The notes beneath the pieces were generated by a model. It did no database searches and had not been told where the DNA came from. It saw only the letters and a list, made by a program, of their open reading frames with translations. The position numbers and the translations under genes were made by a program. From Pyrinomonadaceae bacterium (GTDB lineage Bacteria; Acidobacteriota; Blastocatellia; Pyrinomonadales; Pyrinomonadaceae), in assembly GCA_036794905.1 (NCBI GenBank), contig DAIRFV010000003.1, forward strand, positions 3,866 to 67,865: 64,000 bases of DNA. The letters are read 5' to 3'. This document shows positions 1-64,000 of the stretch, one piece after another; within the stretch, counting starts at the first letter, position 1; each line of letters begins with the position of its first letter.

Positions 1-1715
1 TCGGCGTGCATGGCGGTCGTGAAGCGGTGCGTGATGACGACCGCCGTGCGCCCGGCGGCGAGCCTTCGGAAGCGCGCGAGCCAATCGGCCTCGGCCCAAG
101 GGTCCATCGCGCTCGTCGGCTCGTCGAGGACGATGACGGGCGACCGCCGCAGGAACGCACGCGCCAGCGCGACCCTCTGCCACTCGCCGACACTCAACTC
201 CGCCCCGCCGTCGAACCACTTGCCCAGCAGGTTGTCGTACCCGTCGGGCAGCCGCCGGACGCAGTCGTCGGCGCCCGCCGAGACGGCCGCGTCCTCCACG
301 GCCGCCATGTCTAACTCATCGCCCTCCGAGCCGACGGCGATGTTCTCCGCCGCCGTGGTGCTGTAGCGCACGGGCTGCTGGAAGAGGACGGAGACCATCC
401 GCCGTACTTCTTCAACCCGCACCTCCCGCAGGTCGATCCCGTCAAACTCCACGCTCCCCTCGTCGGGGTCGTAGAGTCGGCAGAGCAGTTTGACGAGCGT
501 ACTCTTCCCCGCCCCGTTCATCCCGACAATGGCCGTGAACCGACCCGCGCGGATGTCCAGGCTGAAATCCCGCAACGCTTCGCGGTCGCCCCCCGGGTAC
601 GAGAACGTGACGCGTTTGAAACTGATTCCCTGTGCCAACTCGCGCGGCGGAATTACGGGACGCGGCGGGTCGCACACCCTCGGCGTGAGCGAGAGGAACT
701 CGAACAGATTGCCGAGGAAGAGGCTGTTGGTGTAGACCTGCCCGAGGTGCTCAAGCGCGGCGCGCAGCGCACGCTGACATTGAAAGACGGCCTGGTAGAA
801 GAGTACCAGACCGCCGAGCGTGACGGCGCCCAGCGCCGTCTGCCACACGACCCAACCCAGCGCGCCGGCCGTCACCAGCAGCGTGAACGTCACCGCCGCC
901 ATCTCCGCGAGGCTCTGGGCCCGTGCGAGGGCCACCCGCTCCCGCCGCAGGCGCTCGCGCACGCCCCGGTACGCCGACCTGAAGTGCCCGCCCAACTCGT
1001 AGAGGCGCAGTTCGGCGGCCGTCTCGCCGCTCGTCATCAGCCAGTCGTAGTACCAACTGCGGCGCTCGTCCGCCGTGACCCGGCGGTGCCAGTGGTGCCG
1101 GCGCAGGTTGTGACTCAAGACCACGTACAGCGCGGGCGCGGCGCCGGCCGCCAGCGCCGCCAGCACCCACCACCCGAACGTGACGAGCACCGCGAGCATG
1201 CCGGCGAGGGTGATCCCGCTCTGCACGAGCCCGCCGATGTTCTCCAACAGTTCTATCGGCCGGTACGTCGCCTCGTAGCGCGCGCGGTGCAACTGATCGA
1301 AATACTCCGGCGACTCGTAGAACGCCAGGTCAACCCCGACCGACTGGGCGTGGATCATGTCGCCGATGTAATCCCGGACGAGCTCCGCCTGCGCAGTCCT
1401 CACCCAGCCCGCCGCGCTGCGCAGCAGTTCGGCCAGCCACACCGTCCCGGCCACGAGCCCCGCCAGCACGAGCAGCGCGCCCACGTCCTGCCGCGCGCCC
1501 CCCGAACCGGCGGCCGGGGTCACCCGATCGACCAGCAACTTGACCAGGTAGACGTTCGCCACCGGCAACAGGCCCTGCGCGACGAGCAGCGCGGCCCAGG
1601 CTACAGTCCAGCGGCGCCCGGCCGACCACACGAGCCTGAGCGTCCGCGGAACGTAGGGCAATTGCGCCAGCGCGCCGCGCAGCTTCAGACGTAACAGCTT
1701 CAGAGCATCGTTCAT
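1..1715 (-). CDS. ABC transporter, fused permease/ATPase (lasso-peptide exporter, McjD-like); 3' end cut by the window edge
   Basis: My minus-strand translation starts at ATG 1715-1713 (MNDALKLLRLKLRG...). It has a transmembrane N-terminal half, then Walker A GMNGAGKST (about 500-525), ABC signature LSVGEWQRVALARAF and Walker B VIVLDEPTSAMD. The gene is missing from the ORF track because the frame runs off the window. The start lies 1 nt from the stop of the upstream methyltransferase. Confidence 0.85.
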   Translation of the reverse strand, partial: MNDALKLLRLKLRGALAQLPYVPRTLRLVWSAGRRWTVAWAALLVAQGLLPVANVYLVKLLVDRVTPAAGSGGARQDVGALLVLAGLVAGTVWLAELLRSAAGWVRTAQAELVRDYIGDMIHAQSVGVDLAFYESPEYFDQLHRARYEATYRPIELLENIGGLVQSGITLAGMLAVLVTFGWWVLAALAAGAAPALYVVLSHNLRRHHWHRRVTADERRSWYYDWLMTSGETAAELRLYELGGHFRSAYRGVRERLRRERVALARAQSLAEMAAVTFTLLVTAGALGWVVWQTALGAVTLGGLVLFYQAVFQCQRALRAALEHLGQVYTNSLFLGNLFEFLSLTPRVCDPPRPVIPPRELAQGISFKRVTFSYPGGDREALRDFSLDIRAGRFTAIVGMNGAGKSTLVKLLCRLYDPDEGSVEFDGIDLREVRVEEVRRMVSVLFQQPVRYSTTAAENIAVGSEGDELDMAAVEDAAVSAGADDCVRRLPDGYDNLLGKWFDGGAELSVGEWQRVALARAFLRRSPVIVLDEPTSAMDPWAEADWLARFRRLAAGRTAVVITHRFTTAMHA

Positions 1716-1716
1716 C

Positions 1717-2886
1717 TCAGCGACTGTATCTGAGCGACAGCTCCCGCACCCGTTCCAGAAAACCGTCCGCGGTGTCGAACCCGTCCGGGTATTGTTCCGA
1801 GAGCTGCCGGGCGATTTCGGTCAGCGGGCGGGTGCCGTCCATCAACGACAGGATGAGACGATCCACCTCGCCATCGGCGCCCAGCTCCGGCGTATACTCA
1901 GACGACAGCCGGCGCAAACGCTCCTGCGGCAGCGGCATCCCTTTAAACGTCGTCTGCCTGAAATCAGCCTTAACGCGCGTCTGATCGCCCTGCCCAAGCA
2001 CGCGCGTCTCCCAACGCCAGACGTAGTCCCCGCAGACCAGGTTGGCGTGCAATCTGATCGAGACGCTGTCCCCGGCGGCGAGTGCGACGGGGCGCTGCAA
2101 GGGGAAGAAGGCGTTGCCGTAGATGAGTTCGGGGTTCCCCGGCGCGTTCGACATCGTGACGCCGTCGCCGAGGACGGCGTCGAACCAGGCGACGACGCCG
2201 TGCGCCGTCCCCGCACGCTCCGCCGTCCAATTCACTTCCGCGCTGACGTTCGCGCCCTCAATCGTCGTGTAATCGAGCGTGGCCGCGAGGCGCGGCGGAA
2301 GCAGAAGCTGCTCGGGCGTGACCCGCGCCTTGCGCCAGGTGTTGGCGACGACCTCCCGGGCTCCGCTCATGTCGAAGCCGTACGCGGCCTCGTCGCTCGG
2401 CTCCATGTGACGGCCGTAAAGGTCGGCGGCCTCGACCAGGCACAACCAGACGGCGTCGCGTTGCGGGATGAGTACGCCGCCGGGCGCGAGCAGGCGGCGG
2501 CGCGCGTCGGCGATGGACGGGATGTTCTGTTGGAACATGGGGAGCACGCCGCGCAGATCGGAGACGACGACGTCCGCCCTCTCCGGCAAGGTGACCTCGG
2601 TCGAGAGCGCCTGGAAGAACTCGATGCGGTCGGCGAGCCCGTTGGCGACGGCGACCGTTTTAGCCACCTCGATTGAGTCATTCGGCTCGACGGCGAAGAC
2701 CCTGCGAGCGCCGAAGCGACACGCCAGCATGGAGAAGATGCCCGTCCCCGCGCCGATGTCGAGCACGACACAGCCCGGCCTGACGGCCGCGCGCAGAGCC
2801 CGCGCGTAGGCGTCGCCCCGCAGGCGGTCGGCGATCATGCGGCCGTAGCTGCCCGTCGTATAAGCGCCTGCGCTCTGCCTGCTCAA
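1717..2886 (-). CDS. PRMT-like class I SAM-dependent methyltransferase with a C-terminal PqqD/RRE-like tail
   Basis: The 389-aa ORF resembles protein arginine methyltransferases. Motifs: SYGRMIADRLRGDAYARALRAAV pre-motif, VVLDIGAGTGIFSM (SAM motif I), VFAVEP and ADVVVSDLRG. The last ~60 aa (LILSLMDGTRPLTEIARQLSEQYPDGF...FLERVRELSLRY) look like a PqqD winged helix. Confidence 0.8.
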   Translation of the reverse strand: MSRQSAGAYTTGSYGRMIADRLRGDAYARALRAAVRPGCVVLDIGAGTGIFSMLACRFGARRVFAVEPNDSIEVAKTVAVANGLADRIEFFQALSTEVTLPERADVVVSDLRGVLPMFQQNIPSIADARRRLLAPGGVLIPQRDAVWLCLVEAADLYGRHMEPSDEAAYGFDMSGAREVVANTWRKARVTPEQLLLPPRLAATLDYTTIEGANVSAEVNWTAERAGTAHGVVAWFDAVLGDGVTMSNAPGNPELIYGNAFFPLQRPVALAAGDSVSIRLHANLVCGDYVWRWETRVLGQGDQTRVKADFRQTTFKGMPLPQERLRRLSSEYTPELGADGEVDRLILSLMDGTRPLTEIARQLSEQYPDGFDTADGFLERVRELSLRYSR

Positions 2887-2915
2887 AACTTCACCCCGTC
2901 AACCGGGCCGACGCC

Positions 2916-3527
2916 CTAAAAGAACCAACTGACGACGGTGTAGCGCTGCCCGTACGTCACGTCCCTGACCTCGTGCATGAGGTCGGAGCGGAAGCCCAGC
3001 AGAAGCCCCGCCTCGCCCACCAGGCCGAGGCCGTACTGCTTCATGCGCGGCTCTTCGAGTAGTCCGTAGAGGGTCAGGGCGCCGCCGCAGAACGAGCCGG
3101 GCGACGGAGTCTCCGTCTCGCCGTTCAGGAAAATGACGATTGACACGCGGCGGCGGCGCGCGTAGTCGGGCTTCCCCGGCGCGTCCTCGCCGTCACGGTG
3201 CGCGCGGAAGTAGTCGCCCGGCTGGTAGACGAGAAACTGCGGCTGCTCACACCCTTCGAACGTCAGCCCGAAGTGCCGCTCGATGTCGGGTTGCAGCCCC
3301 GTCAGGCGCGAGCGCACGAGCGCGCGCGTCTGCTTCGACACTTGCGCCCCTTTAGTCCGCCGCACGTCGTCTTTGATTCGCTCGTCCGCGGAATACCCGT
3401 CCACGACCGCGAGCGGCTCGCGCTCGCAGGCGGCCGCCTCGGCGCGGAGGGAGGCGCAACCGTCCGCGTCAAAAAAATCTTTGACGACGAAGAGCCCGAG
3501 GCGCGCGAAGAAGTCGGGGGGTGGCAT
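2916..3527 (-). CDS. 2OG-Fe(II) oxygenase, prolyl-4-hydroxylase-like
   Basis: Facial triad and 2OG-binding motifs are present: YFRAHRDGED (HxD), LMHEV (distal His) and RYTVVSWF (Arg). I trimmed the start from the track's 3692 to the internal ATG at 3527 (MPPPDFFARLGLFVVKDFFD). This removes an Arg/Pro-rich extension that overlaps the kinase gene. Confidence 0.75.
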   Translation of the reverse strand: MPPPDFFARLGLFVVKDFFDADGCASLRAEAAACEREPLAVVDGYSADERIKDDVRRTKGAQVSKQTRALVRSRLTGLQPDIERHFGLTFEGCEQPQFLVYQPGDYFRAHRDGEDAPGKPDYARRRRVSIVIFLNGETETPSPGSFCGGALTLYGLLEEPRMKQYGLGLVGEAGLLLGFRSDLMHEVRDVTYGQRYTVVSWFF

Positions 3528-3579
3528 CGCGGTTCGGCGCTGCTGAGAATAGCTCTCCCGGTTCGACCCGTGTGGCGCG

Positions 3580-4599
3580 CTACGCGCTCCGCGCCGCCCG
3601 TTGCGGCCCCACCTCGCCGGTGCGGCCAAAGTCTTCGAGGAGCAGGGCACAGAGGTCGGGAAGGCGCGCGGGGTCGGCGTGTGGCACCACACGGCGCACG
3701 GGCACGCGCGCCACCAGGCGACTCAGGAGCGCGAACTCCCGCGCGCGCAGCGCCCGGTCGATAAGTTGGTTGGCGTACGTGTTGGCGACCAGAGCCATCA
3801 GCCTCGCGCCGTCCGACATGCCCTCGACGAAAGGGGTGCCCGGCTCGTCCGCACGCCCGTCGAGCAGGTAGACCGCGGCCAGCGGCAGCGGTTGCGGCTG
3901 GAACGGGTGCTCATCGACGCCGAGACTCAGGTAACATTTATCCCAGGAGGGGTGGTCGGGCACGAGCCGCGGCAGCGCGTGGGGAGTCCCGTACAGCATG
4001 TCCACCGAAGAAGGCCACAGGCGCAGGTGCGGGTACGCGGGCTCGACGTAGAGCGCGCCGTCGCGTTCGGATAAGGCCACCACGTCGTCGGACAGGACGG
4101 GGTGGCCCAGCCCCGCGAAGGCCGCCGCCGTCGTAGACTTCCCGGCCCCCGCCGGCCCCAGCAGGGCGACAGCCACATCCCCGAAGGCCACGGCGCTGGC
4201 ATGCAGGCACGTCGTCCCGCGCAGCCGCAGGACGAAGCCCAGCACCGGGCCGAGCAAGTACACGGCGGCGTCCTCTGCCGTCAGACTCTCCGGCCAGTCC
4301 GCCCAGACCTCAGTCCCCGCGCGGTCGATAACGACTTCCATGCCGTCGCAGTAGCGGAGATAGGAATACGCCCCGCCTGCCAGATGCCATGCCTTTAAGA
4401 CGGGCTCGCCCCGCTCGTCCCGGTGGTGGCTGATATATGAAGCCTCGGCGGCGCGCGCCTGCGACTTTGCGCGCGACGGCGGCGCCGACCTCAGCCAGAG
4501 TTGTACGTCATCTCCCGGCGGCGCCGGGCAGGTCGGCAGGCCGGGGATCGGCAGGTTCGCTTTCACCCGCAGGCCGTACAGGGAGTATGAAAAAGACAT
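3580..4599 (-). CDS. HPr kinase/phosphorylase-like kinase (lasso-peptide-associated type)
   Basis: The 339-aa ORF has the P-loop context LHASAVAFGDVAVALLGPAGAGKSTTAAAF, typical of the HprK C-terminal domain. It sits inside the lasso cluster. Confidence 0.8.
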   Translation of the reverse strand: MSFSYSLYGLRVKANLPIPGLPTCPAPPGDDVQLWLRSAPPSRAKSQARAAEASYISHHRDERGEPVLKAWHLAGGAYSYLRYCDGMEVVIDRAGTEVWADWPESLTAEDAAVYLLGPVLGFVLRLRGTTCLHASAVAFGDVAVALLGPAGAGKSTTAAAFAGLGHPVLSDDVVALSERDGALYVEPAYPHLRLWPSSVDMLYGTPHALPRLVPDHPSWDKCYLSLGVDEHPFQPQPLPLAAVYLLDGRADEPGTPFVEGMSDGARLMALVANTYANQLIDRALRAREFALLSRLVARVPVRRVVPHADPARLPDLCALLLEDFGRTGEVGPQRAARSA

Positions 4600-4753
4600 C
4601 GCTTTCGGTTGGACTTTGCGCGGCTCTGACAGAGGGAAACTTATGCGGCAACTTCAGAACGCCGGGAGTGGATTGCGGCCCGAGCCTTGGGTTGAATGAC
4701 GAGAGGCAGACTCGAAGGGAGGCCGAGCAGGTCACGAGGCACCGCGGAGATTA

Positions 4754-4794
4754 GAAGCGGTCTCATAAACATGTGCTGTTTATGAGACCGCTTC
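4754..4794. other. Perfect 17-18 bp stem-loop immediately downstream of the precursor gene (possible attenuator or stability hairpin)
   Basis: GAAGCGGTCTCATAAAC (4754-4770), loop atgtgct, GTTTATGAGACCGCTTC (4778-4794). No U-tract follows on either strand, so it is not a canonical intrinsic terminator. Confidence 0.6.
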
Positions 4795-4845
4795 CAGTAG
4801 CTTCTCATTCAGGTGCGTCTCGAAGAGGCTGACCGCCTGCCACGA

Positions 4846-5025
4846 TCAGCCGGTCTTCTGGTTGCCCGGGTTATCCATGCCCGTCTCCGGATTCACACTC
4901 CCGGCGGTGAGCGTCGCGATGCTTCCGTAAACGTGAAGCTCGGGCCGGTGGTACTCTTTTCCGGTGTTCGTCCCGCCCGGGGTCTGCGCGTAATCCTGTT
5001 TGGTCGGGTTCTCGTTTCGCGTCAT
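4846..5025 (-). CDS. Lasso peptide precursor (A), 59 aa; not in the supplied ORF track
   Basis: Hand translation: MTRNENPTKQDYAQTPGGTNTGKEYHRPELHVYGSIATLTAGSVNPETGMDNPGNQKTG*. The ATG overlaps the cyclase stop (ATGA at 5025-5022). A GGAGG lies 7 nt upstream (plus-strand cctcc, 5033-5037). The leader carries YxxPxLxxxG.....Tx at the spacing known for RRE-dependent lasso leaders. Confidence 0.75.
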   Translation of the reverse strand: MTRNENPTKQDYAQTPGGTNTGKEYHRPELHVYGSIATLTAGSVNPETGMDNPGNQKTG

Positions 5026-6878
5026 GCTGGCACCTCCAATGGAATCTCAGACTCGGTCAGCCTCGAACTCAGCAGCCAGTAGTTTAAACTAAGTGGCCGG
5101 ATTTTCAACCACAATTGCTCGGCCGTCTCCTCGGCAGAGGGCCGGCGGAGCGCCTCGACGTTGACATACTTGTGCAGCGCCGGGACGACCTCGGGGTTGG
5201 TCACCTCGTCCGCGCCGCCGTTTCGCAGCAACTCCAACACGGCGTCGCCCGCGAGCCGCGCCTTCCGGCGTGTCCTGATCGGCTCGGCCAACACGCCTTT
5301 CATCGCCTCGCGCAGAATCCCCTTGTGCGCGAACCAGGGCATCGGCGGGATCGCCAGCATGTACTCCACCAGCCGGCGGTCAAAAAACGGGTAACGCGGC
5401 TCGACCGGCACCCCCGTCGCGCCGGGGTCGGCACGCTCGAAGCCCTCCGTCCAGTAAATATCGCTCATCTGGTCGTACGCCTCCGGGCGGGCGTGGTGGA
5501 CGCGCGGCGGCGGCGCATTCAGTAGTTCCAGGCGCGCCGGCAGGCCGTAGGCGGTGGCGAAGCTGTGGTTCAGCCAGCCGGGGTAGAGGTGTTTACTTTC
5601 AACCCGCCTCCCGACCACATCCCTGAGCAGAGTGCGGAAGCCGAGCGCCGGGAGACGGCCGCAGGTGCGATAGTGCCGCAGCATGCACGCGAGCACGCCG
5701 CCCAGGCGCAGGCGCGTCATCCGCCTCTTGAAATCCGTGTATGAGAAGAGCTGCAAGGCGTCGCCGCCGTCACCGCTCAACATGGCGCGGCTGTGCGCGG
5801 CGACCCGCGTGAGGTGGTCTGTGATGAGGGCCGTTAACGGGAACCAGTTCGGCTCAGTCTGATGCGGCCCCGGCTCGTCCCAGCGCTCGAACAGCTTGTA
5901 GTCGTCGAGGACGTGGAACTCTATGGGGATGCCGATGCCCTCCGCCGCGGTCGCGGCGTACGGGCGCTCTACGTCCGGGATGAGTCTGTCGTAGACCATC
6001 GTGAACGCGCGCAGGTCATACGCCTCCGACCTCTCGGACAGCAGGGCCTTCGCCGTCGCCGCGATCGATGGCGAGTCGAGGCCGCCGCTCATGCTGACGG
6101 CGACCCGGCTGGCGCGCAGGCGGTCGCCCACGGCGGCGCGCCACAGCACCTTGAAGTGCTCGACGTAGTCGCGCCCCTCCCTGTAGCGGATGCACCCGTC
6201 CGCGGGCAGCGTCCAGTACCGGGAGACGCGCCTCCGCCCCTGCGACCAGGTCAGGCGGTGCGCGGGCGGCAGCCGCCTGATGTCGGCGAAGGTGGTGGTG
6301 TCCGGCTCCTGGTTGTAGCCGAACAGGAGGAAGTCGCCGACCGCCAGGTCGTTCAACTCGGCCGAGACCTGCGGGTGGCGGCGCAGGCAGTTCAGCGTGT
6401 TGCCGAAGACGAGGGCGCCCTCGACCTCCGCGTAGTAGAAAGGCTTGACGCCGAAGTGGTCGCGCGCGCAGAAGAGGCGGCGGCGGGGCGCGTCCCAGAT
6501 GGCGAAGGAGAAATCACCGAGCAGGTGCTCGACGCAGTCCTCGCCCCAGGCGGCATAGGCGTAGAGGATCAGGTCGGCGTCCGCGGCCTCATCCAGTCCC
6601 GCGAAGCCCGCGGCCTCCAACTTCCCCGTCAGCTCGGTTCGCGCGTCGAGGCGCGCGTCCGCCGTCACCCACCAGTTTCCGCCGAGGCCGCGCGGCTGCT
6701 CCTCGGCCTCCGACTCCCGGGTCGTGCGCAGCATCGCGTGTCCGAAGCCGACGGCCCCGTCGGCCCAGACGTTCTGCGCGTCCGGCCCGCGCCGCGCCAT
6801 GAACCCGGTCATCCGCCGGAGCAGGTCTCGATCCACGGGCGCGCCGTCCGTGTTGATGATGCCTACGATTCCGCTCAA
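5022..6878 (-). CDS. Lasso peptide cyclase (C), asparagine synthetase B-like
   Basis: The 618-aa ORF has an AsnB-like N-terminus (MSGIVGII...) and the PP-loop SMSGGLDSPSIAA. Its TTG start overlaps the B2 stop (TTGA). Confidence 0.9.
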   Translation of the reverse strand: MSGIVGIINTDGAPVDRDLLRRMTGFMARRGPDAQNVWADGAVGFGHAMLRTTRESEAEEQPRGLGGNWWVTADARLDARTELTGKLEAAGFAGLDEAADADLILYAYAAWGEDCVEHLLGDFSFAIWDAPRRRLFCARDHFGVKPFYYAEVEGALVFGNTLNCLRRHPQVSAELNDLAVGDFLLFGYNQEPDTTTFADIRRLPPAHRLTWSQGRRRVSRYWTLPADGCIRYREGRDYVEHFKVLWRAAVGDRLRASRVAVSMSGGLDSPSIAATAKALLSERSEAYDLRAFTMVYDRLIPDVERPYAATAAEGIGIPIEFHVLDDYKLFERWDEPGPHQTEPNWFPLTALITDHLTRVAAHSRAMLSGDGGDALQLFSYTDFKRRMTRLRLGGVLACMLRHYRTCGRLPALGFRTLLRDVVGRRVESKHLYPGWLNHSFATAYGLPARLELLNAPPPRVHHARPEAYDQMSDIYWTEGFERADPGATGVPVEPRYPFFDRRLVEYMLAIPPMPWFAHKGILREAMKGVLAEPIRTRRKARLAGDAVLELLRNGGADEVTNPEVVPALHKYVNVEALRRPSAEETAEQLWLKIRPLSLNYWLLSSRLTESEIPLEVPA

Positions 6879-7342
6879 CCTGACCTCGCCCCCGGAGAGT
6901 TGACGGGCCGCTCGAACACGGCGTAGCGGGCGCCGACGTCGCGGCTTTCATTCAGGGCGCGGCCGGAGAACTCGACCCACGCGTGTGCGCCGAAGCGCCC
7001 GCCCTCTTTCCGCGCCCCGATTCGCAATTCGCTCTCAAGCCCGTGCCGCCGCAGCAGCCACCAGAGGACGACCGACCGTTGCAGGCAGTTCGCGCGGTAG
7101 GGGCCGTGCGCCGCCGCGGCCGTGACGATTCGGCCGACGGCGCGGGCGAGCGACTCGGCGGAGCCGTCCGCCTTCGTCACGGATTTATTCACCGCCGGGG
7201 TCAGGCGGGCGAGGAGACGCTGGCACGGCCCGAGCCCCCTCAGCCGGATGAGAACTGCGACCGCCGGCAGCGCGACGGCCGCCTGCACCAGCAGCCGCCG
7301 CTCCGGCCGGGAGAGCCCGCGCAGTTGGCGCCACTTACTCAT
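6875..7342 (-). CDS. Lasso peptide leader protease (B2), transglutaminase-like cysteine protease
   Basis: The 155-aa ORF has ANCLQRSVVLWWLLRRHG (catalytic Cys context) and GAHAWVEFSG (His). This size and position are typical of a split B protein. Confidence 0.85.
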   Translation of the reverse strand: MSKWRQLRGLSRPERRLLVQAAVALPAVAVLIRLRGLGPCQRLLARLTPAVNKSVTKADGSAESLARAVGRIVTAAAAHGPYRANCLQRSVVLWWLLRRHGLESELRIGARKEGGRFGAHAWVEFSGRALNESRDVGARYAVFERPVNSPGARSG

Positions 7343-7619
7343 CGGCGACCTCGATCAGGCCGTGCCCGCTCAACGTTTCGATCAACTCGTAGAGGTCATG
7401 CCGGAGCCGCTCCGGTTCGACATCGAACTCGGCGAGTAACGCCTCGTAGGCGGGCTCCACCGTGCCGTTAGCGCAGAGCACTTCCCACATGCGCGTGCCG
7501 ACCGGGTCTAAACCGAAGTAGCGTTCGCTATCCAGGTTGAGGAGGACGCTCTCCTCCCCGGCCCTGGAGACCAGGACGCCGGGGGGCACCGAAACGCGAG
7601 ACGCTGGCGAGACTGCCAT
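7335..7619 (-). CDS. Lasso peptide RRE protein (B1), PqqD family
   Basis: The 94-aa ORF (SVLLNLDSERYFGLDPVGTRMWEVL...LYELIETLSGHGLIEV) shows a PqqD-like pattern. A GGGAG RBS lies upstream, and the stop overlaps the B2 start by 8 nt. Confidence 0.85.
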   Translation of the reverse strand: MAVSPASRVSVPPGVLVSRAGEESVLLNLDSERYFGLDPVGTRMWEVLCANGTVEPAYEALLAEFDVEPERLRHDLYELIETLSGHGLIEVADE

Positions 7620-7682
7620 AGCTCACTCCCTTAAGCTAATCATGAACGTGCCGGGGTGATGATGAGACGCACAGGAGACTTT

Positions 7683-7746
7683 GAAGGATGAAGGGGAGGC
7701 AGCCCGCAAGCTGCCTCCCCTTCATCCTTCCGCCTTCATCCTTCAG
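7683..7746. repeat. Heptad-periodic hairpin element downstream of gmd
   Basis: A perfect 21-bp inverted repeat: GAAGGATGAAGGGGAGGCAGC (7683-7703) and GCTGCCTCCCCTTCATCCTTC (7710-7730). The right side continues as CTTCATC CTTCCGC CTTCATC CTTCAG, with a 7-nt period. Confidence 0.8.
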
Positions 7747-8790
7747 CTAGTTGACGCCCCAGCCGGCGACCGTCGCGTGCTCGCCCTCGTGCCGGTGCGT
7801 GCGCTGCTCGCGCTCGGCGAGCCTCATGTCGCTGTCGACCATGATCTTGACCAGTTCTTTGAAGCTCACCTTCGGCTCCCAGCCGAGGACGGTGCGCGCC
7901 TTCGTCGGGTCGCCGAGCAGCAGGTCAACCTCGGCCGGGCGGAAGTAGCGCGGGTCGATCTCGACGTACTTCTCCCAGTCGAGCCCGAGGTAGCCGAACG
8001 CCTCTGCGAGGAACTCGCGGACGGAGTGCGTCTCGCCCGTCGCGATGACGTAGTCGTCGGGCTCCCCGGCCTGCATCATCAGCCACATCGCCTCGACGTA
8101 GTCGCGCGCGTAGCCCCAGTCGCGCCGCGCGTCGAGGTTCCCCATGTAGAGCTTCTGCTGGAGCCCGAGCTTGATGCGCGTGGCGGCGCGCGTGATCTTC
8201 CTTGAGACGAAGGTCTCGCCCCTGCGCTCCGACTCGTGGTTGAAGAGGATGCCGTTGCAGGCGAACATCCCGTAGGACTCGCGGTAGTTGACCGTGATCC
8301 AGTAGGCGTACGCCTTGGCGCAGGCGTAAGGGGAGCGCGGGTAGAAGGGCGTCGTCTCCTTCTGCGGCGTCTCGACCACCTTGCCGTACAGCTCCGACGA
8401 GGACGCCTGGTAGAACTTCGGGCTGATGCCGGCCTCGCGGATGGCTTCGAGCAGGCGGACGGTGCCGATCCCCGTGACCTCGCCCGTGTATTCCGGCACG
8501 TCGAAGCTGACGCGGACGTGGCTCTGCGCGCCGAGGTTGTAAATCTCTTCGGGCCGAATCTGCCGGATGAGCGTGTTCAGAGAGCTGGAATCGTTCAGGT
8601 CGCCGTAGACCAGACGCAGGCGTGTCCCCGGCTCGTGCGGGTCTTGATAGAGGTGGTCAATCCGGTCGGTGTTGAAAGACGAAGAGCGGCGGATGATGCC
8701 GTAGACTTCATAGCCTTTCTCTAACAGCAGCTCGGTCAGGAAGGATCCGTCCTGCCCCGTGATCCCGGTAATCAGTGCGCGCTTCGGCAT
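7747..8790 (-). CDS. gmd: GDP-mannose 4,6-dehydratase
   Basis: The 347-aa ORF begins [46 protein letters not shown] and carries the SDR catalytic region [10 protein letters not shown]. This is a highly recognisable Gmd sequence. Confidence 0.95.
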
Positions 8791-8890
8791 GTCGAATAAG
8801 TTCCTCTCCCTGTCGGTACGATTGTTTCTTCAAAGAATCCCACTCCCGCCGTTTTGATTCAACCCGAGCGTCGGTGTGTCGGCGAAGACC

Positions 8891-10504
8891 TTACGCGCCG
8901 GTCAACATGCCGCCCCCGGCCGTTGCGACCTCCCCCGGCAGCGCGTCGGCGCTCATGCTCTCGAACACTCTTTCCGCCGCCAGCGCCAGCTCCTTCTGAA
9001 AGAGGTTGCACAGGTAGTTGACGTCGAGCAGCAGGCCGTCGCCGCCGAACTCCCGATAGAGGTTGATATAGCCCCACCCGGCGGTGCTGGTCGAGAGGGG
9101 CATCCGCAGCGTCCAGAACAGGTGCGAGCCGAGTATCTCATGTCCGTTAACGTCGCCCCGCTCCCACTCCCAGCATATCAGCCCCCCGCGCACTTCCGCA
9201 CCCTCCAGGCCGTAAGCCTCCGCCTCCCGCGCGAGCACACTCCGGCTCAGCTCGTAGTCGCCGCCCCGCCCGAGCTGAAGCGTCGCGTACGCGAACTCAC
9301 CGAGCTCGAGCATTTCGCGCACCGCCGCGAGGAGCGCCCCGAGGGAGTCGGCTTTCGACAGCGCGCGGCTCGCGCGGCGCACGCGCACGTGGTTGGCCGT
9401 GCGCGTCCTGCGCTCGGTCAGGTTCCGACGCAGGCCGGCGCGCACCTCGTCGGCCTCGTGGTACCGGAGTCGTCCGGCGACCAGCACGATGATGGCGCCG
9501 ACCACCAGGAGGAGCAGGCCCGTCAACTTCCCCTCGCCCCCGTCGCTCGTGAACAGCATGGCGAGCAGTGCGAAGAGCGCGCAGGCGCCGTAGAGGGCGA
9601 AGGCGACCCGCCGCTGCGACCACCCCCGCTCAAGCAGCTTGTGGTGGATGTGCTCGCGGTCGCCCTCGAACAGCGGCTTGCCGCTGATGAAACGGCGCAC
9701 AATCGCGAAACCGGTATCGACGACCGGGAGGGCGAAGGTCATCAGCGGGATGGCGACGGCGACCGTCGTCGATGCCTTCTGAGAGCCCGTGATGGAGAGG
9801 GCCGCGAGCAGGAAGCCCGTGAAGAGAGCCCCCGAGTCGCCGAGGAAGATGGAGGCCGGGTTGAAGTTGTAACGCAAAAACCCGCCGAGCGCCCCGACGA
9901 GGACGATGGAGATGACCGTCACCAGCGGACGCCCGCTGAGCAGGGAGACGGCGGCCATCACGACGGCGGCGAAGAGCGCCGCGCCGGTCGCCAGGCCGTC
10001 GAGGCCGTCGATCAGGTTGAAGGCGTTGCTGATCCCGATGACCCAGACCACCGTGAAGACGAGGCTGAGCACGACCGGGATTTCGAAAGAGCCGACCAGC
10101 GGGACGGTGACCGCCTGAATCCGCACCCCGAGCCCGAAGAGGAGGAGCGCCGCCAGCCCCTGCGCGAGGAACTTCCACTTGGCCGAAGTCCCCGTGAGGT
10201 CGTCGTAGACGCCGAAGGCGAAGACGAGCGTCGAGGAGACGAGCACGGCGACCAACTCCCGGCGGCTTTGCGCGAGCACCTCGGTGACGAGGTTGTCCAC
10301 CAGGGGCAGGGCGGCGAGGGCCAGGCCGACTGAGCAATAAATCGCCACGCCGCCGACCCGCGGGATGGGCAGGGAGTGTAGCCGTCTCCCGTCGAGCGGC
10401 ACGTCAACCCCCCAACCCATGCGCTGGGCCGCGCGGCGCAGGACCGGGGTCAGGAAAAGCGAAGACGACAGTGATATCAGGAAGAGGGTGAGAAACGTGT
10501 TCAT
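8891..10504 (-). CDS. Polyprenyl-phosphate sugar-1-phosphate transferase (WecA/MraY family) with a ~190-aa C-terminal extension
   Basis: The 537-aa ORF has multiple TM segments and the NAFNLIDGLDGLATG motif. A soluble C-terminal domain of unknown type follows residue ~345. Confidence 0.85.
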   Translation of the reverse strand: MNTFLTLFLISLSSSLFLTPVLRRAAQRMGWGVDVPLDGRRLHSLPIPRVGGVAIYCSVGLALAALPLVDNLVTEVLAQSRRELVAVLVSSTLVFAFGVYDDLTGTSAKWKFLAQGLAALLLFGLGVRIQAVTVPLVGSFEIPVVLSLVFTVVWVIGISNAFNLIDGLDGLATGAALFAAVVMAAVSLLSGRPLVTVISIVLVGALGGFLRYNFNPASIFLGDSGALFTGFLLAALSITGSQKASTTVAVAIPLMTFALPVVDTGFAIVRRFISGKPLFEGDREHIHHKLLERGWSQRRVAFALYGACALFALLAMLFTSDGGEGKLTGLLLLVVGAIIVLVAGRLRYHEADEVRAGLRRNLTERRTRTANHVRVRRASRALSKADSLGALLAAVREMLELGEFAYATLQLGRGGDYELSRSVLAREAEAYGLEGAEVRGGLICWEWERGDVNGHEILGSHLFWTLRMPLSTSTAGWGYINLYREFGGDGLLLDVNYLCNLFQKELALAAERVFESMSADALPGEVATAGGGMLTGA

Positions 10505-10599
10505 CGCTGTTCACGGGGCTGCAAGCTGCATCGGGGTGAATCGTGTCGTGGCGGTCTCGAGACAGGCGACTTCGGCCGGCCGGGGCACAGGGGCGACAT

Positions 10600-11772
10600 T
10601 CACACAGGCCGGGACATTACTTGATCGTAGAGCCGGAGCGTGCGGCGGGTCATGGCCTCCAGGCTGAACTCACGCTCGACGCGGAGCCGGGCGGCCCGCC
10701 CGTATTCCGCGCTCAGCACGGAGTCGCGCAGCAAACGGTCGAGCGCCCGCGCGAGGGAGCGCGCGTCCCCGGGCGGGACCGTCAGGCCGGTGACCCCGTC
10801 CACGGAGACGAACGTCACGCCGGAGTCGAGGCTGGTGTTGACGACGGGCTTCCGGCAGGCCATGGCCTCAAGCTGCACGATGCCGAACGCCTCGCTGCGC
10901 GCGACCGACGGTAGCGCGAAGGCGTCCGCGGCGTGGTAGTAGGGAACCACGTCCTCGACGTGACCCGGAAAGCTGACGCGCCCGCCCACGCCCGCTTCGT
11001 TCGCCTCCCGCTCCAGGGCGCCGCGCAAAGGCCCCTCCCCCACGATGAGCAGGTGTGCGTCCACCTCCTTCATGGCGCGGATCAGGTGCTCGAAGCCTTT
11101 GTAATAGATCAGGCGGCCGACGCCGAGGACGATCCGCGGGCCGAACTGCTCGCGAATCCGAGCCACCTCTCCGGGGGCGACGCGGTCGAACGGCCCGAGC
11201 GGGATGCCGAAAGGTATCACCCGGCATTTCCCCTTAAACCTCTGAAGGACTGGTGACGACTCGACGTAGTTCGGCGAGGCCACGATGACGGCGTCCGCCC
11301 TCCCCATGGCCTTTCTGAGCACAGGCCAGAACAGTCTGCCCAGCACCTTCTGGCGGACGATGTCGCTGTGATACGTGAGGACGAGCCGCCCCCTGTGCCC
11401 GCTCGCCAGGTAGGCGAGGACGGCCGTCGGGTGCGGCCAGTGGATGTGGACGATGTCGGCTCGTGACTCGCGAATCCTTCCGACGGTCTCGGGGCAGACG
11501 GGGGCCGCGGCCAGGTTGAAGAGAGTCCCCACCCGGGTCACCTTCACCGAGTCCAACACCTCCTCCGTCGTGCGGCGTTGGTCGCTCGAAACCAGCACCT
11601 CTAACTCGACGCGGCCCCGCAAGCCCCCGCAGAGCGCCTGGAGGTGAGACTCCATGCCCCCCTTATGCGGGGGGTAGAATTTTCCCACCTGTAGGACTCG
11701 CAGGTTCCGCGACCCTTCCGCCGCGCGTGTCGTCTGGCGGCTCACGTCCGGCCGGGAGGTTAATGTCTGCAT
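10600..11772 (-). CDS. Glycosyltransferase, GT-B fold (GT4/GT1-type)
   Basis: SEAFGIVQLEAMACRKPVV (EX7E region) and KFYPPHKGGMESH are present. I trimmed the start to the internal ATG at 11772 (MQTLTSRP...) because the track's N-terminal extension is Arg-rich and overlaps the upstream gene. Confidence 0.8.
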   Translation of the reverse strand: MQTLTSRPDVSRQTTRAAEGSRNLRVLQVGKFYPPHKGGMESHLQALCGGLRGRVELEVLVSSDQRRTTEEVLDSVKVTRVGTLFNLAAAPVCPETVGRIRESRADIVHIHWPHPTAVLAYLASGHRGRLVLTYHSDIVRQKVLGRLFWPVLRKAMGRADAVIVASPNYVESSPVLQRFKGKCRVIPFGIPLGPFDRVAPGEVARIREQFGPRIVLGVGRLIYYKGFEHLIRAMKEVDAHLLIVGEGPLRGALEREANEAGVGGRVSFPGHVEDVVPYYHAADAFALPSVARSEAFGIVQLEAMACRKPVVNTSLDSGVTFVSVDGVTGLTVPPGDARSLARALDRLLRDSVLSAEYGRAARLRVEREFSLEAMTRRTLRLYDQVMSRPV

Positions 11773-11834
11773 GCTTGACTTCAAGGAGCGCCGGGGGCCG
11801 GCCCGCAAGGGCCGGCCCCGCCCGAAGAGTTCAG

Positions 11835-13070
11835 CTACAACAGCTTTTCGTAGATCGAGAGCATCCGGCGCGTGTACTCGTCCCAACTGAATTTGGCCGC
11901 CCGCGTGACGCACGCCGTCTGCCGCTCGGCCCACGCGTCGGGCTCTGACACCCGCTCCGCGAGGGCGGAGATTGACGCCTCGGTCCAGGCCGCCACGTCC
12001 CCGACCGGGCAGTACACGGCGGCGGAGCCGCCGACCTCGCGCAGGACGGCGAGGTCGCTCGCGAGCACGGGGGTGCCGCACGCCATCGCCTCGACGACGG
12101 GCAGGCCGAAGCCCTCCCGCTCGGACGTTTGCAGCACCAGCCCGGCCCCCCGGTAGATTGCGGCCAGAACCCGCTCCTCCACGAACGGCAGAATGACGAC
12201 CGCCCCTTCCAGCCCCAGCCTCGACAGCAGCCCGCGCTGCTCACCCGTGAACGGCCCGCCCACCCTCACGAGGCGCAAGTCGGGTAGTTCCCTCCGGACG
12301 TTGGCGAACACGCGCAGCAGCACGTCCACCCGCTTGCGCGGGATCGTGCTGCCGACATGCAGGACGTAGGGCGAGCCGGCGGGCACTTCGGCCAGCAGGC
12401 GGCCGGCCTCCGCGTCGGCCGGGGGGTCGGCCCGCGGCGAGAAGATTGGCGCGACCCCGTTGCGCACGACCGTCACGCGCTCGGGCGGCATCAGGCCGTA
12501 CGCGAGCAACTCGTCGCGCGTGTGGTCGCTGTCGCAGGTGACGTGCGCCGCCTTGCGCAGCCCCCCGAGCACGCGCCCCATGAGCATCCTGAACGGCTTC
12601 GAGCGCGGCTCGGCCGGCGAGCCGAGCAGGCAGCGAAACGTGTCCAGGTCGTGGCACGTGACGACGGTGCGCCCGGGCGGCAGGCCGTGGACGAGTTGCG
12701 CGTAGCTGTGGTCAACGACGTGGAAGAGGTCGAAGTCGCCGACGCCCCTGAGGTGTCTGGGGTAGTCCCAGAAGCGGTTGAGGACGCGGTCAACGTTGTG
12801 GCCGGCGCGCGCCGCTCCGGCGAAGCGCAGCCGGCCGAACCGCCTGACCATCCGCGGGCGCACGCGCACGGCTTCCACGGCCGACGGCGCCGGCGTGCTG
12901 AGGTGGCGCAGCAGCATCTCCGCGACCAGGTCCATGCTGGGCCAGCCCTCTTCCAGCAGGTCGCAGACGACCGCGACGCGCGGCCGGCGCGCGCCGACGG
13001 CCTCAAGTCGGACGCGGCGCGGCGCCGGTTCCGCCCCGTCTGAAGGGGGCGCCTGCCCCGCCTGCTCCAT
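11835..13070 (-). CDS. Glycosyltransferase, GT-B fold
   Basis: REGFGLPVVEAMACGTPVLASD motif. I trimmed the start to the ATG at 13070 (MEQAGQAPP...). The 622-aa track ORF is a run-on through the neighbouring methyltransferase gene. Confidence 0.75.
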   Translation of the reverse strand: MEQAGQAPPSDGAEPAPRRVRLEAVGARRPRVAVVCDLLEEGWPSMDLVAEMLLRHLSTPAPSAVEAVRVRPRMVRRFGRLRFAGAARAGHNVDRVLNRFWDYPRHLRGVGDFDLFHVVDHSYAQLVHGLPPGRTVVTCHDLDTFRCLLGSPAEPRSKPFRMLMGRVLGGLRKAAHVTCDSDHTRDELLAYGLMPPERVTVVRNGVAPIFSPRADPPADAEAGRLLAEVPAGSPYVLHVGSTIPRKRVDVLLRVFANVRRELPDLRLVRVGGPFTGEQRGLLSRLGLEGAVVILPFVEERVLAAIYRGAGLVLQTSEREGFGLPVVEAMACGTPVLASDLAVLREVGGSAAVYCPVGDVAAWTEASISALAERVSEPDAWAERQTACVTRAAKFSWDEYTRRMLSIYEKLL

Positions 13071-13084
13071 CGAGCGCACGGCGG

Positions 13085-13906
13085 TTAAGTCCTCTTCCCC
13101 GCCACGAACCACACCTGGCTGGCCAGGTGCGGCGTCAGCCGGGGCACGGGCGAGCTGAGCACCTCGCGCAGCTCGAAGCGCTCGGAGAGGACGGCGCGGA
13201 GCCGCATCCAGTTGAACCCCTTGTGGTCGTGGTACTGGCGGCCCGCGTCGCCGTAGACGGGACGCGCAATGTGCTGGCGCGCGCCCGCGAAGACGCTGGC
13301 CCAGTACTCCCCGAGCGTGTAGGAGCTGGTGTGCTTGTAGTCGCCGAGCCCGCGCCACCCCGCCACCCGGCGGATGCCCTGCTTCAACAGCAGCGGGAGT
13401 CCCGTCTCGACCGGCACGCTGACGAGCAGCGTCCCCGAAGGCGCGAGCACCCGCTCGATGCGTTCGAGCACGGGCTCCAGGCCGACCACGTGTTCGAGCA
13501 CTTCCATGCAGAAGACCGCGTCGTAAGCGCCCGCGTGCTCGGGCGCGTCCAACTCGTCGGCGAGGGCGAAGCTCGCGCCCGCGCCCCCGAGTCGCGCCCG
13601 GCAGTCCGCCACCAACTCTTCGCCTATCTCGACCCCGACGATCTCGCCGGGCCGGGCCCCGGCGTCCGAGGCGAGCATCGCGACGAAGGTGCCGTCCCCG
13701 CACCCGTAGTCGAGCGTGCGGGCGGCCCGCACGCGGCGCGCCAGTTTAAGTCCGATGTCGAAGCGGCTGCGGTGGCTCCAGGAGATGAGCCGGCTCTTGC
13801 AGAGAAGCTGCTTGCGCGCGTAGTGGCCTTCGCTGATCGCCGGCTCCAGCCCGGCCGCGACCTCTTTCCCGACCTGAGACATCGCTCCCCTCTCCGAGAC
13901 CCGCAC
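13085..13906 (-). CDS. Class I SAM-dependent methyltransferase
   Basis: TLDYGCGDGTFVAML (motif I) and AVFCMEVLEHV. The alternative start at 13882 (MSQVGKE) is equally possible. Confidence 0.8.
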   Translation of the reverse strand: MRVSERGAMSQVGKEVAAGLEPAISEGHYARKQLLCKSRLISWSHRSRFDIGLKLARRVRAARTLDYGCGDGTFVAMLASDAGARPGEIVGVEIGEELVADCRARLGGAGASFALADELDAPEHAGAYDAVFCMEVLEHVVGLEPVLERIERVLAPSGTLLVSVPVETGLPLLLKQGIRRVAGWRGLGDYKHTSSYTLGEYWASVFAGARQHIARPVYGDAGRQYHDHKGFNWMRLRAVLSERFELREVLSSPVPRLTPHLASQVWFVAGKRT

Positions 13907-13912
13907 CCTGCC

Positions 13913-15100
13913 TCACGCGGCCGCGCCGGGTCTCTCTTCCAGCACTTCCTCGAAGAAGTCCAGGTGTTGTCGCGCCACGCGCGGCCACGCGTAGACGGCG
14001 CGCGCGCGTTCGAGCCCGCGCCCCGCCAACTCCGCGCGCCGCCCCGGGCTCTCCAGCAACTCGCCGACCGCGCGCGTCCAGCCGTCCTCGTCGCGCTCCC
14101 CCACCACGACCCCCGCGTCGCCCACCACGAAAGGGATTTCGCCGCTGTCGCTGGCGACGACCGGCACGCCGCACGCGAAAGCCTCGATGAGCATCCGGCC
14201 CAACTGCTCGCGCCACGCGGGCGTCGTCTGACTCGGCGCGCAGAGCACGTCCATCGCGTTGAGGTACGCGGGCACTTCGTCATGCCTGACGCCGGTCGAG
14301 ATTCGCACCCGGTCGCCCCACCCCCCGGCCCAGCGGCGCAGCTCCGCTTCGAGCGGCCCGGAGCCGACGAACAGCGCACGCCAGTCCGAAGTGAGGCGGG
14401 AGAGGGCGCGCGTGAGCAGCCGCAGCCCCTTCTGCTCGACGAAGCGCCCCAGGTACCCGACGACCGGCGCGCCGCGCTCCGCCCACCCGAGACGCCGGAG
14501 GGCTTCGCGCCTCAAGCCCCCGTCGGGCCGGAACATTTCGAGGTCAACGCCCGGCGGGATCACGCGCCTCGCGCGCGACGAATATTCCGGGCGGTGCGCG
14601 AGCGCCCGCTCGGCCGTGTGGCCGAAGGCGATCCACCCGCTCGACCTGCCCATCGAGTAGCGCTCGACCCAGTTGAACGGCGGCGGGTAATCTTTCTCGA
14701 TGTTCTGAAACGTGGCGTAGACGAGCGCCGCGCCGCGCGGGCTCCAGCGCGCGACCTGCGCGCCCGCGAAGATGTAGGGCTCCTCCCAGCAGTGCACCAC
14801 GTCCCAGCCGCCGCGCAGGAGTTCGCGCAGCCTCCGCCCGTAGAGCATGACGTGAATCCGGTCGGACAGGTAGGCCGGCACGCCTTCGAGCCCCGAAGCC
14901 TCCCCCTCGAACGCTTCGAGCTTCACGGGGCGCAGGTCGCCGCGGAAGAATTCGGGCGCCGCCGCGACGACCTCCCAACGCCCCCCACCCGCCCGCGCCA
15001 TCTCGTGCGCCAGCCGCCGGTTCAGCGCCACGCAGTACGAGTGCGCAACCGTCAGCAGTCTGCGAGGTCGGCGCAGCGGGCTGCCAACGTTAGTTTGCAT
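13913..15100 (-). CDS. Glycosyltransferase, GT-B fold
   Basis: EQLGRMLIEAFACGVPVVASDSG motif. I trimmed the start to the ATG at 15100-15098 (MQTNVGSP...), which overlaps the GT2 stop as TGATG. Confidence 0.8.
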   Translation of the reverse strand: MQTNVGSPLRRPRRLLTVAHSYCVALNRRLAHEMARAGGGRWEVVAAAPEFFRGDLRPVKLEAFEGEASGLEGVPAYLSDRIHVMLYGRRLRELLRGGWDVVHCWEEPYIFAGAQVARWSPRGAALVYATFQNIEKDYPPPFNWVERYSMGRSSGWIAFGHTAERALAHRPEYSSRARRVIPPGVDLEMFRPDGGLRREALRRLGWAERGAPVVGYLGRFVEQKGLRLLTRALSRLTSDWRALFVGSGPLEAELRRWAGGWGDRVRISTGVRHDEVPAYLNAMDVLCAPSQTTPAWREQLGRMLIEAFACGVPVVASDSGEIPFVVGDAGVVVGERDEDGWTRAVGELLESPGRRAELAGRGLERARAVYAWPRVARQHLDFFEEVLEERPGAAA

Positions 15101-16062
15101 CACAGCCCGGGGGCCTTCCCGCCGGGGCTCCCGACCGGGTAGGGCGGCCATTGCTGGCGCAACGCGCGCCAGCGTCTGAAGGTCGCCCACTTGAGCGGAG
15201 AGCGCGCCCGCCACACCGAGGGCATGGCGGAGAGCACCTGCCGGATGACCCACGAGAAGCCGCCCGGGTCTTCGATCTTCCAGCCTCGCCTCATCCTGAA
15301 GTATAAGGCGAGGCGCAGCGGCAAGCTCAGCAGGAGCATCGGGAGCGGCTCGTTGTAGAGCGCGCCGAGGCAGTTGTTGCGCACGGTGTAGCGAAGGTAT
15401 TTCTGCCCACTGCGCCCGGCAGGGTCAGGCACGTGGGCCACCAGCGCCTCCGGCAGGTAAACGACGTGCAGCCCCGCGTCGAGCAGCCGCAGACAGTACT
15501 CCTTCTCCTCCCCGTAGAAGAAGAACGAGTCGCGGTAACCGCCGAGCGACAGGAACACCTCACGCCGGAGCAGGTGCGCGAAGCCGATGAAGCTCGGGAT
15601 GTAGCAGGGGTACTTGGCCGGCGACGGCTGCATCCCCACGGGCCACGGCTCGCCCGTCGCCTCGGCCTGGGCGAAGGCGACGACGCCCACCCTTTCGTCA
15701 CAGCCCATCAGTTCGAGCGCGCGCCGCACGGCCCCCGCGTCGAGGACGAAGGCGTCGTCGTCGAGGTTCAGGACGAACTCGCCCCGCGCGGCCTTGACGA
15801 TCAGGTTGCGGGCGACGATGTAGCCCTCGTTACTCTGCTGCCTGACGACCCTGACCGGCAGGGGGAAGTCCGCGCCGAGGCTCCGGCGCAACGCCGCCTC
15901 AAGCGGCACCGCCGAACAATCGTCCACGACGATCACCTCGCGCACGAGGTCGCCGAGCAGGGCCAGCGACTTCACACAGCGGGCCAGCGACTCCGGGCGG
16001 TCGCGCGTCGAGATGCCGACCGAGAGCGGTCTGGGGTCAGCGTCCACGGCGTCTGAAGACAT
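15100..16062 (-). CDS. Glycosyltransferase family 2
   Basis: LSVGISTRDRPESLARCVKSL...VIVVDDCS and LNLDDDA are GT-A DxD-type motifs. Confidence 0.85.
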   Translation of the reverse strand: MSSDAVDADPRPLSVGISTRDRPESLARCVKSLALLGDLVREVIVVDDCSAVPLEAALRRSLGADFPLPVRVVRQQSNEGYIVARNLIVKAARGEFVLNLDDDAFVLDAGAVRRALELMGCDERVGVVAFAQAEATGEPWPVGMQPSPAKYPCYIPSFIGFAHLLRREVFLSLGGYRDSFFFYGEEKEYCLRLLDAGLHVVYLPEALVAHVPDPAGRSGQKYLRYTVRNNCLGALYNEPLPMLLLSLPLRLALYFRMRRGWKIEDPGGFSWVIRQVLSAMPSVWRARSPLKWATFRRWRALRQQWPPYPVGSPGGKAPGL

Positions 16063-16783
16063 TAACGTTCTGCTTGTACCATGAGGGTAAATTCAGGGCG
16101 GCCACGTCCTCCCTGAACGCGTCGTTAGCTCCGTCAAGCAGGAAATCTTCTTTCGCGAATTTTTTTATCCAGTATTCGGCCGGCTGCTCGTTGACGTGGA
16201 GCACTCCGCCCTGATTCGGGTGCGCGGCGGAGAAGATGACTACGTCGCACGCCGTCAGCAACCGAACCAGTTTCGTCGCGTGCCAGAAAGGCAGATGCTC
16301 TGCGACCTCAAGGCACACGGCCACGTCGGACGCGCCGACCGCCCCTGCCAACTCCTGCAACTTCTTACCGCGCAGGTCGGCGAGGTTAAAGCGTGAGACG
16401 TTAAGCCCCTTACTCTTTGACTTGGCCAGAGCCGCGCGCGAGTTGTCGAACCCTCTTACTTTCACCTCGGGGCTGACGCGACTGAAGGCGGAGAGCAGGC
16501 TGCCGTGGCCGCAGCCGATGTCAACCACCGAGCGTGGGCGAAAGTGCCTGACGACCGCCCGCGCGAAATTGTCCCAGTCACCGGTTTCGTGAAATGCCCA
16601 GAACTCTTCGTCGTACGGCTCCTCCGGACTCTCACCCGCGATTTTCGTCCTGACGGCGACGTGACACCACTCGGCCAGCGCCAGTCCCTTGCGAAGCTTC
16701 CAGTACAGGTAAGGGCTTCGCCGCCGGGCTGAGTCAAAACCCGCTTTCAAACGTCCCGTCCTCAGGGCGGCCAGGATAGTCAT
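16037..16783 (-). CDS. Class I SAM-dependent methyltransferase
   Basis: VVDIGCGHGSLLSAF (motif I) and VAVCLEVAEHL. The ATG overlaps the upstream GT stop (ATGA). Confidence 0.75.
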   Translation of the reverse strand: MTILAALRTGRLKAGFDSARRRSPYLYWKLRKGLALAEWCHVAVRTKIAGESPEEPYDEEFWAFHETGDWDNFARAVVRHFRPRSVVDIGCGHGSLLSAFSRVSPEVKVRGFDNSRAALAKSKSKGLNVSRFNLADLRGKKLQELAGAVGASDVAVCLEVAEHLPFWHATKLVRLLTACDVVIFSAAHPNQGGVLHVNEQPAEYWIKKFAKEDFLLDGANDAFREDVAALNLPSWYKQNVNVFRRRGR

Positions 16784-17922
16784 ACCGACTTCTCCTGCCG
16801 CGCCGCCCCGTAAACCTCCAACGTGCGGAGCGCGGTGTTGCGCCAGGTCATGTCGTTCACCAGCCGCGCGGCGTTGTCGGCGACGCGGCGGCGGAGGTCT
16901 CCGTCGTCGAGCAGGCGGCGCAGGGCGGCGGCCAGCGCCGCGGCGTCGCGCGGGGGCACGACGAGCCCGGTCTCGGAGTCCTTGACGAGCGTCGTCGTGC
17001 AGCCCACCGGCGTGGCGACGACGGGCAGGCCCTGGCTCATCGCCTCGACCACGACCATCCCGAAGCCCTCGTAGGTCGAGCAGAAGACCAGCAGGTCGTG
17101 CCGGCGGAAGTGCCTCATCACCTCCTCTTCCGCCACCCTCGGGAGGACGGTGACGAACGGGCGCGCCCGTTCCGGGAAGGCGGACAGCACCTGCTCGGCC
17201 GGCACGCCGCCGCCCAGCAGGGTCATTCTGGCGGGCGGGCCGGTCTCGACGAGCCGGGAGAAGGCGCTCGTCAGGTAGGGGATGCCCTTCGTGTTATCCC
17301 AGCTCCCGCAGAAGAGGATGCCCCCCCCGCGGCCTTCCCAGCCGCGGCCTCCGCCCGTCAGGAATCTCTCCGAAATGCCGTGCGGGACGACGGCGATGTC
17401 GCGCTCCTTCTTCCAACCCCGCCGGAGGGCGTAGGCGCGGTCGCCCTCGTTGAGCAGGATGAGTTTGTCGGCGAGGCGTGCGGCGCCCTCGACCTGCGTC
17501 AGCCGGACGGCCGGGTACCAGAGGCGGCGCGTCCAGGGCTTGCGCAGCAGCCCCGCGCGGTGGTCGTCGAGCATCCTCCGGTAGTTCAGATGTTCGAGCC
17601 CGTTCGAGCGGCTGACGAAGGCCACGCCGGGGTAACGGCCGACCTCGCGGCGGAGGCCGAAGACGAACCCCTCGGCGCTCGCCACGTCCACCACGTCGTA
17701 GGGGCCGCGCTCGCGGAAGGCGCGGCCGATGGCGCGCGCCGCGGCGATTGGGCGCAGCCCCTGCCGCAGGCGCGGCTGCCGCGGGAAGTCACCGAGTTCC
17801 TCCGCGAACAGCGTATCGCACCGGTGGCCGAGCGCGCGGAACTCCTCGCACAGCTTGTGCGGCACCTTCGCCGAGCCCAGCCTCGGGTCGTTAGGGTAGT
17901 CCCCGACCAGCAGAATCTTCAT
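16780..17922 (-). CDS. Glycosyltransferase, GT-B fold
   Basis: YEGFGMVVVEAMSQGLPVVATPVG motif. I trimmed the start to the ATG at 17922 (MKILLVGDYP...), which forms an ATGA overlap with the upstream stop. Confidence 0.8.
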   Translation of the reverse strand: MKILLVGDYPNDPRLGSAKVPHKLCEEFRALGHRCDTLFAEELGDFPRQPRLRQGLRPIAAARAIGRAFRERGPYDVVDVASAEGFVFGLRREVGRYPGVAFVSRSNGLEHLNYRRMLDDHRAGLLRKPWTRRLWYPAVRLTQVEGAARLADKLILLNEGDRAYALRRGWKKERDIAVVPHGISERFLTGGGRGWEGRGGGILFCGSWDNTKGIPYLTSAFSRLVETGPPARMTLLGGGVPAEQVLSAFPERARPFVTVLPRVAEEEVMRHFRRHDLLVFCSTYEGFGMVVVEAMSQGLPVVATPVGCTTTLVKDSETGLVVPPRDAAALAAALRRLLDDGDLRRRVADNAARLVNDMTWRNTALRTLEVYGAARQEKSV

Positions 17923-19121
17923 GCCTTTTCGAGCGCGCAGGCCGCCTCCACCCCGGGCGTCGCTTCCGCGCGCGGCGCGAGGGCGGCGAGCGATTTGGCG
18001 AGATCGAAATGTTCGAGGTAGAACCGGCGCGCCCTCCCGCCGAGCGCCTTGCGGCGTGCCGGGTCGGACAGCAGCTCGTTCGCCAGCCCGACGATCTCGG
18101 CCGCCGCCGGGCCCGGCGATAAAGCGAGCCCGGCCGAGTGAAGCCACACGGGCTCGCTCAGTTCTCCGAGATTGCTGACGACGGCCACGCCGTTGGCGAG
18201 CGCGGCCATCAGGGAGGTGCGGCGGCTGCTCGCGCCGTCGGGGTAGGGCTGCACGACGAGGTCGCAGGCCTGTAGGTGCAGCGACACGTCGCGCGCCGCG
18301 AGGCGGCCCGTCGCGCGCAGCCGCCCCTCGAACTCAGGGCGTAGACGTAGCAGGCCGGCGACGAACTCCTCGCCCCGTGCCCCGAGACACAGCCCGACGG
18401 CCTCGGGTCGCGCCCCCAGCAGTTCCGCGAAGACGCGCGAGAGCGCGCCGGTCGCGAGTCCGCCGTAAGTCCCGAAGTGGCCGACGACGACCGCGCCGGC
18501 CGCGCCGCCCGTGAGTTCGGCGCGGAGCCGCGCGACGGCCGCCTCGTCCTCGACGAAAGGGATGGTGGACGGAATCGGCAACCAGACCGTGCGCAGGCGG
18601 CGCGGCCAGGCGTAAGGGCCGAGCAGACGCTCCCAGGCCGGGATCGAGACGTAGACGACGCGGCTCGACGCGAGCAGCAGGAGGGCCATCAAGCGCTGTG
18701 CGAAGGCGAGCAGATTCAGGCGCAGGGGCTGGCGCGCGAAGTAGTAGAAGGGCTCGTGGAACATGACCCGCACGTCGTCGCCCGCCCAGAGGCGGCGCCA
18801 CAGCAGCCACAGGCAGCAGAGGACGTTGAGCCCGCGCAGCCCGAGCGCGTTCGGCGCGTACTGGACGAGGAGCGTGCGCGGCCGGCGCCTGCGCGACAGG
18901 GCGCGGTCCAGGCGGAAGAGGCCGGCCGGGGCGAAGCCCCCGCGCACGCGCCGCACCTCGACGCCCTCCCGCCGCGGCGACTCGCCCTCGCACTCGGGAC
19001 ACCAGACGCTCACGGCGTGCCCCTCGGCGGCGAGGCCCGCGGCCAGCAACTCCGTGTAGTCGCCGATCCCGCCACGCTGCGGCGGGTACTCGCCGGTGAT
19101 GACGTGCCAGTCGGTCGTCAC
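17919..19121 (-). CDS. Glycosyltransferase, GT-B fold
   Basis: The 400-aa ORF has the N-terminal ITGEYPPQRGGIGDYTELLAAGLAAEGHAV, typical of GT4-type enzymes. Its GTG start overlaps the upstream stop (GTGA). Confidence 0.75.
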   Translation of the reverse strand: MTTDWHVITGEYPPQRGGIGDYTELLAAGLAAEGHAVSVWCPECEGESPRREGVEVRRVRGGFAPAGLFRLDRALSRRRRPRTLLVQYAPNALGLRGLNVLCCLWLLWRRLWAGDDVRVMFHEPFYYFARQPLRLNLLAFAQRLMALLLLASSRVVYVSIPAWERLLGPYAWPRRLRTVWLPIPSTIPFVEDEAAVARLRAELTGGAAGAVVVGHFGTYGGLATGALSRVFAELLGARPEAVGLCLGARGEEFVAGLLRLRPEFEGRLRATGRLAARDVSLHLQACDLVVQPYPDGASSRRTSLMAALANGVAVVSNLGELSEPVWLHSAGLALSPGPAAAEIVGLANELLSDPARRKALGGRARRFYLEHFDLAKSLAALAPRAEATPGVEAACALEKA

Positions 19122-20362
19122 GACGCTACCGCGGCCCCCGCTCCAATGACGCGCGACGTTCGTGACGCGTCCGCGCCGGCCGCCCCGCGAAAAATCTCTT
19201 CGAGGAGATTCAGGTGCTTCTCCAGGCTCATCTCACGCGCCACGCATTGCGCCGCGGCGGCCATCTCGCCGAGCCTCTCCGGGTCTGCGAAGGCTTCGAC
19301 GAGCGCCGCCGCGAGGCTGCGGTGGTCGGGCGGAGACGCGCTCGCCAGCAGACCGTTGACGCCGTCCTTGAGCCACTCGCCGACGCCGCCCACGTCGAAG
19401 GCCACGGCCGGCACGCCCGCCCGCGCGGCTTCGAGGCCGACGAGCCCGAACGGCTCCGGCCACACGCTCGGCACCGCCAGCAGCGAGACTTCGCTCAACA
19501 GCTCCTCGCGCCCCTCGTCGTCCACCCAGCCCGTGAAGCGGTGAGCCACACCCAGCTTCCGCGCCAGAGCTTCCCAGCCCGCGCGCTGCGGCCCGTCCCC
19601 CGCCAACGTGAGCCTGACCCTCAGGCCCGAGCGGCGCGCGGCCTCGGCCGCCGCCCGGATCAGCACGTCGCCCCCTTTGAGCTTCGTCATCCGGCCGAGG
19701 AACAGGACGTGGGGCTCCGCCCTTTCCCGCGCGCGCGCCCCGCCAGACCGCGGCACGCCCGCGCCCGTGGGGAAGAGGGGCGCGACGTGGACGCGCTCCG
19801 CCGGGATGCCGTTCGCGACGTACTCGCGCCGCATGTGCTGGCTGGCCACCACGACCGCCGCGTAGCCGTCGAAGAGTTCGTGCTGGCGCGCGGCCCAACG
19901 GTAATGACTGAACATCTTCGACGGGCTCATCTGGCCGCAGCCGCGCGGGAGGTAGTGGAGGAGACAGGCCGTCCCGAACCGCCGCCCGCACGGGCGCGCG
20001 CCGAGGGTCGAGTGCGTTTTCAGTCCTCCGATGCAGGTGCCGAAGTATCCGTGCATCAGCTTCACCACCGGCCACGTCTGCTGAAACAGCCCTTCGAGCC
20101 GGAGGCTGTTCATGTTGTGTGAGAAGCAGAGGTCGGGCGCCCACGAGCGCGCCCGCTCGACGGCGGCCGCCGCCGCTGCCCCGCCCCCGCCGAAGAAGGT
20201 CATCCCCGCCGGGAACCGACCCCTTTCGGACTCAGACTCCGTCCCGCAGTGGAAGAGGGCCAATTCGTGGCCGCGCGCGTCGAGGCCGTGTGTCACGGCT
20301 TCGAGGTAGCTCTGCACGCCGCCGCCGTCCCCCAGCCCGTCGTTTGCGAACAGTATCCTCAC
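19118..20362 (-). CDS. Glycosyltransferase, GT-B fold
   Basis: PEPFGLVGLEAARAGVPAVAFDVGG motif. The start is tentatively set to the GTG at 20362 (VRILFANDGLGDGGG...) so that it clears the upstream FkbM gene, which ends at 20370. Confidence 0.7.
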   Translation of the reverse strand: MRILFANDGLGDGGGVQSYLEAVTHGLDARGHELALFHCGTESESERGRFPAGMTFFGGGGAAAAAAVERARSWAPDLCFSHNMNSLRLEGLFQQTWPVVKLMHGYFGTCIGGLKTHSTLGARPCGRRFGTACLLHYLPRGCGQMSPSKMFSHYRWAARQHELFDGYAAVVVASQHMRREYVANGIPAERVHVAPLFPTGAGVPRSGGARARERAEPHVLFLGRMTKLKGGDVLIRAAAEAARRSGLRVRLTLAGDGPQRAGWEALARKLGVAHRFTGWVDDEGREELLSEVSLLAVPSVWPEPFGLVGLEAARAGVPAVAFDVGGVGEWLKDGVNGLLASASPPDHRSLAAALVEAFADPERLGEMAAAAQCVAREMSLEKHLNLLEEIFRGAAGADASRTSRVIGAGAAVAS

Positions 20363-20369
20363 GGCCCCT

Positions 20370-21236
20370 CTAACCGCGCCTCGGCCGCAGGCGCAGACAG
20401 ACGCCCTCAATCGCCCACATGTCTTCGCAGCCGTCGGGCGGCTCGGCCTCGAGACCCTGCGCCTCAAGCTCCGCGAGCATGTCCTCTTTCGACAGGCCTA
20501 ACTCGGCCCACGTCGTCGGGTGCATCTCGACGAAGACCGCGAGCCGGTCGCCCGCCCTGCGGATCGTCTCGCGCGCGCCCCGCAGGACGGCCAGCTCGAA
20601 GCCCTCCACGTCGATCTTCAAAAGGTCGGGCGTCACGCCCTCGCGCGCGCAGAACTCGTCCACGCTCACGGTCGGCACGCGCACCGCCCGCGGGGACGCG
20701 GCGCCCTCGGCGCCCGCGGCCAGGCGGCTCGTGCCCTGGTTGTCGAGGACGAGGAAGTCCGCGGTCGCGGACTCGTCGGAGACGGCCGTCCGCACCGCCC
20801 GCACCACGCCGCCGAGCCCGTTGAGGGCGATGTGGCGCTCCAGCCCGGCGAAGGTGGCGGGCGCAGGCTCGAACGCGAAGACCTTGCCGGCGGCGCCGAC
20901 CCACTGCCCGAAGAGCATCGAGTAGCAGCCGACGTTGGCCCCGATGTCGAAGGCGACCTGCCCCGGCCCCAGCGCCGCCCTGAAGGCGCGGTACTCGTCC
21001 TGATTCCAGGAGACGTACCGGTACGCCGGAGCGATGCGCACGCTCTCGCCGCCCGGCAGGCGGCATTCGAGCCCGCGCCCCCCGGTCTGCAAGTCGAGCA
21101 TCGCGTGGTAGGCGCGCTTCACGAGCGGGCGCAGACGCGTCCCCCGCACCACGCGCCGCGCGACGGCGCCCGCCCGCTCGACGAGCCCCGGCTCGCGAAA
21201 CTTCTCGCTCTCGGCTACGGTCAATCTCTCGCCCAT
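20370..21236 (-). CDS. FkbM-family methyltransferase
   Basis: AFDIGANVGCYSMLF...KVFAFEPAP...LKIDVEGFELAVLRGA are classical FkbM motifs. Confidence 0.85.
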   Translation of the reverse strand: MGERLTVAESEKFREPGLVERAGAVARRVVRGTRLRPLVKRAYHAMLDLQTGGRGLECRLPGGESVRIAPAYRYVSWNQDEYRAFRAALGPGQVAFDIGANVGCYSMLFGQWVGAAGKVFAFEPAPATFAGLERHIALNGLGGVVRAVRTAVSDESATADFLVLDNQGTSRLAAGAEGAASPRAVRVPTVSVDEFCAREGVTPDLLKIDVEGFELAVLRGARETIRRAGDRLAVFVEMHPTTWAELGLSKEDMLAELEAQGLEAEPPDGCEDMWAIEGVCLRLRPRRG

Positions 21237-21276
21237 GCTTGTTTTTTCGCCGCCCCTCCATCAGCCCTCTCTCGAC

Positions 21277-22038
21277 TCAGGGTAGAACAGGCCGTCGCAG
21301 GCGGCCCGCGTTGCGCGCCGTGACCTGCGGCGAGATAAATATCGCGTCCCCCCAGGCGAGGTCTCCGGTCGCTTTGTGGGAGAAGTTGTACTGGTCGAAC
21401 AGGGCGTAGCCGTGGTCATGCAGGAAGCGGCTGACGTCGTGAAAAAACGCCTGCCCTTCGTACATCGGCGAGAACAGAATTTCCGTGTAGATGAGTGCGA
21501 CGGCCTTGCGCCGCAACTGCCCCGTTGCGCCTTCGAGCGCCATCAGCTCCCCGCCCTGAATGTCCATCTTGAGGATGTGCACTTCGTCCAGTCCTTCCCG
21601 CTCGCAAAACTCGTCGAGGGTAGTCATCGGCACGTCGAGCGTCCCCACCGGTTCGAGGTCTTCCCCCGTGAGGCAGGGCAGGAGTGAGTTCGTGTAGTGA
21701 CTCTTGTTCACGTAGAAGGTTTCCGTGCCCACCCGGTTCCCGACCGCCTGCGGGATCGGCTTCACGCGCCCGTCACGGCCGAACCGCTCGACCAGTCGGG
21801 CGAAAGACTCCGGGTAAGGTTCGAAGCTGTAGATGGAGGCCGCCGGGAACAGAGACCGGTATTTGATGGCGGTCTGTCCGGCATTCGCGCCCACGTCCAG
21901 AATGGTTCGCACGTCAACCCCCGAGAGCAGCACCTCCTGCTCCGCGAACGCATCCTTCTCGCCGCACGCCCGGGTGATGCGGTGAAGGTCGTAGCCCCTG
22001 CGCCGGAGCGACGCTTTGATGAGCCTCCTCAGTCTCAT
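21277..22038 (-). CDS. FkbM-family methyltransferase
   Basis: ILDVGANAGQTAIKY...IYSFEPYPESF...LKMDIQGGELMALEGA. I trimmed the start to the ATG at 22038 (MRLRRLIK...), which forms an ATGA overlap with the upstream stop. Confidence 0.8.
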   Translation of the reverse strand: MRLRRLIKASLRRRGYDLHRITRACGEKDAFAEQEVLLSGVDVRTILDVGANAGQTAIKYRSLFPAASIYSFEPYPESFARLVERFGRDGRVKPIPQAVGNRVGTETFYVNKSHYTNSLLPCLTGEDLEPVGTLDVPMTTLDEFCEREGLDEVHILKMDIQGGELMALEGATGQLRRKAVALIYTEILFSPMYEGQAFFHDVSRFLHDHGYALFDQYNFSHKATGDLAWGDAIFISPQVTARNAGRLRRPVLP

Positions 22039-23066
22039 CGGATCGAGCCCCGCGCCCCGGTTCGCCCGGCGTCCGCGGGCGCCGCGCCGTGCGCCCGCCC
22101 GCCCGGCGGCGTGACACGGCGGGCCGTCACCAGCAGCCGTATCCCGGTGATCTTTCGCGTGTACTTCGCGCCGCCCGCCCGCAACCACCACCCCAGCGTC
22201 ACCAGGCGTCGGCGCCAACGCTTCTCGTACCAGGCCGAGGCGAGGCCGTGCAACGTGGCGAGGTGCGCCGCCGCGCCCGTCACCGAGAAGGGCTCGTAGA
22301 TGACGGACTCGACGCGCCAGCCGTGGCGGGCCAGGAAGATTTCCAACGCCTTCGGAGTCCAGCGCAGCGTGTGCTGCGGGGGGTAGTCCCAGAAGTCACT
22401 GCGCTCGACCCGCTGCGGGTGGTTGAAGGCGCGTGTGTAACGCACGTCGGACGGGCAGCCGACGATGAGCAGCGCGCCCGCGCGCGCCACCGCCGCAATC
22501 TGCTCGAACACCCGGTCGGGCTCCCGCAGATGCTCAATCACCTGAAACAGGGTGACGACATCGAAACCCTGCGGCCCGTCGAATAAGCGCCCGATCTCGC
22601 CCACGTCGGCGAGCCGGGCATCCAAACCGCGCCGCCGCGCCGCCTCCACGTCCTCGGCCGAAAAGTCTATGCCGGTCATCTCGTGGCCGAGCGCGGCCCC
22701 GCGTTCGAGGAACAGCCCGTCGGCACAACCGATGTCCAGGACTTTCGAACGCGGCATGCGTCCCAGGATGTCGGCCGCCGCGGCGTGGTCGAATCCGAGG
22801 CCGTGCTCTTCATGCGGGTAGTGACCCGACGACCACGAAGACATGGGTCGTGCGTGCTCAAGCCCGCAACGGCGGCACATCCAGAACTCCACGTGCGCCT
22901 GCCCCAGGTCCTCCTCTATAAAAGCGCGCACGGTCTCGAACCCTTCACCCTCGCCGCGGAAGCTCTCCCGAGACCAGTGGTCGGCCAGAGGGTCAATCGA
23001 CACGGCCTCGACCAACTCAAGCTCGGCCGAGGCGCAGGCGGGGCAGGAATCAACCTGGTGGGCCAT
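22035..23066 (-). CDS. Class I SAM-dependent methyltransferase with an N-terminal 4-Cys zinc-ribbon-like segment
   Basis: CPAC...CRRCG in the first ~70 aa, then VLDIGCADGLFLERG (motif I) and VVTLFQVIEHL. Confidence 0.8.
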   Translation of the reverse strand: MAHQVDSCPACASAELELVEAVSIDPLADHWSRESFRGEGEGFETVRAFIEEDLGQAHVEFWMCRRCGLEHARPMSSWSSGHYPHEEHGLGFDHAAAADILGRMPRSKVLDIGCADGLFLERGAALGHEMTGIDFSAEDVEAARRRGLDARLADVGEIGRLFDGPQGFDVVTLFQVIEHLREPDRVFEQIAAVARAGALLIVGCPSDVRYTRAFNHPQRVERSDFWDYPPQHTLRWTPKALEIFLARHGWRVESVIYEPFSVTGAAAHLATLHGLASAWYEKRWRRRLVTLGWWLRAGGAKYTRKITGIRLLVTARRVTPPGGRAHGAAPADAGRTGARGSIR

Positions 23067-24590
23067 CTATTCTTGCGGGATCAACCTCATCCGCACCAGC
23101 AGGGGCTGAAGCTTGACGGGGAAGGGCAACCCGCCATAGAGGGGCCGCATGTGCCACAGGTACAGCAGCCCCATCAGCGGGGCGCAGAGGGCTAACAGCC
23201 AGGGCGCGCGGGGGGTGATCCAGTGCCCGACCAAGGCCCCCAGGATCAGCATGACGAGGCCCCGCAAACCCCACGAGGCGAAGACACGCCGCCACAGCTC
23301 GGCGGCCGTCAGACCCGAGACCTGACACAGATACCTGACCCCGAGCGGCGCGGCCAGCAGTAACGCGCTGAGGAGGGAGGCGGCGGCGACGCCCGGCAGC
23401 CCCCAGGCTTTGCCGAGGACGACCGCGAAGGTGATATTCAGCGCCCCCTGAAGTAGAGTCGCCACACCTATCTGGAGGCGCTTCCCGATGACCGAGGCCG
23501 TGGCGAAGAGGCCGTGGACCAGCGACAGCAGGATGACGTTGGCCGCGAGCAGGCTGTTCAGAGTGTGCCCGCCGAACTTGCCCGCGCCGACCCACAGGCC
23601 GACGAAGGCGGCGTTAAAGCCGAGCACGACGTAGGCGACGCCCCCCGACGCGATGAGGAGCATGCGCAGCATGGTGAGCGCGACCTCTCGGACGCGCTCG
23701 CCGCGCCCCTCGCCCGACAACTGCGCGAGCCCGATCAGCCCGCTGTCGCCGAGCTGCCAGGCCATCTGCATCAGGATGTCGCCCATCTTCGTCGTGCAGG
23801 CGTAGACCACCGCGGCCTCCGGGTTCGCTATCGCGACGATGACGAGGCTGTTGCTCGCCGCCACCATCCTCCAGCCGAGCCCGCCGAGCCAGACGCCGAG
23901 CCCGTCGCGGAGCAGCCACAGGAAAGTGGCGCGCGACGGCGCGCGCGGGCGCGTGACGAGGTCGGGCGCGATGTGTCTCAGGCGCAGGAAGCAGACGAGC
24001 GAGGCCGCGAGCGGGGGGGCCACCGCCGCCACGGCCAGCGCGTAGAGCCCGTATCCTCCGGCCAGCAGCCCGAGCAGCAGGCAGATGTTCATCGCCCAGC
24101 TGACGACGCCAATCACCCCGCCGAACACGACGTCCTGGAGCGCCTGGAGCGTCGCGTTGAAGGCGCGCAGGGGGAAAACGGCGGAGGTGCCGACGGCGAT
24201 GACGAGCAAAGGCCCCCACAGGCTCTCGCGTTGGGCGTCGTGGAGGTCGATGACCCGCGCGGCGCCGTGCCAGAGCGTGAGCGCGACGACGAGGTAGGCG
24301 ACGCCCGTCAGGGTCGCCACGAAGATGGCGTTGCCGAGCAGCTCTCGTATCTTCCGCCGGTCGCCCTCGCCGTCCTTCTGCGCGATGATCCACGGCAGGA
24401 CCCCGAGCACCCCGAGGTCAACCATGGCCGAGTAGGCCAGCAGCTCGCCGCACGCGAGCCACAGGCCGTACTGCCCGGCGCCGACCTCCCGCAGGATGGT
24501 CGGCACCAGCACGATCCCGGAGACGAAGGCCAGCCCGAACTGGACGTAGCTGAAGGCGGCGACGAGCGCGGCCTTACGAGTCCGACTCAC
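23067..24590 (-). CDS. Polysaccharide flippase (Wzx-like, MOP superfamily)
   Basis: About 507 aa with a polytopic hydrophobic profile. The N-terminus SRTRKAALVAAFSYVQFGLAFVSGIVLVPTILREVGAGQYGLW is typical of polysaccharide biosynthesis (PST) proteins. I trimmed the start to the GTG at 24590, which overlaps the GT2 stop (GTGA). The track's 784-aa version has an Arg/Pro-rich false extension. Confidence 0.8.
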   Translation of the reverse strand: MSRTRKAALVAAFSYVQFGLAFVSGIVLVPTILREVGAGQYGLWLACGELLAYSAMVDLGVLGVLPWIIAQKDGEGDRRKIRELLGNAIFVATLTGVAYLVVALTLWHGAARVIDLHDAQRESLWGPLLVIAVGTSAVFPLRAFNATLQALQDVVFGGVIGVVSWAMNICLLLGLLAGGYGLYALAVAAVAPPLAASLVCFLRLRHIAPDLVTRPRAPSRATFLWLLRDGLGVWLGGLGWRMVAASNSLVIVAIANPEAAVVYACTTKMGDILMQMAWQLGDSGLIGLAQLSGEGRGERVREVALTMLRMLLIASGGVAYVVLGFNAAFVGLWVGAGKFGGHTLNSLLAANVILLSLVHGLFATASVIGKRLQIGVATLLQGALNITFAVVLGKAWGLPGVAAASLLSALLLAAPLGVRYLCQVSGLTAAELWRRVFASWGLRGLVMLILGALVGHWITPRAPWLLALCAPLMGLLYLWHMRPLYGGLPFPVKLQPLLVRMRLIPQE

Positions 24591-25504
24591 GAACCCTCCC
24601 GGCGCCCCTGCCGCCCCAGCGCGAAACGTCGCATCTGCCTCAGCGTCGCGACCCACCCCCGCCCGCCGGCGCGCCGAACCCAGGTGCGGCGCGGGCGTCG
24701 GTGCTCCGCCCGGATGACCTCGTCCCAACGCCGGTGGAAGGTCAGGCCGTTGGCGAGCACGCGACTCTTGTACTGCTCGCCGAGCACGTGCCCCAGCGTC
24801 GCGCTGCCGAGGTGGTAATAGGCGCCGAGCCTCTCGTAGCCGTGGGTGGCGATCTTCCAGCCCGCCCGGCGGATGCGGAAACAGAGGTCGGCCTCGTCCC
24901 ACTCGGTCGGGCGGAAGGCTTCGTCGAGCAGGCCGACGCGGTCGAGGCACTCGCGCCGGACGACCCACGGGCGCATCACCGTGTCCACCTCCTGCAGGCG
25001 GAACCAGTTGAGCGGCCGCTTCCCGATGGTGCTCTCCAGCCTCCGCCAGTCCACGAGCTGTTCCCAGGTGTTGATGGGCTCGTCCAGGGGGTGACAGTTG
25101 AGGCCGCGGCTGAGACTGACGAGGCCGATCTCTTCGTACTGCCGGAACGTGTCGATCAGCTCGCCGACGAACCAGCGGCCTTGCAGAATCATGTCGCACT
25201 GCCAGGCGACGAGCAGCGAGCCCCGCGCCTCGGCGAACCCCCGGTTCGTGCACTTCAACTCGTGCACGTCGTCCTCGTGGAACCAGCGCAGGTGCCGCCG
25301 GCCCCACCCGGTGCGCGACAGCCCTTCGAGGTATTCGCGTGTGCCGTCGGTGCAGCCGTCCTCGATGACGAGGACTTCGACGGGTTGGCCCGCGGCCACC
25401 CGCCGCCAGCCTTCGAGGCATCGTTCGAGCACGGCCCTGTTGTTGTGGGTCGGCACGACGACCGAGACGACGGGGGAGGGCTGTTCGAGCTTTGCGTCTT
25501 GCAC
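24587..25504 (-). CDS. Glycosyltransferase family 2
   Basis: VSVVVPTHNNRAVLERCLEG...VLVIEDGCTDGT are GT-A motifs. Confidence 0.85.
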   Translation of the reverse strand: MQDAKLEQPSPVVSVVVPTHNNRAVLERCLEGWRRVAAGQPVEVLVIEDGCTDGTREYLEGLSRTGWGRRHLRWFHEDDVHELKCTNRGFAEARGSLLVAWQCDMILQGRWFVGELIDTFRQYEEIGLVSLSRGLNCHPLDEPINTWEQLVDWRRLESTIGKRPLNWFRLQEVDTVMRPWVVRRECLDRVGLLDEAFRPTEWDEADLCFRIRRAGWKIATHGYERLGAYYHLGSATLGHVLGEQYKSRVLANGLTFHRRWDEVIRAEHRRPRRTWVRRAGGRGWVATLRQMRRFALGRQGRREGS

Positions 25505-25559
25505 GTCTCTGGTGTGCGGGGCGGGCCGCGCCGCCGGGTCGCGGGCGGAGGTCGTCGGG

Positions 25560-26495
25560 TTAGTCAGACGCCTTCCGCGCGTAGGCTTGCAGGTTCAGGG
25601 CGAGCGGCGTGTGCGTGCCGCCGGGCAGGTAGCGGCCCGCCCCGTAGACGCCCAGCCGGAAGGCGTTCGACAGGCGGGTGCGCGCCGAACGCGACCCCGT
25701 GTTCAGCTCGGGCGCGCCGACCGAGATGGAGATGTCGCAAAAGCCCCCGCGCTCCAGCGCGGCGCGCAGCGACCTCGGCGAGAAGTGGTTAATGTGCACG
25801 AGGTTGTCCGCGACCGAGACGCGGTAGCCCTTCGACAGCCGCGCGCGGACGTGCTCCTTGAGGAGCTGGTTCGGGCCGCAGGGGACTTTGATGGCGACCC
25901 AGCCGCCGTCCTCAAGCAGCCCGCCGATGTGGCCGAGCAGCCTCACCGGGTCGGGGATGTGTTCGAGCACGTCGAGCATGGTGACGGCCGCATACCTGCG
26001 CCCCTCGGTCGCCAGCGCGTGCGCGTTGACGCGGTGGACTGTCAGCCCCGTCCTGCGCGCGGCGAAGGCGGCGGTGCGCGGATTCAACTCGATGCCTTCG
26101 GCCGCCCAGCCGGCGCGCCCGGCGAAATGTATGAAGCGGCCGACGTGCGCCCCTACGTCGAGCAGGCGGCGCCGGCCCGGCGGCACCCGGCGGCCGAGCG
26201 CCCGCAGCACGTCGCGGAAGATCATATCCTTCCACCCCGACTCGAACTCCTGCTCGACCCAGTCGGGCGCCCAGTGCTGGTCGTACATGCGGTCGAAGTA
26301 GTCGGGCAGGGTCGGCAGCACGTCCGGCTGCGCGAAGCCGCACGCCGCGCAGCGCCGGAGGCGGAACGAGTGCCCGGTGTAGTCGGCCAGCTCCGGGTCC
26401 TGCTCACGATACTCCTTGAAATCGAAGCGCCCGGAGTGGACTGCCTTGAGCCGCCCGCCGCCGCAGACCCAGCAGGCATCGAGGGGTTGAAACAT
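25560..26495 (-). CDS. Class I SAM-dependent methyltransferase with an N-terminal 4-Cys zinc-ribbon-like segment
   Basis: CWVCGG...CAACG, then LLDVGAHVGRFIHFA (motif I) and AVTMLDVLEHI. The start is set to the internal ATG at 26495 (MFQPLDACW...). Confidence 0.7.
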   Translation of the reverse strand: MFQPLDACWVCGGGRLKAVHSGRFDFKEYREQDPELADYTGHSFRLRRCAACGFAQPDVLPTLPDYFDRMYDQHWAPDWVEQEFESGWKDMIFRDVLRALGRRVPPGRRRLLDVGAHVGRFIHFAGRAGWAAEGIELNPRTAAFAARRTGLTVHRVNAHALATEGRRYAAVTMLDVLEHIPDPVRLLGHIGGLLEDGGWVAIKVPCGPNQLLKEHVRARLSKGYRVSVADNLVHINHFSPRSLRAALERGGFCDISISVGAPELNTGSRSARTRLSNAFRLGVYGAGRYLPGGTHTPLALNLQAYARKASD

Positions 26496-26679
26496 TTGAA
26501 CGTGTTCTAAGCTCACGGGACGGCCCCGGCAATCACATCGACGACGTTGCCGAGGCGAGCCCAGCTCTCGCCCCGCGCGAAAGTGGTCGCCGCCAGGCGT
26601 CACACTCCCGAGCCACCTCCCGGCAATGCTCACCCAACACGGATCCGCCCATGCACTTTACCCGGCGGCGCGCGCCCCT

Positions 26680-27819
26680 TCAGTCGGAGGCGGCGACGCT
26701 GGCGTCTATCTGCTCCGCCATCCGCTGCCACGTGTGCGCCCGCAGGTCTTCTGACAGGGCCGAGACGCTCTCGCGGATCGATCCCATGTTGAGCCGCCAG
26801 TGACGGAGGCGGGCGGCGAGGTCGCGCGCGTCCTCCGCGTCGGGCAACAGCAGGCAGTCGAGGGTCGCCGGGTAGTGCTCGGCGACGCCCGCCGAGGCGC
26901 TCACGAGCGCGGGCAGGCCCCGGCACAGCGACTCGCGCACACCGAGGCCGTAAGCCTCGTAGCGCGCCGGGTGGGCCAGGGCATCGCAGGCCGCCAGCAC
27001 GCGCGGCACGTCGCGCCGGAAGCCCAGAAATCGTATGCGCCCGCCGAGGCCCTCGGCCTGCGCGCGTCTCCTCCACGCCGCCAGCTCCGCCCCCCGGCCG
27101 ATCACCGCCAGGTCGCAGTCCCAGCCGCGCCCGCGGCACAACTCGCGCCACGCCTCGTAGAGCGTGTCGAAGCCCTTGCGGCGATCCGAGAGCGCGCCGA
27201 CGAAGGCGACGGTCGGCCCGCCGTCCGCCCAGCCCAGTTCGCGTTTCGCCGCCCGCCGCCCCTCGGGGGTGACGGGCGCGAAGCGGTCGGGGTCGCTCCC
27301 GTAGTAGACGACGCGCGCGCGCGACTCCGGCACGCCCAGGCGTTCGACCACGTCGAGGCGCGTCCGCTCGCTGTTGCAGAGCACGAGCCGGGCGCGCTTG
27401 AGGGCCGCGCGCTCGGCCGCCAGCGCGTAGCGGTGCGCGAGCCTGCTCCGGTAGCCGTAGAGGGCCGTGCCGCGCGACTCCGGGCGGTAGGCCGCGTGGA
27501 CGTAGTGTACCCAGTTCACGTCGCCCCACAGACAGTTGCCGCCGTTGACGACGACGCGCCCGCCGGCGGCGGCGACGGCCGAGGCGCGCGCGCGCCCCTT
27601 GAAGTCGAGCAGCGGGCCGCCGAGCAGGTAGGAGTTCGCGGGCTTGGGCACCTGGTGGACGGAGACGTTCGCTCTCGCCGACAACTCCTCGTCGGCCCGG
27701 TGCGTCACGAGTTGCACCGAGTGGCCGAGCGCCGCGAGGTGGTCGGCGAGCGCGAAATTCGCCATGTCCATTCCGCCCGTCCGCACGAAGTCGCCGGTCA
27801 CAATCAGGTAGGAGTTCAA
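26680..27819 (-). CDS. Glycosyltransferase, GT-B fold
   Basis: IVTGDFVRTGGMDMANFALADHLAALGHSVQLV at the N-terminus and YEAYGLGVRESLCRGLPALVS (EX7E-like). Confidence 0.8.
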   Translation of the reverse strand: MNSYLIVTGDFVRTGGMDMANFALADHLAALGHSVQLVTHRADEELSARANVSVHQVPKPANSYLLGGPLLDFKGRARASAVAAAGGRVVVNGGNCLWGDVNWVHYVHAAYRPESRGTALYGYRSRLAHRYALAAERAALKRARLVLCNSERTRLDVVERLGVPESRARVVYYGSDPDRFAPVTPEGRRAAKRELGWADGGPTVAFVGALSDRRKGFDTLYEAWRELCRGRGWDCDLAVIGRGAELAAWRRRAQAEGLGGRIRFLGFRRDVPRVLAACDALAHPARYEAYGLGVRESLCRGLPALVSASAGVAEHYPATLDCLLLPDAEDARDLAARLRHWRLNMGSIRESVSALSEDLRAHTWQRMAEQIDASVAASD

Positions 27820-27820
27820 C

Positions 27821-29263
27821 TCACCTCGCGGGGGCGGGCGGCGGCGGCGTGCGCGCGCCGCGTGCCGCCGTAAAAAGCGCCGCGTTGAGGAACCAGAATT
27901 CCAGCCCCCCCTGCGACATGAAGATCGGGTAGCTGAAGGTCACGGCGAAGGTGCCGAGGTTGTAGGCGACCAGCAGCGCGCCCCAGAGCCAGAGCCCGTT
28001 ATCGCGCGAGGCGGGGTGTCGCGCGATCCGCCAGGCCGTGCGGAAGGCCACCAGGATGGCCGCCGGGTAGGCCAGCATCAACAGGACGCCGCCGTCGAAG
28101 AGCCACCCCGTCCACTGAATCTCGACGTAGAGCCCCTCGCTGTTGGTGGCGGCCTCTTCGCCGAAATACGCGGCCATCATGCCCCACCGGCCGAGGCCGG
28201 CCCCGAGGGGGTACTGGGGCAGCGACTCGGTCATCGTCTGCTCCACGAACCGGCCGCGGTTGACGTAGTAGACCTCCGAAGGGGAGCCCTCGACGAGCGA
28301 CGACAGCCTCCGCGTCACCGCCTCGCCTCCGACCGCCGCCGCCAGCACGAAACCCGCGAGGACGGTCCCCGCGACCGCCGCGAGCAGCGGGGCGAGTTGC
28401 GTGAGGCGCTTCAGCCACCCGATCATCGCGAGGAAGGCGACGACGCAGATGCCGGTCATCACGAGCACCACCCGCACCTGACAGAGGTACAGGCACATCA
28501 TCCCGACGAGCATGCTGCCGACGCACAACGCCCGCAGCCACAGGCGTCGGAACGTGAGCAGGCAGGCCAGGCCGAAGAGGACGGCGTAGAAGCCGGCCGT
28601 CGCCGCGCCGCCCGGCGTGTCGGTCAGGCCCATCGGCCGGAAGATGCGCTCCCCGCTGCTCAGAGTGATCTGGAGGCTGTTGACGTACCCCTCGTCCATG
28701 CCGGCGTAGACCGCCGAAAGATTAGACTGGAAGCTCCCGGGGAAATAGACCTGAAGGACGCCCACGCCCGCGCTGAGCGTGTGGAAGGCCCAGAGGATGA
28801 TGAGCACGCGCTTCAAGTCCGCCGCGCCGAAACGCAGGCGCGCGACCCAGAAGAGCGGCGCGAGGATCGACAGGTACATCATCGACTGCGCCACGCCCAC
28901 CACCAGCCCGCTCGTATCCGGGTGCAGGATCGAGATGAAGACCAGCGCCAGCGCCACCGCCGCCGCCGGGATCGCCGGATGCTTGAACGAACGCCCGGGC
29001 AGCAGGACGAGGCAGGCGATGCTGACGCCGAAGGCACTCATGCGCACGAGCGTCCGCGCCGCCCCGAGGTCGGCCGCCGCCAGCAGCAGTTGACAGGCGA
29101 TCTGAAAGAGGATGAAGGCGTGCAGCCAGAACCGCGCGTGCCCGGGCACGGCACTGCCCGCCGTCGAGGTCGGGCGCGTCCCGGCGAGGACGGCCGGTGG
29201 TGTCGTGTTCGCTACCACAAAGGCCCCCCCGCCTCCGGAGAGAGCCACAGCAGGTGCGGCCAC
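27821..29263 (-). CDS. O-antigen ligase/polymerase-like membrane protein (Wzy-like)
   Basis: About 10-12 predicted TM segments with a large loop, and its position in a Wzx/Wzc/Wza locus. The start is uncertain: the GTG at 29218 would reduce the overlap with the upstream FkbM gene to 7 nt. Confidence 0.65.
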   Translation of the reverse strand: MAAPAVALSGGGGAFVVANTTPPAVLAGTRPTSTAGSAVPGHARFWLHAFILFQIACQLLLAAADLGAARTLVRMSAFGVSIACLVLLPGRSFKHPAIPAAAVALALVFISILHPDTSGLVVGVAQSMMYLSILAPLFWVARLRFGAADLKRVLIILWAFHTLSAGVGVLQVYFPGSFQSNLSAVYAGMDEGYVNSLQITLSSGERIFRPMGLTDTPGGAATAGFYAVLFGLACLLTFRRLWLRALCVGSMLVGMMCLYLCQVRVVLVMTGICVVAFLAMIGWLKRLTQLAPLLAAVAGTVLAGFVLAAAVGGEAVTRRLSSLVEGSPSEVYYVNRGRFVEQTMTESLPQYPLGAGLGRWGMMAAYFGEEAATNSEGLYVEIQWTGWLFDGGVLLMLAYPAAILVAFRTAWRIARHPASRDNGLWLWGALLVAYNLGTFAVTFSYPIFMSQGGLEFWFLNAALFTAARGARTPPPPAPAR

Positions 29264-30150
29264 GCCTCCAACGGCTCGTCCCGGCGCAGCGGGCTCAGGA
29301 ACTCGCCCACCCGCACCCGAGACGAGTAGGCGGCGCGCCGCGTCGCCGCCGGGGTGTGGTCAATCCGCCAGCCGCGGTAGCCCGCGCCGGCCAGCAGCCC
29401 GACCACCTCGCCCACCGAACGCGACCTCTCGGCGAGGAGCGCGGGGTGCAGCTCAAGCAGCACGCACCTGTACCGCCCGCCCGCCAGGCCGGCGCGCATG
29501 CCCGCGAGCGCCAAATCTTCGGCCCCTTCAATATCCATTTTCAGAACGTCCACGCGCCCGAACCCGCCGTGCTCGTCGAGCAGCGCGTCCAGCGCGCGCG
29601 CCGGGACGGAGAAACGCGCTCCCCCGTCCGGCTCCTCCTCGACCACGCGCGAGAGGCCGAAGTTTCCGCCGCTCTCGTCGAACCCGGCGAGCGTCAGCGT
29701 CCCGTCGCGGTCGGACGCGGCGACCCGGTGTGCCGAGACCTGCCGCAGGCGGTTGCGCTCTATGTTCTCGCAGAGCACCCCGTGGAGGCGCGGGTCGGGC
29801 TCGACGCACGACACGCGCCCGCCCGGGCCGACGAGGTGCGCCGCGAGCAGCGTGAAGTAGCCCCAGTTGGCGCCGACATCGACGAAGGTCATCCCGGGTT
29901 TGAGCAGGCGGCGCAGCAGGGCCGTGTCCTGCGGCTCGTACCGCCCGGTGAAGCAGACCTCGCGCGCGATGGAGTCGCGCAGGTCGCACGCGTAAGAGTA
30001 CCCGCCCAGCTCTGCGGGCAGTCTGCGCAGGAAGGCCGAGGGCGGGCGGCGGCAGAGCCGGTTCATCGCGCGGTAGCGGCCGGCGGGCGCGAGCCTGACC
30101 GCGGCCGCGGCCAGGCGCACCCATGCGGGCGCGGCACGGAGTTCAGCCAA
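29212..30150 (-). CDS. FkbM-family methyltransferase
   Basis: FVDVGANWGYFTLLAA...VSCVEPDPRL...LKMDIEGAEDLALAGM. Confidence 0.8.
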   Translation of the reverse strand: MAELRAAPAWVRLAAAAVRLAPAGRYRAMNRLCRRPPSAFLRRLPAELGGYSYACDLRDSIAREVCFTGRYEPQDTALLRRLLKPGMTFVDVGANWGYFTLLAAHLVGPGGRVSCVEPDPRLHGVLCENIERNRLRQVSAHRVAASDRDGTLTLAGFDESGGNFGLSRVVEEEPDGGARFSVPARALDALLDEHGGFGRVDVLKMDIEGAEDLALAGMRAGLAGGRYRCVLLELHPALLAERSRSVGEVVGLLAGAGYRGWRIDHTPAATRRAAYSSRVRVGEFLSPLRRDEPLEAWPHLLWLSPEAGGPLW

Positions 30151-30829
30151 GGGGTCTCCTTCCGGCGAGCAGCACGTTATCCGAGAAGGCGCGCGGCGCG
30201 ACGAGGGGGAGCGGCCGCGGGTAGTGCCACGGGGTCAGGACGACGCGCCCGCTGTGGCTGTAGCGCACCCGCACGCCTTCGAGGCCGCACTCGGCGGCGA
30301 TCCTCCGCAAGTCCACTTCGAGCAGCGCGGTCAAGTGCGCGGGGTAGTCTACATCCTGAAAAGCCGCGTGGCGCCCCTTGAGGAGGAGGGTCAGCAGGCT
30401 CAGGAGGCTCTGCTGGTTCGGCGTCGTGACGACGACCAGCCCGCCCGGCTTCGCCAGCCTGACCAGCTCGCGGACGAAGGCGCGTGGATTTTCGAGATGT
30501 TCGATGACCTCGACCGCGGCGACCACGTCGGCGCACGCCTCCGGGAGCGGCCAGCCCGCCGAGTTCAGGTCGGCCTGTGCGAATTCGGCCTCCGCCCGAA
30601 GCCCCCCGTAGCGGACGGCGTCAACGCCCACGAGGCGCGAGAAACGCCCCCCCATGTACGAGAGAAGATTTCCGCTCCCGCATCCCACGTCAACGAGCGT
30701 CCCGCCCGTCGCGCCCGCCTCCGTGATGGCCTCCGCCACCATGCGGTAGATGGCGTCCCCGCTCCGGCCCAGACTCTGGCGCGCACGCGCCTCGAGCCCC
30801 GAAGCGCTATGCGAAGTTAAGGCACTCAT
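30143..30829 (-). CDS. Class I SAM-dependent methyltransferase
   Basis: LVDVGCGSGNLLSYM (motif I), VVAAVEVIEHL and GGLVVVTTPN. Confidence 0.8.
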   Translation of the reverse strand: MSALTSHSASGLEARARQSLGRSGDAIYRMVAEAITEAGATGGTLVDVGCGSGNLLSYMGGRFSRLVGVDAVRYGGLRAEAEFAQADLNSAGWPLPEACADVVAAVEVIEHLENPRAFVRELVRLAKPGGLVVVTTPNQQSLLSLLTLLLKGRHAAFQDVDYPAHLTALLEVDLRRIAAECGLEGVRVRYSHSGRVVLTPWHYPRPLPLVAPRAFSDNVLLAGRRPLG

Positions 30830-31961
30830 TCGTCTGCTTGTGCGCCTCGGCCGCGTGCGCCAGCAGCGCGTCCAGCTCGCGCGTGCGCCTCCCCACGTCG
30901 CAGAGGAACTCGGCCCGGTCGGGGCCGCCCCGGCCGAGCTTCCGGCGCAGGCCGGGCGATTCGATGAGGCGCCGCAGGGCCGCGGCGAGCGCCGGCTCGT
31001 CGCCGGGCGGTACGAGCACGCCGCACGAGTCGTTGACGATCTCGGGCGCGGCGCCGATGGAGGTCGTGACCACGGGCAGCCCGGCCGCGAGGGCTTCGAC
31101 GAGGGCGATGCCGAACGGCTCCGGTGCCGTGTTCGGCTGGCAGTGGATGTCTGCGGCCCCCAGCAGCGTCGGCACGTCCGTCCGCTGGCCGAGGAACCGA
31201 ACCCGGCCCGCGATGCCGAGCCGGGCGGCCTCGTCCTGAAGCGACTTGACGTAGCCGACTTCCGTCGGGCGCTGCGCGCCTCCCGCCATCCAGCACGTCC
31301 AGCCGGGCAACTCCTTCAGCCGCGCCAACGCGCGGAGGTGAGGCGCATGCCCCTTCCACTCCTCCATCCGGCTGGCCTGGAGGATGACCACGTCATCCTC
31401 CGCCGTGCCGAGGCCGGCGCGCAGGCGCGCCCGCTCGGGGGGAGTGAGCGCGTCCCGGCCGGGCGGCTCGACCGGGCAGTAGAGCACCGCGGTCGGGCTT
31501 CCGGGGTAGAGCGACGCGGCGGTCGTCTCGGTGAAGCGGCTGTTGCAGACGACGAGGTCGGGGACGGTGCGCCGCGCCCAGCGCTCAATCCAGTGCCGCC
31601 CGCGCGCCGCGTCGTGCATCCAGAAGACGAGGGGGACGCCTGCCGAGCGCGCCGCCGCCGCCCCGACGATCAAAGACCAGGGCGCGTGGCAGACCACCGC
31701 GGCGAAACTTTCCCGCAGCAGCAGCTCCCCGAGGCGCGCCCGCGCGCGCCAAATTGTCTGCGGCGCGCCCAGCCGCACCCGGCCGAGCAGGTGGACGCGC
31801 GCGCCGGCCGCGCGCAACTCCTCACTCAGGCGTCCCTCGAAGCAGAGGGCGAATTGAGACTCTAACCCCGGGTAGGCGCGGCGCCCGCGCGCGAGCGTCG
31901 CCAGCATCGCCTCGACGCCGCCGTAGAGGTTCCCGCTGTAGACGTGGAGGACGTGCTTCAA
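30807..31961 (-). CDS. Glycosyltransferase, GT-B fold
   Basis: PEPFGIALVEALAAGLPVVTTSIG motif. The 842-aa track ORF is a run-on. The proposed start is the TTG at 31961-31959 (LKHVLHVYSGNLYGG...), which overlaps the upstream stop as TTGA. Confidence 0.7.
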   Translation of the reverse strand: MKHVLHVYSGNLYGGVEAMLATLARGRRAYPGLESQFALCFEGRLSEELRAAGARVHLLGRVRLGAPQTIWRARARLGELLLRESFAAVVCHAPWSLIVGAAAARSAGVPLVFWMHDAARGRHWIERWARRTVPDLVVCNSRFTETTAASLYPGSPTAVLYCPVEPPGRDALTPPERARLRAGLGTAEDDVVILQASRMEEWKGHAPHLRALARLKELPGWTCWMAGGAQRPTEVGYVKSLQDEAARLGIAGRVRFLGQRTDVPTLLGAADIHCQPNTAPEPFGIALVEALAAGLPVVTTSIGAAPEIVNDSCGVLVPPGDEPALAAALRRLIESPGLRRKLGRGGPDRAEFLCDVGRRTRELDALLAHAAEAHKQTNECLNFA

Positions 31962-33184
31962 TGCGACGCCTCGGCTTCCCGGTAGGGCGCCGCCAGCCCG
32001 GCGGCCAGACGCGCGCGGTCGAAGTAGCGCTCGGCGGTCGCGCGCCCCGCCCGCCCGCGCCGGGCGCGCAGTTCCGCGTCCGCCGCGAGCCGCCCGATCT
32101 GTGAGGCCAACTCCCCCGCGTCGCCCGGGGCGTGCGCGAAGGGGACGTTGCCCATGGAGATGATCTCCGCCGCCCCGCCCGCGCTGCTCGCGATGACCGG
32201 CAGGCCGCACGCCATGCCCTCGGCGATGACGAGGCCGAAGGGCTCCGGCCGGGTGCTCGCGTGCACGAGCACGTCGAGCGAGCGGATGGCCGCCTCCGGG
32301 TTCTCGACGAAGCCGGCGAAGCCCACGCGCCCCCCCAGGCCGAGGCGCGCGGCCAGTCCGCGCAGCTCTTCGGGGCTGAACTGGCTGCCCTGAGTCCGGT
32401 AGATCGAGCCGCCGATGACGTAGCCGCGCACGGGCGTGTCGGCGGGCAGGAGGGAGAGCGCCGTGAGGAATGTCTCGTGCCCTTTCCAGCGCGCCATGGT
32501 CGCGAGCAGTCCCACCCGCACCGTGCCCGGCGCGGCGGCGGGCAGCCCGGAGAGTGCGTCGAGGTCGAGCCGCTCGCCCTCGGGCGAGAAGACCTCCAGG
32601 TCCACCCCGTTGTAAAGAGTGAAGGTCTTCAACCCGTCCCCGCAGACCGCGCGCAAGTCCGCGCCGACGCTGTCGGAGTTGACGATGGCGGCGGCGCAGC
32701 GGCGCGAATACTTCCTGAGCAGGCGTGCCATCAGCGGGCGCTGACCGACGTAGTCGTGGACGTGCCAGACGACCGGCGGCCGTGCGCCCGGCCGCGCCCA
32801 CACGCTCAGCACGTGCGCCTTCAGCCCGTTGGCGTGTACCACGTCCGGGCTGATGCGGCGGAGGGCGGCCCTCAGTTTTCGGAGGTGGCGGAAGAGTCCG
32901 GGCACGGCCGCCAGAAGATTGACGACCAACCTGACCCGGCTGATTTGGCGGCCCGCCGGCCCGCCCGCCCCGGCGTCGCCGAGGCGGGCGAGCGCCGGCG
33001 GGAACTCGACGACCTCGACCTCCACCCCGAGGGCAGACGCTCTGGTCGAAAAGACCCCGGCGTGTGGGACTATCAAGTGCAGGCCCCAGCCCGGCTCGGC
33101 CGCGCGGATGCTCGCCATAATGTCGTACAGGCTCCGCTCCGCCCCTCCCATTTCGCCCGAGGCGCTGAGGAATAGAAGCTTCAT
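31958..33184 (-). CDS. Glycosyltransferase, GT-B fold
   Basis: MKLLFLSASGEMGGAERSLYD at the N-terminus and PEPFGLVIAEGMACGLPVIASSAGG. Confidence 0.8.
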   Translation of the reverse strand: MKLLFLSASGEMGGAERSLYDIMASIRAAEPGWGLHLIVPHAGVFSTRASALGVEVEVVEFPPALARLGDAGAGGPAGRQISRVRLVVNLLAAVPGLFRHLRKLRAALRRISPDVVHANGLKAHVLSVWARPGARPPVVWHVHDYVGQRPLMARLLRKYSRRCAAAIVNSDSVGADLRAVCGDGLKTFTLYNGVDLEVFSPEGERLDLDALSGLPAAAPGTVRVGLLATMARWKGHETFLTALSLLPADTPVRGYVIGGSIYRTQGSQFSPEELRGLAARLGLGGRVGFAGFVENPEAAIRSLDVLVHASTRPEPFGLVIAEGMACGLPVIASSAGGAAEIISMGNVPFAHAPGDAGELASQIGRLAADAELRARRGRAGRATAERYFDRARLAAGLAAPYREAEASH

Positions 33185-33246
33185 CGGGTGTGCGGGGAAG
33201 GGGGGGACGGGACTCGGCCCACGGGCCGCCGTCCGCGCGCGCGGGT

Positions 33247-35700
33247 TCAGTTCGGGAGCGACTGTTCGGTCGCCGCCTCCGCGTTGTAATAGGTCTGGGC
33301 GTAATAGCTGCGGTAGTAGTAAAAGTCGCTCTCACGCAGGTTGACGTTATTCAGGATGACGCCGAAGACCTTGGCCCCCACGTCCTGGAGGATTTGCTTC
33401 GCGCGGCGGGCGGCGGCGCGCGAGGTCTTGCCGCTGTTGACGACGAGGAGCACGCCGTCGACGAGCGTGGCGGCGAGCACGCCGTCGGTGAACGAGCCCA
33501 CGGGCGGCGTGTCGATGACGATGTGCGTGAACGTGCCTTCCAACGTCCTGACGAGAGAGCGCATCTGCTCCGAGCCGACCAGCTCGGCCGGGTTCGGCGG
33601 GACTGCGCCCGACGTGAGGATGTTCAGGCCCGTCCCCTCGTGCTGGTGAATCATCGAGAGGATTTCCGCCTCGCTCACGTCGTTCGAGAGGATGGTGCTC
33701 AGGCCGCGGCCGTTCCCCACGTCGAAGATCGAGTGGAGGCGCGGGCGGCGCATGTCGGCGTCGATGATGAGCACGTTCGCCCCGGTCTGCGCCAGCGAGA
33801 GGGCGGTGTTGACCGCGGTCGTCGTCTTCCCCTCCGACGGGGCGCTTGAGGTGACGAGGAGCGTCTTGGGCGCGTGGCCCGGCGTGGAGAGCAGCACGGA
33901 GGTTCGGAGGTGCCTGTAAGCCTCGGCGAGCGCCGAGCGCGTCTCCACGTTGACGAGCAGCTCGGGCGACTCCTGGCCGCGGCGGACGAGGGCGCGCGAG
34001 GGGAGCAGGCCCCGCTTCGCGAAGCCGCCGACCGCGGGGATGATGCCGATCGACGGCAGGCGCAGCCAGCGCTCCACGTCCTCGGTCGAGCGCACCGAGT
34101 CGTTCATGTACTCGAGGAAGACCGAGAGGACGACGGCCCCGGCGAGCGAGAGGGCGAGCACCATGGCGACGCCGCGCAGGCGCTGCGGGCCGACGGGGTG
34201 GTCGGGGACGACGGCGTAGTCGGCCACGAAGATGTTGTTGGGCGTGCCCGCCAGCACCACGTCGTTCTCCTTCGAACGCTGGAGCAGGCCGTCCAGGAGC
34301 TGCTTGTTGGTCTCGATCTCCTGCTGGATGATACGGTAGTTGATGGCCGCCTCGTTCTGCGTGAGCGTCTCGCCGCGCTGCCGCTCGAAGTCGGCGCGCA
34401 CCGCCCGCTCCCGCTCGAGCGCCTGGCGGTAGCGCGTTTCGAGGTTGAGGGTCACGACCGTGGTCGCGCGCGCCTTCGTCTCACTCGCCTGCTTTTCCAG
34501 CGTCGCTATCTGCTGGTTAATCTCCTTGACCTCGGGCCACTCCTCGGTGTTGTTGACGAGGAGTTGCGAGCGCCGCTCCTTGAGCGCCGCCAGCTTCGCC
34601 TCGATGTCCTCTTTGGACTTGCCGTCCTTCTCGGCCAGCGCGCTCGCGGCGCCGGGCGACTGCGCCGCGCGGTAGGCGGCCTCGGCGTCCTTGCGCTCGT
34701 TCTCGGCCTGGAGGAGTTGCTGGTTGAGCCCGGCCAGGCGCTCGACCACGGTGTTCTGGCTGCCGTCGAGCGAGAGAATCTGGTGCGTCTTCGCGTAGTT
34801 GACCAGGCGCTCTTCGTCGCTGCGAATGCCGGACTGGAGTTCGGCCACCCGCTTCTGTAGGAAGTCGCCGGAGGTCGCGTTGTTCTCGGTCTTCTTCTCC
34901 AGGTTCGCGAGGACGAAAGTGTCGGCGATGGCGTTGACGACCTTGGCCACGACCTGCGGGTCGCCGTGCGTGAACCTGATGTCGATGAGGCGCGTGTCCT
35001 TGTTGTAGGAGCTGGTGCGCGTCTCCCTGACGGGCTCGACCCTGAGGCCGGCCTGGAGGATGCCGACGAAGGGGGCGAGGCGTTTGGCCTCGGCCAGGTC
35101 TTCGCGGGCGGTGGCGGGGGCGACGGCGCCGGTGAGGGGCAACTGGTAGGGCTCCTTGCCGCCCTCCCCCTCGGCGGGCGAACTCCGGAGCCCGGCCATG
35201 CGGGAGAGGTTCTGCCAGACGGTGCGGTGCTGCCCCGCCGTGGGTCGCAGGAAGGCTTGGTTGTGTTCGAGGTCGAGCGTCTTGACCACCCGGCGCAGGA
35301 GCGCGGGGCTCGTCAGGTTCTGAAGCTGCGTGTTGAAGTAGGCGGGGTCGGTCGTCTGGCCGTTGTTGATGTAGACGGTGCCGTTCTTGACGGCGCCGGC
35401 GCCGGGGTTGCTCTCAAGGTCAACTTGCACGCGCGTCTGCGCGCTGTAGATGTCGGGCTTTTGCGCGATGTAGACGGCCGCGGCCGCCGTGGACAAGAGG
35501 GTGATCCCGACGATCAGCCAGACGTGCTTGCGCACGGCGCGGAGGTACTCGCGGAAGTGGTTCTCCTCCGCACCCTCCATGTCGCCGTAGCCGGCATAAC
35601 CGCCGTACGGAGGGAGCGCCGCCGGCGCCGCGGCGGACTTCGGCCTGTCGAGGTCTTGCGGCTCGGGGAGCGCAAAGGGCGGACCGTTGATTTCCTTCAT
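33247..35700 (-). CDS. Polysaccharide co-polymerase / tyrosine autokinase (Wzc/GumC/EpsB-like)
   Basis: The 817-aa ORF has an N-terminal Wzz-type chain-length domain with a long coiled coil, Walker A SSAPSEGKTTTAVN, IIDADMRRP, and a C-terminal Tyr cluster (DFYYYRSYYAQTYY). Confidence 0.9.
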   Translation of the reverse strand: MKEINGPPFALPEPQDLDRPKSAAAPAALPPYGGYAGYGDMEGAEENHFREYLRAVRKHVWLIVGITLLSTAAAAVYIAQKPDIYSAQTRVQVDLESNPGAGAVKNGTVYINNGQTTDPAYFNTQLQNLTSPALLRRVVKTLDLEHNQAFLRPTAGQHRTVWQNLSRMAGLRSSPAEGEGGKEPYQLPLTGAVAPATAREDLAEAKRLAPFVGILQAGLRVEPVRETRTSSYNKDTRLIDIRFTHGDPQVVAKVVNAIADTFVLANLEKKTENNATSGDFLQKRVAELQSGIRSDEERLVNYAKTHQILSLDGSQNTVVERLAGLNQQLLQAENERKDAEAAYRAAQSPGAASALAEKDGKSKEDIEAKLAALKERRSQLLVNNTEEWPEVKEINQQIATLEKQASETKARATTVVTLNLETRYRQALERERAVRADFERQRGETLTQNEAAINYRIIQQEIETNKQLLDGLLQRSKENDVVLAGTPNNIFVADYAVVPDHPVGPQRLRGVAMVLALSLAGAVVLSVFLEYMNDSVRSTEDVERWLRLPSIGIIPAVGGFAKRGLLPSRALVRRGQESPELLVNVETRSALAEAYRHLRTSVLLSTPGHAPKTLLVTSSAPSEGKTTTAVNTALSLAQTGANVLIIDADMRRPRLHSIFDVGNGRGLSTILSNDVSEAEILSMIHQHEGTGLNILTSGAVPPNPAELVGSEQMRSLVRTLEGTFTHIVIDTPPVGSFTDGVLAATLVDGVLLVVNSGKTSRAAARRAKQILQDVGAKVFGVILNNVNLRESDFYYYRSYYAQTYYNAEAATEQSLPN

Positions 35701-35726
35701 GGGACTTTCCAGCTTCCTTCAAGGGC

Positions 35727-35801
35727 GTGAGCCGTGAACCGTCAACCGTGACGAGTAAGAGCCGGCTTTAATCTCGTCACGGTTGACGGTTCACGGTTCA
35801 C
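35727..35801. repeat. Heptad-periodic hairpin element between the wza-like and wzc-like genes
   Basis: Left arm GTGAGCCGTGAACCGTCAACCGTGACGAG (35727-35755) pairs with right arm CTCGTCACGGTTGACGGTTCACGGTTCAC (35773-35801) with one mismatch. The arms read as CCGTGAA/CCGTCAA/CCGTGAC heptads. Confidence 0.8.
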
Positions 35802-35806
35802 GCTTT

Positions 35807-36826
35807 CTAACGGATGACCTGCACGGGGAGCTGGCCCACCGTGGGGACGACGGCGCCGACGAGGCTCCGCAGAATCCTCTTCCCGCCCGCGATGGGCACG
35901 TCGATGATGTCGTTCGGGAGGAGGGCGATGTCTTCGGCCTGGTGCTTATCGACCGCCTTCATGTCCACGAAGATTTCGCGGCTCTCGCCGTTGGCCTCCT
36001 GGCGGACGATGCGCACCCGCTCCTTGCGCGAGTCGGGCATGAAGCCGCCGACCATGGCGATGGCGCGCGAGACCGTCAGGCGGTCGTCCTTGAGCAGGAT
36101 CGGGCCGGGGCGCAGGACGTTGCCGACGACGTAAGCCTCCTTCGCCTCGGGCAGCGTGATGACGTCGCCGGGCTGGAGGTAGGGGTTCGCGCGCTCGTCG
36201 CCCTTCAGCGTCTCCTCCAGCTTGAAGGTCAGGAAGGACGGGGCGGAGGCGTCGTCAATAATCCCCGTCGCGGTCTGCGCGGCCGCCGCGGCGGGCCTGG
36301 CCGCGCACGCCCCGGGCGCGGGCATGCGCGCGATCTGGACGCGGCCCCCCGACTTCTCCGTCGCGCCGCCGGCGTAGAACTGGAGGAGTTCGAGGAGGCG
36401 GACGGGGCGGCGGAGCTGGAACTGGCCGGGGCGCGCGACCGCGCCGTTGATGGCGACGGGCTGCGAGTTGTACTCCTTCACCTTGACGACGACCTGCGGG
36501 TTGCGCTTGTACTTGGTGTAGAACCTGCGCAGGTGCTCTTGCAGCTCGTTGGTCGTCATCCCGGCGGCGCGCACCTCGTTCTGCTCCTCGTTCTGGACGG
36601 AGAGCAGCGGGATCATCCCGCACTCGTTGACCTCCATCGACTCGGCGGAGAACTGCGGGATGATGTCGGGGGCGGTGACGCGGATGGTCAGCACGTCGCG
36701 GGGGCCGATGCGGTACTGCTCGCCCGCGGGCTGCTGCTGCTGCGCCGGCGCGGCCAGGGCGGCGGCCGCCACGCAGAAGGCCGCGGCGAGAGTGCGGCGC
36801 GCTCTGACGAGGAGTTTGGATTTCAT
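35807..36826 (-). CDS. Polysaccharide export protein (Wza-like, with SLBB-type domains)
   Basis: A signal peptide (MKSKLLVRARRTLAAAFCVAAAALAAPAQQ), YRIGPRDVLTIRV (Poly_export motif) and LQPGDVITLPE / LPNDIIDVP repeats. Confidence 0.85.
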   Translation of the reverse strand: MKSKLLVRARRTLAAAFCVAAAALAAPAQQQQPAGEQYRIGPRDVLTIRVTAPDIIPQFSAESMEVNECGMIPLLSVQNEEQNEVRAAGMTTNELQEHLRRFYTKYKRNPQVVVKVKEYNSQPVAINGAVARPGQFQLRRPVRLLELLQFYAGGATEKSGGRVQIARMPAPGACAARPAAAAAQTATGIIDDASAPSFLTFKLEETLKGDERANPYLQPGDVITLPEAKEAYVVGNVLRPGPILLKDDRLTVSRAIAMVGGFMPDSRKERVRIVRQEANGESREIFVDMKAVDKHQAEDIALLPNDIIDVPIAGGKRILRSLVGAVVPTVGQLPVQVIR

Positions 36827-36844
36827 AACTTTATGGTTCGGAGT

Positions 36845-37126
36845 TCACTTCGCCGCGAGGCCCATGCGGCGCGAGAGCATGGCCTCGCGCAGGTGGTTGG
36901 GGCGCGAGAGGTTGAGGACGGTGTTGCCGAGGATGACGTTCAACTCCTCGGCCTCGCGGACGAAGGCGCCGGCGAGCGGCTTGTCGCCAACCTTGACGAC
37001 GACGCCGTCGCGCACCCACTGCCAGAACTGCGCCTGGGTAGTCCAGAACTCTTTGCGGTCGCGGCAGACGACGAGCGCCGTCCGCTTCGCCTTCCTCTTT
37101 TCGGCCTTCCTCTTCGCGCTGCTCAT
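36845..37126 (-). CDS. Small basic hypothetical protein (93 aa)
   Basis: A GC3-rich ORF (MSSAKRKAEKRKAKRTALVVCRDRKEFWTTQAQFWQWV...) located 18 nt upstream of the wza-like gene. I recognise no family. Confidence 0.5.
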   Translation of the reverse strand: MSSAKRKAEKRKAKRTALVVCRDRKEFWTTQAQFWQWVRDGVVVKVGDKPLAGAFVREAEELNVILGNTVLNLSRPNHLREAMLSRRMGLAAK

Positions 37127-37279
37127 CCTCTTTCCTTCCCCCCGGACGCACCCCGGCCGTCACATGTCCTTAGGAGTTTCGCCCCGCGAGGCTACTGACC
37201 CGTCACGTCGTACCCCCCGCGGGGGGAAGCCTCGGCCGAGGCGACTTAAGTTTTCGAGGCCGCCGTCGGGCGCGGCCCT

Positions 37280-37903
37280 TTAGACCACCTCGCGCGCCGC
37301 CGGCGCCTGCCCCTCCTCGTGCCTGAGGAGGCGCGAGATCAGCTCGCCGCGCCGCTTCACGCCGAACTTGACGAAGAGGTGGCGCATGTGGAACTTCACC
37401 GTCTGCTCGGTGACGAAGAGGCGCGCGCCGATCTCGGCGTTCGTCAGCCCCTCGGCGCAGCAGAGCGCGACCTGCGCCTCGCGCCGGCTCAGGTTGTAGC
37501 CGTTCACGACCCGCTCAAGCGCCGGGGCGAAGCCGGCGCCGTTCGCGTGGCTGCGAATCTCCTTCGGGTAGGGTTCGAGCCCCGCCGCGCGCCTGCGCTC
37601 GAAGACCTCCTGCGGGCCGTAGACCAGATAGAAGCTCCCGGCGCCGCTTTCGGCGCTGCCGTCGTCGCCGGCCGCGCGTTTGCAGTCGATGCTCAGCTTC
37701 GCCACCAGCCCGGCGCGCGCGCGCCTGAGCGTCGAGTAGCTGCCGAGGCCGGTCAGCCCGAGCAGTTGGCGGAGGCTGAAGCTCCCGACGCGCGACGCGA
37801 ACTCGCCGCCCGTGGCCGCGAGCAGGGACTCGTAGAGCAGGTGCTCGACGGGCGAGTGGCTGAGAGCCAGCAGTGCCATCGCCCCTTGGGGGTTGAGTTC
37901 CAT
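37280..37903 (-). CDS. LuxR-family transcriptional regulator (C-terminal HTH)
   Basis: LSRREAQVALCCAEGLTNAEIGARLFVTEQTVKFHMRHLFVKFGV is a canonical LuxR/GerE HTH. I do not recognise the N-terminal ~140 aa. Confidence 0.8.
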   Translation of the reverse strand: MELNPQGAMALLALSHSPVEHLLYESLLAATGGEFASRVGSFSLRQLLGLTGLGSYSTLRRARAGLVAKLSIDCKRAAGDDGSAESGAGSFYLVYGPQEVFERRRAAGLEPYPKEIRSHANGAGFAPALERVVNGYNLSRREAQVALCCAEGLTNAEIGARLFVTEQTVKFHMRHLFVKFGVKRRGELISRLLRHEEGQAPAAREVV

Positions 37904-38578
37904 CAGCTTTGAAAGGACTCCGGCCGAGGCAGAAAGTCGCGTGCGTCCGCTGCCGACAGCGTCCGGGGTCGCGTGCGTGCCCCGTGTGTCAAATTTCTCG
38001 GCGCCCGCCTGTGTAAGCTACTGAACGAAAACTCCGCTCGCCGGCTCCTCTCGCGGGGAACTGCTCCGTGGACGGCCGGGAGATAATGGCTTGAACTCTT
38101 GTTTCCTTAGGTTTAGCGCGACGGGAGTACGGCTTGAATCGGATGTCGGATGAGGTCGCCTGCACTTTTATTGAAACTGTTTGCGACAGGGTGTGTACCT
38201 GGTAGCGACTCTTGTACCGCCGATAAGGTGGCCGGCGTCGTCTGCCGGCGGCTCCTAAGTGCCCTTTGGTGTAGACACACCCTGCTTGAACGCCTCATCC
38301 TTGACCTTACAGGGTGTCAAAAAACCGCCCGCGAGTATAGATGTGGCGGGGACTTTTTGTCAGATTCAGCCGTTTGGATGGGTTTCTGAAGAAAGTTGTA
38401 GTTTGAAGAATCAGGGAAATTCCCTAGCCTGGTTTAAAACCCGAAGCCTAGAATGATAACCATGACTCTCAAAAAACCCGGCAATTTTAGCTAAGACGGT
38501 ACTGTTGTCAAGTGAATAATACTAATGTGGGACATTTTTCCATCTCCACCCGTAAAACTTACACGCCACAGGCAGCAA

Positions 38579-38611
38579 CGCCCGGCGTGAGAAGCCGGGC
38601 GTCAACTTTTC
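38579..38611 (+). terminator. Intrinsic-terminator-like hairpin inside the AT-richer intergenic island
   Basis: CGCCCGGC (38579-38586), loop gtgagaa, GCCGGGCG (38594-38601), followed by TCAACTTTTCT. Confidence 0.45.
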
Positions 38612-38696
38612 TGCACACGGGGGTGGCCGTCACAGTCCACAAAACACATCACCCGAAAGTCTTGTAAGCACGGATTATACGATTTACTGCCGGGCC

Positions 38697-38978
38697 GTGG
38701 AACTCGTCGAAGCGTTCCTGTCCGACGTGAGAGAGCGCCGCCGGTCGTTACTCGAAGCCTATGAGCGGCGCGACCTCGAAAGGCTGAAGCGCGAGTCGCA
38801 CGCGTTCAAAGGGGGCGCCGGGCTGTTCGGCGCCGCGCGGCTGTCGAACATCTGCGCCCGGCTCATAGACCTCGCCGCGCGCGGCGACGCGCCCGCGCTG
38901 CTTCAGGCGCTCGAAGCGATGGACGCGGAACTGGGACAGGTCACCTCGAAGCTGGAACAGTGGACGCTCGACGCGTAA
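38697..38978 (+). CDS. Histidine phosphotransfer (Hpt) domain protein, orphan
   Basis: The 93-aa ORF has a GTG start and ESHAFKGGAGLFGAARL, the HxxKG phospho-His motif of Hpt domains. Confidence 0.7.
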   Translation: MELVEAFLSDVRERRRSLLEAYERRDLERLKRESHAFKGGAGLFGAARLSNICARLIDLAARGDAPALLQALEAMDAELGQVTSKLEQWTLDA

Positions 38979-38991
38979 CGTTTCGCCCGCC

Positions 38992-40086
38992 TCATCTGTA
39001 TGCCTTTTCTCTCAGTCGCCGGAGCGGGCGCTTGAGGAAGGCGGCGGACTGGGAGACGTAGAACTTGAGCTGACGCGGGAGCCTCGCCCTCTCGTCGAAG
39101 GGGAGGCGGAGGCCGACGTGGGCGCGGACGGGGTCGGGCCAGCGGCCGACGAGCGCGGGCAGCGCGCGCAAGGGGTTGCGCAGGGAGACGGACATCAACT
39201 CGCGCGGCACGTGGTCGGCCGTCGTGGGGCGCTCCCACTGCCGCAGCACTTCCGCCAGGAGCCAGGAGGGCGCGCGCGCCTCGCTCACAGATTCTGGTAA
39301 TCCACCGCGCGTCGCGCCGAGCAGACGCCGCGCGAGGTCGAGGACGCAGCCGACCCAGTTGCGCCTGAGCGCGTCACAGCCCGCCGCCGCGTCCCGGTCG
39401 AAGCCCGCGGGCGCCGTCTCCAGCGCGGCGGCCACGTCGCAGAGCCAGAGCGGGCGGTATGCGCTGTGCCTCAGCAGGTGCAGGCAGAGGAAGCGCAACT
39501 GGTCTTCGTGTCCGGGGACGCGAATCCGCGAGCCGTTCAGCTCGAAGAGTTGCGAGCGCGCGTAGACGCCGTCCCAGCCGTCGCGGCCGAGCAGTGCGGA
39601 GTCGTCGTGCTTCAGGTCGATGAGCGCTTTGCCCTTCGGCCCCGGCCCCCAGACGGCGCGGCGCGCCGCCCCGTACTCTTCGGGGCGCACGCAGAGGTCT
39701 ATGTCGCCGACGGGGCGCAGGCCGCGCTCGGCGTAGAGGCGCGCCGCGCCCAGACCTTTCAGCAGGATGGGCTCGACGCCCGCCGCGCGCAGGCGCGAGA
39801 AGACGTGCTCGACCTCGCGCTCCTGAAGTGCGGACTGTAGGGACTGTGTCTGGTAAGCCTCGCGGAGTTCTTCGCCCGCCCGCGTGTCGCGCAGGCGCGA
39901 GCCGCGCACGCGCCACCATGCGAGCGCGGCCGTCCCCGAGCCTTTAAGTTGAGGGACGACCTGTCCGAGTTCTTCGGCGGAGAGGTTCGGGGCGGGGGGC
40001 GTCCGCCTCCACGAGCCCGCGAGGAGTTCGGCGATGATCGAGGGCGTGCTTCCGCGCCGCGCGGCCGGCGAAAGTTCGGGGCTCAC
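38992..40086 (-). CDS. Nucleotidyltransferase family protein (PF14907-like, uncharacterised NTase)
   Basis: PILLKGLGAARLYAERGLRPVGDIDLCVRPEEY is the hallmark of this family. I trimmed the start to the GTG at 40086 (VSPELSPAARRG...), 11 nt downstream of the upstream gene's stop. The track's longer version overlaps that gene by 262 nt. Confidence 0.7.
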   Translation of the reverse strand: MSPELSPAARRGSTPSIIAELLAGSWRRTPPAPNLSAEELGQVVPQLKGSGTAALAWWRVRGSRLRDTRAGEELREAYQTQSLQSALQEREVEHVFSRLRAAGVEPILLKGLGAARLYAERGLRPVGDIDLCVRPEEYGAARRAVWGPGPKGKALIDLKHDDSALLGRDGWDGVYARSQLFELNGSRIRVPGHEDQLRFLCLHLLRHSAYRPLWLCDVAAALETAPAGFDRDAAAGCDALRRNWVGCVLDLARRLLGATRGGLPESVSEARAPSWLLAEVLRQWERPTTADHVPRELMSVSLRNPLRALPALVGRWPDPVRAHVGLRLPFDERARLPRQLKFYVSQSAAFLKRPLRRLREKAYR

Positions 40087-40097
40087 TTCGGGCCTTG

Positions 40098-40589
40098 TTA
40101 GACGCCGCACTCCGCCTCGGGCAGGCACACGCCGCCCGAGCAGCACATCGGCGGGGGGCAGTTCTGTTCGTTGCACGGACTCTGCGCCTCGGCCGCGGTC
40201 GGCGAGACGACGGAGGTGATGAGCGGGAGCGAGACGGCCGCCGCGACGCCCAGACGGCGGAGCATCTTCCGGCGCGAGATGAGGCTCGTCGCCGCCGCCG
40301 CGCGCGCCGCGCCCGTCGATAGCAGGTCGAACTCGGCCAACTGTTCGAGCGCGAGCCACACGACCTCCTCCGAGACGTGCGCGGACATCTGCGCGCCGAC
40401 CCTCTCGGCTATCCGCGCGACCGAAGTCCGGCCGTCGCAGCTCTTCCAGACCAGCGCCGCCGTCCGATTCAGACAGTGCGCGCGGTGACCCTCCTCGTCG
40501 TAGACGAGCACTTCTTCGGCCAGCTCGCGCACGAGCAGCCTCGCCTCCCGCGCCGCGGGCAGATATTGATCGGGCATGTGTTCAGGCAT
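40098..40589 (-). CDS. PqqD/RRE-like domain protein fused to an internal signal-peptide-like segment and a 6-Cys C-terminal tail
   Basis: Residues ~20-90 (VLVYDEEGHRAHCLNRTAALVWKSCDGRTSVARIAERV...VVWLALEQLAEFDLL) are PqqD-like. They are followed by SRRKMLRRLGVAAAVSLPLITSVVSPTAAEA and then QSPCNEQNCPPPMCCSGGVCLPEAECGV. A strong GGAGG lies 7 nt upstream of the ATG (plus-strand cctcc, 40597-40601). Confidence 0.7.
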   Translation of the reverse strand: MPEHMPDQYLPAAREARLLVRELAEEVLVYDEEGHRAHCLNRTAALVWKSCDGRTSVARIAERVGAQMSAHVSEEVVWLALEQLAEFDLLSTGAARAAAATSLISRRKMLRRLGVAAAVSLPLITSVVSPTAAEAQSPCNEQNCPPPMCCSGGVCLPEAECGV

Positions 40590-40621
40590 GTCCTTCCCTC
40601 CTCAAGAAGACTCGCTGACGA

Positions 40622-41467
40622 TTAATTTCGGGCGGATGATTCTGCGGCCCCCACGCCGCTCAGGATGGACGCCGCGGCGTGTGACGCTTCGCCGCGCGCG
40701 CCGGCCAGTATGACGGTCCGCGCGGCGACCTCCGACAGCGCGGCCAGCGCGCGCGCCGGTGCCCTGCGCGCGGAGACGGTGTTGGCTAACATCTCAAGCA
40801 CGCCCTCCCCCGGACTGAGGCGGCGCGGCCGAAAACTCCGCCCGCGCTCGTAGCGGCTGACGACCACCAGCCCGACCGGCAGCGCTCTCCTCCCGGCGCG
40901 CCCGCCGAACTCCTCGACCGTGCGGCGCGTCTGCGCGAGCCCCGCGCCCTCGCGCACCGCCAGCGGCCGCGCGTAAGGGTGAACACGCCCCTCTGCGTCG
41001 AGCACGGCGTACTCGTCCGAGTAATACACCGCGCCCGCGCGCACGAGCTCCGCGACGAGCGTCGTCTTGCCGCTCAGGCTGCGGCCGGGAATCAGGATGG
41101 CGCGCCCGCGCCAGCCGACCACGCCCGCGTGGACGAAGACGCGGCGCGCCGCGCGCTCGGCCACGTAGATTTGCAGGTCTGATTCGAGCATCCCCAACAC
41201 CGCACCCGCTTCGGGCGCGCGCCCCGCGAGCCGCGCGCCCGAGTAGAGCAGGTGGAAGCGTCGCCCACGACCTTCAACCTCCCCCCCGCCCGAGACGAGC
41301 GAGTAGAGCTTCGAGACCTCCGGCGACGCGGCGGGCCTCCAACCGGGCGGCAGACGCTCCGCCACGTGCGCGAGCGACGCCGCGTCGCTCATGCGGACGC
41401 CGACCTTCACGCCGTAGGCCGTCAGCGCAATCCCTGCCGCCCACCCGAGGCGGTCGAGCTTACGCAT
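40622..41467 (-). CDS. HPr kinase-related kinase (second copy)
   Basis: VFVHAGVVGWRGRAILIPGRSLSGKTTLVAELVRAG is an HprK C-terminal-domain-like P-loop, followed by YSDEYAVLD. The protein is 281 aa. Confidence 0.75.
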   Translation of the reverse strand: MRKLDRLGWAAGIALTAYGVKVGVRMSDAASLAHVAERLPPGWRPAASPEVSKLYSLVSGGGEVEGRGRRFHLLYSGARLAGRAPEAGAVLGMLESDLQIYVAERAARRVFVHAGVVGWRGRAILIPGRSLSGKTTLVAELVRAGAVYYSDEYAVLDAEGRVHPYARPLAVREGAGLAQTRRTVEEFGGRAGRRALPVGLVVVSRYERGRSFRPRRLSPGEGVLEMLANTVSARRAPARALAALSEVAARTVILAGARGEASHAAASILSGVGAAESSARN

Positions 41468-41547
41468 TCAAGCCGACGTGGACTCAAGCCGCGGCATGAG
41501 CGCGTCCGCGAAGACGTTCGTGCCCGACCCTCTCATCAACGACCGGC

Positions 41548-44500
41548 TCACGGCGCGCCCTCCACCACGACGACGAACTGGTACGCGCCGCCCCTCATCA
41601 CCCCGAGCAGGAACTCCACGTCCGCGCTCTGCCCCGCCGCGAGCGGCTGCGGCAGCGTCAGCGACCCGCTCAACACGAGCCCCGTGTTGACGCCCCCGCC
41701 CGCAGCTTGCGCGGGCGGCGTCTCGACGGTCGTCGCCACGAGCCCCGTCCCGCCGAGCCCCGCCAACTGCGCGTCGAGCACACGCACCTCGGCCTGGTTG
41801 GCGAAGACCTGTTTGTTGTTGTAGGTCGTCACCTGCACCACGCGGAACCGCAGTCGGTTGAGCGACTGCCCCGTGTTGTTCGTGAACCGCCGCCGCAGCG
41901 ACAGAGTCCCGAGCGAGCCGTTCGTCACCGGCGTCAGACTCCGCACGCTCGACAGGATGCCGGGCGGGGTGGTGACGCCGAACCCGCTGTTGCGCGTGAC
42001 GGGCCCCGAGCCGTTCTCCGGCCCCGGCGCGCCGAGCGTGGCCGTGCCCGAGAGGAGTTGCGCCGGGTTGGTGGCGACGAGCGTGAAGTCCGCGCGGTTG
42101 TCGCCCGTGTCGGACGGCAGGCTCGAAGGCTGGTTGCGCACGAAGCTGTGCTGCACGTCCTCGGCCACGCCGAACAGGGGGAGCCCCGACCCTTCCCTGT
42201 ACGGCGTCGCCACGCCGTCGAAGCCGACCGCGTCGAAGACGTTCGCCGGCGTGAACTGCGCGCGGTCGGCCGTCTTGAAGAGCGCGAGCCCCGTGTAGTC
42301 TGCCTCGCCGCCCGAGTAGGCCGGCGGGTTGTAGGTCTGGTCGGGCGCGGCTAAACCTGAGAGGCTGTAGCCCGTGCCCGCCGCGAGGTAGTGGCCGCGC
42401 GCGGGGATGACCGTGCCCGCGGGGATGACGAAGCGCGGGATGTTCGACGTGGAGCCTTGCAGGTCAACGAGCGCCCAGCCGCACGCGGCCGCCGGCCCCG
42501 CCGTGATGACTTGCAGCGCGCAGGTCACGGCGTTGGCGTCCGTGACGACGATGTCCGCGTCCGTGTTGTTGTAAATCTCGACGAACTCGTCGGTCTCCCC
42601 GGCGGTCGGCGGCGCGCCCGTGCCCCCTCCGCCGTCGTCGTCGTCGGTGGGAGGCCGCGGGGCGGACGGGCCGTCCTCTTCTTCGACGGCGCTCTTCGCG
42701 GGCCGCCTGAGCTTCCGGCCGGACGGGAGCGTGACGACGGGCGTGTCGAAGTCGGCCGGCTCGTTGTTACCCGTGCCCGGCCCGCGCAGGCGGAACTCGC
42801 TGATGAGGACGGTGCCCGCGGCGACGGGCGCGGTGATGGTGGCGACGCCCGTCCCGTCCGCGACGGTCGCGTTCGAGGGGCTCGACAGGTTCAGGCCGAA
42901 GTCCTCGGGCGTGTCGGAGAGGGCGTCGGCCTTGACGACGACGGCGATTGTCTTCGAGGTCTCGCCCGGGTCGAAGATGACGGTGCCGCCGGCCGAAGTG
43001 TAGTCGCCCGGCTGCGTGGCCGTGCCGTCGGCCGTCGCGAAGTTGACCGTGACGGCCTGCGCCGAGGCGGCCGAGAGCGTGACGGGGAAGACGGCGTGGC
43101 TCACCCCCGACGAGGGCTCGGCCACGCTTAAGTCGCCGACCGAGATTGCGGGGCCGCCGAAGACCGACGCGGGCTCGGCGAGCGTCCAGTCGGAGAAGGA
43201 CGAGACGCCATTGAGCGTGGCCGTGTGGTTCGTCGTGTCGAGCGCGTCGGGCGTGAACTGCGTGAAGGCGCCGCCGTCGTACTTGAAGATTTTGTAGTTC
43301 GCCTCGGCGCCCGCCACGTCCCCGGCGAGGTAGTGGAAGGTCAGGTCACTCGTCACGCCCGCGCCCGCGAGCGTCCAGTAGCGCGAGAGCGCGTTCGCGC
43401 CCGCGACGTTCGGGTGCTTCGCCTGCGTGGCCTTGACGGAGAGCGAGCCCGCGCCGGCCGTCACGCTCGCGTCCACGGGCGTGTAGCCGTTGGCCGTGCC
43501 CACGTCGAAGGTGAAGCTGCCCGCGCCGTCGAAGCTCTTCCGCTCCGTCCCGATGATGTAGCCGCTGCTGCGCGTGACCGAGCCGGCGGCGCCGATGTTG
43601 AGCGTGTTGCCGCCGGCCGTCGTGACGTTGTTCGCGCCGAGGGCGAGCGTGCCGTTGACGGTCGCGTCGGCGGAGAGCGTCACGGCGGCGTTGACGTTGA
43701 CGTTGACGCCGACGCCGAAGCCCAGCGTGCCGCCCGAGGCGGAGGTGATTGTCTTCGCGCCGTTGAAGCCGAACGTGCCGGTGCCGGCGCCGGAGGTGAT
43801 TGTGCGCGCGCCGCCCGAGACGAGGAGGTCGCCGCCGTTGCCGTTGAGCGCGAGCGTGCGGCCGTTGAGATCGACGCCGCCCGAGTTGAGCAGTCGCAGC
43901 GCGGCGCCCGTGGTGGCGTTGACGGCGAGGTCTGTGACGAAGCCCGCGCCCGCGTCGGGCGTGAGCGAGCCCGCGGCCTTGTCTACGACGAGGTACGCGA
44001 AGCTCTCGGTGCCGCCGCCCTGAACGCTGACAATCTGGTTCGTGGTGCCGTTGAAGGTGACGGCGCGGCCGTTGGTCGTGAAGGTGGCGGCGGCGGCGCG
44101 CGTCCAGTTGTGGCCGACCTCCAGGTCGCCGCCGCTCAAGGTCGAGAGGACGAGCGAGCCGCTGTTCGAGACGGAGCCGAGGACTTTGAGCGGCCGCGTG
44201 AGCGGGGAGGGGCCGGCGAGGCTCATCGTCGAGCCCGCGTCGATGGCGAGGTCGCCCGCCATCTGGAAGGCTTGCGCGGTCGAGCCGTTGGGGAGGTCGA
44301 GCGTCGTGTTGTTGGCGAGCCGGACGTGGTAGGGGTAGCCCGGCCCCGAGGTCGCGCCCGGCAGCCACTCGCCGTTGCGCCCGTAGCTCCCGCCCGTGTT
44401 GTACTTCAGCGTCGAGGTCGCGGCGTAGGAGGGCGAGCCGGAGAAGAAGCCGCCCTGGTCGATGCGGAGCGTGCCGTTAATCTGCGCCTGACCGTTGTTG

Positions 44501-45930
44501 CCGACGGCGCCGGCCGTGGCCAGCAGACCGTCGGAGACGACGGTGAGGTCTGCGCCCGTGCCGTCGGCGACGTTGAAGGTGACGCCGCCGTTGACCAGGA
44601 GGACGCCGCCCGCGCCGACCGTCAACTGGTCGGCTTCGACCGAGGCCGTGACGTTGACGGTGTGGCCGTTCCGGATGGCGATGGCGTCGGCCGAGGACGA
44701 AGGCGTCCCGGCGGCGTCCACCCAGTTGGTGCCGTCCGTCGAACTCTCCCAGGTCGAGGCCGAATTCCAGTTGCCGCTCTGCTTGCTGCGGTAACTGACG
44801 GGCGGGGGGAAGACGACGAGGTAGAGTTCGCCGCCGAGGATGCTGAGCGTGGCGCCGTGACCGGCGGCGACGCCGTCGCCGCCGACCGTGACGGACGAGG
44901 GGGCCGTCCCCGAGACGCCTCCGCCGGTGCCCCTGGAGACGAGCAGGTAATTGCCCGCGGCGAGCGGGATGCCGCCGCGGGAGACGGTGACGGTGACGGG
45001 GTTGCCGCCGGCTAAGACGAGCGTGCCCGTGCCGGCGGTGGTGAGCGGGGGGACGGTGCCGTTGTAAGAGTGGAACTGGAGCGGGCTGTTAGACGCGAGG
45101 CTCAGGTTCTTCGCACCCAGCGCGAGGGTGCCGGGAGCGGCCGCGCCGCTGGCGCTGAGCGTCTGTCCGCTGGCGAGGGCGTAGGAGGCGGGCGTGACGC
45201 CCGAAACGTCGAAGGCCGCGCCGGCCGCGACGACGATGCTGGGCGAGTTGTTAATCGTGCCCGGGCCGCTGAGCGCGAGCGTCCCGGCGCTGATGGTCGT
45301 CTCGCCGGAGTAGGTGTTCGCGCCGCTCAGCGTCAGAAAGCCGCCGCCCGAACCGGCCTTCGTGAGTTTCCTGTTCACGCCGCTGATGCTGCTGCTGATC
45401 GTGACTGCGCCCGTGCCGTCCACGTTGATGATGTTATCGGTGACGTTGCCGAGGGCGACGCCCATCGTGCCGTTTAGTGCAGCCTGAAGGGTAAGGTTGC
45501 CGGTTCCGGAGTGCCGCAGAATAACATTCGCGACGGAGTTCACCGACGCCCCGTTAAGCTGAAGAGTGCCGGCGATGGCGGAACTGTCCCCGAGGCTGCG
45601 GGCATTCGTGCCGGTAAAGTTAATGGCTCCCAGGTAGAGAGTGTTACCGGCGAAATTCATGTTAATGCCAATCGCCGGATTCGCGGCGGTCGAGGGGATG
45701 GTGGCAACGTCCGCGTTGGTAGTTGCGGACTGAGACCCGGGAAACGCCGTGTCGCCAACCCAGTTGGTGACAGTGAACCACGCCGTACCGCCGCCGGTCG
45801 CACCACCGTCCCACGTCTGGTCAGCCGCATGGGCGACGTAGACGTAGGTGCCCACAAGTGCGAGGGCGACGAGCGCGGCGGCGAAGGTTAAGAGGCGGCG
45901 GGTGGCGCGGGTGAAGACGGGGGTCTGCAT
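41548..45930 (-). CDS. Giant secreted surface protein with PATR beta-strand repeats, a Calx-beta domain and a lamin-tail (LTD) domain
   Basis: A signal/TM segment ([27 protein letters not shown]) and an autotransporter-associated repeat ([24 protein letters not shown]). Calx-beta is marked by [38 protein letters not shown], and LTD by [10 protein letters not shown]...[16 protein letters not shown]. The start is set to the ATG at 45930. Confidence 0.85.
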   Translation of the reverse strand: [1460 protein letters not shown]

Positions 45931-46223
45931 CTGAGGCTCTCCGGTGCTGCTGCAACGCCCGGCGGGCGCGCGGCCGAGTCCCGCGCCCCGCACAGGTCGA
46001 AGACGAACGGGCCGGCCGTTCGCGTTTCGAGACTACAATTTTGGTGGCAGCATGAGGGGACGCCTGCGGCGTCGGGCACATGGATTGGGGCGCAGAGTAA
46101 CACCGCGGCGGCACGCGGTCAACCCTCGAAGCCTTCAGCGGCACGGGGCGCCCGGCGCGGCGGAGAGTAAGGGTGGGGCCGCGAGGTAAAAGTTCTTCAC
46201 GTTCCGGTCACGTCGAGTTCAGC

Positions 46224-49200
46224 TCACCCGCCCGCCTTCACCTCCGACGGCGTGACGTTCCAGCCGCGCAGGCGCAGGGAGGGGGGCGACGTGACGCTGG
46301 CGGGGTAGCGGACGTTGACGGTCTTCGTCTCGCCCGGCAGCAGCGCCACGTAGTTGTCGCTGTAGAAGGCCGGGAGGATGCGCCGGCCCGAGGCGTCCAC
46401 CAGCGTCAGCTTCGCGTTGAGGGCGGGCGTCCGCGCGCGGTTCGAGAGCGTCACGGTGACGACGCGGTCGCCCGCCTCGACCTGCGGCGCGGAGGCGCTC
46501 ACGGCGAGCGGCGTCTGCGCGAGCTTATTCAGCGCGCGGTACGAGGCGGCGTCGCGGCCGCGCCAGTAGAAGTTCTCCGAGACGACGCGCCCCGCGCCGT
46601 CCGCGAGCTTCAGAGAGACGAGCGCCACGCCCTCCTGCGCGAGCGGCGCGTCGAGCGGCACGGCCGCGAGCGCCGTCGCGCGGTTCGCCTTCGCGTCCAG
46701 GCGGTCGGCGCGCGCGAACAGCTCGCGGTTGTCGAGACTCAGGACGCGCGTCGTCGCCGTCAGGTCGTTCTCGTCTTTGAGAGTCGTGTTGACCACGACC
46801 AGCTCGTTGCCCGGCAGGTTCAACTGCACGTGCAGCGGCTCGGCCGCCTTCTTCGCGCCGTAGTAGGCGGCGTGCGTGTCGTAGTCCCAACTGTAAATCT
46901 GCCACGCGTTCGAGGGCCACGCCGGGTGCGTCATCCAGAGCAGGCGCCCGCTGTTCTTCGTCCAGAGGTGGCCGAGGAAGCCCTCGTACATCGCCTTGTG
47001 CGTTTCGAGGTTCATCATCTGCGCCTTGCGCTCGAAGTCCTCGAAGCTCTCGGCCGCGCCGAACATCTCGTCCAGCGCGCGCATAAAAGTCTTCGTGTCG
47101 CCGTTCCCGGCGAAGTGCCAGTCGTGGTAGGCGAGCGCGTCGCTCAAGGGCCAGAGGTCGGGCGCGGGCACGTAGTCTTGGATCGACTCGAGCGTCGAGA
47201 GCGAGGGCGTGCCGACCTCGACGGAGAAGCCCGTGGCGAGGTCTGTGAAGTAGCCGGCCGGCGGGCGGTAGTTGTAGGGGCCGGAGCCTTGCAGGTTGAC
47301 GACGTTCGAGCTGCCCGTGAACCAGCGCGTCCCGTCGAGGTCGGCCACCACGTCGTCCAGTCCCTCGTTGAGTTGTGGGTAGGGCACGCCCTCGTTGCGG
47401 CCGAACCAGAGCACGATGGACGGGTGGTTGCGGTAGCGCGCGACCGTGTCGCGGGCGTTCTGGAGGAAGAGCTGCGGGTCTTGCGGCTCGACCTGAAAAT
47501 TCTGCGTGGACTGCCAGAAGTCGTTGAAGACCATCATGCCGTACTCGTCGGCCAGCTCGAAGAACTCGGGCTCGGTGTTGGTGCCCATCCAGTTGCGTAT
47601 GACGTTCATGTGCGCCTCGCGCTGGAGGCGGAAGTAGGGCTCAAGGCGCGCGCGCGAGACGCGCTTCAACGCGTCGTCCATCCCCCAGTTGCCGCCGCGC
47701 GCGGCGATCCTCACGCCGTTGACGCGCAAAGTCAGGTGCGGCTCGGGCAGCGTCTCTTCGATGTCTTTGACGCCCGGCGAGCGCTCGCCCGCGGCGGTGA
47801 GCGATTCGGCCCAGCCGCGCGGGCTCTGCTTGATGGCCTCGTGCCGCACGTCGATCAATCGCTCGCCGCGCAGCCTCCCGTCGGCGGTCTGGACGTTGAC
47901 GCGGCGGAGCCTTCCCCTGCTGTCGAAGAGCGAGAGGTCGTAGCTCACCTCGCGGATGCCGAAGCGGAGCCGACACGTGTCCGAAGGGCGACCGTCGTCG
48001 AGCGCCGTCAGACGAAGCTCGTGCAGCGCGGGCGCGCCGTAGCCGTTCGGCCACCAGAGTCTCGGGTTGCTGACGCGCAGGCGCGGGAACTCGGCGGGCG
48101 CGAAGCGGACTGTCGTCGCGCCGGGCGCGGCCGTCAAAGTCTGCTCGACTGTCACGTCGTCGAAGGAGGCGCGCACGGTCACGCGGCGCGGGGCGGCCGC
48201 GTCGTTGCGCAGGGGCACTTCGATGTGGATGTCGGCGGCGTCCGTGCGCGGGAGCGGCAGGTCTGTGATGACGTGCGGGTCGAGGATGCGGACGTCGCCC
48301 GTCGCCTTCAACTCGACGGGCTGCCAGAGCCCCGTGTTGCGGTCGCGGATGCCGGGTATCCAGTCCCAGCCTTCGGCCGCGACGAAGGTCGGGCCGTCAA
48401 TCGCCATCTGCCCGCCGTTCTCGCCGACGCCGCCGCGGATGGACTGCTCGTGCGGGATGCCGGGGTGCGGCGGCGGCGAGACGCGGACGGCGACGACGTT
48501 CTCGCCCTTTAATACTTCGATGTCGAACTGGCCGCGGACGAAGGCGCCGATGGTGCCGCCGACCCGCCGGCCGTTGACCCAGACTTCGGAGGCGTAGTTG
48601 ACGCCGCCAAAGACGAGCGTCAGCCGCCGGTTCGCGGCCTCGGCCGGCACGTCGAAGCTCGTGCGGTACCAGTAGTCCTGCCGCGCGAGGCTCTCGGGGA
48701 TGGCCATGTTGTTGAGGCCGTAATAAGGGTCCGGGTAGACGCCGCGGTCTACGAGCGTCGTCAGCACGGTCCCCGGCACGGTGGCCGCGTGCCAGCGCCC
48801 CGCGTCGAAGCCCGGGCGCGAAACGGTCGCGCCGTCGGCCGCCACGTCCGGCGCGGCGGCCAAACGCCAGCCGTTCAACTGCCAGCGCTCGTCGCCCACA
48901 GGCTCAAGCACCGGGCGCGTGGGCGCGGGCTTCGCGACGGGCGCCGAGAAGCCGCCCTTACTGCGTGGCAGAGTCCAGGGGTCTTGCTGGCGCCAGAGCC
49001 CCGTGTTGGCGCGGTTCTGCCACTCCCAGCCGACGCCGACCTTCCACATCTGCACCAGCTCGAAGCGCGGCCGCGCGCGCACCAGCGCCTCGACCTCGGT
49101 CGTACTGAGCGCACGGTCTTCGATGGTGGCTTCGACCAGCGAGCCGCCGAAGTGCGGGCGCCCTGCCGCGTGCGGCGCGACGGCGATGCGCGGCGCGACG

Positions 49201-49643
49201 GCGGGCAGTCGCGCGGCGCGGTTGGCGACCCGCCGCCCGTCCGCGTAGAGCGTCACCTCCCTGCCGTCGTAAGACGCCGCGACGTGCGTCCAACGTCCCG
49301 GCTCGATTGGCGTCTCGGAATCCACCTGCACCCCTGCGCCGCGGAACGCGAGGCGGCCGTTGACCAGCGCGAGGCACCGGCAGAGCCCCGACTGCGCGTC
49401 GCCGAGCCCGACGAGCACGACCGCGTCCCCGCCGCCCTGTCGCGCGTCGGGCCGCACCCACGCGTAGACGGCGAACGGCGCCCCGGCGGCGGCCAGACGC
49501 TCAGCGCCCTTCAGCTCGCGCTCGATGCCGACGCCGCCTTCGAGGAAGGTCGCGTTGTAAGGGCCGCCGTTCTCCGGGACCTGCGCCGCCGCCTGCGCCG
49601 CGAGCGCGCACGCCAGCAGAAGGGTCAGGCAAGGTTTACGCAT
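46224..49643 (-). CDS. Glycoside hydrolase family 2 (beta-mannosidase / exo-glucosaminidase-like) with an N-terminal LamG-like domain
   Basis: A signal peptide (MRKPCLTLLLACALAAQAAAQ), LamG-like WTHVAASYDGREVTLYADGRRV, GH2 sugar-binding LVFGGVNYASEVWVNGRRVG, and TIM-barrel RNHPSIVLWFGRNEG. Confidence 0.85.
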   Translation of the reverse strand: MRKPCLTLLLACALAAQAAAQVPENGGPYNATFLEGGVGIERELKGAERLAAAGAPFAVYAWVRPDARQGGGDAVVLVGLGDAQSGLCRCLALVNGRLAFRGAGVQVDSETPIEPGRWTHVAASYDGREVTLYADGRRVANRAARLPAVAPRIAVAPHAAGRPHFGGSLVEATIEDRALSTTEVEALVRARPRFELVQMWKVGVGWEWQNRANTGLWRQQDPWTLPRSKGGFSAPVAKPAPTRPVLEPVGDERWQLNGWRLAAAPDVAADGATVSRPGFDAGRWHAATVPGTVLTTLVDRGVYPDPYYGLNNMAIPESLARQDYWYRTSFDVPAEAANRRLTLVFGGVNYASEVWVNGRRVGGTIGAFVRGQFDIEVLKGENVVAVRVSPPPHPGIPHEQSIRGGVGENGGQMAIDGPTFVAAEGWDWIPGIRDRNTGLWQPVELKATGDVRILDPHVITDLPLPRTDAADIHIEVPLRNDAAAPRRVTVRASFDDVTVEQTLTAAPGATTVRFAPAEFPRLRVSNPRLWWPNGYGAPALHELRLTALDDGRPSDTCRLRFGIREVSYDLSLFDSRGRLRRVNVQTADGRLRGERLIDVRHEAIKQSPRGWAESLTAAGERSPGVKDIEETLPEPHLTLRVNGVRIAARGGNWGMDDALKRVSRARLEPYFRLQREAHMNVIRNWMGTNTEPEFFELADEYGMMVFNDFWQSTQNFQVEPQDPQLFLQNARDTVARYRNHPSIVLWFGRNEGVPYPQLNEGLDDVVADLDGTRWFTGSSNVVNLQGSGPYNYRPPAGYFTDLATGFSVEVGTPSLSTLESIQDYVPAPDLWPLSDALAYHDWHFAGNGDTKTFMRALDEMFGAAESFEDFERKAQMMNLETHKAMYEGFLGHLWTKNSGRLLWMTHPAWPSNAWQIYSWDYDTHAAYYGAKKAAEPLHVQLNLPGNELVVVNTTLKDENDLTATTRVLSLDNRELFARADRLDAKANRATALAAVPLDAPLAQEGVALVSLKLADGAGRVVSENFYWRGRDAASYRALNKLAQTPLAVSASAPQVEAGDRVVTVTLSNRARTPALNAKLTLVDASGRRILPAFYSDNYVALLPGETKTVNVRYPASVTSPPSLRLRGWNVTPSEVKAGG

Positions 49644-49672
49644 CGGCTCTCTCCCACTCGTTCGGTTGTCGC

Positions 49673-52189
49673 TTACTTCGTGAATGAAGTCTCCGCCAGT
49701 CTGACCTTCCCTCCCAGACGCGCGTCGCGCGAGGAGGCGCCGACCGTGACGTTGAAGTCTCCCGCCTCCGTGACCCAGACGCCCTTCGCGGGGTCGTAGA
49801 AGGAGAACGCGGACGGCGGGAGCCGCACCGCGAGTCGCCTCTTCTCGCCGGCCTTCAGGAAGACTTTAGTAAAGCCTTTCAACTCCTTCGCCGGGCGCGG
49901 CAGGCTCGACTCCTCGTCGCGCACGTAGACCTGCGCGACCTCGGCGCCGTCACGGCGGCCGGCGTTCCTGACCTCGAACTCGACGTTGACGAAGGTGCCC
50001 GCGCCGGTCTGGTCCCGGGTCAGCTTCAGGCCCGCGTACTCGAAGCGCGTGTAGGAGAGCCCGTGGCCGAAGGGGAAGAGCGGCGCGATGTTCTTCGTGT
50101 CGAACCAGCGGTAACCGACGAGGAGACCTTCCCTGTATTCGACCGAGCCGCCGCCGCCCGGGTAGTTGCCGTAGGCGTGCGAGTCCTCCCAGCGGCGCGG
50201 GAAACTCGCCGGCATCTTGCCCGCAGGCGACGCGTCGCCGAAGAGGATTTCCGCCAGCGCGCTCCCGCCCTCCTGCCCGAGGTAGAAAGCCTGCACGAGC
50301 GCGGGCACACGTTCGAGCCAGCCGCGCGGAAGGACCGGGCCCCCCGAGTTGAGCACGACGACGGTGTTCGGGTTCGCGCGCGCGACGGCGTCAATCAACT
50401 CGTCCTGACCTTCGGGCAGGTTCAGGTCGGGGCGGTCGAGCGCCTCGGTCTCGGTCGCCTCCGAGAGCCCCGCGAAGACGACCGCCACGTCCGCGCGCCG
50501 CGCCGCCTCGACCGCCGCGCGCAAAGTCCCCTCCTCTATCCGGCGCCACCCCAGACGTACGTCCGCGTGCCCGCGGCTCTCGTAGTGCTCGACGCGCAGG
50601 CGGCGCGGCTCGCCGGCCTTCAGCTCGACGACCGTGGCGCCCGTCATGGTCGCGTGGTCGGCCCAGAGGTCTACGACGAGCTTGTCGTCGAGGTAGAGGC
50701 GCCCGCCGTCGTTGCTGCTGAGGCTTAAAGAATACCGACCGCCGATTGTGGCGACGAGGCTCCCCGTCCAGCGCGTCGAGAAGCGGTCGTCGGGAAACCC
50801 CGGCGCGGGCGAGCCCGTCGTCCAGCGGAAGTTGAGCTGGGGGTCTACGCGTCTGATGGCGGGCTCTCCGGCCATCTCGACGTTCGCGAAGTACTCGCCT
50901 TGCAGGCCGTTCGAGCGGCCGTCGGGCGTGCGCAAATTCTCGGCCGGAATCACCGCCGTGTCTTCGAGCGCGACCACGCCGGGCGCGTGCTCGACGCGGA
51001 CGCGCTCGCCCGCCCTCTTCCTGATCCCTTCGAGCGGGCTGACCGAGTAAGGCGGGATGACCTGCGCGCTCCCGCCGCCGCCGAGCCGCGCGACCGCGGC
51101 GTTCGGGCCGATGACGGCGATTGTGCGGACGCTGCTCGCGTCGAGGGGGAGGAGGGCGCGTTCGTTCTTCAACAGCACGACCGACGCGCGCGCGGCGTCG
51201 CGCGCGAGCCGGCGGTGCGCGGGCGTGTCGAGCGCGCCGCCCTCCGGCACGGCGCGTTCCAGCAGCCCGAGCGAGGCCATCGCGCGTAAGGTTCGCCGCA
51301 CCTTGTCGTCTATCTGCGCCTGCGTGACCGCGCCGGACGCGAGCGCCTTCTTCACTTCGGCCGGGTTGAGGAAGAGGCCGGTCGGCATCTCAAGGTCGAG
51401 CCCGTTCTGTAAGGTCGGCACGGTTGACTTGACCGCGCCCCAGTCGGACATGACGAGGCCGCGGAAGCCCCAGCGCTTCTTGAGCACATCGTCGAGAAGG
51501 TACCGGTTCTCGGTCGCGTACTCGCCGTTGAGCTTGTTGTAGGCGGCCATGACCGACCACGCGCCGCCCTCCCCGACGGCGGCCCTGAAGGCCGGGAAGT
51601 AGAGTTCGTGGAGCGCGCGCTCGTCCACGCGCACGTCGATGGTGTGGCGGTCGCGCTCCTGGTTGTTGGCGGCGTAGTGCTTGACGGCGGCCATCACGCC
51701 CTCCGACTGCACGCCGCGCGTGTAGGCGACCGCGATGCGCGCGGCGAGGAAGGGGTCTTCGCCGAAGCTCTCGAAGTTGCGCCCCGCGTGCGGCGCGCGC
51801 TGGATGTTGACGCAGGGGCCGAGCAGGACGTTCTTGCCCTGCGCCTTCGCCTCGCGCGCAATCGCCGCGCCGACCTGTTCGACCAGCGGAGGGTCGAAGC
51901 TCGCGGCGAGCGCGACGCCCGCCGGGAAGGAGGTGGCCGGCCCCGTCCGCACGCCGGCCGGGCCGTCCGTCATGTGCAGCGCGGGGATGCCGAGGCGCGG
52001 CACGGCCGGCGTGTCGAACCCCGTGCCCGCGAGCAGCTGTAGCTTCTCGTCCGGCGTCATGCGCGACAGGAGGTCTTCGACGCGCGCGTCAACGTCGGGC
52101 GCCGGGGGCTTCTGCCCGCCCGCCGCCGCCGCGACGACCAGCACGAGAGTCGGGAGTAGAAGCAGCAGCGTTCGTTCGGCGAGTCTCAC
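49673..52189 (-). CDS. Glycoside hydrolase family 3 beta-glucosidase with a PA14 insert
   Basis: LGIPALHMTDGPAGVR, KHYAANNQE, GLVMSDWGA (nucleophile Asp) and a PA14-like GLQGEYFAN segment. The start is set to the GTG at 52189, preceded by AAGGGGAGA. Confidence 0.85.
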   Translation of the reverse strand: MRLAERTLLLLLPTLVLVVAAAAGGQKPPAPDVDARVEDLLSRMTPDEKLQLLAGTGFDTPAVPRLGIPALHMTDGPAGVRTGPATSFPAGVALAASFDPPLVEQVGAAIAREAKAQGKNVLLGPCVNIQRAPHAGRNFESFGEDPFLAARIAVAYTRGVQSEGVMAAVKHYAANNQERDRHTIDVRVDERALHELYFPAFRAAVGEGGAWSVMAAYNKLNGEYATENRYLLDDVLKKRWGFRGLVMSDWGAVKSTVPTLQNGLDLEMPTGLFLNPAEVKKALASGAVTQAQIDDKVRRTLRAMASLGLLERAVPEGGALDTPAHRRLARDAARASVVLLKNERALLPLDASSVRTIAVIGPNAAVARLGGGGSAQVIPPYSVSPLEGIRKRAGERVRVEHAPGVVALEDTAVIPAENLRTPDGRSNGLQGEYFANVEMAGEPAIRRVDPQLNFRWTTGSPAPGFPDDRFSTRWTGSLVATIGGRYSLSLSSNDGGRLYLDDKLVVDLWADHATMTGATVVELKAGEPRRLRVEHYESRGHADVRLGWRRIEEGTLRAAVEAARRADVAVVFAGLSEATETEALDRPDLNLPEGQDELIDAVARANPNTVVVLNSGGPVLPRGWLERVPALVQAFYLGQEGGSALAEILFGDASPAGKMPASFPRRWEDSHAYGNYPGGGGSVEYREGLLVGYRWFDTKNIAPLFPFGHGLSYTRFEYAGLKLTRDQTGAGTFVNVEFEVRNAGRRDGAEVAQVYVRDEESSLPRPAKELKGFTKVFLKAGEKRRLAVRLPPSAFSFYDPAKGVWVTEAGDFNVTVGASSRDARLGGKVRLAETSFTK

Positions 52190-52215
52190 AGTCTCCCCTT
52201 TCAAGGCGCGAGCCG

Positions 52216-53511
52216 TCACAACCAACTGAGCACGGTCACGTAACACCCGACGGCCGTCATGATGAGCCCCGCGGCGACGGTCGAGGCGAGCAGCCAGCGG
52301 CTCATGCGGTACGCGGGCGGGAGCTGCGTCCGCTCGACCCAGACCATCGCCAGGCACCAGAGCCCGCACCCGAGCACGCCCGCGACCGGCGCGACGACGC
52401 GCGCGATGACGACCGTCTTGTAGCCCGTCAGGATGAGGAGGAGCCCGCCCAGAGCGCTGTAGAGGATGACCCACGCGCGCAGGCGTTTGAAATCCCACGC
52501 GCGACGGGGCCAGACGGCCGCCGCGGTCTCGTAGGTCGTGCGCGCGTAGAGCGGGAACGCGCCGTAGATGGCGCCGAGGATGGCGAAGAAGACGCCGGCC
52601 TTGTAGACGACGATTAAACTCGGGTGGATGACGCCGAGGAACTGCGACTGCTGGCTGTAGAGGTCTGCGTCGGTCGGCACGAGGCCCCGCGGGTGGAGCA
52701 CCGCCGCGCCGAGAATCATGAAGCAGGACGTGATGAGCAGGACGCTCCCGAACGACAGCGCCGTGTCGAGCGCGGGCGCCTTCAACCAGCTCAGCCCGCG
52801 CCTAATGACCGTCGTGTCCTGACTGAGCCCCGCGGGGCCGCCGCCGGTCTGCCCCGCCGCGCCCCAACGCTTCTCGCGCAGGAAGCCGACGTAGCCGACG
52901 TAGTCCTGCACGCCGCCGCCGACCGCGCCGAGCAGCACGGCCATCTCAAGGAAGACCGTCCGCCCCCTGAAGTCCGCGTAGTCGGCGAGCACCCACGGCG
53001 GGTACTCCGGCAGGCGCGGCGTGACCAGTCCCCAAACGGCCGCCGCCCAGTCGGGCTTGACGAGCAGCACCGCGACGAAGACGAGCCCCACCTTCAGGCA
53101 GAGGATGAGCGTCGAGACGCGCTCGACGATGCCGTAGGTCTGCACGAAGCTTAAGGCCGTCAACGTCACGATGACGGCCGCGCCCCACACGGGTCTGCCC
53201 CACGCCTCCCCCGCGCCCACGCCCGTGATCCAGATGCACAAACTCCCGAGCGCGTCCGAGAGCGCCGCGATCCACATCGGGAAGGCCGCGACGGAGACGA
53301 GGCCGATCAGCTTCGCCACCCACGCGCGCGGGCCGGGGATGCGCGACCACGCGCGCAGAGGGTGCTCGCCCGTCAGCACGAGGTAGCGCGCGCCCGTGTA
53401 GACCTGCACGCCCTTGAAGAAGACGGCCGCCGCGACGACCCACAGCAGCGCGTAGCCGAACGCGGCGCCCACGCGCGGCGCGAACACGGTCTCGCCCGTC
53501 CCGACCGTCAC
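52216..53511 (-). CDS. Nramp-family divalent metal transporter-like membrane protein (start uncertain)
   Basis: The protein is polytopic. The family-like motif GPGAIIASVTVGTGE straddles and precedes the first canonical start (GTG at 53511). See the finding at 53512-53659. Confidence 0.65.
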   Translation of the reverse strand: MTVGTGETVFAPRVGAAFGYALLWVVAAAVFFKGVQVYTGARYLVLTGEHPLRAWSRIPGPRAWVAKLIGLVSVAAFPMWIAALSDALGSLCIWITGVGAGEAWGRPVWGAAVIVTLTALSFVQTYGIVERVSTLILCLKVGLVFVAVLLVKPDWAAAVWGLVTPRLPEYPPWVLADYADFRGRTVFLEMAVLLGAVGGGVQDYVGYVGFLREKRWGAAGQTGGGPAGLSQDTTVIRRGLSWLKAPALDTALSFGSVLLITSCFMILGAAVLHPRGLVPTDADLYSQQSQFLGVIHPSLIVVYKAGVFFAILGAIYGAFPLYARTTYETAAAVWPRRAWDFKRLRAWVILYSALGGLLLILTGYKTVVIARVVAPVAGVLGCGLWCLAMVWVERTQLPPAYRMSRWLLASTVAAGLIMTAVGCYVTVLSWL

Positions 53512-53686
53512 CGACGCGATGATGGCGCCGGGGCCGAAGGCGCGCAGGAGCCCCGCCCAACCGCCCGAAAGTTCCGGGCCCGGCGGCTCGTAATTGACGC
53601 TCTCTTGTCGCAGTGTTATTCGTCTTCCCTGCCCGAAGGATTTTAGACCTGATTCAGTTCAGACGGAGGTGCGCGCGACATTCTCT

Positions 53687-55309
53687 ATGAAACTCTTCAT
53701 TAAAGCTAGTCCTAACTTGAGCCGCGCCGTGCGAAGCGCGCTCGTCTGCCTCCTCGTCGTCTCGTCCGGCGCGCCGGCGCACGCGCGGCCGGCCGGCGGC
53801 GCGCGCGGACTGCCGCGCAGCACGCCGGAGCGGCAGGGCATCTCCTCGGCCGCCGTCCTCGCGTTCGTCGAGGCGGCCGACCGTGAGGTAGACCAGATGC
53901 ACAGCTTCATGCTGGTGCGCCGCGGCCACGTCGTCGCCGAAGGCTGGTGGTCGCCTTACGACGCGCGCACGCCGCACGTGCTCTACTCGCTGAGCAAGAG
54001 TTTTACCTCCACGGCCGTCGGGCTGGCCGTCGCCGAGGGCAAGCTCAGTCTCGACGACGAGGTTCTAAAATTCTTCCCCGGAGAGGCCCCGGCCGAGCCT
54101 TCGCAGAACCTGCGCTCGATGCGCGTCCGCGACCTTCTGCGGATGTCTTCGGGGAACCAGACGGAGGCCAATTTTTTCGCGCCCGACCCGGCGACGCCCG
54201 GCGCCAGTTGGGTCAGGCGTTTCCTCGCGCACCCCGTCCCGTTCAAGCCGGGCACGCACTTCCTCTACAACTCGCCGGCCACGTACATGCTCTCGGCCAT
54301 CGTGCAGAAGGCGACGGGGGCGACCGTGCTCGAATACCTCCGGCCGCGGCTCTTCGACCCGCTGGGCTTCGAGAACCCGACGTGGATGGCCAGCCCGCAG
54401 GGCGTCACGGCCGGCGCCTACGGACTGTCCGCGCGCACCGAAGAGATCGCGCGCTTCGGGCAGCTCTATCTACAGAAGGGCGCGTGGCAGGGGCGTCAAC
54501 TGATTCCCGCGTCGTGGGTCGAGGAGGCGACGGCGCGGCAGACCTCGAACGGGTCTGCGCCGAAGAGCGACTGGGATCAGGGCTACGGCTACCAGTTCTG
54601 GCGCTCGCGCCACGGCTACCGCGCCGACGGCGCGTTCGGGCAGTTCTGCCTCGTCGTGCCCGAGCTGGACACTGTGGTCAGCATTACGAGCGGCGTGCGC
54701 GACATGCAGCGCGTGATGAATCTGGTCTGGGACAAACTGCTGCCCGAGATGAAGCCCGCCCGCCTGCCCGAAGACGCCGCCGCGCGTCGAAGGCTCGAAG
54801 AGAAACTCAAGGGACTGACCGTCCGATTCCGGCCGGGTCAAGCTACCTCCGCGCTCGCGGCGCGCGTGTCGGGTCGCTGGTACGAGTTCCCCGAGAACGC
54901 GCGCGGCATCGAGGCCCTCGCCTTCGACTTCCGCGGCGACTCGCCCGCGCTCGTCGTGCGCACGGCCGCGGGCGAGACGCGGACGCCCGTCGGGTTCGAG
55001 TCTTGGGCCAAAAGCCGCGGCGGCTTCGCCAACGGCCTCGAACGCGGCCTGGGCGTGCCCGCGCAGCCCTTGATGGCCGCGAGCGGCGCCTGGGCGGGCG
55101 AAGACACTTTCGCGTTAAAGATCGTCCTCTACGAGTCGCCGTACTACTCGACGCTCACGTTCAAGTTCGAAGGCGACAGGCTCCTGCTCGACTCCGAGCA
55201 CCACGTCTGGTTCGGCCCGACGAAGCAGCCGCAGTTGGTCGGCAACGCCGCGCCGCCTACTGCGTCACGACCGTCCCCATCTTCACCACCTCGAAGTCCG
55301 AGCCCCTGA
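53687..55309 (+). CDS. Serine hydrolase, beta-lactamase/transpeptidase-like (class C type)
   Basis: A signal peptide (MKLFIKASPNLSRAVRSALVCLLVVSSGAPAHA) and YSLSKSFTSTAV (SxxK). The start is set to the ATG at 53687. Confidence 0.8.
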   Translation: MKLFIKASPNLSRAVRSALVCLLVVSSGAPAHARPAGGARGLPRSTPERQGISSAAVLAFVEAADREVDQMHSFMLVRRGHVVAEGWWSPYDARTPHVLYSLSKSFTSTAVGLAVAEGKLSLDDEVLKFFPGEAPAEPSQNLRSMRVRDLLRMSSGNQTEANFFAPDPATPGASWVRRFLAHPVPFKPGTHFLYNSPATYMLSAIVQKATGATVLEYLRPRLFDPLGFENPTWMASPQGVTAGAYGLSARTEEIARFGQLYLQKGAWQGRQLIPASWVEEATARQTSNGSAPKSDWDQGYGYQFWRSRHGYRADGAFGQFCLVVPELDTVVSITSGVRDMQRVMNLVWDKLLPEMKPARLPEDAAARRRLEEKLKGLTVRFRPGQATSALAARVSGRWYEFPENARGIEALAFDFRGDSPALVVRTAAGETRTPVGFESWAKSRGGFANGLERGLGVPAQPLMAASGAWAGEDTFALKIVLYESPYYSTLTFKFEGDRLLLDSEHHVWFGPTKQPQLVGNAAPPTASRPSPSSPPRSPSP

Positions 55310-56600
55310 GCGACTTCAGCGCGCGCAGCTCGTCGTCGTCCCAGCGCGGGTCGGGCGCGCCGCTGACGTACCAGTTGCTGCCGTTGTCGGCCAGAATCAT
55401 CCCGTACTTCTTGAGCGCCCGCAGGATGACCTGCATCGCGGGCGAGTAGCCCGCGATGTCTACGGAGGCTTTCAGGCGCACGCGCATGCCCATCGGCGGC
55501 AGGTTCGGGTCGGGGTTGCTGCTGGCGAAGTGGCGCGCGGGATGAACGTAGGCGCGGCGCGTGCGCGCGGCCGTGAAGCGCAGCGCGTGCGCGATCTCGC
55601 GGCGGCCGAAGACCTCGTCGTAGCGGACGAGGCCGGGGAAGATGGGCAGCCCCGCGGCGTCGGCCGAAGTCCAGCCCGCGGGCCGGAGCGCGTTCGAGCC
55701 GAGGTCGAAGACGGCGCCGCTCTCGGCGCTCCAGCCCGAGCCGCTGGGGAAGGCGCGGTAGAGCTCGTAGAGCTTCCAGTTGTCGCGGTCGATGACGATG
55801 ACGTGTCGGTCGCCGGTGCCGTTGGGGCCGCCCTCGACGGGCGCGTCCGCGGGGACGGGGTAAGGGCCGGGGTCGCTCTCGTCGCCGTAGGCCGTGAAGG
55901 TGATGGGCACCTTCGTTTGCGAGCCCGAGACGACGACGTACGGGATGCCGTTCGGCGCGCCGTTCCAGACCGTGCCGAAGTCCGGGTGGAGCGTGGTATT
56001 GAGTCCGATGCTCGCGATGAGGTTGGCCGAGTTCGGGTCTACGGGCTCGGCCGACACGTCCCGGTTCCAGGCGTTGTCCGCGGGGAACAAACGCTTGCCG
56101 TTGAGGCTCGCGCCCGCGCCGAGGTCTGGCTGCTGACTCCCGACGCGGAAGCGCACGCGGTTGCTCGACTGCCCGCGGAGTGTGACGGAGATTAGCACCT
56201 CGCCCGTCGCCGCGGACATCTGGTCGCTCAGTCTGACGACGATTGAACTCATCCACTCGAAGCCGGGCACAGGGTCAACGCGCTCGACCGTCAGGGGGTA
56301 GACGTTGTGCGCCGCGTCCTCGGCCGTCGCCGTCAGCGCGGACGGCGTCTCGCCGGGGAGCAGCCCCGCGTTCTCCGCGAAGAGCATCACGCGCGTGCGC
56401 GCGTCCGCGCTGAAGGCCGGGACTTGCGTGACGGGGAACGGGTCGCGCGCGCGCGTCACCGGCTCGACGGCGAGGGCCTGGTCAGTCCCCTCCTCCGCGA
56501 CGAGACGGGGCGCAGCCGTCTGGGCTAACACGGGGCGCGCAGTCGTCGCGCACACGCACAGTAAGAGGCACGACAGTGCCGCCACGTTCCGACGGAACAT
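55257..56600 (-). CDS. Secreted hypothetical protein
   Basis: The 447-aa ORF has a signal peptide (MFRRNVAALSCLLLCVCATTARPVLAQ) and high GC3. I recognise no family. It converges on and overlaps the previous gene by 53 nt. Confidence 0.6.
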   Translation of the reverse strand: MFRRNVAALSCLLLCVCATTARPVLAQTAAPRLVAEEGTDQALAVEPVTRARDPFPVTQVPAFSADARTRVMLFAENAGLLPGETPSALTATAEDAAHNVYPLTVERVDPVPGFEWMSSIVVRLSDQMSAATGEVLISVTLRGQSSNRVRFRVGSQQPDLGAGASLNGKRLFPADNAWNRDVSAEPVDPNSANLIASIGLNTTLHPDFGTVWNGAPNGIPYVVVSGSQTKVPITFTAYGDESDPGPYPVPADAPVEGGPNGTGDRHVIVIDRDNWKLYELYRAFPSGSGWSAESGAVFDLGSNALRPAGWTSADAAGLPIFPGLVRYDEVFGRREIAHALRFTAARTRRAYVHPARHFASSNPDPNLPPMGMRVRLKASVDIAGYSPAMQVILRALKKYGMILADNGSNWYVSGAPDPRWDDDELRALKSLRGSDFEVVKMGTVVTQ

Positions 56601-56745
56601 CCAGGGAGACCTCCGAAGCTCGTTTCAAATGTGGGGCGTTACTGTCCTGCGGTTGGGGGCGTGAGAAGGGGGGCGAACTATCTCGACAAGGATTCTAACG
56701 CAGCGGGTCGCGGCGCGACAAGAAGGTAGTTGGACACCCGTCGAA

Positions 56746-58677
56746 TCATTCGGGCAGCGCGTAGGCGACCAGTGTGTCCGAGAGCGCGGGGCTGAGGTCG
56801 CGCAGGAAGCCGCCGCCGCCCGCGGCGACGACGACGAACTGGCGGCCCCGGCGGCCCCTGTAGGTCATCGGCGTGGCGTGGCCTCCGGCTTCGAGTCGCG
56901 CCTGCCAGAGCACGCGCCCCGTCCTCGCGTCGAAGGCGCGGAAGAGTCGGTCGGTGGTGGCCGCGATGAAGACGAGGCCGCCCGCGGTGACGATGGAGCC
57001 GCCGAGGTTCTGCGTCCCCGTGTCGCGCACGCCGCGCGCCTCAAGCTCCTCGACGACGCCGAGCGGCACCTTCCAGACGACCTCGCCGCGGTTCAGATCG
57101 ACGGCGCTCAGAGTCCCCCACGGGGGTTGTTGACACGGCCAACCCCGCTCGTCGCGGAACCACGCGTACTCCTCGAAACGGCCCTGCCGCATGTAGGGCA
57201 CGGCCGAGCCCTCGGGCTGCGGCGTCATCTCGCCCACCGCGCCGTCCTCGTTCATGTTGACGAAGAGCAGCCCCGAAGCGGGGTCGAAGGAGCCGCCCGA
57301 CCAGTTGCCGCCGCCGTGGAAGCCCGGGAACGTGAGCGTCGGGGTGAGCCCGACCGGCGTGTACAGCCCCTTGTTGACGAGCCGGTCGAAGAGGGCGGTG
57401 CAGAAGCGTTCCGACTCGGGCGTGACGCGGCTGACTTCGGCGCGCGTCATGGACTGGCGCGCGAGCGCGGGCGGCTTCGAGGGGAAGGGCTGCGTGGGCC
57501 ACGTCGCCTCGCCGGGCACGTCCGTCTGCGGCACCGCGCGCTCTTCGACGGGGAACAGGGGCCTTCCCGTCAGGCGGTCGAGCACGAAGACGAAACCCGT
57601 CTTGGTGATGACGGCGACGGCCGGGACACTCCGTCCCTTCCCGCGCCACGTGAAGAGGACGGGCTGCGCCGGCAGGTCGTAGTCCCAGAGGTCGTGGTGG
57701 ACGGTCTGGAAGTGCCAGAGCAGTCTGCCCGTCGCGGCGTCGAGCGCGACCAGCGAGTTGCCGAAGAGGTTCTGCCCCTTCCGGTCGCCGCCGTAAAAAT
57801 CATAGGCGGGCGAGCCGACGGGGAGGAAGACGATGCCGCGCGCCTCGTCCACGCTCATCAGAGACCAGACGTTCGTCCCCGCCCGCTCCTTCCACGAGTC
57901 GCCCTCCCACGTCTCGTGTCCCGTCTCGCCCGGGCGCGGCACGGTGTGGAACGTCCACGCGCGCGCGCCGGTGCGGACGTGGTACGCGCGCACGTCGCCG
58001 CTCGGCCCCTTCGAGGGCGACTCGGGCAGACCCCAGCCGACGATGACGAGGTCTTTGTAGACGACGGGCGGCGAGGTCACGCGCGCGCCCCACACGGGGT
58101 CGTTCGCCCACGCGCCCGCGCCACCGGCGCGCAGGTCGATGAAGCCGCCGCTCCCGAAGTCCGGGTGAGTCTTCCCCGTCTCGGCGTCGAGCGCGTACAG
58201 CCTTCCGTCAACCGTGCCGAGGAGGATGCGCCTGTCCCTCCTCCGGCCGTCAGTCCCGCGCCCCTCCCAGTAGGCGACGCCGCGGTGCGAGTTGAAGCCG
58301 CGCACCCCGCGCCCCGCCTGCGGATCGAACGCCCAGAGTTCCCGGCCCGTCTCCGCGTCGAGCGCGATGACGCGGCTCGAAGGCGTGGTCAGGTACATCA
58401 CGCCCGCGACGACGAGCGGCGTCGTCGAGAAAGAGGCCCTGAACGGCGCGTCCTTCAGCCCCAGCCCGAGCTCGCCCGTGCGATAGACCCACGCCCTTTG
58501 CAGGCGACCGACGTTGCGCCGGTCTATCTGCCGCAAAGGCGAATGGCGCGCGCCCCCCTGGTCGCCGCCGTAGAAGCGCCACTCCGTCGCGCGCGCCTGC
58601 GCGTGACAGTGCGTGGAGTTAAAAGGCGAGAGGGTCAGGCACAGGGCCAGTACAGTTAAGAGTCGAATAAGAGACAT
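56746..58677 (-). CDS. PQQ-dependent dehydrogenase (quinoprotein glucose/alcohol dehydrogenase family)
   Basis: WRFYGGDQGGARHSPLRQI, a beta-propeller W-motif periodicity and DLWDYD. The start is set to the ATG at 58677 (MSLIRLLTVLALCL...). Confidence 0.85.
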   Translation of the reverse strand: MSLIRLLTVLALCLTLSPFNSTHCHAQARATEWRFYGGDQGGARHSPLRQIDRRNVGRLQRAWVYRTGELGLGLKDAPFRASFSTTPLVVAGVMYLTTPSSRVIALDAETGRELWAFDPQAGRGVRGFNSHRGVAYWEGRGTDGRRRDRRILLGTVDGRLYALDAETGKTHPDFGSGGFIDLRAGGAGAWANDPVWGARVTSPPVVYKDLVIVGWGLPESPSKGPSGDVRAYHVRTGARAWTFHTVPRPGETGHETWEGDSWKERAGTNVWSLMSVDEARGIVFLPVGSPAYDFYGGDRKGQNLFGNSLVALDAATGRLLWHFQTVHHDLWDYDLPAQPVLFTWRGKGRSVPAVAVITKTGFVFVLDRLTGRPLFPVEERAVPQTDVPGEATWPTQPFPSKPPALARQSMTRAEVSRVTPESERFCTALFDRLVNKGLYTPVGLTPTLTFPGFHGGGNWSGGSFDPASGLLFVNMNEDGAVGEMTPQPEGSAVPYMRQGRFEEYAWFRDERGWPCQQPPWGTLSAVDLNRGEVVWKVPLGVVEELEARGVRDTGTQNLGGSIVTAGGLVFIAATTDRLFRAFDARTGRVLWQARLEAGGHATPMTYRGRRGRQFVVVAAGGGGFLRDLSPALSDTLVAYALPE

Positions 58678-58726
58678 GCAGACTTCGTGAAGCCCCGGAC
58701 GCCGCCTTCGGAGTTCGACGCTGGGC

Positions 58727-60124
58727 CTATGCACTCAACTTGGAGAGACCGTCACGGCCGGCGTTGTGCTTCGCCGCGCGGAACCATTCGAGCACGAAGG
58801 CGGCGGCCGGGAAACCGAGCGCGGCGTCGAGCGGGAAGAGCGCGCGCGCGAGTTCGCGGCGGGCGGCGCGCGAGAAGGCGCGCTCGATCTCGGCGCGCGC
58901 CGCGTCGAGCCCTTCGACGATGGTCGTGTCGAGGTCGCGCCCGCCGCGCGCGCGCCGCCACGCGAACTCGTAGAGGCGCAGCCGCCCCTCGTCCTCGGCC
59001 GCGCCGGTGACGACCGTCAGGAGGTGCGTGGCCTCCGTCTCCTCGACGATCTCGGCGGCGCGGCGCGCGAACGCCGGGGTGAGATCGCCGTCGCGCGTGA
59101 CGACGATGAAGGAGCTGCCGCAGACCTCCGCGGCGAGATACGACTCGCCGTGCGGCGTGGGCGGCCCCGTCGAGATGTCGCTCTCGGGGACGCCGAGCGA
59201 GCGCACGAGGCGGTAGACGCGGTTGGCGAGCCAGCCGCCGTCGGCGAGCAGCGCGACGGCGAGCCGCGAGGGGCTGAAGGTCTCTTCGACCACCTCGTCG
59301 GCGACGGGCGCGGCGCAGAGGCTGCAACGCGCGCGGCTGATGGTGACGGCGGCGAGCGAGTCGGGCGAGGGCAGGTCGAAGAGCGCGTGCCCCGACTTGC
59401 GGCAGCTCACGCGCAGCTCGCGCTCCAACAGCCCGGCCTCCAGCATCCTCTCGACCGAGACGTTGCCGCTTGCGCTGGCCTCGGCCAGCAGGCGCCGCGG
59501 CGTGTAGCCCTCGCGCCGCAGCACCTCGATGCGCTTGAGGAAGTCGCGGACGGCGCGCTCCTCCAACATCTCCGCGGCGCGCGCGCGGTCGCGCCCGCCG
59601 CGCATCGCCGCCGCGGTGCGGACGAACTCCTCGGGCTGGATGGCCGCGAAGCGCGCGAGCCCCACCCCGACGCCGCGCGCGCGCGGGCGCCAGAGCGGGA
59701 GCAGCGCCTGCGACTCCGACGACGGCGACGACGCCTCTTCGCGGAGTGAGCCTAAAGCCTCGTGCACCTCGCGGCAGAAGCGTTCGAGCCGCGCGAGCGG
59801 CTCCGCGGTGTTGAGGTCGTAGACGATGCTCGCCGCCGTCTCGCCCTCGCCGAAGACGAGCGCGAGCAGGCAGTCGCCGCCGCGGAAGAGTTCGCCCGGC
59901 GTGTACGCCACCTGGCCGCCCGCGCCCCCGCCGCGCGCCGCGCACGCGCGCTCCAACTCCGCCGCCGCGGCTTCCGAACCGTCCCCGGCGAGCGCGCCGA
60001 AGATTTGCCGCCGCTTCGAACGCACGAGGGGCGCGAGCCCCCTCCCCGCCAGCGCGTCGAGCAGACGCAGGCGTCCGCCTTCGTCGGGCGAGAGCGCGAG
60101 ACTGTTGCTCTGGATGAAAAGCAT
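58727..60124 (-). CDS. Hypothetical protein (465 aa)
   Basis: A long ORF with GC-rich third positions. I recognise no family and see no obvious SD. Confidence 0.5.
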   Translation of the reverse strand: MLFIQSNSLALSPDEGGRLRLLDALAGRGLAPLVRSKRRQIFGALAGDGSEAAAAELERACAARGGGAGGQVAYTPGELFRGGDCLLALVFGEGETAASIVYDLNTAEPLARLERFCREVHEALGSLREEASSPSSESQALLPLWRPRARGVGVGLARFAAIQPEEFVRTAAAMRGGRDRARAAEMLEERAVRDFLKRIEVLRREGYTPRRLLAEASASGNVSVERMLEAGLLERELRVSCRKSGHALFDLPSPDSLAAVTISRARCSLCAAPVADEVVEETFSPSRLAVALLADGGWLANRVYRLVRSLGVPESDISTGPPTPHGESYLAAEVCGSSFIVVTRDGDLTPAFARRAAEIVEETEATHLLTVVTGAAEDEGRLRLYEFAWRRARGGRDLDTTIVEGLDAARAEIERAFSRAARRELARALFPLDAALGFPAAAFVLEWFRAAKHNAGRDGLSKLSA

Positions 60125-60130
60125 AGGGGA

Positions 60131-60242
60131 AGTAGACAGTAGTCAGTAGACAGTAGTCAGTAGAAAAACCGTCGTCGCTCGAACCGTGCGGTTCTCATCA
60201 TCAACGTCAGCAGAGCAGAGCCTACTGTCTACTGGCTACTGC
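60131..60242. repeat. Heptad-periodic hairpin element (AGTAGAC/AGTAGTC arms)
   Basis: Left arm AGTAGACAGTAGTCAGTAGACAGTAGTCAGTAG (60131-60163) pairs with right arm CCTACTGTCTACTGGCTACTGC (60221-60242) over ~20 bp with one mismatch. The 57-bp interior contains the mini-palindrome GAACCGTGCGGTTC. Confidence 0.8.
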
Positions 60243-60244
60243 TT

Positions 60245-61279
60245 TCACGGCTTGACTCTTATCTTCACGCGCTCGCCGCCGGTGAAGCCCTCGGGGTAGC
60301 GGCGCTCGCGCGCCATGCCGAGCGCGACCGCTTCGAAAGGGCCGGCGCCGGGGCGCGGGTTCCAGACGCGCGCGTCCGTCACGCGCCCGTCCTTGACCTC
60401 GACGAGGACTTCGACGACGTACTCGCGGCGCGGCGCCGGCACGCCGTCGAACCTGCGCGAGCCGACGACCGCGGCGGCCGAGGGCACGGGCGGCGCCGGT
60501 TCCTTGAGGGCCGCCTCCGCGTTCGCGCTCGGCGTCGGCGCGGGCCGGGCCGCCGTCTGCACCTCGGCGGCGGGCGCGGCGTCCGTCTGCGCCGCGGGGG
60601 CGTCGGCCGCGGACTCCGCGCGCCGTCCGAAGAAGGGGCCGTAGAGGACGTGGAGCGTCGTGACCACACTCAGGCCGACGAGGAAGCCGATGACGACGGC
60701 GTAGACGAGGCGCTCGCGCGAGAAGCGGCGCGCGGACTTGGCGATGGCGCCCTCGACGGCCGAGAGCCGGTCTTCGAGCGGCGCCAGCAACTCCTCCGCG
60801 CCGGGGCCGAGTTGGAGCGGCACCCGCTCCGGCAGGGCGGCGTGCCCGCCCTGCGCGTCTGAACGGGCTCCGATGACGGGCACCTCGGCCAGCCCCTCGC
60901 GCCGCGGCGCTTCGACGAGGTCGCGTATGAACTGCTGCCCCTGCCGGTCGATGTTGCGCTCGGGCGGGCGCACCAGCGGGTTGAAGTTGAACGAGCCGCC
61001 TTCGAGCGCGAGCGCCGCGTAGAGCGCCTCGACGCCGCGCAGCTCGCCCAGGCGCGCGTCCACCATCTGCCCGTCCTCGAAGAAGAACGCGCCCGGCCCG
61101 TCCGCGTACTCGACCTGCAAGCGGCCCGACTTGCGCTGCACGCGCAGGCGGCGGATGAGGTCGGGCAGGGGCTGCTCCTGAGTGTGGCCGGTCAAGACCA
61201 CGAACTGTGTGCGCTCGATGTTTTCCACTCGCAGGTTCCTGACTGAAAGGTCGGCCGCGGCCGAATGACGGGACAGCAA
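60245..61279 (-). CDS. DUF4388-like N-terminal domain protein with a TonB-C-like C-terminus
   Basis: PLPDLIRRLRVQRKSGRLQV...GAFFFEDGQMVDARLGELRGVEALYAAL matches the DUF4388 pattern. A TM segment, a Pro/Ala linker and a C-terminal VEVLVEVKDGRVTDARV (TonB_C-like) follow. The annotated start is a TTG and is uncertain. Confidence 0.55.
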   Translation of the reverse strand: MLSRHSAAADLSVRNLRVENIERTQFVVLTGHTQEQPLPDLIRRLRVQRKSGRLQVEYADGPGAFFFEDGQMVDARLGELRGVEALYAALALEGGSFNFNPLVRPPERNIDRQGQQFIRDLVEAPRREGLAEVPVIGARSDAQGGHAALPERVPLQLGPGAEELLAPLEDRLSAVEGAIAKSARRFSRERLVYAVVIGFLVGLSVVTTLHVLYGPFFGRRAESAADAPAAQTDAAPAAEVQTAARPAPTPSANAEAALKEPAPPVPSAAAVVGSRRFDGVPAPRREYVVEVLVEVKDGRVTDARVWNPRPGAGPFEAVALGMARERRYPEGFTGGERVKIRVKP

Positions 61280-61306
61280 TTTATACCAACGCCCGGAATT
61301 AGGGAA

Positions 61307-61536
<230 letters not shown>

Positions 61537-61537
61537 T

Positions 61538-61567
61538 TTGGACAACGCCGCACGGCTGAAATATAAT
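61538..61567 (+). promoter_or_regulatory. Candidate sigma70-type promoter for the TPR/export gene
   Basis: TTGGAC (61538-61543), an 18-nt spacer, then TATAAT (61562-61567), about 240 nt upstream of the ATG at 61807. Based on sequence pattern only. Confidence 0.25.
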
Positions 61568-61806
61568 CCGGTCACCGTCATTACGCTTTGACGACACTCT
61601 CCCGCTCGGGTTGTAACGTCCCCTACAACATTCAACGGCCGACGCCCACGCGCGAGCGAACGGATGAAACACCCTCGCCCGGTCATCGCACACACGCGGA
61701 GGAGTGCCCGCGCGGCCTCCGTGCCTTCGCGCGCCCCGCGCGCGAGACGAGCCCTTCACGTTCTCTTTGACAGATTGACTTCAGACCGCGGGGAGACGAC
61801 TGCCTT

Positions 61807-63684
61807 ATGAAGAAGATTTTCCGGCCCTGCCTCATCGCGTGCGCGATTCTTTGCGCCGCGCCCGCGGCGCGCGTCGTGGCGTTCGCGCCGCAGGGGAGCG
61901 CGGACGTGAGCTACCGCGACGGCGCGCGCTACGCGCTCGAAGGGCGTCTGGCCGAGGCGGCGCGCGCCTTCGAGCAGGCCGTCGCCCTCGACCCCTCGAA
62001 CGGCAACGCACACTACGCGCTCGGCAACGTCTACGCGGAGATGGGGCGCTGGGCCGACGCCGTCAACGCCTACTACAAGGCCCTCAGTCTTAACAAAGAG
62101 GACGTGGAGGCGCTGAACAACCTCGGCGTCGCGCTCGGGATGCGCGGCCAGCACGTGCAGGCGGCCTCGGCCTTCCAGCGGGCGATCAAGGTTTACCCGA
62201 AGTGGGCCGAGCCCCACTACCACCTGGGCGAGGCGCGCCGCGCGCTCGGGCAGGAGGAGGAGGCGCGCGAGGCGTTCGAACGCGCGATACGCCTGCGCCC
62301 CGACTACGCCGCGCGCCCGCCGCGCCCGTTCGCGAAGACCGCCCCCGCCCCGCCCCCGCGCGGCGGAACCCTTGAGGCCATGCGCGCCGTCAACCTCGGC
62401 CAGGGCTTCCCCGAAAGAGTCGCTTCGACTTCGGCGGCAACCGAGAAGGTCGCTCCGACCCCGACGGCAACCGAGAGGGTCGCTCCGACCCCGGCGCCGC
62501 CGGCACCAGCGTCCTCTTCGCCCGCGCCGCCCGGAACGGTCGCGCCGGGCGCGAACACGACCCCGCGCACGGCCCCGCCCGACGAAGCGGCGCCCCCCGA
62601 CACCGCGCGCGACGCCGAGTCGCCCTACGAGCTCGGCGTGCGCGAGGCGCGCGCGGGCCGGCACCGCGAGGCGGTCGCGGCCTTCCGGCAGGCCGTCGCC
62701 CTCGAACGCGGCAACCCGGCCGCGTACCGCGCGCTCGGCGACGCCTACGCCGCGCTCGAAAATTGGGGCGAGTCGGTGGACGCATACGAGCAGGCCGCGC
62801 GCCTCGCCCCCGGCGACGCCGAGACCTACCAGAAACTCGGCCGCGCTTACGCGAAGCTGCGCGAGACGGCCCCGCCTCCGGATACGGCCGCCGCCGCGCC
62901 GCGCCCGGGCCCCGCCGGGAGTGCTTCGACAAACGACCCGGACCCCACGGCCGTCTACCGCGTCGGCGCGGGCGACGTGCTCGACATACGCCTGCCCGGG
63001 AGAGGCCAGCCGCGCGCGACCGTCTACGAGGTCACGCCCACGGGGCTCCTCGACCACCCGGCGCTGAAGGAGCCGCTGGCGGTCGCGGGGCTCACGCTGG
63101 AAGAGGTCGCCGCGCGGCTCGGCTCGGCGCTGGGACTGCGCGCGTCGGGCGCGGCGCCGGAGGTCGCCGTCGGCGTCAGCGAGTACAGGAGTCACGCCAT
63201 CATCGTCGGCGGGATGGTGAAGGATGCGGGGACGAAAATCCTGCAACGCGAGGGCGTGCCGCTCTACGTCATCGTCGCGCACGCGCAGCCGCTCCCGGAG
63301 GCCGGCCAGGCCGTGGTCGTCTCGCGCGCGACGGCGAGCGAGACGGTCGTTGACCTCTCGGACTCGGACGCGATGAAGACGCTCGTGCGGCCGGGCGACG
63401 TCATCACGCTGCGCGCGCGCCCGCGCCAGTTCGTCTACGTCGCGGGCGCGGTGCGCGAGCCCGGGCAGAGGGAGTTCCACGTGGGGCTCACGCTCACGCA
63501 GGCTCTGCTCGCGGCCGGGGGCGCGACCACCCCGGGCGGCGCGGTCGTCAACGTCACGCGGCAGGCGGCGGACGGGCGCCTCTCGACCACGCGTTACGTG
63601 CTCGCGGAGATTACGGCGGGCCGCGCGCCCGACCCGCCGCTGCGGCCGGGCGACCGCCTTGAGGTGCTGGGGGGAGATAGATAG
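61807..63684 (+). CDS. TPR-repeat protein fused to a polysaccharide export (Wza-like/SLBB) domain
   Basis: A signal peptide (MKKIFRPCLIACAILCAAPAA) and several TPR units (AxxAFEQAVALDPSNGNAHYALGNVY...). A Pro/Ala-rich linker follows, then YRVGAGDVLDIRLPG (Poly_export motif) and PGDVITL / PGDRLEV SLBB-like motifs. Confidence 0.8.
   Translation: MKKIFRPCLIACAILCAAPAARVVAFAPQGSADVSYRDGARYALEGRLAEAARAFEQAVALDPSNGNAHYALGNVYAEMGRWADAVNAYYKALSLNKEDVEALNNLGVALGMRGQHVQAASAFQRAIKVYPKWAEPHYHLGEARRALGQEEEAREAFERAIRLRPDYAARPPRPFAKTAPAPPPRGGTLEAMRAVNLGQGFPERVASTSAATEKVAPTPTATERVAPTPAPPAPASSSPAPPGTVAPGANTTPRTAPPDEAAPPDTARDAESPYELGVREARAGRHREAVAAFRQAVALERGNPAAYRALGDAYAALENWGESVDAYEQAARLAPGDAETYQKLGRAYAKLRETAPPPDTAAAAPRPGPAGSASTNDPDPTAVYRVGAGDVLDIRLPGRGQPRATVYEVTPTGLLDHPALKEPLAVAGLTLEEVAARLGSALGLRASGAAPEVAVGVSEYRSHAIIVGGMVKDAGTKILQREGVPLYVIVAHAQPLPEAGQAVVVSRATASETVVDLSDSDAMKTLVRPGDVITLRARPRQFVYVAGAVREPGQREFHVGLTLTQALLAAGGATTPGGAVVNVTRQAADGRLSTTRYVLAEITAGRAPDPPLRPGDRLEVLGGDR
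62434..62493 (+). repeat. 2 x 30-bp direct tandem repeat inside the linker of the TPR/export gene
   Basis: cggcaaccgagaaggtcgctccgaccccga / cggcaaccgagagggtcgctccgaccccgg, with 2 mismatches. It encodes ATEKVAPTPT/ATERVAPTPA. Confidence 0.8.
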
Positions 63685-63792
63685 TAGGCAGTCGGCAGTC
63701 GCTCCGCGTCGTGACGCACGTTGAGAAGTAGAATGACAGTTTCCGACAGCGGCGCTCTCAACTGCCGACTGCCATCTGCCTCCTGCCTACTA
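63682..63792. repeat. Heptad-periodic hairpin element (GGCAGTC/GGCAGAT arms)
   Basis: Left arm TAGTAGGCAGTCGGCAGT (63682-63699). The reverse complement of the right arm (63761-63792) is TAGTAGGCAGgaggcagatggcagTCGGCAGT, identical apart from exactly two extra heptads. Confidence 0.8.
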
Positions 63793-63810
63793 TTTTTTAG
63801 GAGCCGCTGA

Positions 63811-64000
63811 ATGAACAACGCTTCGACGGCCGACGGCCCCGGACAGGATGGGCCGAAAGACGCCGAGCCTTTCTTCCCCTCGGAAGGCACTTTCAACGCG
63901 GTCGTCCCACTGTCGGAGGTGGGCCGCGCCCCCGCGCCCCTCCCTCCGGTGGACGCCGCGGCGGCCGAGTCCGCCTCTGCGCGCGATGCACACCGCGCGG
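63811..64000 (+). CDS. Hypothetical protein, 5' fragment (runs off the window)
   Basis: The ATG at 63811 is preceded by AGGAG with an 8-nt spacer. The frame is open to the window end (MNNASTADGPGQDGPKDAEPFFPSEGTFNAVVPLSEV...). Too short to assign a function. Confidence 0.45.
   Translation, partial: MNNASTADGPGQDGPKDAEPFFPSEGTFNAVVPLSEVGRAPAPLPPVDAAAAESASARDAHRA

Follow-up and report, generated by a model that had tools for sequence, protein, structure and literature searches.

The window, by which we mean the whole stretch of 64,000 nucleotides of Pyrinomonadaceae DNA analysed here, carries on its minus strand three co-directional genes, read from their ORFs as an HprK-like kinase, a PqqD/RRE protein of 163 residues, and a PF14907 nucleotidyltransferase (Table 1). 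The gene boundaries of the original prediction are reproduced exactly, as are its gaps of 32 nt (between the kinase gene and the 163-aa gene) and 11 nt (between the 163-aa gene and the nucleotidyltransferase gene). A GGAGG Shine-Dalgarno sequence precedes the ATG of the 163-aa gene. By ORF and Pfam annotation of the window, it also holds that no cyclase, protease or radical-SAM gene adjoins the trio.

Table 1. Features of the three-gene locus and its upstream neighbour, in window coordinates.
Feature	Coordinates	Strand	Basis and remarks
HprK-like P-loop kinase, 281 aa	40622..41467	-	ORF; without signal peptide; cytoplasmic location presumed
163-aa RRE-signal-Cys-rich precursor-like protein	40098..40589 (stop codon included)	-	ORF and homologues
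PqqD/RRE domain, residues 11-90	40320..40559	-	PF05402, AF2, Foldseek
Conserved "leader" segment, residues 105-135	40185..40277	-	Alignment of 150 family representatives, AF2, covariation
28-aa Cys-rich putative core QSPCNEQNCPPPMCCSGGVCLPEAECGV, residues 136-163	40101..40184	-	Sequence; orthologue and family alignment
PF14907 (NTP_transf_5) nucleotidyltransferase-fold enzyme, 364 aa, GTG start	38992..40086	-	Pfam match
Secreted repeat protein (PATR, Calx-beta), 1481 aa	41548..45993	-	Pfam matches; 80 nt upstream of the trio

Residues 26-70 of the 163-aa protein match PF05402 (PqqD) with 31.8 bits against a gathering cutoff of 23.4, and the RRE signature HCLNRTAALVWKSCDG is conserved among homologues. 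H38, C39 and C51 are near-invariant in the domain. The structure prediction suggested for this protein, run with AF2, gives an RRE fold in the winged-helix pattern, three β-strands (18-22, 27-31, 36-40) followed by three helices (42-50, 57-68, 74-86) at pLDDT >90, together with a strand at 124-128 and a β-hairpin in the tail (148-151/154-157). The best PDB matches by Foldseek are the structure of TbiB1 together with its leader (5v1u, target TM-score 0.72-0.76), PqqD (5sxy), the lasso B1 protein 6jx3, and the RREs of ThcOx, TigE and CteB. Assignment to PqqD proper, the chaperone of PQQ biosynthesis, was rejected: TIGR03859 scores only 18.2 bits against a cutoff of 46, and the flanks of the trio hold no pqq genes in the ORF and Pfam annotation.

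Behind the domain come a twin-arginine motif, SRRKMLRRLG, an h-region, VAAAVSLPLITSVV, and a c-region, SPTAAEA, with an AxA site. All the features by which a Tat signal is recognised (S/T-R-R-x-hydrophobic-hydrophobic-K/R, a moderately hydrophobic h-region, an AxA c-region) are present, and the positive charges sit N-terminal of the hydrophobic segment. The RR pair is kept in 150/150 family representatives; 123 of the 150 have S or T just before it, hydrophobic residues occupy +3/+4, R or K occupies +5 in 128, and G follows the motif in 119. Each of the two prolines that bracket the hydrophobic stretch is found in 105 representatives, and A at -1 of the AxA site in 113. Two observations count against reading the segment as a signal peptide: it lies within the protein, from residue 105 onwards and after a folded domain, and not at the N-terminus, and the Pfam TAT_signal model has no significant match in the six segments scanned (best E 3.3, for one segment). 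Binding to the RRE could instead be the reason why the basic and hydrophobic residues are conserved.

The translated sequence contains every element named in the original prediction (SRRKMLRR, a hydrophobic stretch, AEA, and the cysteine spacing of the tail). Its description of the stretch as a hydrophobic helix, however, stands only as regards hydrophobicity: AF2 packs residues 106-128 on the PqqD domain, leaves no free hydrophobic helix, and makes residues 124-128 a β-strand. This strand persists when the tail is deleted (pLDDT ~90, pTM 0.81), so the strands of PqqD are the only β partners available to it. Within residues 1-135 the top long-range covarying pair is E75 (in α3) with R112, at 0.27 against a maximum of 0.145 in a permutation null that ignores phylogeny, and it alone is clearly above that null; the next pairs are L79-L121, R36-S129 and H38-S126, and the leader segment thereby covaries with α3 and β3 of the RRE. 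As judged from DSSP and pLDDT output rather than from coordinates, the stretch most likely docks against the sheet of the PqqD domain, partly as a strand, and the predicted LPLITSVVSP strand and the β3/α3 covariation fit a leader bound in cis on its own RRE.

The tail of the window protein (C-x4-C-x4-CC-x4-C-x5-C) has a C-C-CC-C-C framework, which is also the commonest in the family, there with the spacing C-x4-6-C-x4-6-CC-x3-4-C-x4-6-C. Conservation of the tail had been named as decisive for the original prediction. Among orthologues C139, C144, C150, C155, Q136 and S137 are invariant; across the family the tails are hypervariable in sequence and in length (24-186 aa in representatives), and they stay Cys-rich, with an even number of cysteines in 142/148 (96%) of the representatives and six as the commonest count. 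Such even counts are of a kind that fits oxidised extracytoplasmic peptides. Matches of the tails to conotoxin/ICK toxin families of Pfam are sub-threshold only. The tail ends in ...ECGV, and the C-termini of homologues vary and lack a conserved Ser. Tandem paralogues of the 163-aa gene occur, with differing tails. The family thus has traits of RiPP precursors (conserved leader, hypervariable core, paralogous copies), and the constraint on orthologous tails completes the leader/core pattern of peptide precursors.

The kinase shows an HprK-like P-loop core (VHAGVVGW-GRAILIPGRSLSGKTTLVAELVRAGAVYYSDEY) and an acidic metal-binding pair; H113, G128-x-S-x-SGK-T136 (GRSLSGKT) and S150-D151-E152 are invariant across 15 homologues. 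A Pfam scan gives no significant match, and the match to TIGR04352 (HprK_rel_A) is local only (profile positions 78-160, E 1.2e-14, 54.1 bits against a cutoff of 200), so the HprK assignment is one of remote homology, below the NCBIfam cutoff. The third gene was rightly called a PF14907 nucleotidyltransferase: it scores 92.1 bits against a gathering cutoff of 31.2, and its Asp pair lies in GDIDL, within PVGDIDLCV. We take PsmN of the pseudomycoidin pathway to belong to PF14907. PsmN is an uncharacterised NTP transferase needed to add a hexose to phospho-Ser, and the pseudomycoidin kinase PsmK works on the linear precursor (PMC6993621).

A single-sequence search finds at least 1030 homologues of the 163-aa protein, full-length among the matches listed, and a profile search finds 873 representatives of 50%-identity clusters at E<=1e-30, the best 150 of which all have the identical architecture. 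Hundreds of 50%-identity clusters with this architecture come from Acidobacteriota, Gemmatimonadota and Chloroflexi, and the 90%-identity clusters of the family number in the thousands. A family of this size and uniformity is far beyond chance. Its genes are annotated merely as "PqqD family protein".

The co-occurrence expected of the three families is found, as a frequent and non-obligatory one. Immediately upstream of the PqqD-tail gene, 37/59 loci have a kinase homologue, and immediately downstream 32/49 have a nucleotidyltransferase homologue; where both flanks can be read (n=37), 23 loci have the full trio and 4 have neither enzyme gene, the nucleotidyltransferase being the sole partner at 7 and the kinase at 3. 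The partners are absent beside the gene in about one third of loci. At one locus (L106) the kinase and the nucleotidyltransferase occur without a PqqD gene between them, and at another (L107) all three genes stand together in unrelated surroundings. In the annotated homologous loci, lasso cyclase, protease and radical-SAM genes are absent from the neighbourhood of the trio, and no Asn-synthase (Asn_synthase) or transglutaminase (Transglut_core3) gene lies within 6-10 kb, which answers the question of whether the module travels with lasso genes. The PATR/Calx-beta giant adjoins the trio within Pyrinomonadaceae only (synteny of L001-L010), its place being taken in other lineages by Peptidase_C25 or LTD giant proteins, and it is uncertain whether the 1481-aa protein is a member of the module. 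Exopolysaccharide genes (Glycos_transf_4, Wzy_C, TPR, Poly_export, Wzz) are near the module in many lineages, and at two loci (L107, L002) the trio stands apart from exopolysaccharide and giant-protein genes. The recurrent neighbours suggest a connection to the cell envelope or matrix, including the biofilm matrix of Acidobacteriota.

The central claim of the original prediction, a PqqD/RRE domain joined to a substrate-like signal and Cys-rich tail, with a kinase and a PF14907 enzyme alongside, is supported by this family-wide architecture, since the tail is conserved among orthologues and lasso genes are lacking around the annotated homologues, and it gains further support from the predicted docking in cis and from tandem paralogues with different tails. 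The searchable literature yielded no description of such an RRE-fused precursor family. We see an about even chance that the family consists of RiPP-like precursors with a built-in RRE, which the kinase and the nucleotidyltransferase modify in the cytoplasm before export and cleavage to disulfide-rich peptides. The 163-aa protein would be a self-contained precursor of RRE (11-90), segment (105-135) and core (136-163), its segment combining twin-arginine-type signal features with what resembles a recognition sequence for that RRE. In a first step the RRE would fold and LPLITSVVSP dock as an extra β-strand in the β3/α3 cleft, with the RR helix predicted to touch α3. The RRE-leader unit would then hand the precursor to the cytoplasmic HprK-like kinase for phosphorylation of a Ser or Thr, candidate sites being S137 (+2 of the AxA site) or T125/S126, and the PF14907 enzyme would elaborate the phosphate, by analogy with the phosphate and then hexose added by PsmK/PsmN. 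Once freed, the segment would work as an internal signal via Tat or Sec, keeping the N-terminus cytoplasmic and exporting the C-terminus. Signal peptidase would cleave after A133-E-A135 to release QSPC...CGV, whose six cysteines, going by the sequence statistics above, would form three disulfides outside the cytoplasm. The chemistry, export route and biological role of the module are thus what we infer. A more specific form, which would make the family a new class of ribosomal peptide natural products, is doubtful as a whole: the recognition sequence of the RRE built into the precursor would be the twin-arginine export signal itself, retained in the cytoplasm by the RRE as an intramolecular checkpoint and released after the kinase and the PF14907 enzyme install a phosphate-linked (glycosyl or nucleotidyl) group, with export and the signal-peptidase cut to follow.

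The chemistry of PsmK/PsmN and the bufferins are precedents for this precursor reading (PMC6993621, PMC11626156). Counting against it are the loci that lack a partner (about one third) and the arrangement at L106, as well as the preference of lasso kinases for a C-terminal Ser, which these tails do not have. Nor does retention of the candidate Ser/Thr sites follow the presence of the kinase across family loci.

It seems unlikely that the protein instead stays uncleaved, as a type II single-pass membrane adaptor whose cytoplasmic RRE draws both enzymes, kinase and nucleotidyltransferase, to the membrane. The substrate of the enzymes would then be other exported cargo, such as giant secreted proteins or exopolysaccharide intermediates, and the tail a small disulfide-stabilised ectodomain. 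Exopolysaccharide genes and giants (PATR/Calx-beta, Peptidase_C25, LTD) do adjoin the module in many lineages, yet the trio also occurs without them. Such an adaptor agrees with the enzyme pair of L106, which has no adjacent PqqD-tail gene, and with the placement of positive charges before the hydrophobic segment; that segment, however, is a short stretch between prolines for which a strand on the RRE, not a membrane helix, is predicted. An anchor would not need the AxA site, which is conserved (A at -1, 113/150), and a hypervariable, tandemly duplicated tail is more like a product than an anchor.

Quite improbable is a soluble cytoplasmic protein, a kinase regulator or chaperone partner, with its hydrophobic segment packed on PqqD and its tail a zinc or iron knuckle. 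The AF2 packing of 106-128, with which the covariation agrees, and the near-invariant H38, C39 and C51 speak for it, and even Cys counts would also be compatible with Cys4 metal sites; but six is the commonest number, no CxxC pairs of the zinc-ribbon kind occur in the spacing, the tails are hypervariable with sub-threshold likeness to conotoxin/ICK families, and the order RR, hydrophobic stretch, P-x-A-x-A is the layout of a cleavable signal.

A lasso cluster had also been predicted ~35 kb from the trio, having a kinase and lacking a nucleotidyltransferase; it is indeed there, at 3580-7619, with a B1 RRE (7335-7619), B2, C, a precursor candidate and a kinase, and with no PF14907 gene among its annotated ORFs. 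That the trio modifies this lasso peptide in trans is hardly credible, even though kinase/nucleotidyltransferase pairs are established in lasso tailoring (PMC6993621) and the cluster has only the kinase: the cluster is self-sufficient, RRE and kinase included, its kinase is only a remote relative of the one in the trio (BLASTP E 0.12; hhalign probability 71%, E 3.6e-5), lasso genes are absent within 6-10 kb in annotated homologous loci, and such a role would leave unexplained why the PqqD protein has a conserved signal and a Cys-rich tail.

The module resembles the phosphorylated or phospho-glycosylated lasso systems (paeninodin PadeK, pseudomycoidin PsmK/PsmN) in grouping the genes for an HprK-like kinase, a nucleotidyltransferase and a PqqD-type RRE. 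It differs in having no Asn-synthase-like cyclase or B2 protease, in placing the RRE in the putative substrate and not in a separate B1 protein, in a tail without the C-terminal Ser of PadeK and PsmK substrates, and in a release that would use a secretion-type signal and AxA site instead of a leader protease and ABC exporter. To our knowledge, the recognition element of known RiPP systems is always a separate protein or fused to an enzyme. The NHLP/Nif11-type RiPP leaders are likewise long, conserved and domain-like, stand before short, hypervariable and often Cys-rich cores, and often occur as multiple paralogues; they derive from nitrile-hydratase or Nif11 proteins and are cut at a Gly-Gly site by a peptidase-containing ABC exporter, whereas here the leader is an RRE fold and then a twin-arginine/AxA signal. 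The cytoplasmic Tat chaperones TorD, DmsD and NapD bind a twin-arginine signal peptide and delay export until the passenger is ready, acting in trans for cofactor-containing redox enzymes. The predicted contact of RRE and signal would do a similar job with an unrelated fold, fused in cis upstream of the signal. Eukaryotic inhibitor-cystine-knot peptides (knottins, conotoxins) share the C-C-CC-C-C framework, a size of 25-40 aa, a conserved pre-region and a hypervariable mature part; unlike them, the module is bacterial, has an RRE ahead of the signal and has no demonstrable homology to them, the likeness being one of Cys framework. In knottins the six cysteines are paired I-IV, II-V and III-VI.

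An HprK-like protein (ScmC) is also paired with a PqqD-like protein (ScmD) in the SynChlorMet cassette. Membership of that system was rejected: the match of the 163-aa protein to ScmD is weak and far below cutoff (20.1 bits against 100), and the annotated loci contain no radical-SAM/SPASM gene. A Pfam scan gives no ScmC match for the window kinase or four homologues; precomputed PF27840 (ScmC) matches exist for some kinase homologues, including one of the four scanned, and are weak where their strength is given. A further comparison is with the bufferins, MNIO-modified periplasmic RiPPs whose precursors carry a general secretion (Sec) signal and are cleaved by signal peptidase (PMC11626156). 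Like the family described here, bufferins are widespread, have Cys-containing precursors larger than is typical for RiPPs, and were found via genome context. The signal of bufferins is N-terminal with no preceding domain, and their enzymes are MNIO and DUF2063 with no fused RRE; here the RRE precedes the signal and the enzymes are a kinase and a nucleotidyltransferase.

Genome-mining tools seek short ORFs, and the genes of this family are labelled as PqqD proteins; a substrate-fused RRE ahead of a general-secretion signal would, if real, alter how precursors are searched for. It would also give the pair of HprK-like kinase and PF14907 enzyme, with its partly understood chemistry, a second, non-lasso context, and the module is predicted to hold its signal peptide in cis on a domain that resembles a chaperone. 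The family is concentrated in poorly cultured soil phyla, and its tails make up a large stock of presumably disulfide-rich bacterial mini-proteins whose frameworks resemble those of knottins and which are attractive as scaffolds. The module may be a new route to modified secreted peptides. If the intramolecular checkpoint exists, there would be thousands of modified knottin-like peptides in soil Acidobacteriota, Gemmatimonadota and Chloroflexi, tied to exopolysaccharide and secreted-protease loci.

The family of the 163-aa PqqD-tail protein shares one architecture, in which a PqqD/RRE domain is joined to a signal-like segment and a Cys-rich tail. A single-sequence search returns 1030 homologues; the best 120 of these are 119-177 aa long, and nearly all span >85% of the query. 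Run against 1.84 billion 50%-identity representatives, a profile search returns 8230 matches at E<=1e-3, with 873 at E<=1e-30, and the architecture was inspected in the best 150 of these representatives (127-323 aa). All 150 carry the PqqD domain, the RR motif and a hydrophobic stretch, rich in Ala and Pro, that ends in AxA, followed in nearly all by a Cys-rich tail, so that the fusion predicted from the window extends to other genomes. The segment follows the consensus h-[S/T]-R-R-x-h-h-[R/K]-[K/R]-h-G-h-A-A-A-V-A-L-P-h-V-[T/S]-S-I-V-A-P-T-A-A-Q-A, with S/T at -1 of RR in 123/150, G after the RR motif in 119/150, each of the two flanking Pro in 105/150, and A immediately before the putative cleavage site (-1) in 113/150. 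An internal start immediately ahead of SRR, which would turn the product into an ordinary N-terminal Tat precursor, was considered as the -2 residue is L, V, I or M; it was dropped because Ile is common there, the window's protein included.

Across representatives the tails are wholly unlike in sequence and length (24-186 aa). The number of Cys residues is even in 142 of 148 tails (six in 71, eight in 27, ten in 14), and the commonest framework, C-C-CC-C-C, is that of the window's protein. The tail is conserved between orthologues within Pyrinomonadaceae, where Q136, S137, C139, C144, C150 and C155 are invariant; random sequence behind a PqqD domain, the outcome the original prediction had named as fatal to it, is not what these orthologues contain. 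Pfam searches with tail-only segments give no significant TAT_signal or toxin-family match; the segments resemble conotoxin, ICK and Dickkopf families only below threshold. Members are found in species-representative genomes of Pyrinomonadaceae, Vicinamibacteria, other Acidobacteriota, Gemmatimonadota and Chloroflexi, annotated at NCBI only as "PqqD family protein" or "PqqD family peptide modification chaperone."

In the window, the three co-directional ORFs lie exactly where they had been predicted, 32 nt and 11 nt apart. Both domain calls exceed their Pfam cutoffs, PF05402 (PqqD) on residues 26-70 of the 163-aa protein (31.8 bits, cutoff 23.4) and PF14907 on the nucleotidyltransferase (92.1 bits, cutoff 31.2), and the annotated flanking genes include no cyclase, protease or radical-SAM gene, again as first proposed.

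Features of the window and tandem arrays in homologous loci (window coordinates unless a locus is named)
Feature	Location	Strand	Remarks
PRMT-like methyltransferase of lasso cluster	1717-2886	minus	
2OG-Fe(II) oxygenase of lasso cluster	2916-3692	minus	
Lasso-cluster HprK-like kinase	3580-4599	minus	
Lasso precursor candidate	4846-5025	minus	
Lasso C (cyclase)	5022-6878	minus	
Lasso B2	6875-7342	minus	
Lasso B1	7335-7619	minus	
Exopolysaccharide locus	7747-37903	minus	~30 kb, trio at upstream edge
Wzz/tyrosine kinase gene	33247-35700	minus	
Poly_export gene	35807-36826	minus	
93-aa ORF	36845-37126	minus	between LuxR regulator and Poly_export
LuxR/EpsA-like regulator	37280-37903	minus	beyond Hpt gene
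Hpt gene	downstream of trio	convergent	
Nucleotidyltransferase gene	38992-40086	minus	364 aa, GTG start
163-aa PqqD-tail gene	40098-40589	minus	GGAGG Shine-Dalgarno ahead of ATG
Kinase gene	40622-41467	minus	281 aa
PATR/Calx-beta secreted protein	41548-45993	minus	1481 aa, 80 nt upstream of trio
Tandem PqqD-tail arrays	L050 1951-5112; L047; L054 5279-6483; L080; L084; L099		

The trio kinase has no significant Pfam match. The NCBIfam model TIGR04352, "HprK-related kinase A," matches it locally (E 1.2e-14, 54 bits vs a cutoff of 200), an HprK-type core (H113...GRSLSGKT...SDE) is invariant in 15 homologues, and profile comparison with the kinase of the window's lasso cluster gives 71% probability (E 3.6e-5, 146 columns). 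On these three grounds "HprK-like kinase" is a reasonable description as a remote-homology call, not as family membership. Profile searches of PDB sequences with the kinase, and searches of PDB sequences with the nucleotidyltransferase, gave nothing informative; a single-sequence search with the kinase reaches HprK only at E ~0.8. Starting from the kinase, a reciprocal search finds 6745 or more homologues, for most of which the annotation reads "hypothetical protein." Genuine PqqD, ScmD or HprK_rel_A membership was also considered and rejected, each model scoring below its own cutoff.

AlphaFold2, run on the 163-aa protein with a 72-sequence alignment (mean pLDDT 80), predicts a PqqD fold at residues 11-90 (pLDDT >90), helices 106-113 and 115-120 over the RR segment, a β-strand at 124-128 (ITSVV) and a hairpin in the Cys-rich tail. 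Foldseek against the PDB ranks RRE structures first, with leader-bound TbiB1 at a target TM-score of 0.72-0.76, and further matches PqqD, lasso B1 with leader, ThcOx, TigE and CteB. When residues 1-135 are re-predicted without the tail, the strand stays, with pLDDT of the block up to 90 and pTM 0.81; since no other β-structure is left, strand 124-128 most likely pairs with the PqqD sheet in the model. In published RRE-leader complexes, β3 and α3 are the elements that hold the leader. Covariation (mutual information with APC correction, 225 sequences at <=80% identity) ranks E75 (α3)-R112 (RR segment) as the top long-range pair within 1-135, at 0.27 vs a permutation-null maximum of 0.145, a score that may carry phylogenetic confounding and in which cis contacts are indistinguishable from contacts between two copies. 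The next pairs, L79-L121, E75-L121, R36-S129 and H38-S126, score about the null maximum, the last a weak covariation of H38 with the predicted docked strand.

Within the PqqD domain, H38, C39 and C51 are near-invariant, as is H35 among orthologues (H-R-A-H-C-L-N ... C-D-G; residues 35-51, 40437-40487, minus strand). This His/Cys set is not known as a usual feature of PqqD or RRE proteins; it might bind a metal or act as a redox pair.

Linkage was counted over 99 non-redundant loci, 80 of them metagenomic. A same-strand kinase gene lies directly upstream of the PqqD-tail gene at 37 of the 59 loci that offer 1 kb or more of sequence on that side, and a nucleotidyltransferase gene directly downstream at 32 of the 49 with at least 1.2 kb downstream. 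Where both flanks are readable, co-occurrence of the three families is seen as the full trio at 23 of 37 loci, the others having the nucleotidyltransferase only (7), the kinase only (3) or neither (4). Ten Pyrinomonadaceae-type loci keep the order giant PATR/Calx-beta protein, kinase, PqqD-tail, nucleotidyltransferase; the trio is kept on Gemmatimonadota and Chloroflexi contigs, and kinase with PqqD-tail in Vicinamibacteria. At L107, reached like L106 through the reciprocal kinase search, an intact trio stands amid arginine-biosynthesis and ABC-transporter genes, so the three genes can travel together. Six loci carry PqqD-tail genes in tandem, as pairs or triplets whose tails differ, and some copies are truncated or broken by stop codons, a pattern suggestive of birth-and-death turnover among precursor paralogues. 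At L106 (7001-9082), within the customary Glycos_transf_4/Wzy_C/TPR surroundings, a PF14907 gene directly follows a kinase homologue of 304 aa, longer than usual, and the PqqD-tail gene is absent from between the two, while L104, L095 and L098 have orphan PqqD-tail genes; the enzymes may thus serve precursors encoded elsewhere in the genome.

The module is found repeatedly in or beside exopolysaccharide loci, with Glycos_transf_4, Wzy_C, TPR, Poly_export, Wzz and two unnamed proteins of ~650 and ~210 aa. Just upstream of the module in one large lineage (L020-L022, L103, L105 and L106), these two, for which Pfam has no family, invariably separate Wzy_C from the TPR protein; they may be part of the same system. 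The exopolysaccharide locus of the window encodes a GDP-mannose dehydratase, Glycos_transf_4, at least seven GT1/GT2/GT4 glycosyltransferases, several methyltransferases, Wzz/tyrosine kinase, Poly_export and the EpsA-like LuxR regulator; its scores resemble PEP-CTERM-type families, below their cutoffs. Its 93-aa ORF has a lysine-rich N-terminus and matches neither a Pfam nor an NCBIfam family; identity across the Pyrinomonadaceae loci L001, L004 and L009 is 83-89%. Between this locus and the trio, the intergenic region 38000-38700 lies inside the 2-kb interval where GC is lowest in the window (0.646). Its sole strong sigma-70-like site (minus strand, 38511-38484, 11/12 matches) may serve the LuxR/exopolysaccharide operon downstream as its promoter, and a pair of terminator-like hairpins around 38563-38602 could mark a boundary of the trio transcription unit. 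Giant secreted proteins also adjoin the module, PATR/Calx-beta in the window and elsewhere Peptidase_C25 with LTD/CarboxypepD_reg/DUF4214 (L020-L022, L103, L105, L014). Protease inhibition is a classic activity of knottin-type peptides, which makes a functional link of the module's putative peptides with the C25 peptidases conceivable.

We put at about an even chance the reading that the 163-aa protein is a precursor with a built-in RRE, tailored in the cytoplasm, exported and cleaved to a disulfide peptide. The conserved segment would dock on the RRE of its own precursor, as the structure model predicts, and the cytoplasmic kinase and PF14907 enzyme would tailor that precursor by analogy with PsmK and PsmN, the kinase and NTP transferase of the phospho-glycosylated lasso peptide pseudomycoidin (PsmK phosphorylates a Ser of the lasso precursor, and PsmN is needed for the hexose on that phosphate; PMC6993621). 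Retention of the candidate phospho-sites (T125/S126 and the S/T at +2) is uncorrelated with kinase presence. The same segment would then act as an internal signal, and signal peptidase would cut after AEA135, freeing a 28-aa peptide in which three disulfides would form; bufferins are RiPP precursors able to use a general secretion signal (PMC11626156). Of this scheme, the gene architecture with its conservation, the linkage counts and the Cys statistics are observed, the fold and the docking are predictions, and the tailoring, the route of export and the cleavage are drawn by analogy.

Alternatively, the protein might stay uncleaved and anchored in the membrane, as an adaptor for other substrates from the exopolysaccharide or giant-protein loci, which we regard as unlikely; that it is a cytoplasmic metal-binding protein is more doubtful still. 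Action of the trio in trans on the window's lasso peptide, an option in the original prediction, is very improbable, since the lasso cluster (complete at 3580-7619) has its own B1 and kinase, the two kinases are only distantly related (BLASTP E 0.12) and no annotated homologous locus has lasso genes (nor radical-SAM genes). The cluster extends to 1717-7619 with its 2OG-Fe(II) oxygenase and PRMT-like methyltransferase, both possibly unusual as tailoring enzymes of lasso peptides.

For the proposed precursor with a built-in RRE, the parts are all of known kinds: RRE, HprK-like kinase, PF14907 and signal peptide. Full-text literature searches for an RRE fused to its presumed substrate yielded no description, at most lasso-peptide papers, and curated Pfam/NCBIfam has no model above threshold for the trio kinase and none for the whole 163-aa architecture. 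With the parts known and their combination not found described, the novelty would lie in the arrangement, an RRE joined to what is presumably its substrate, and a recognition sequence placed within a secretion-type signal.
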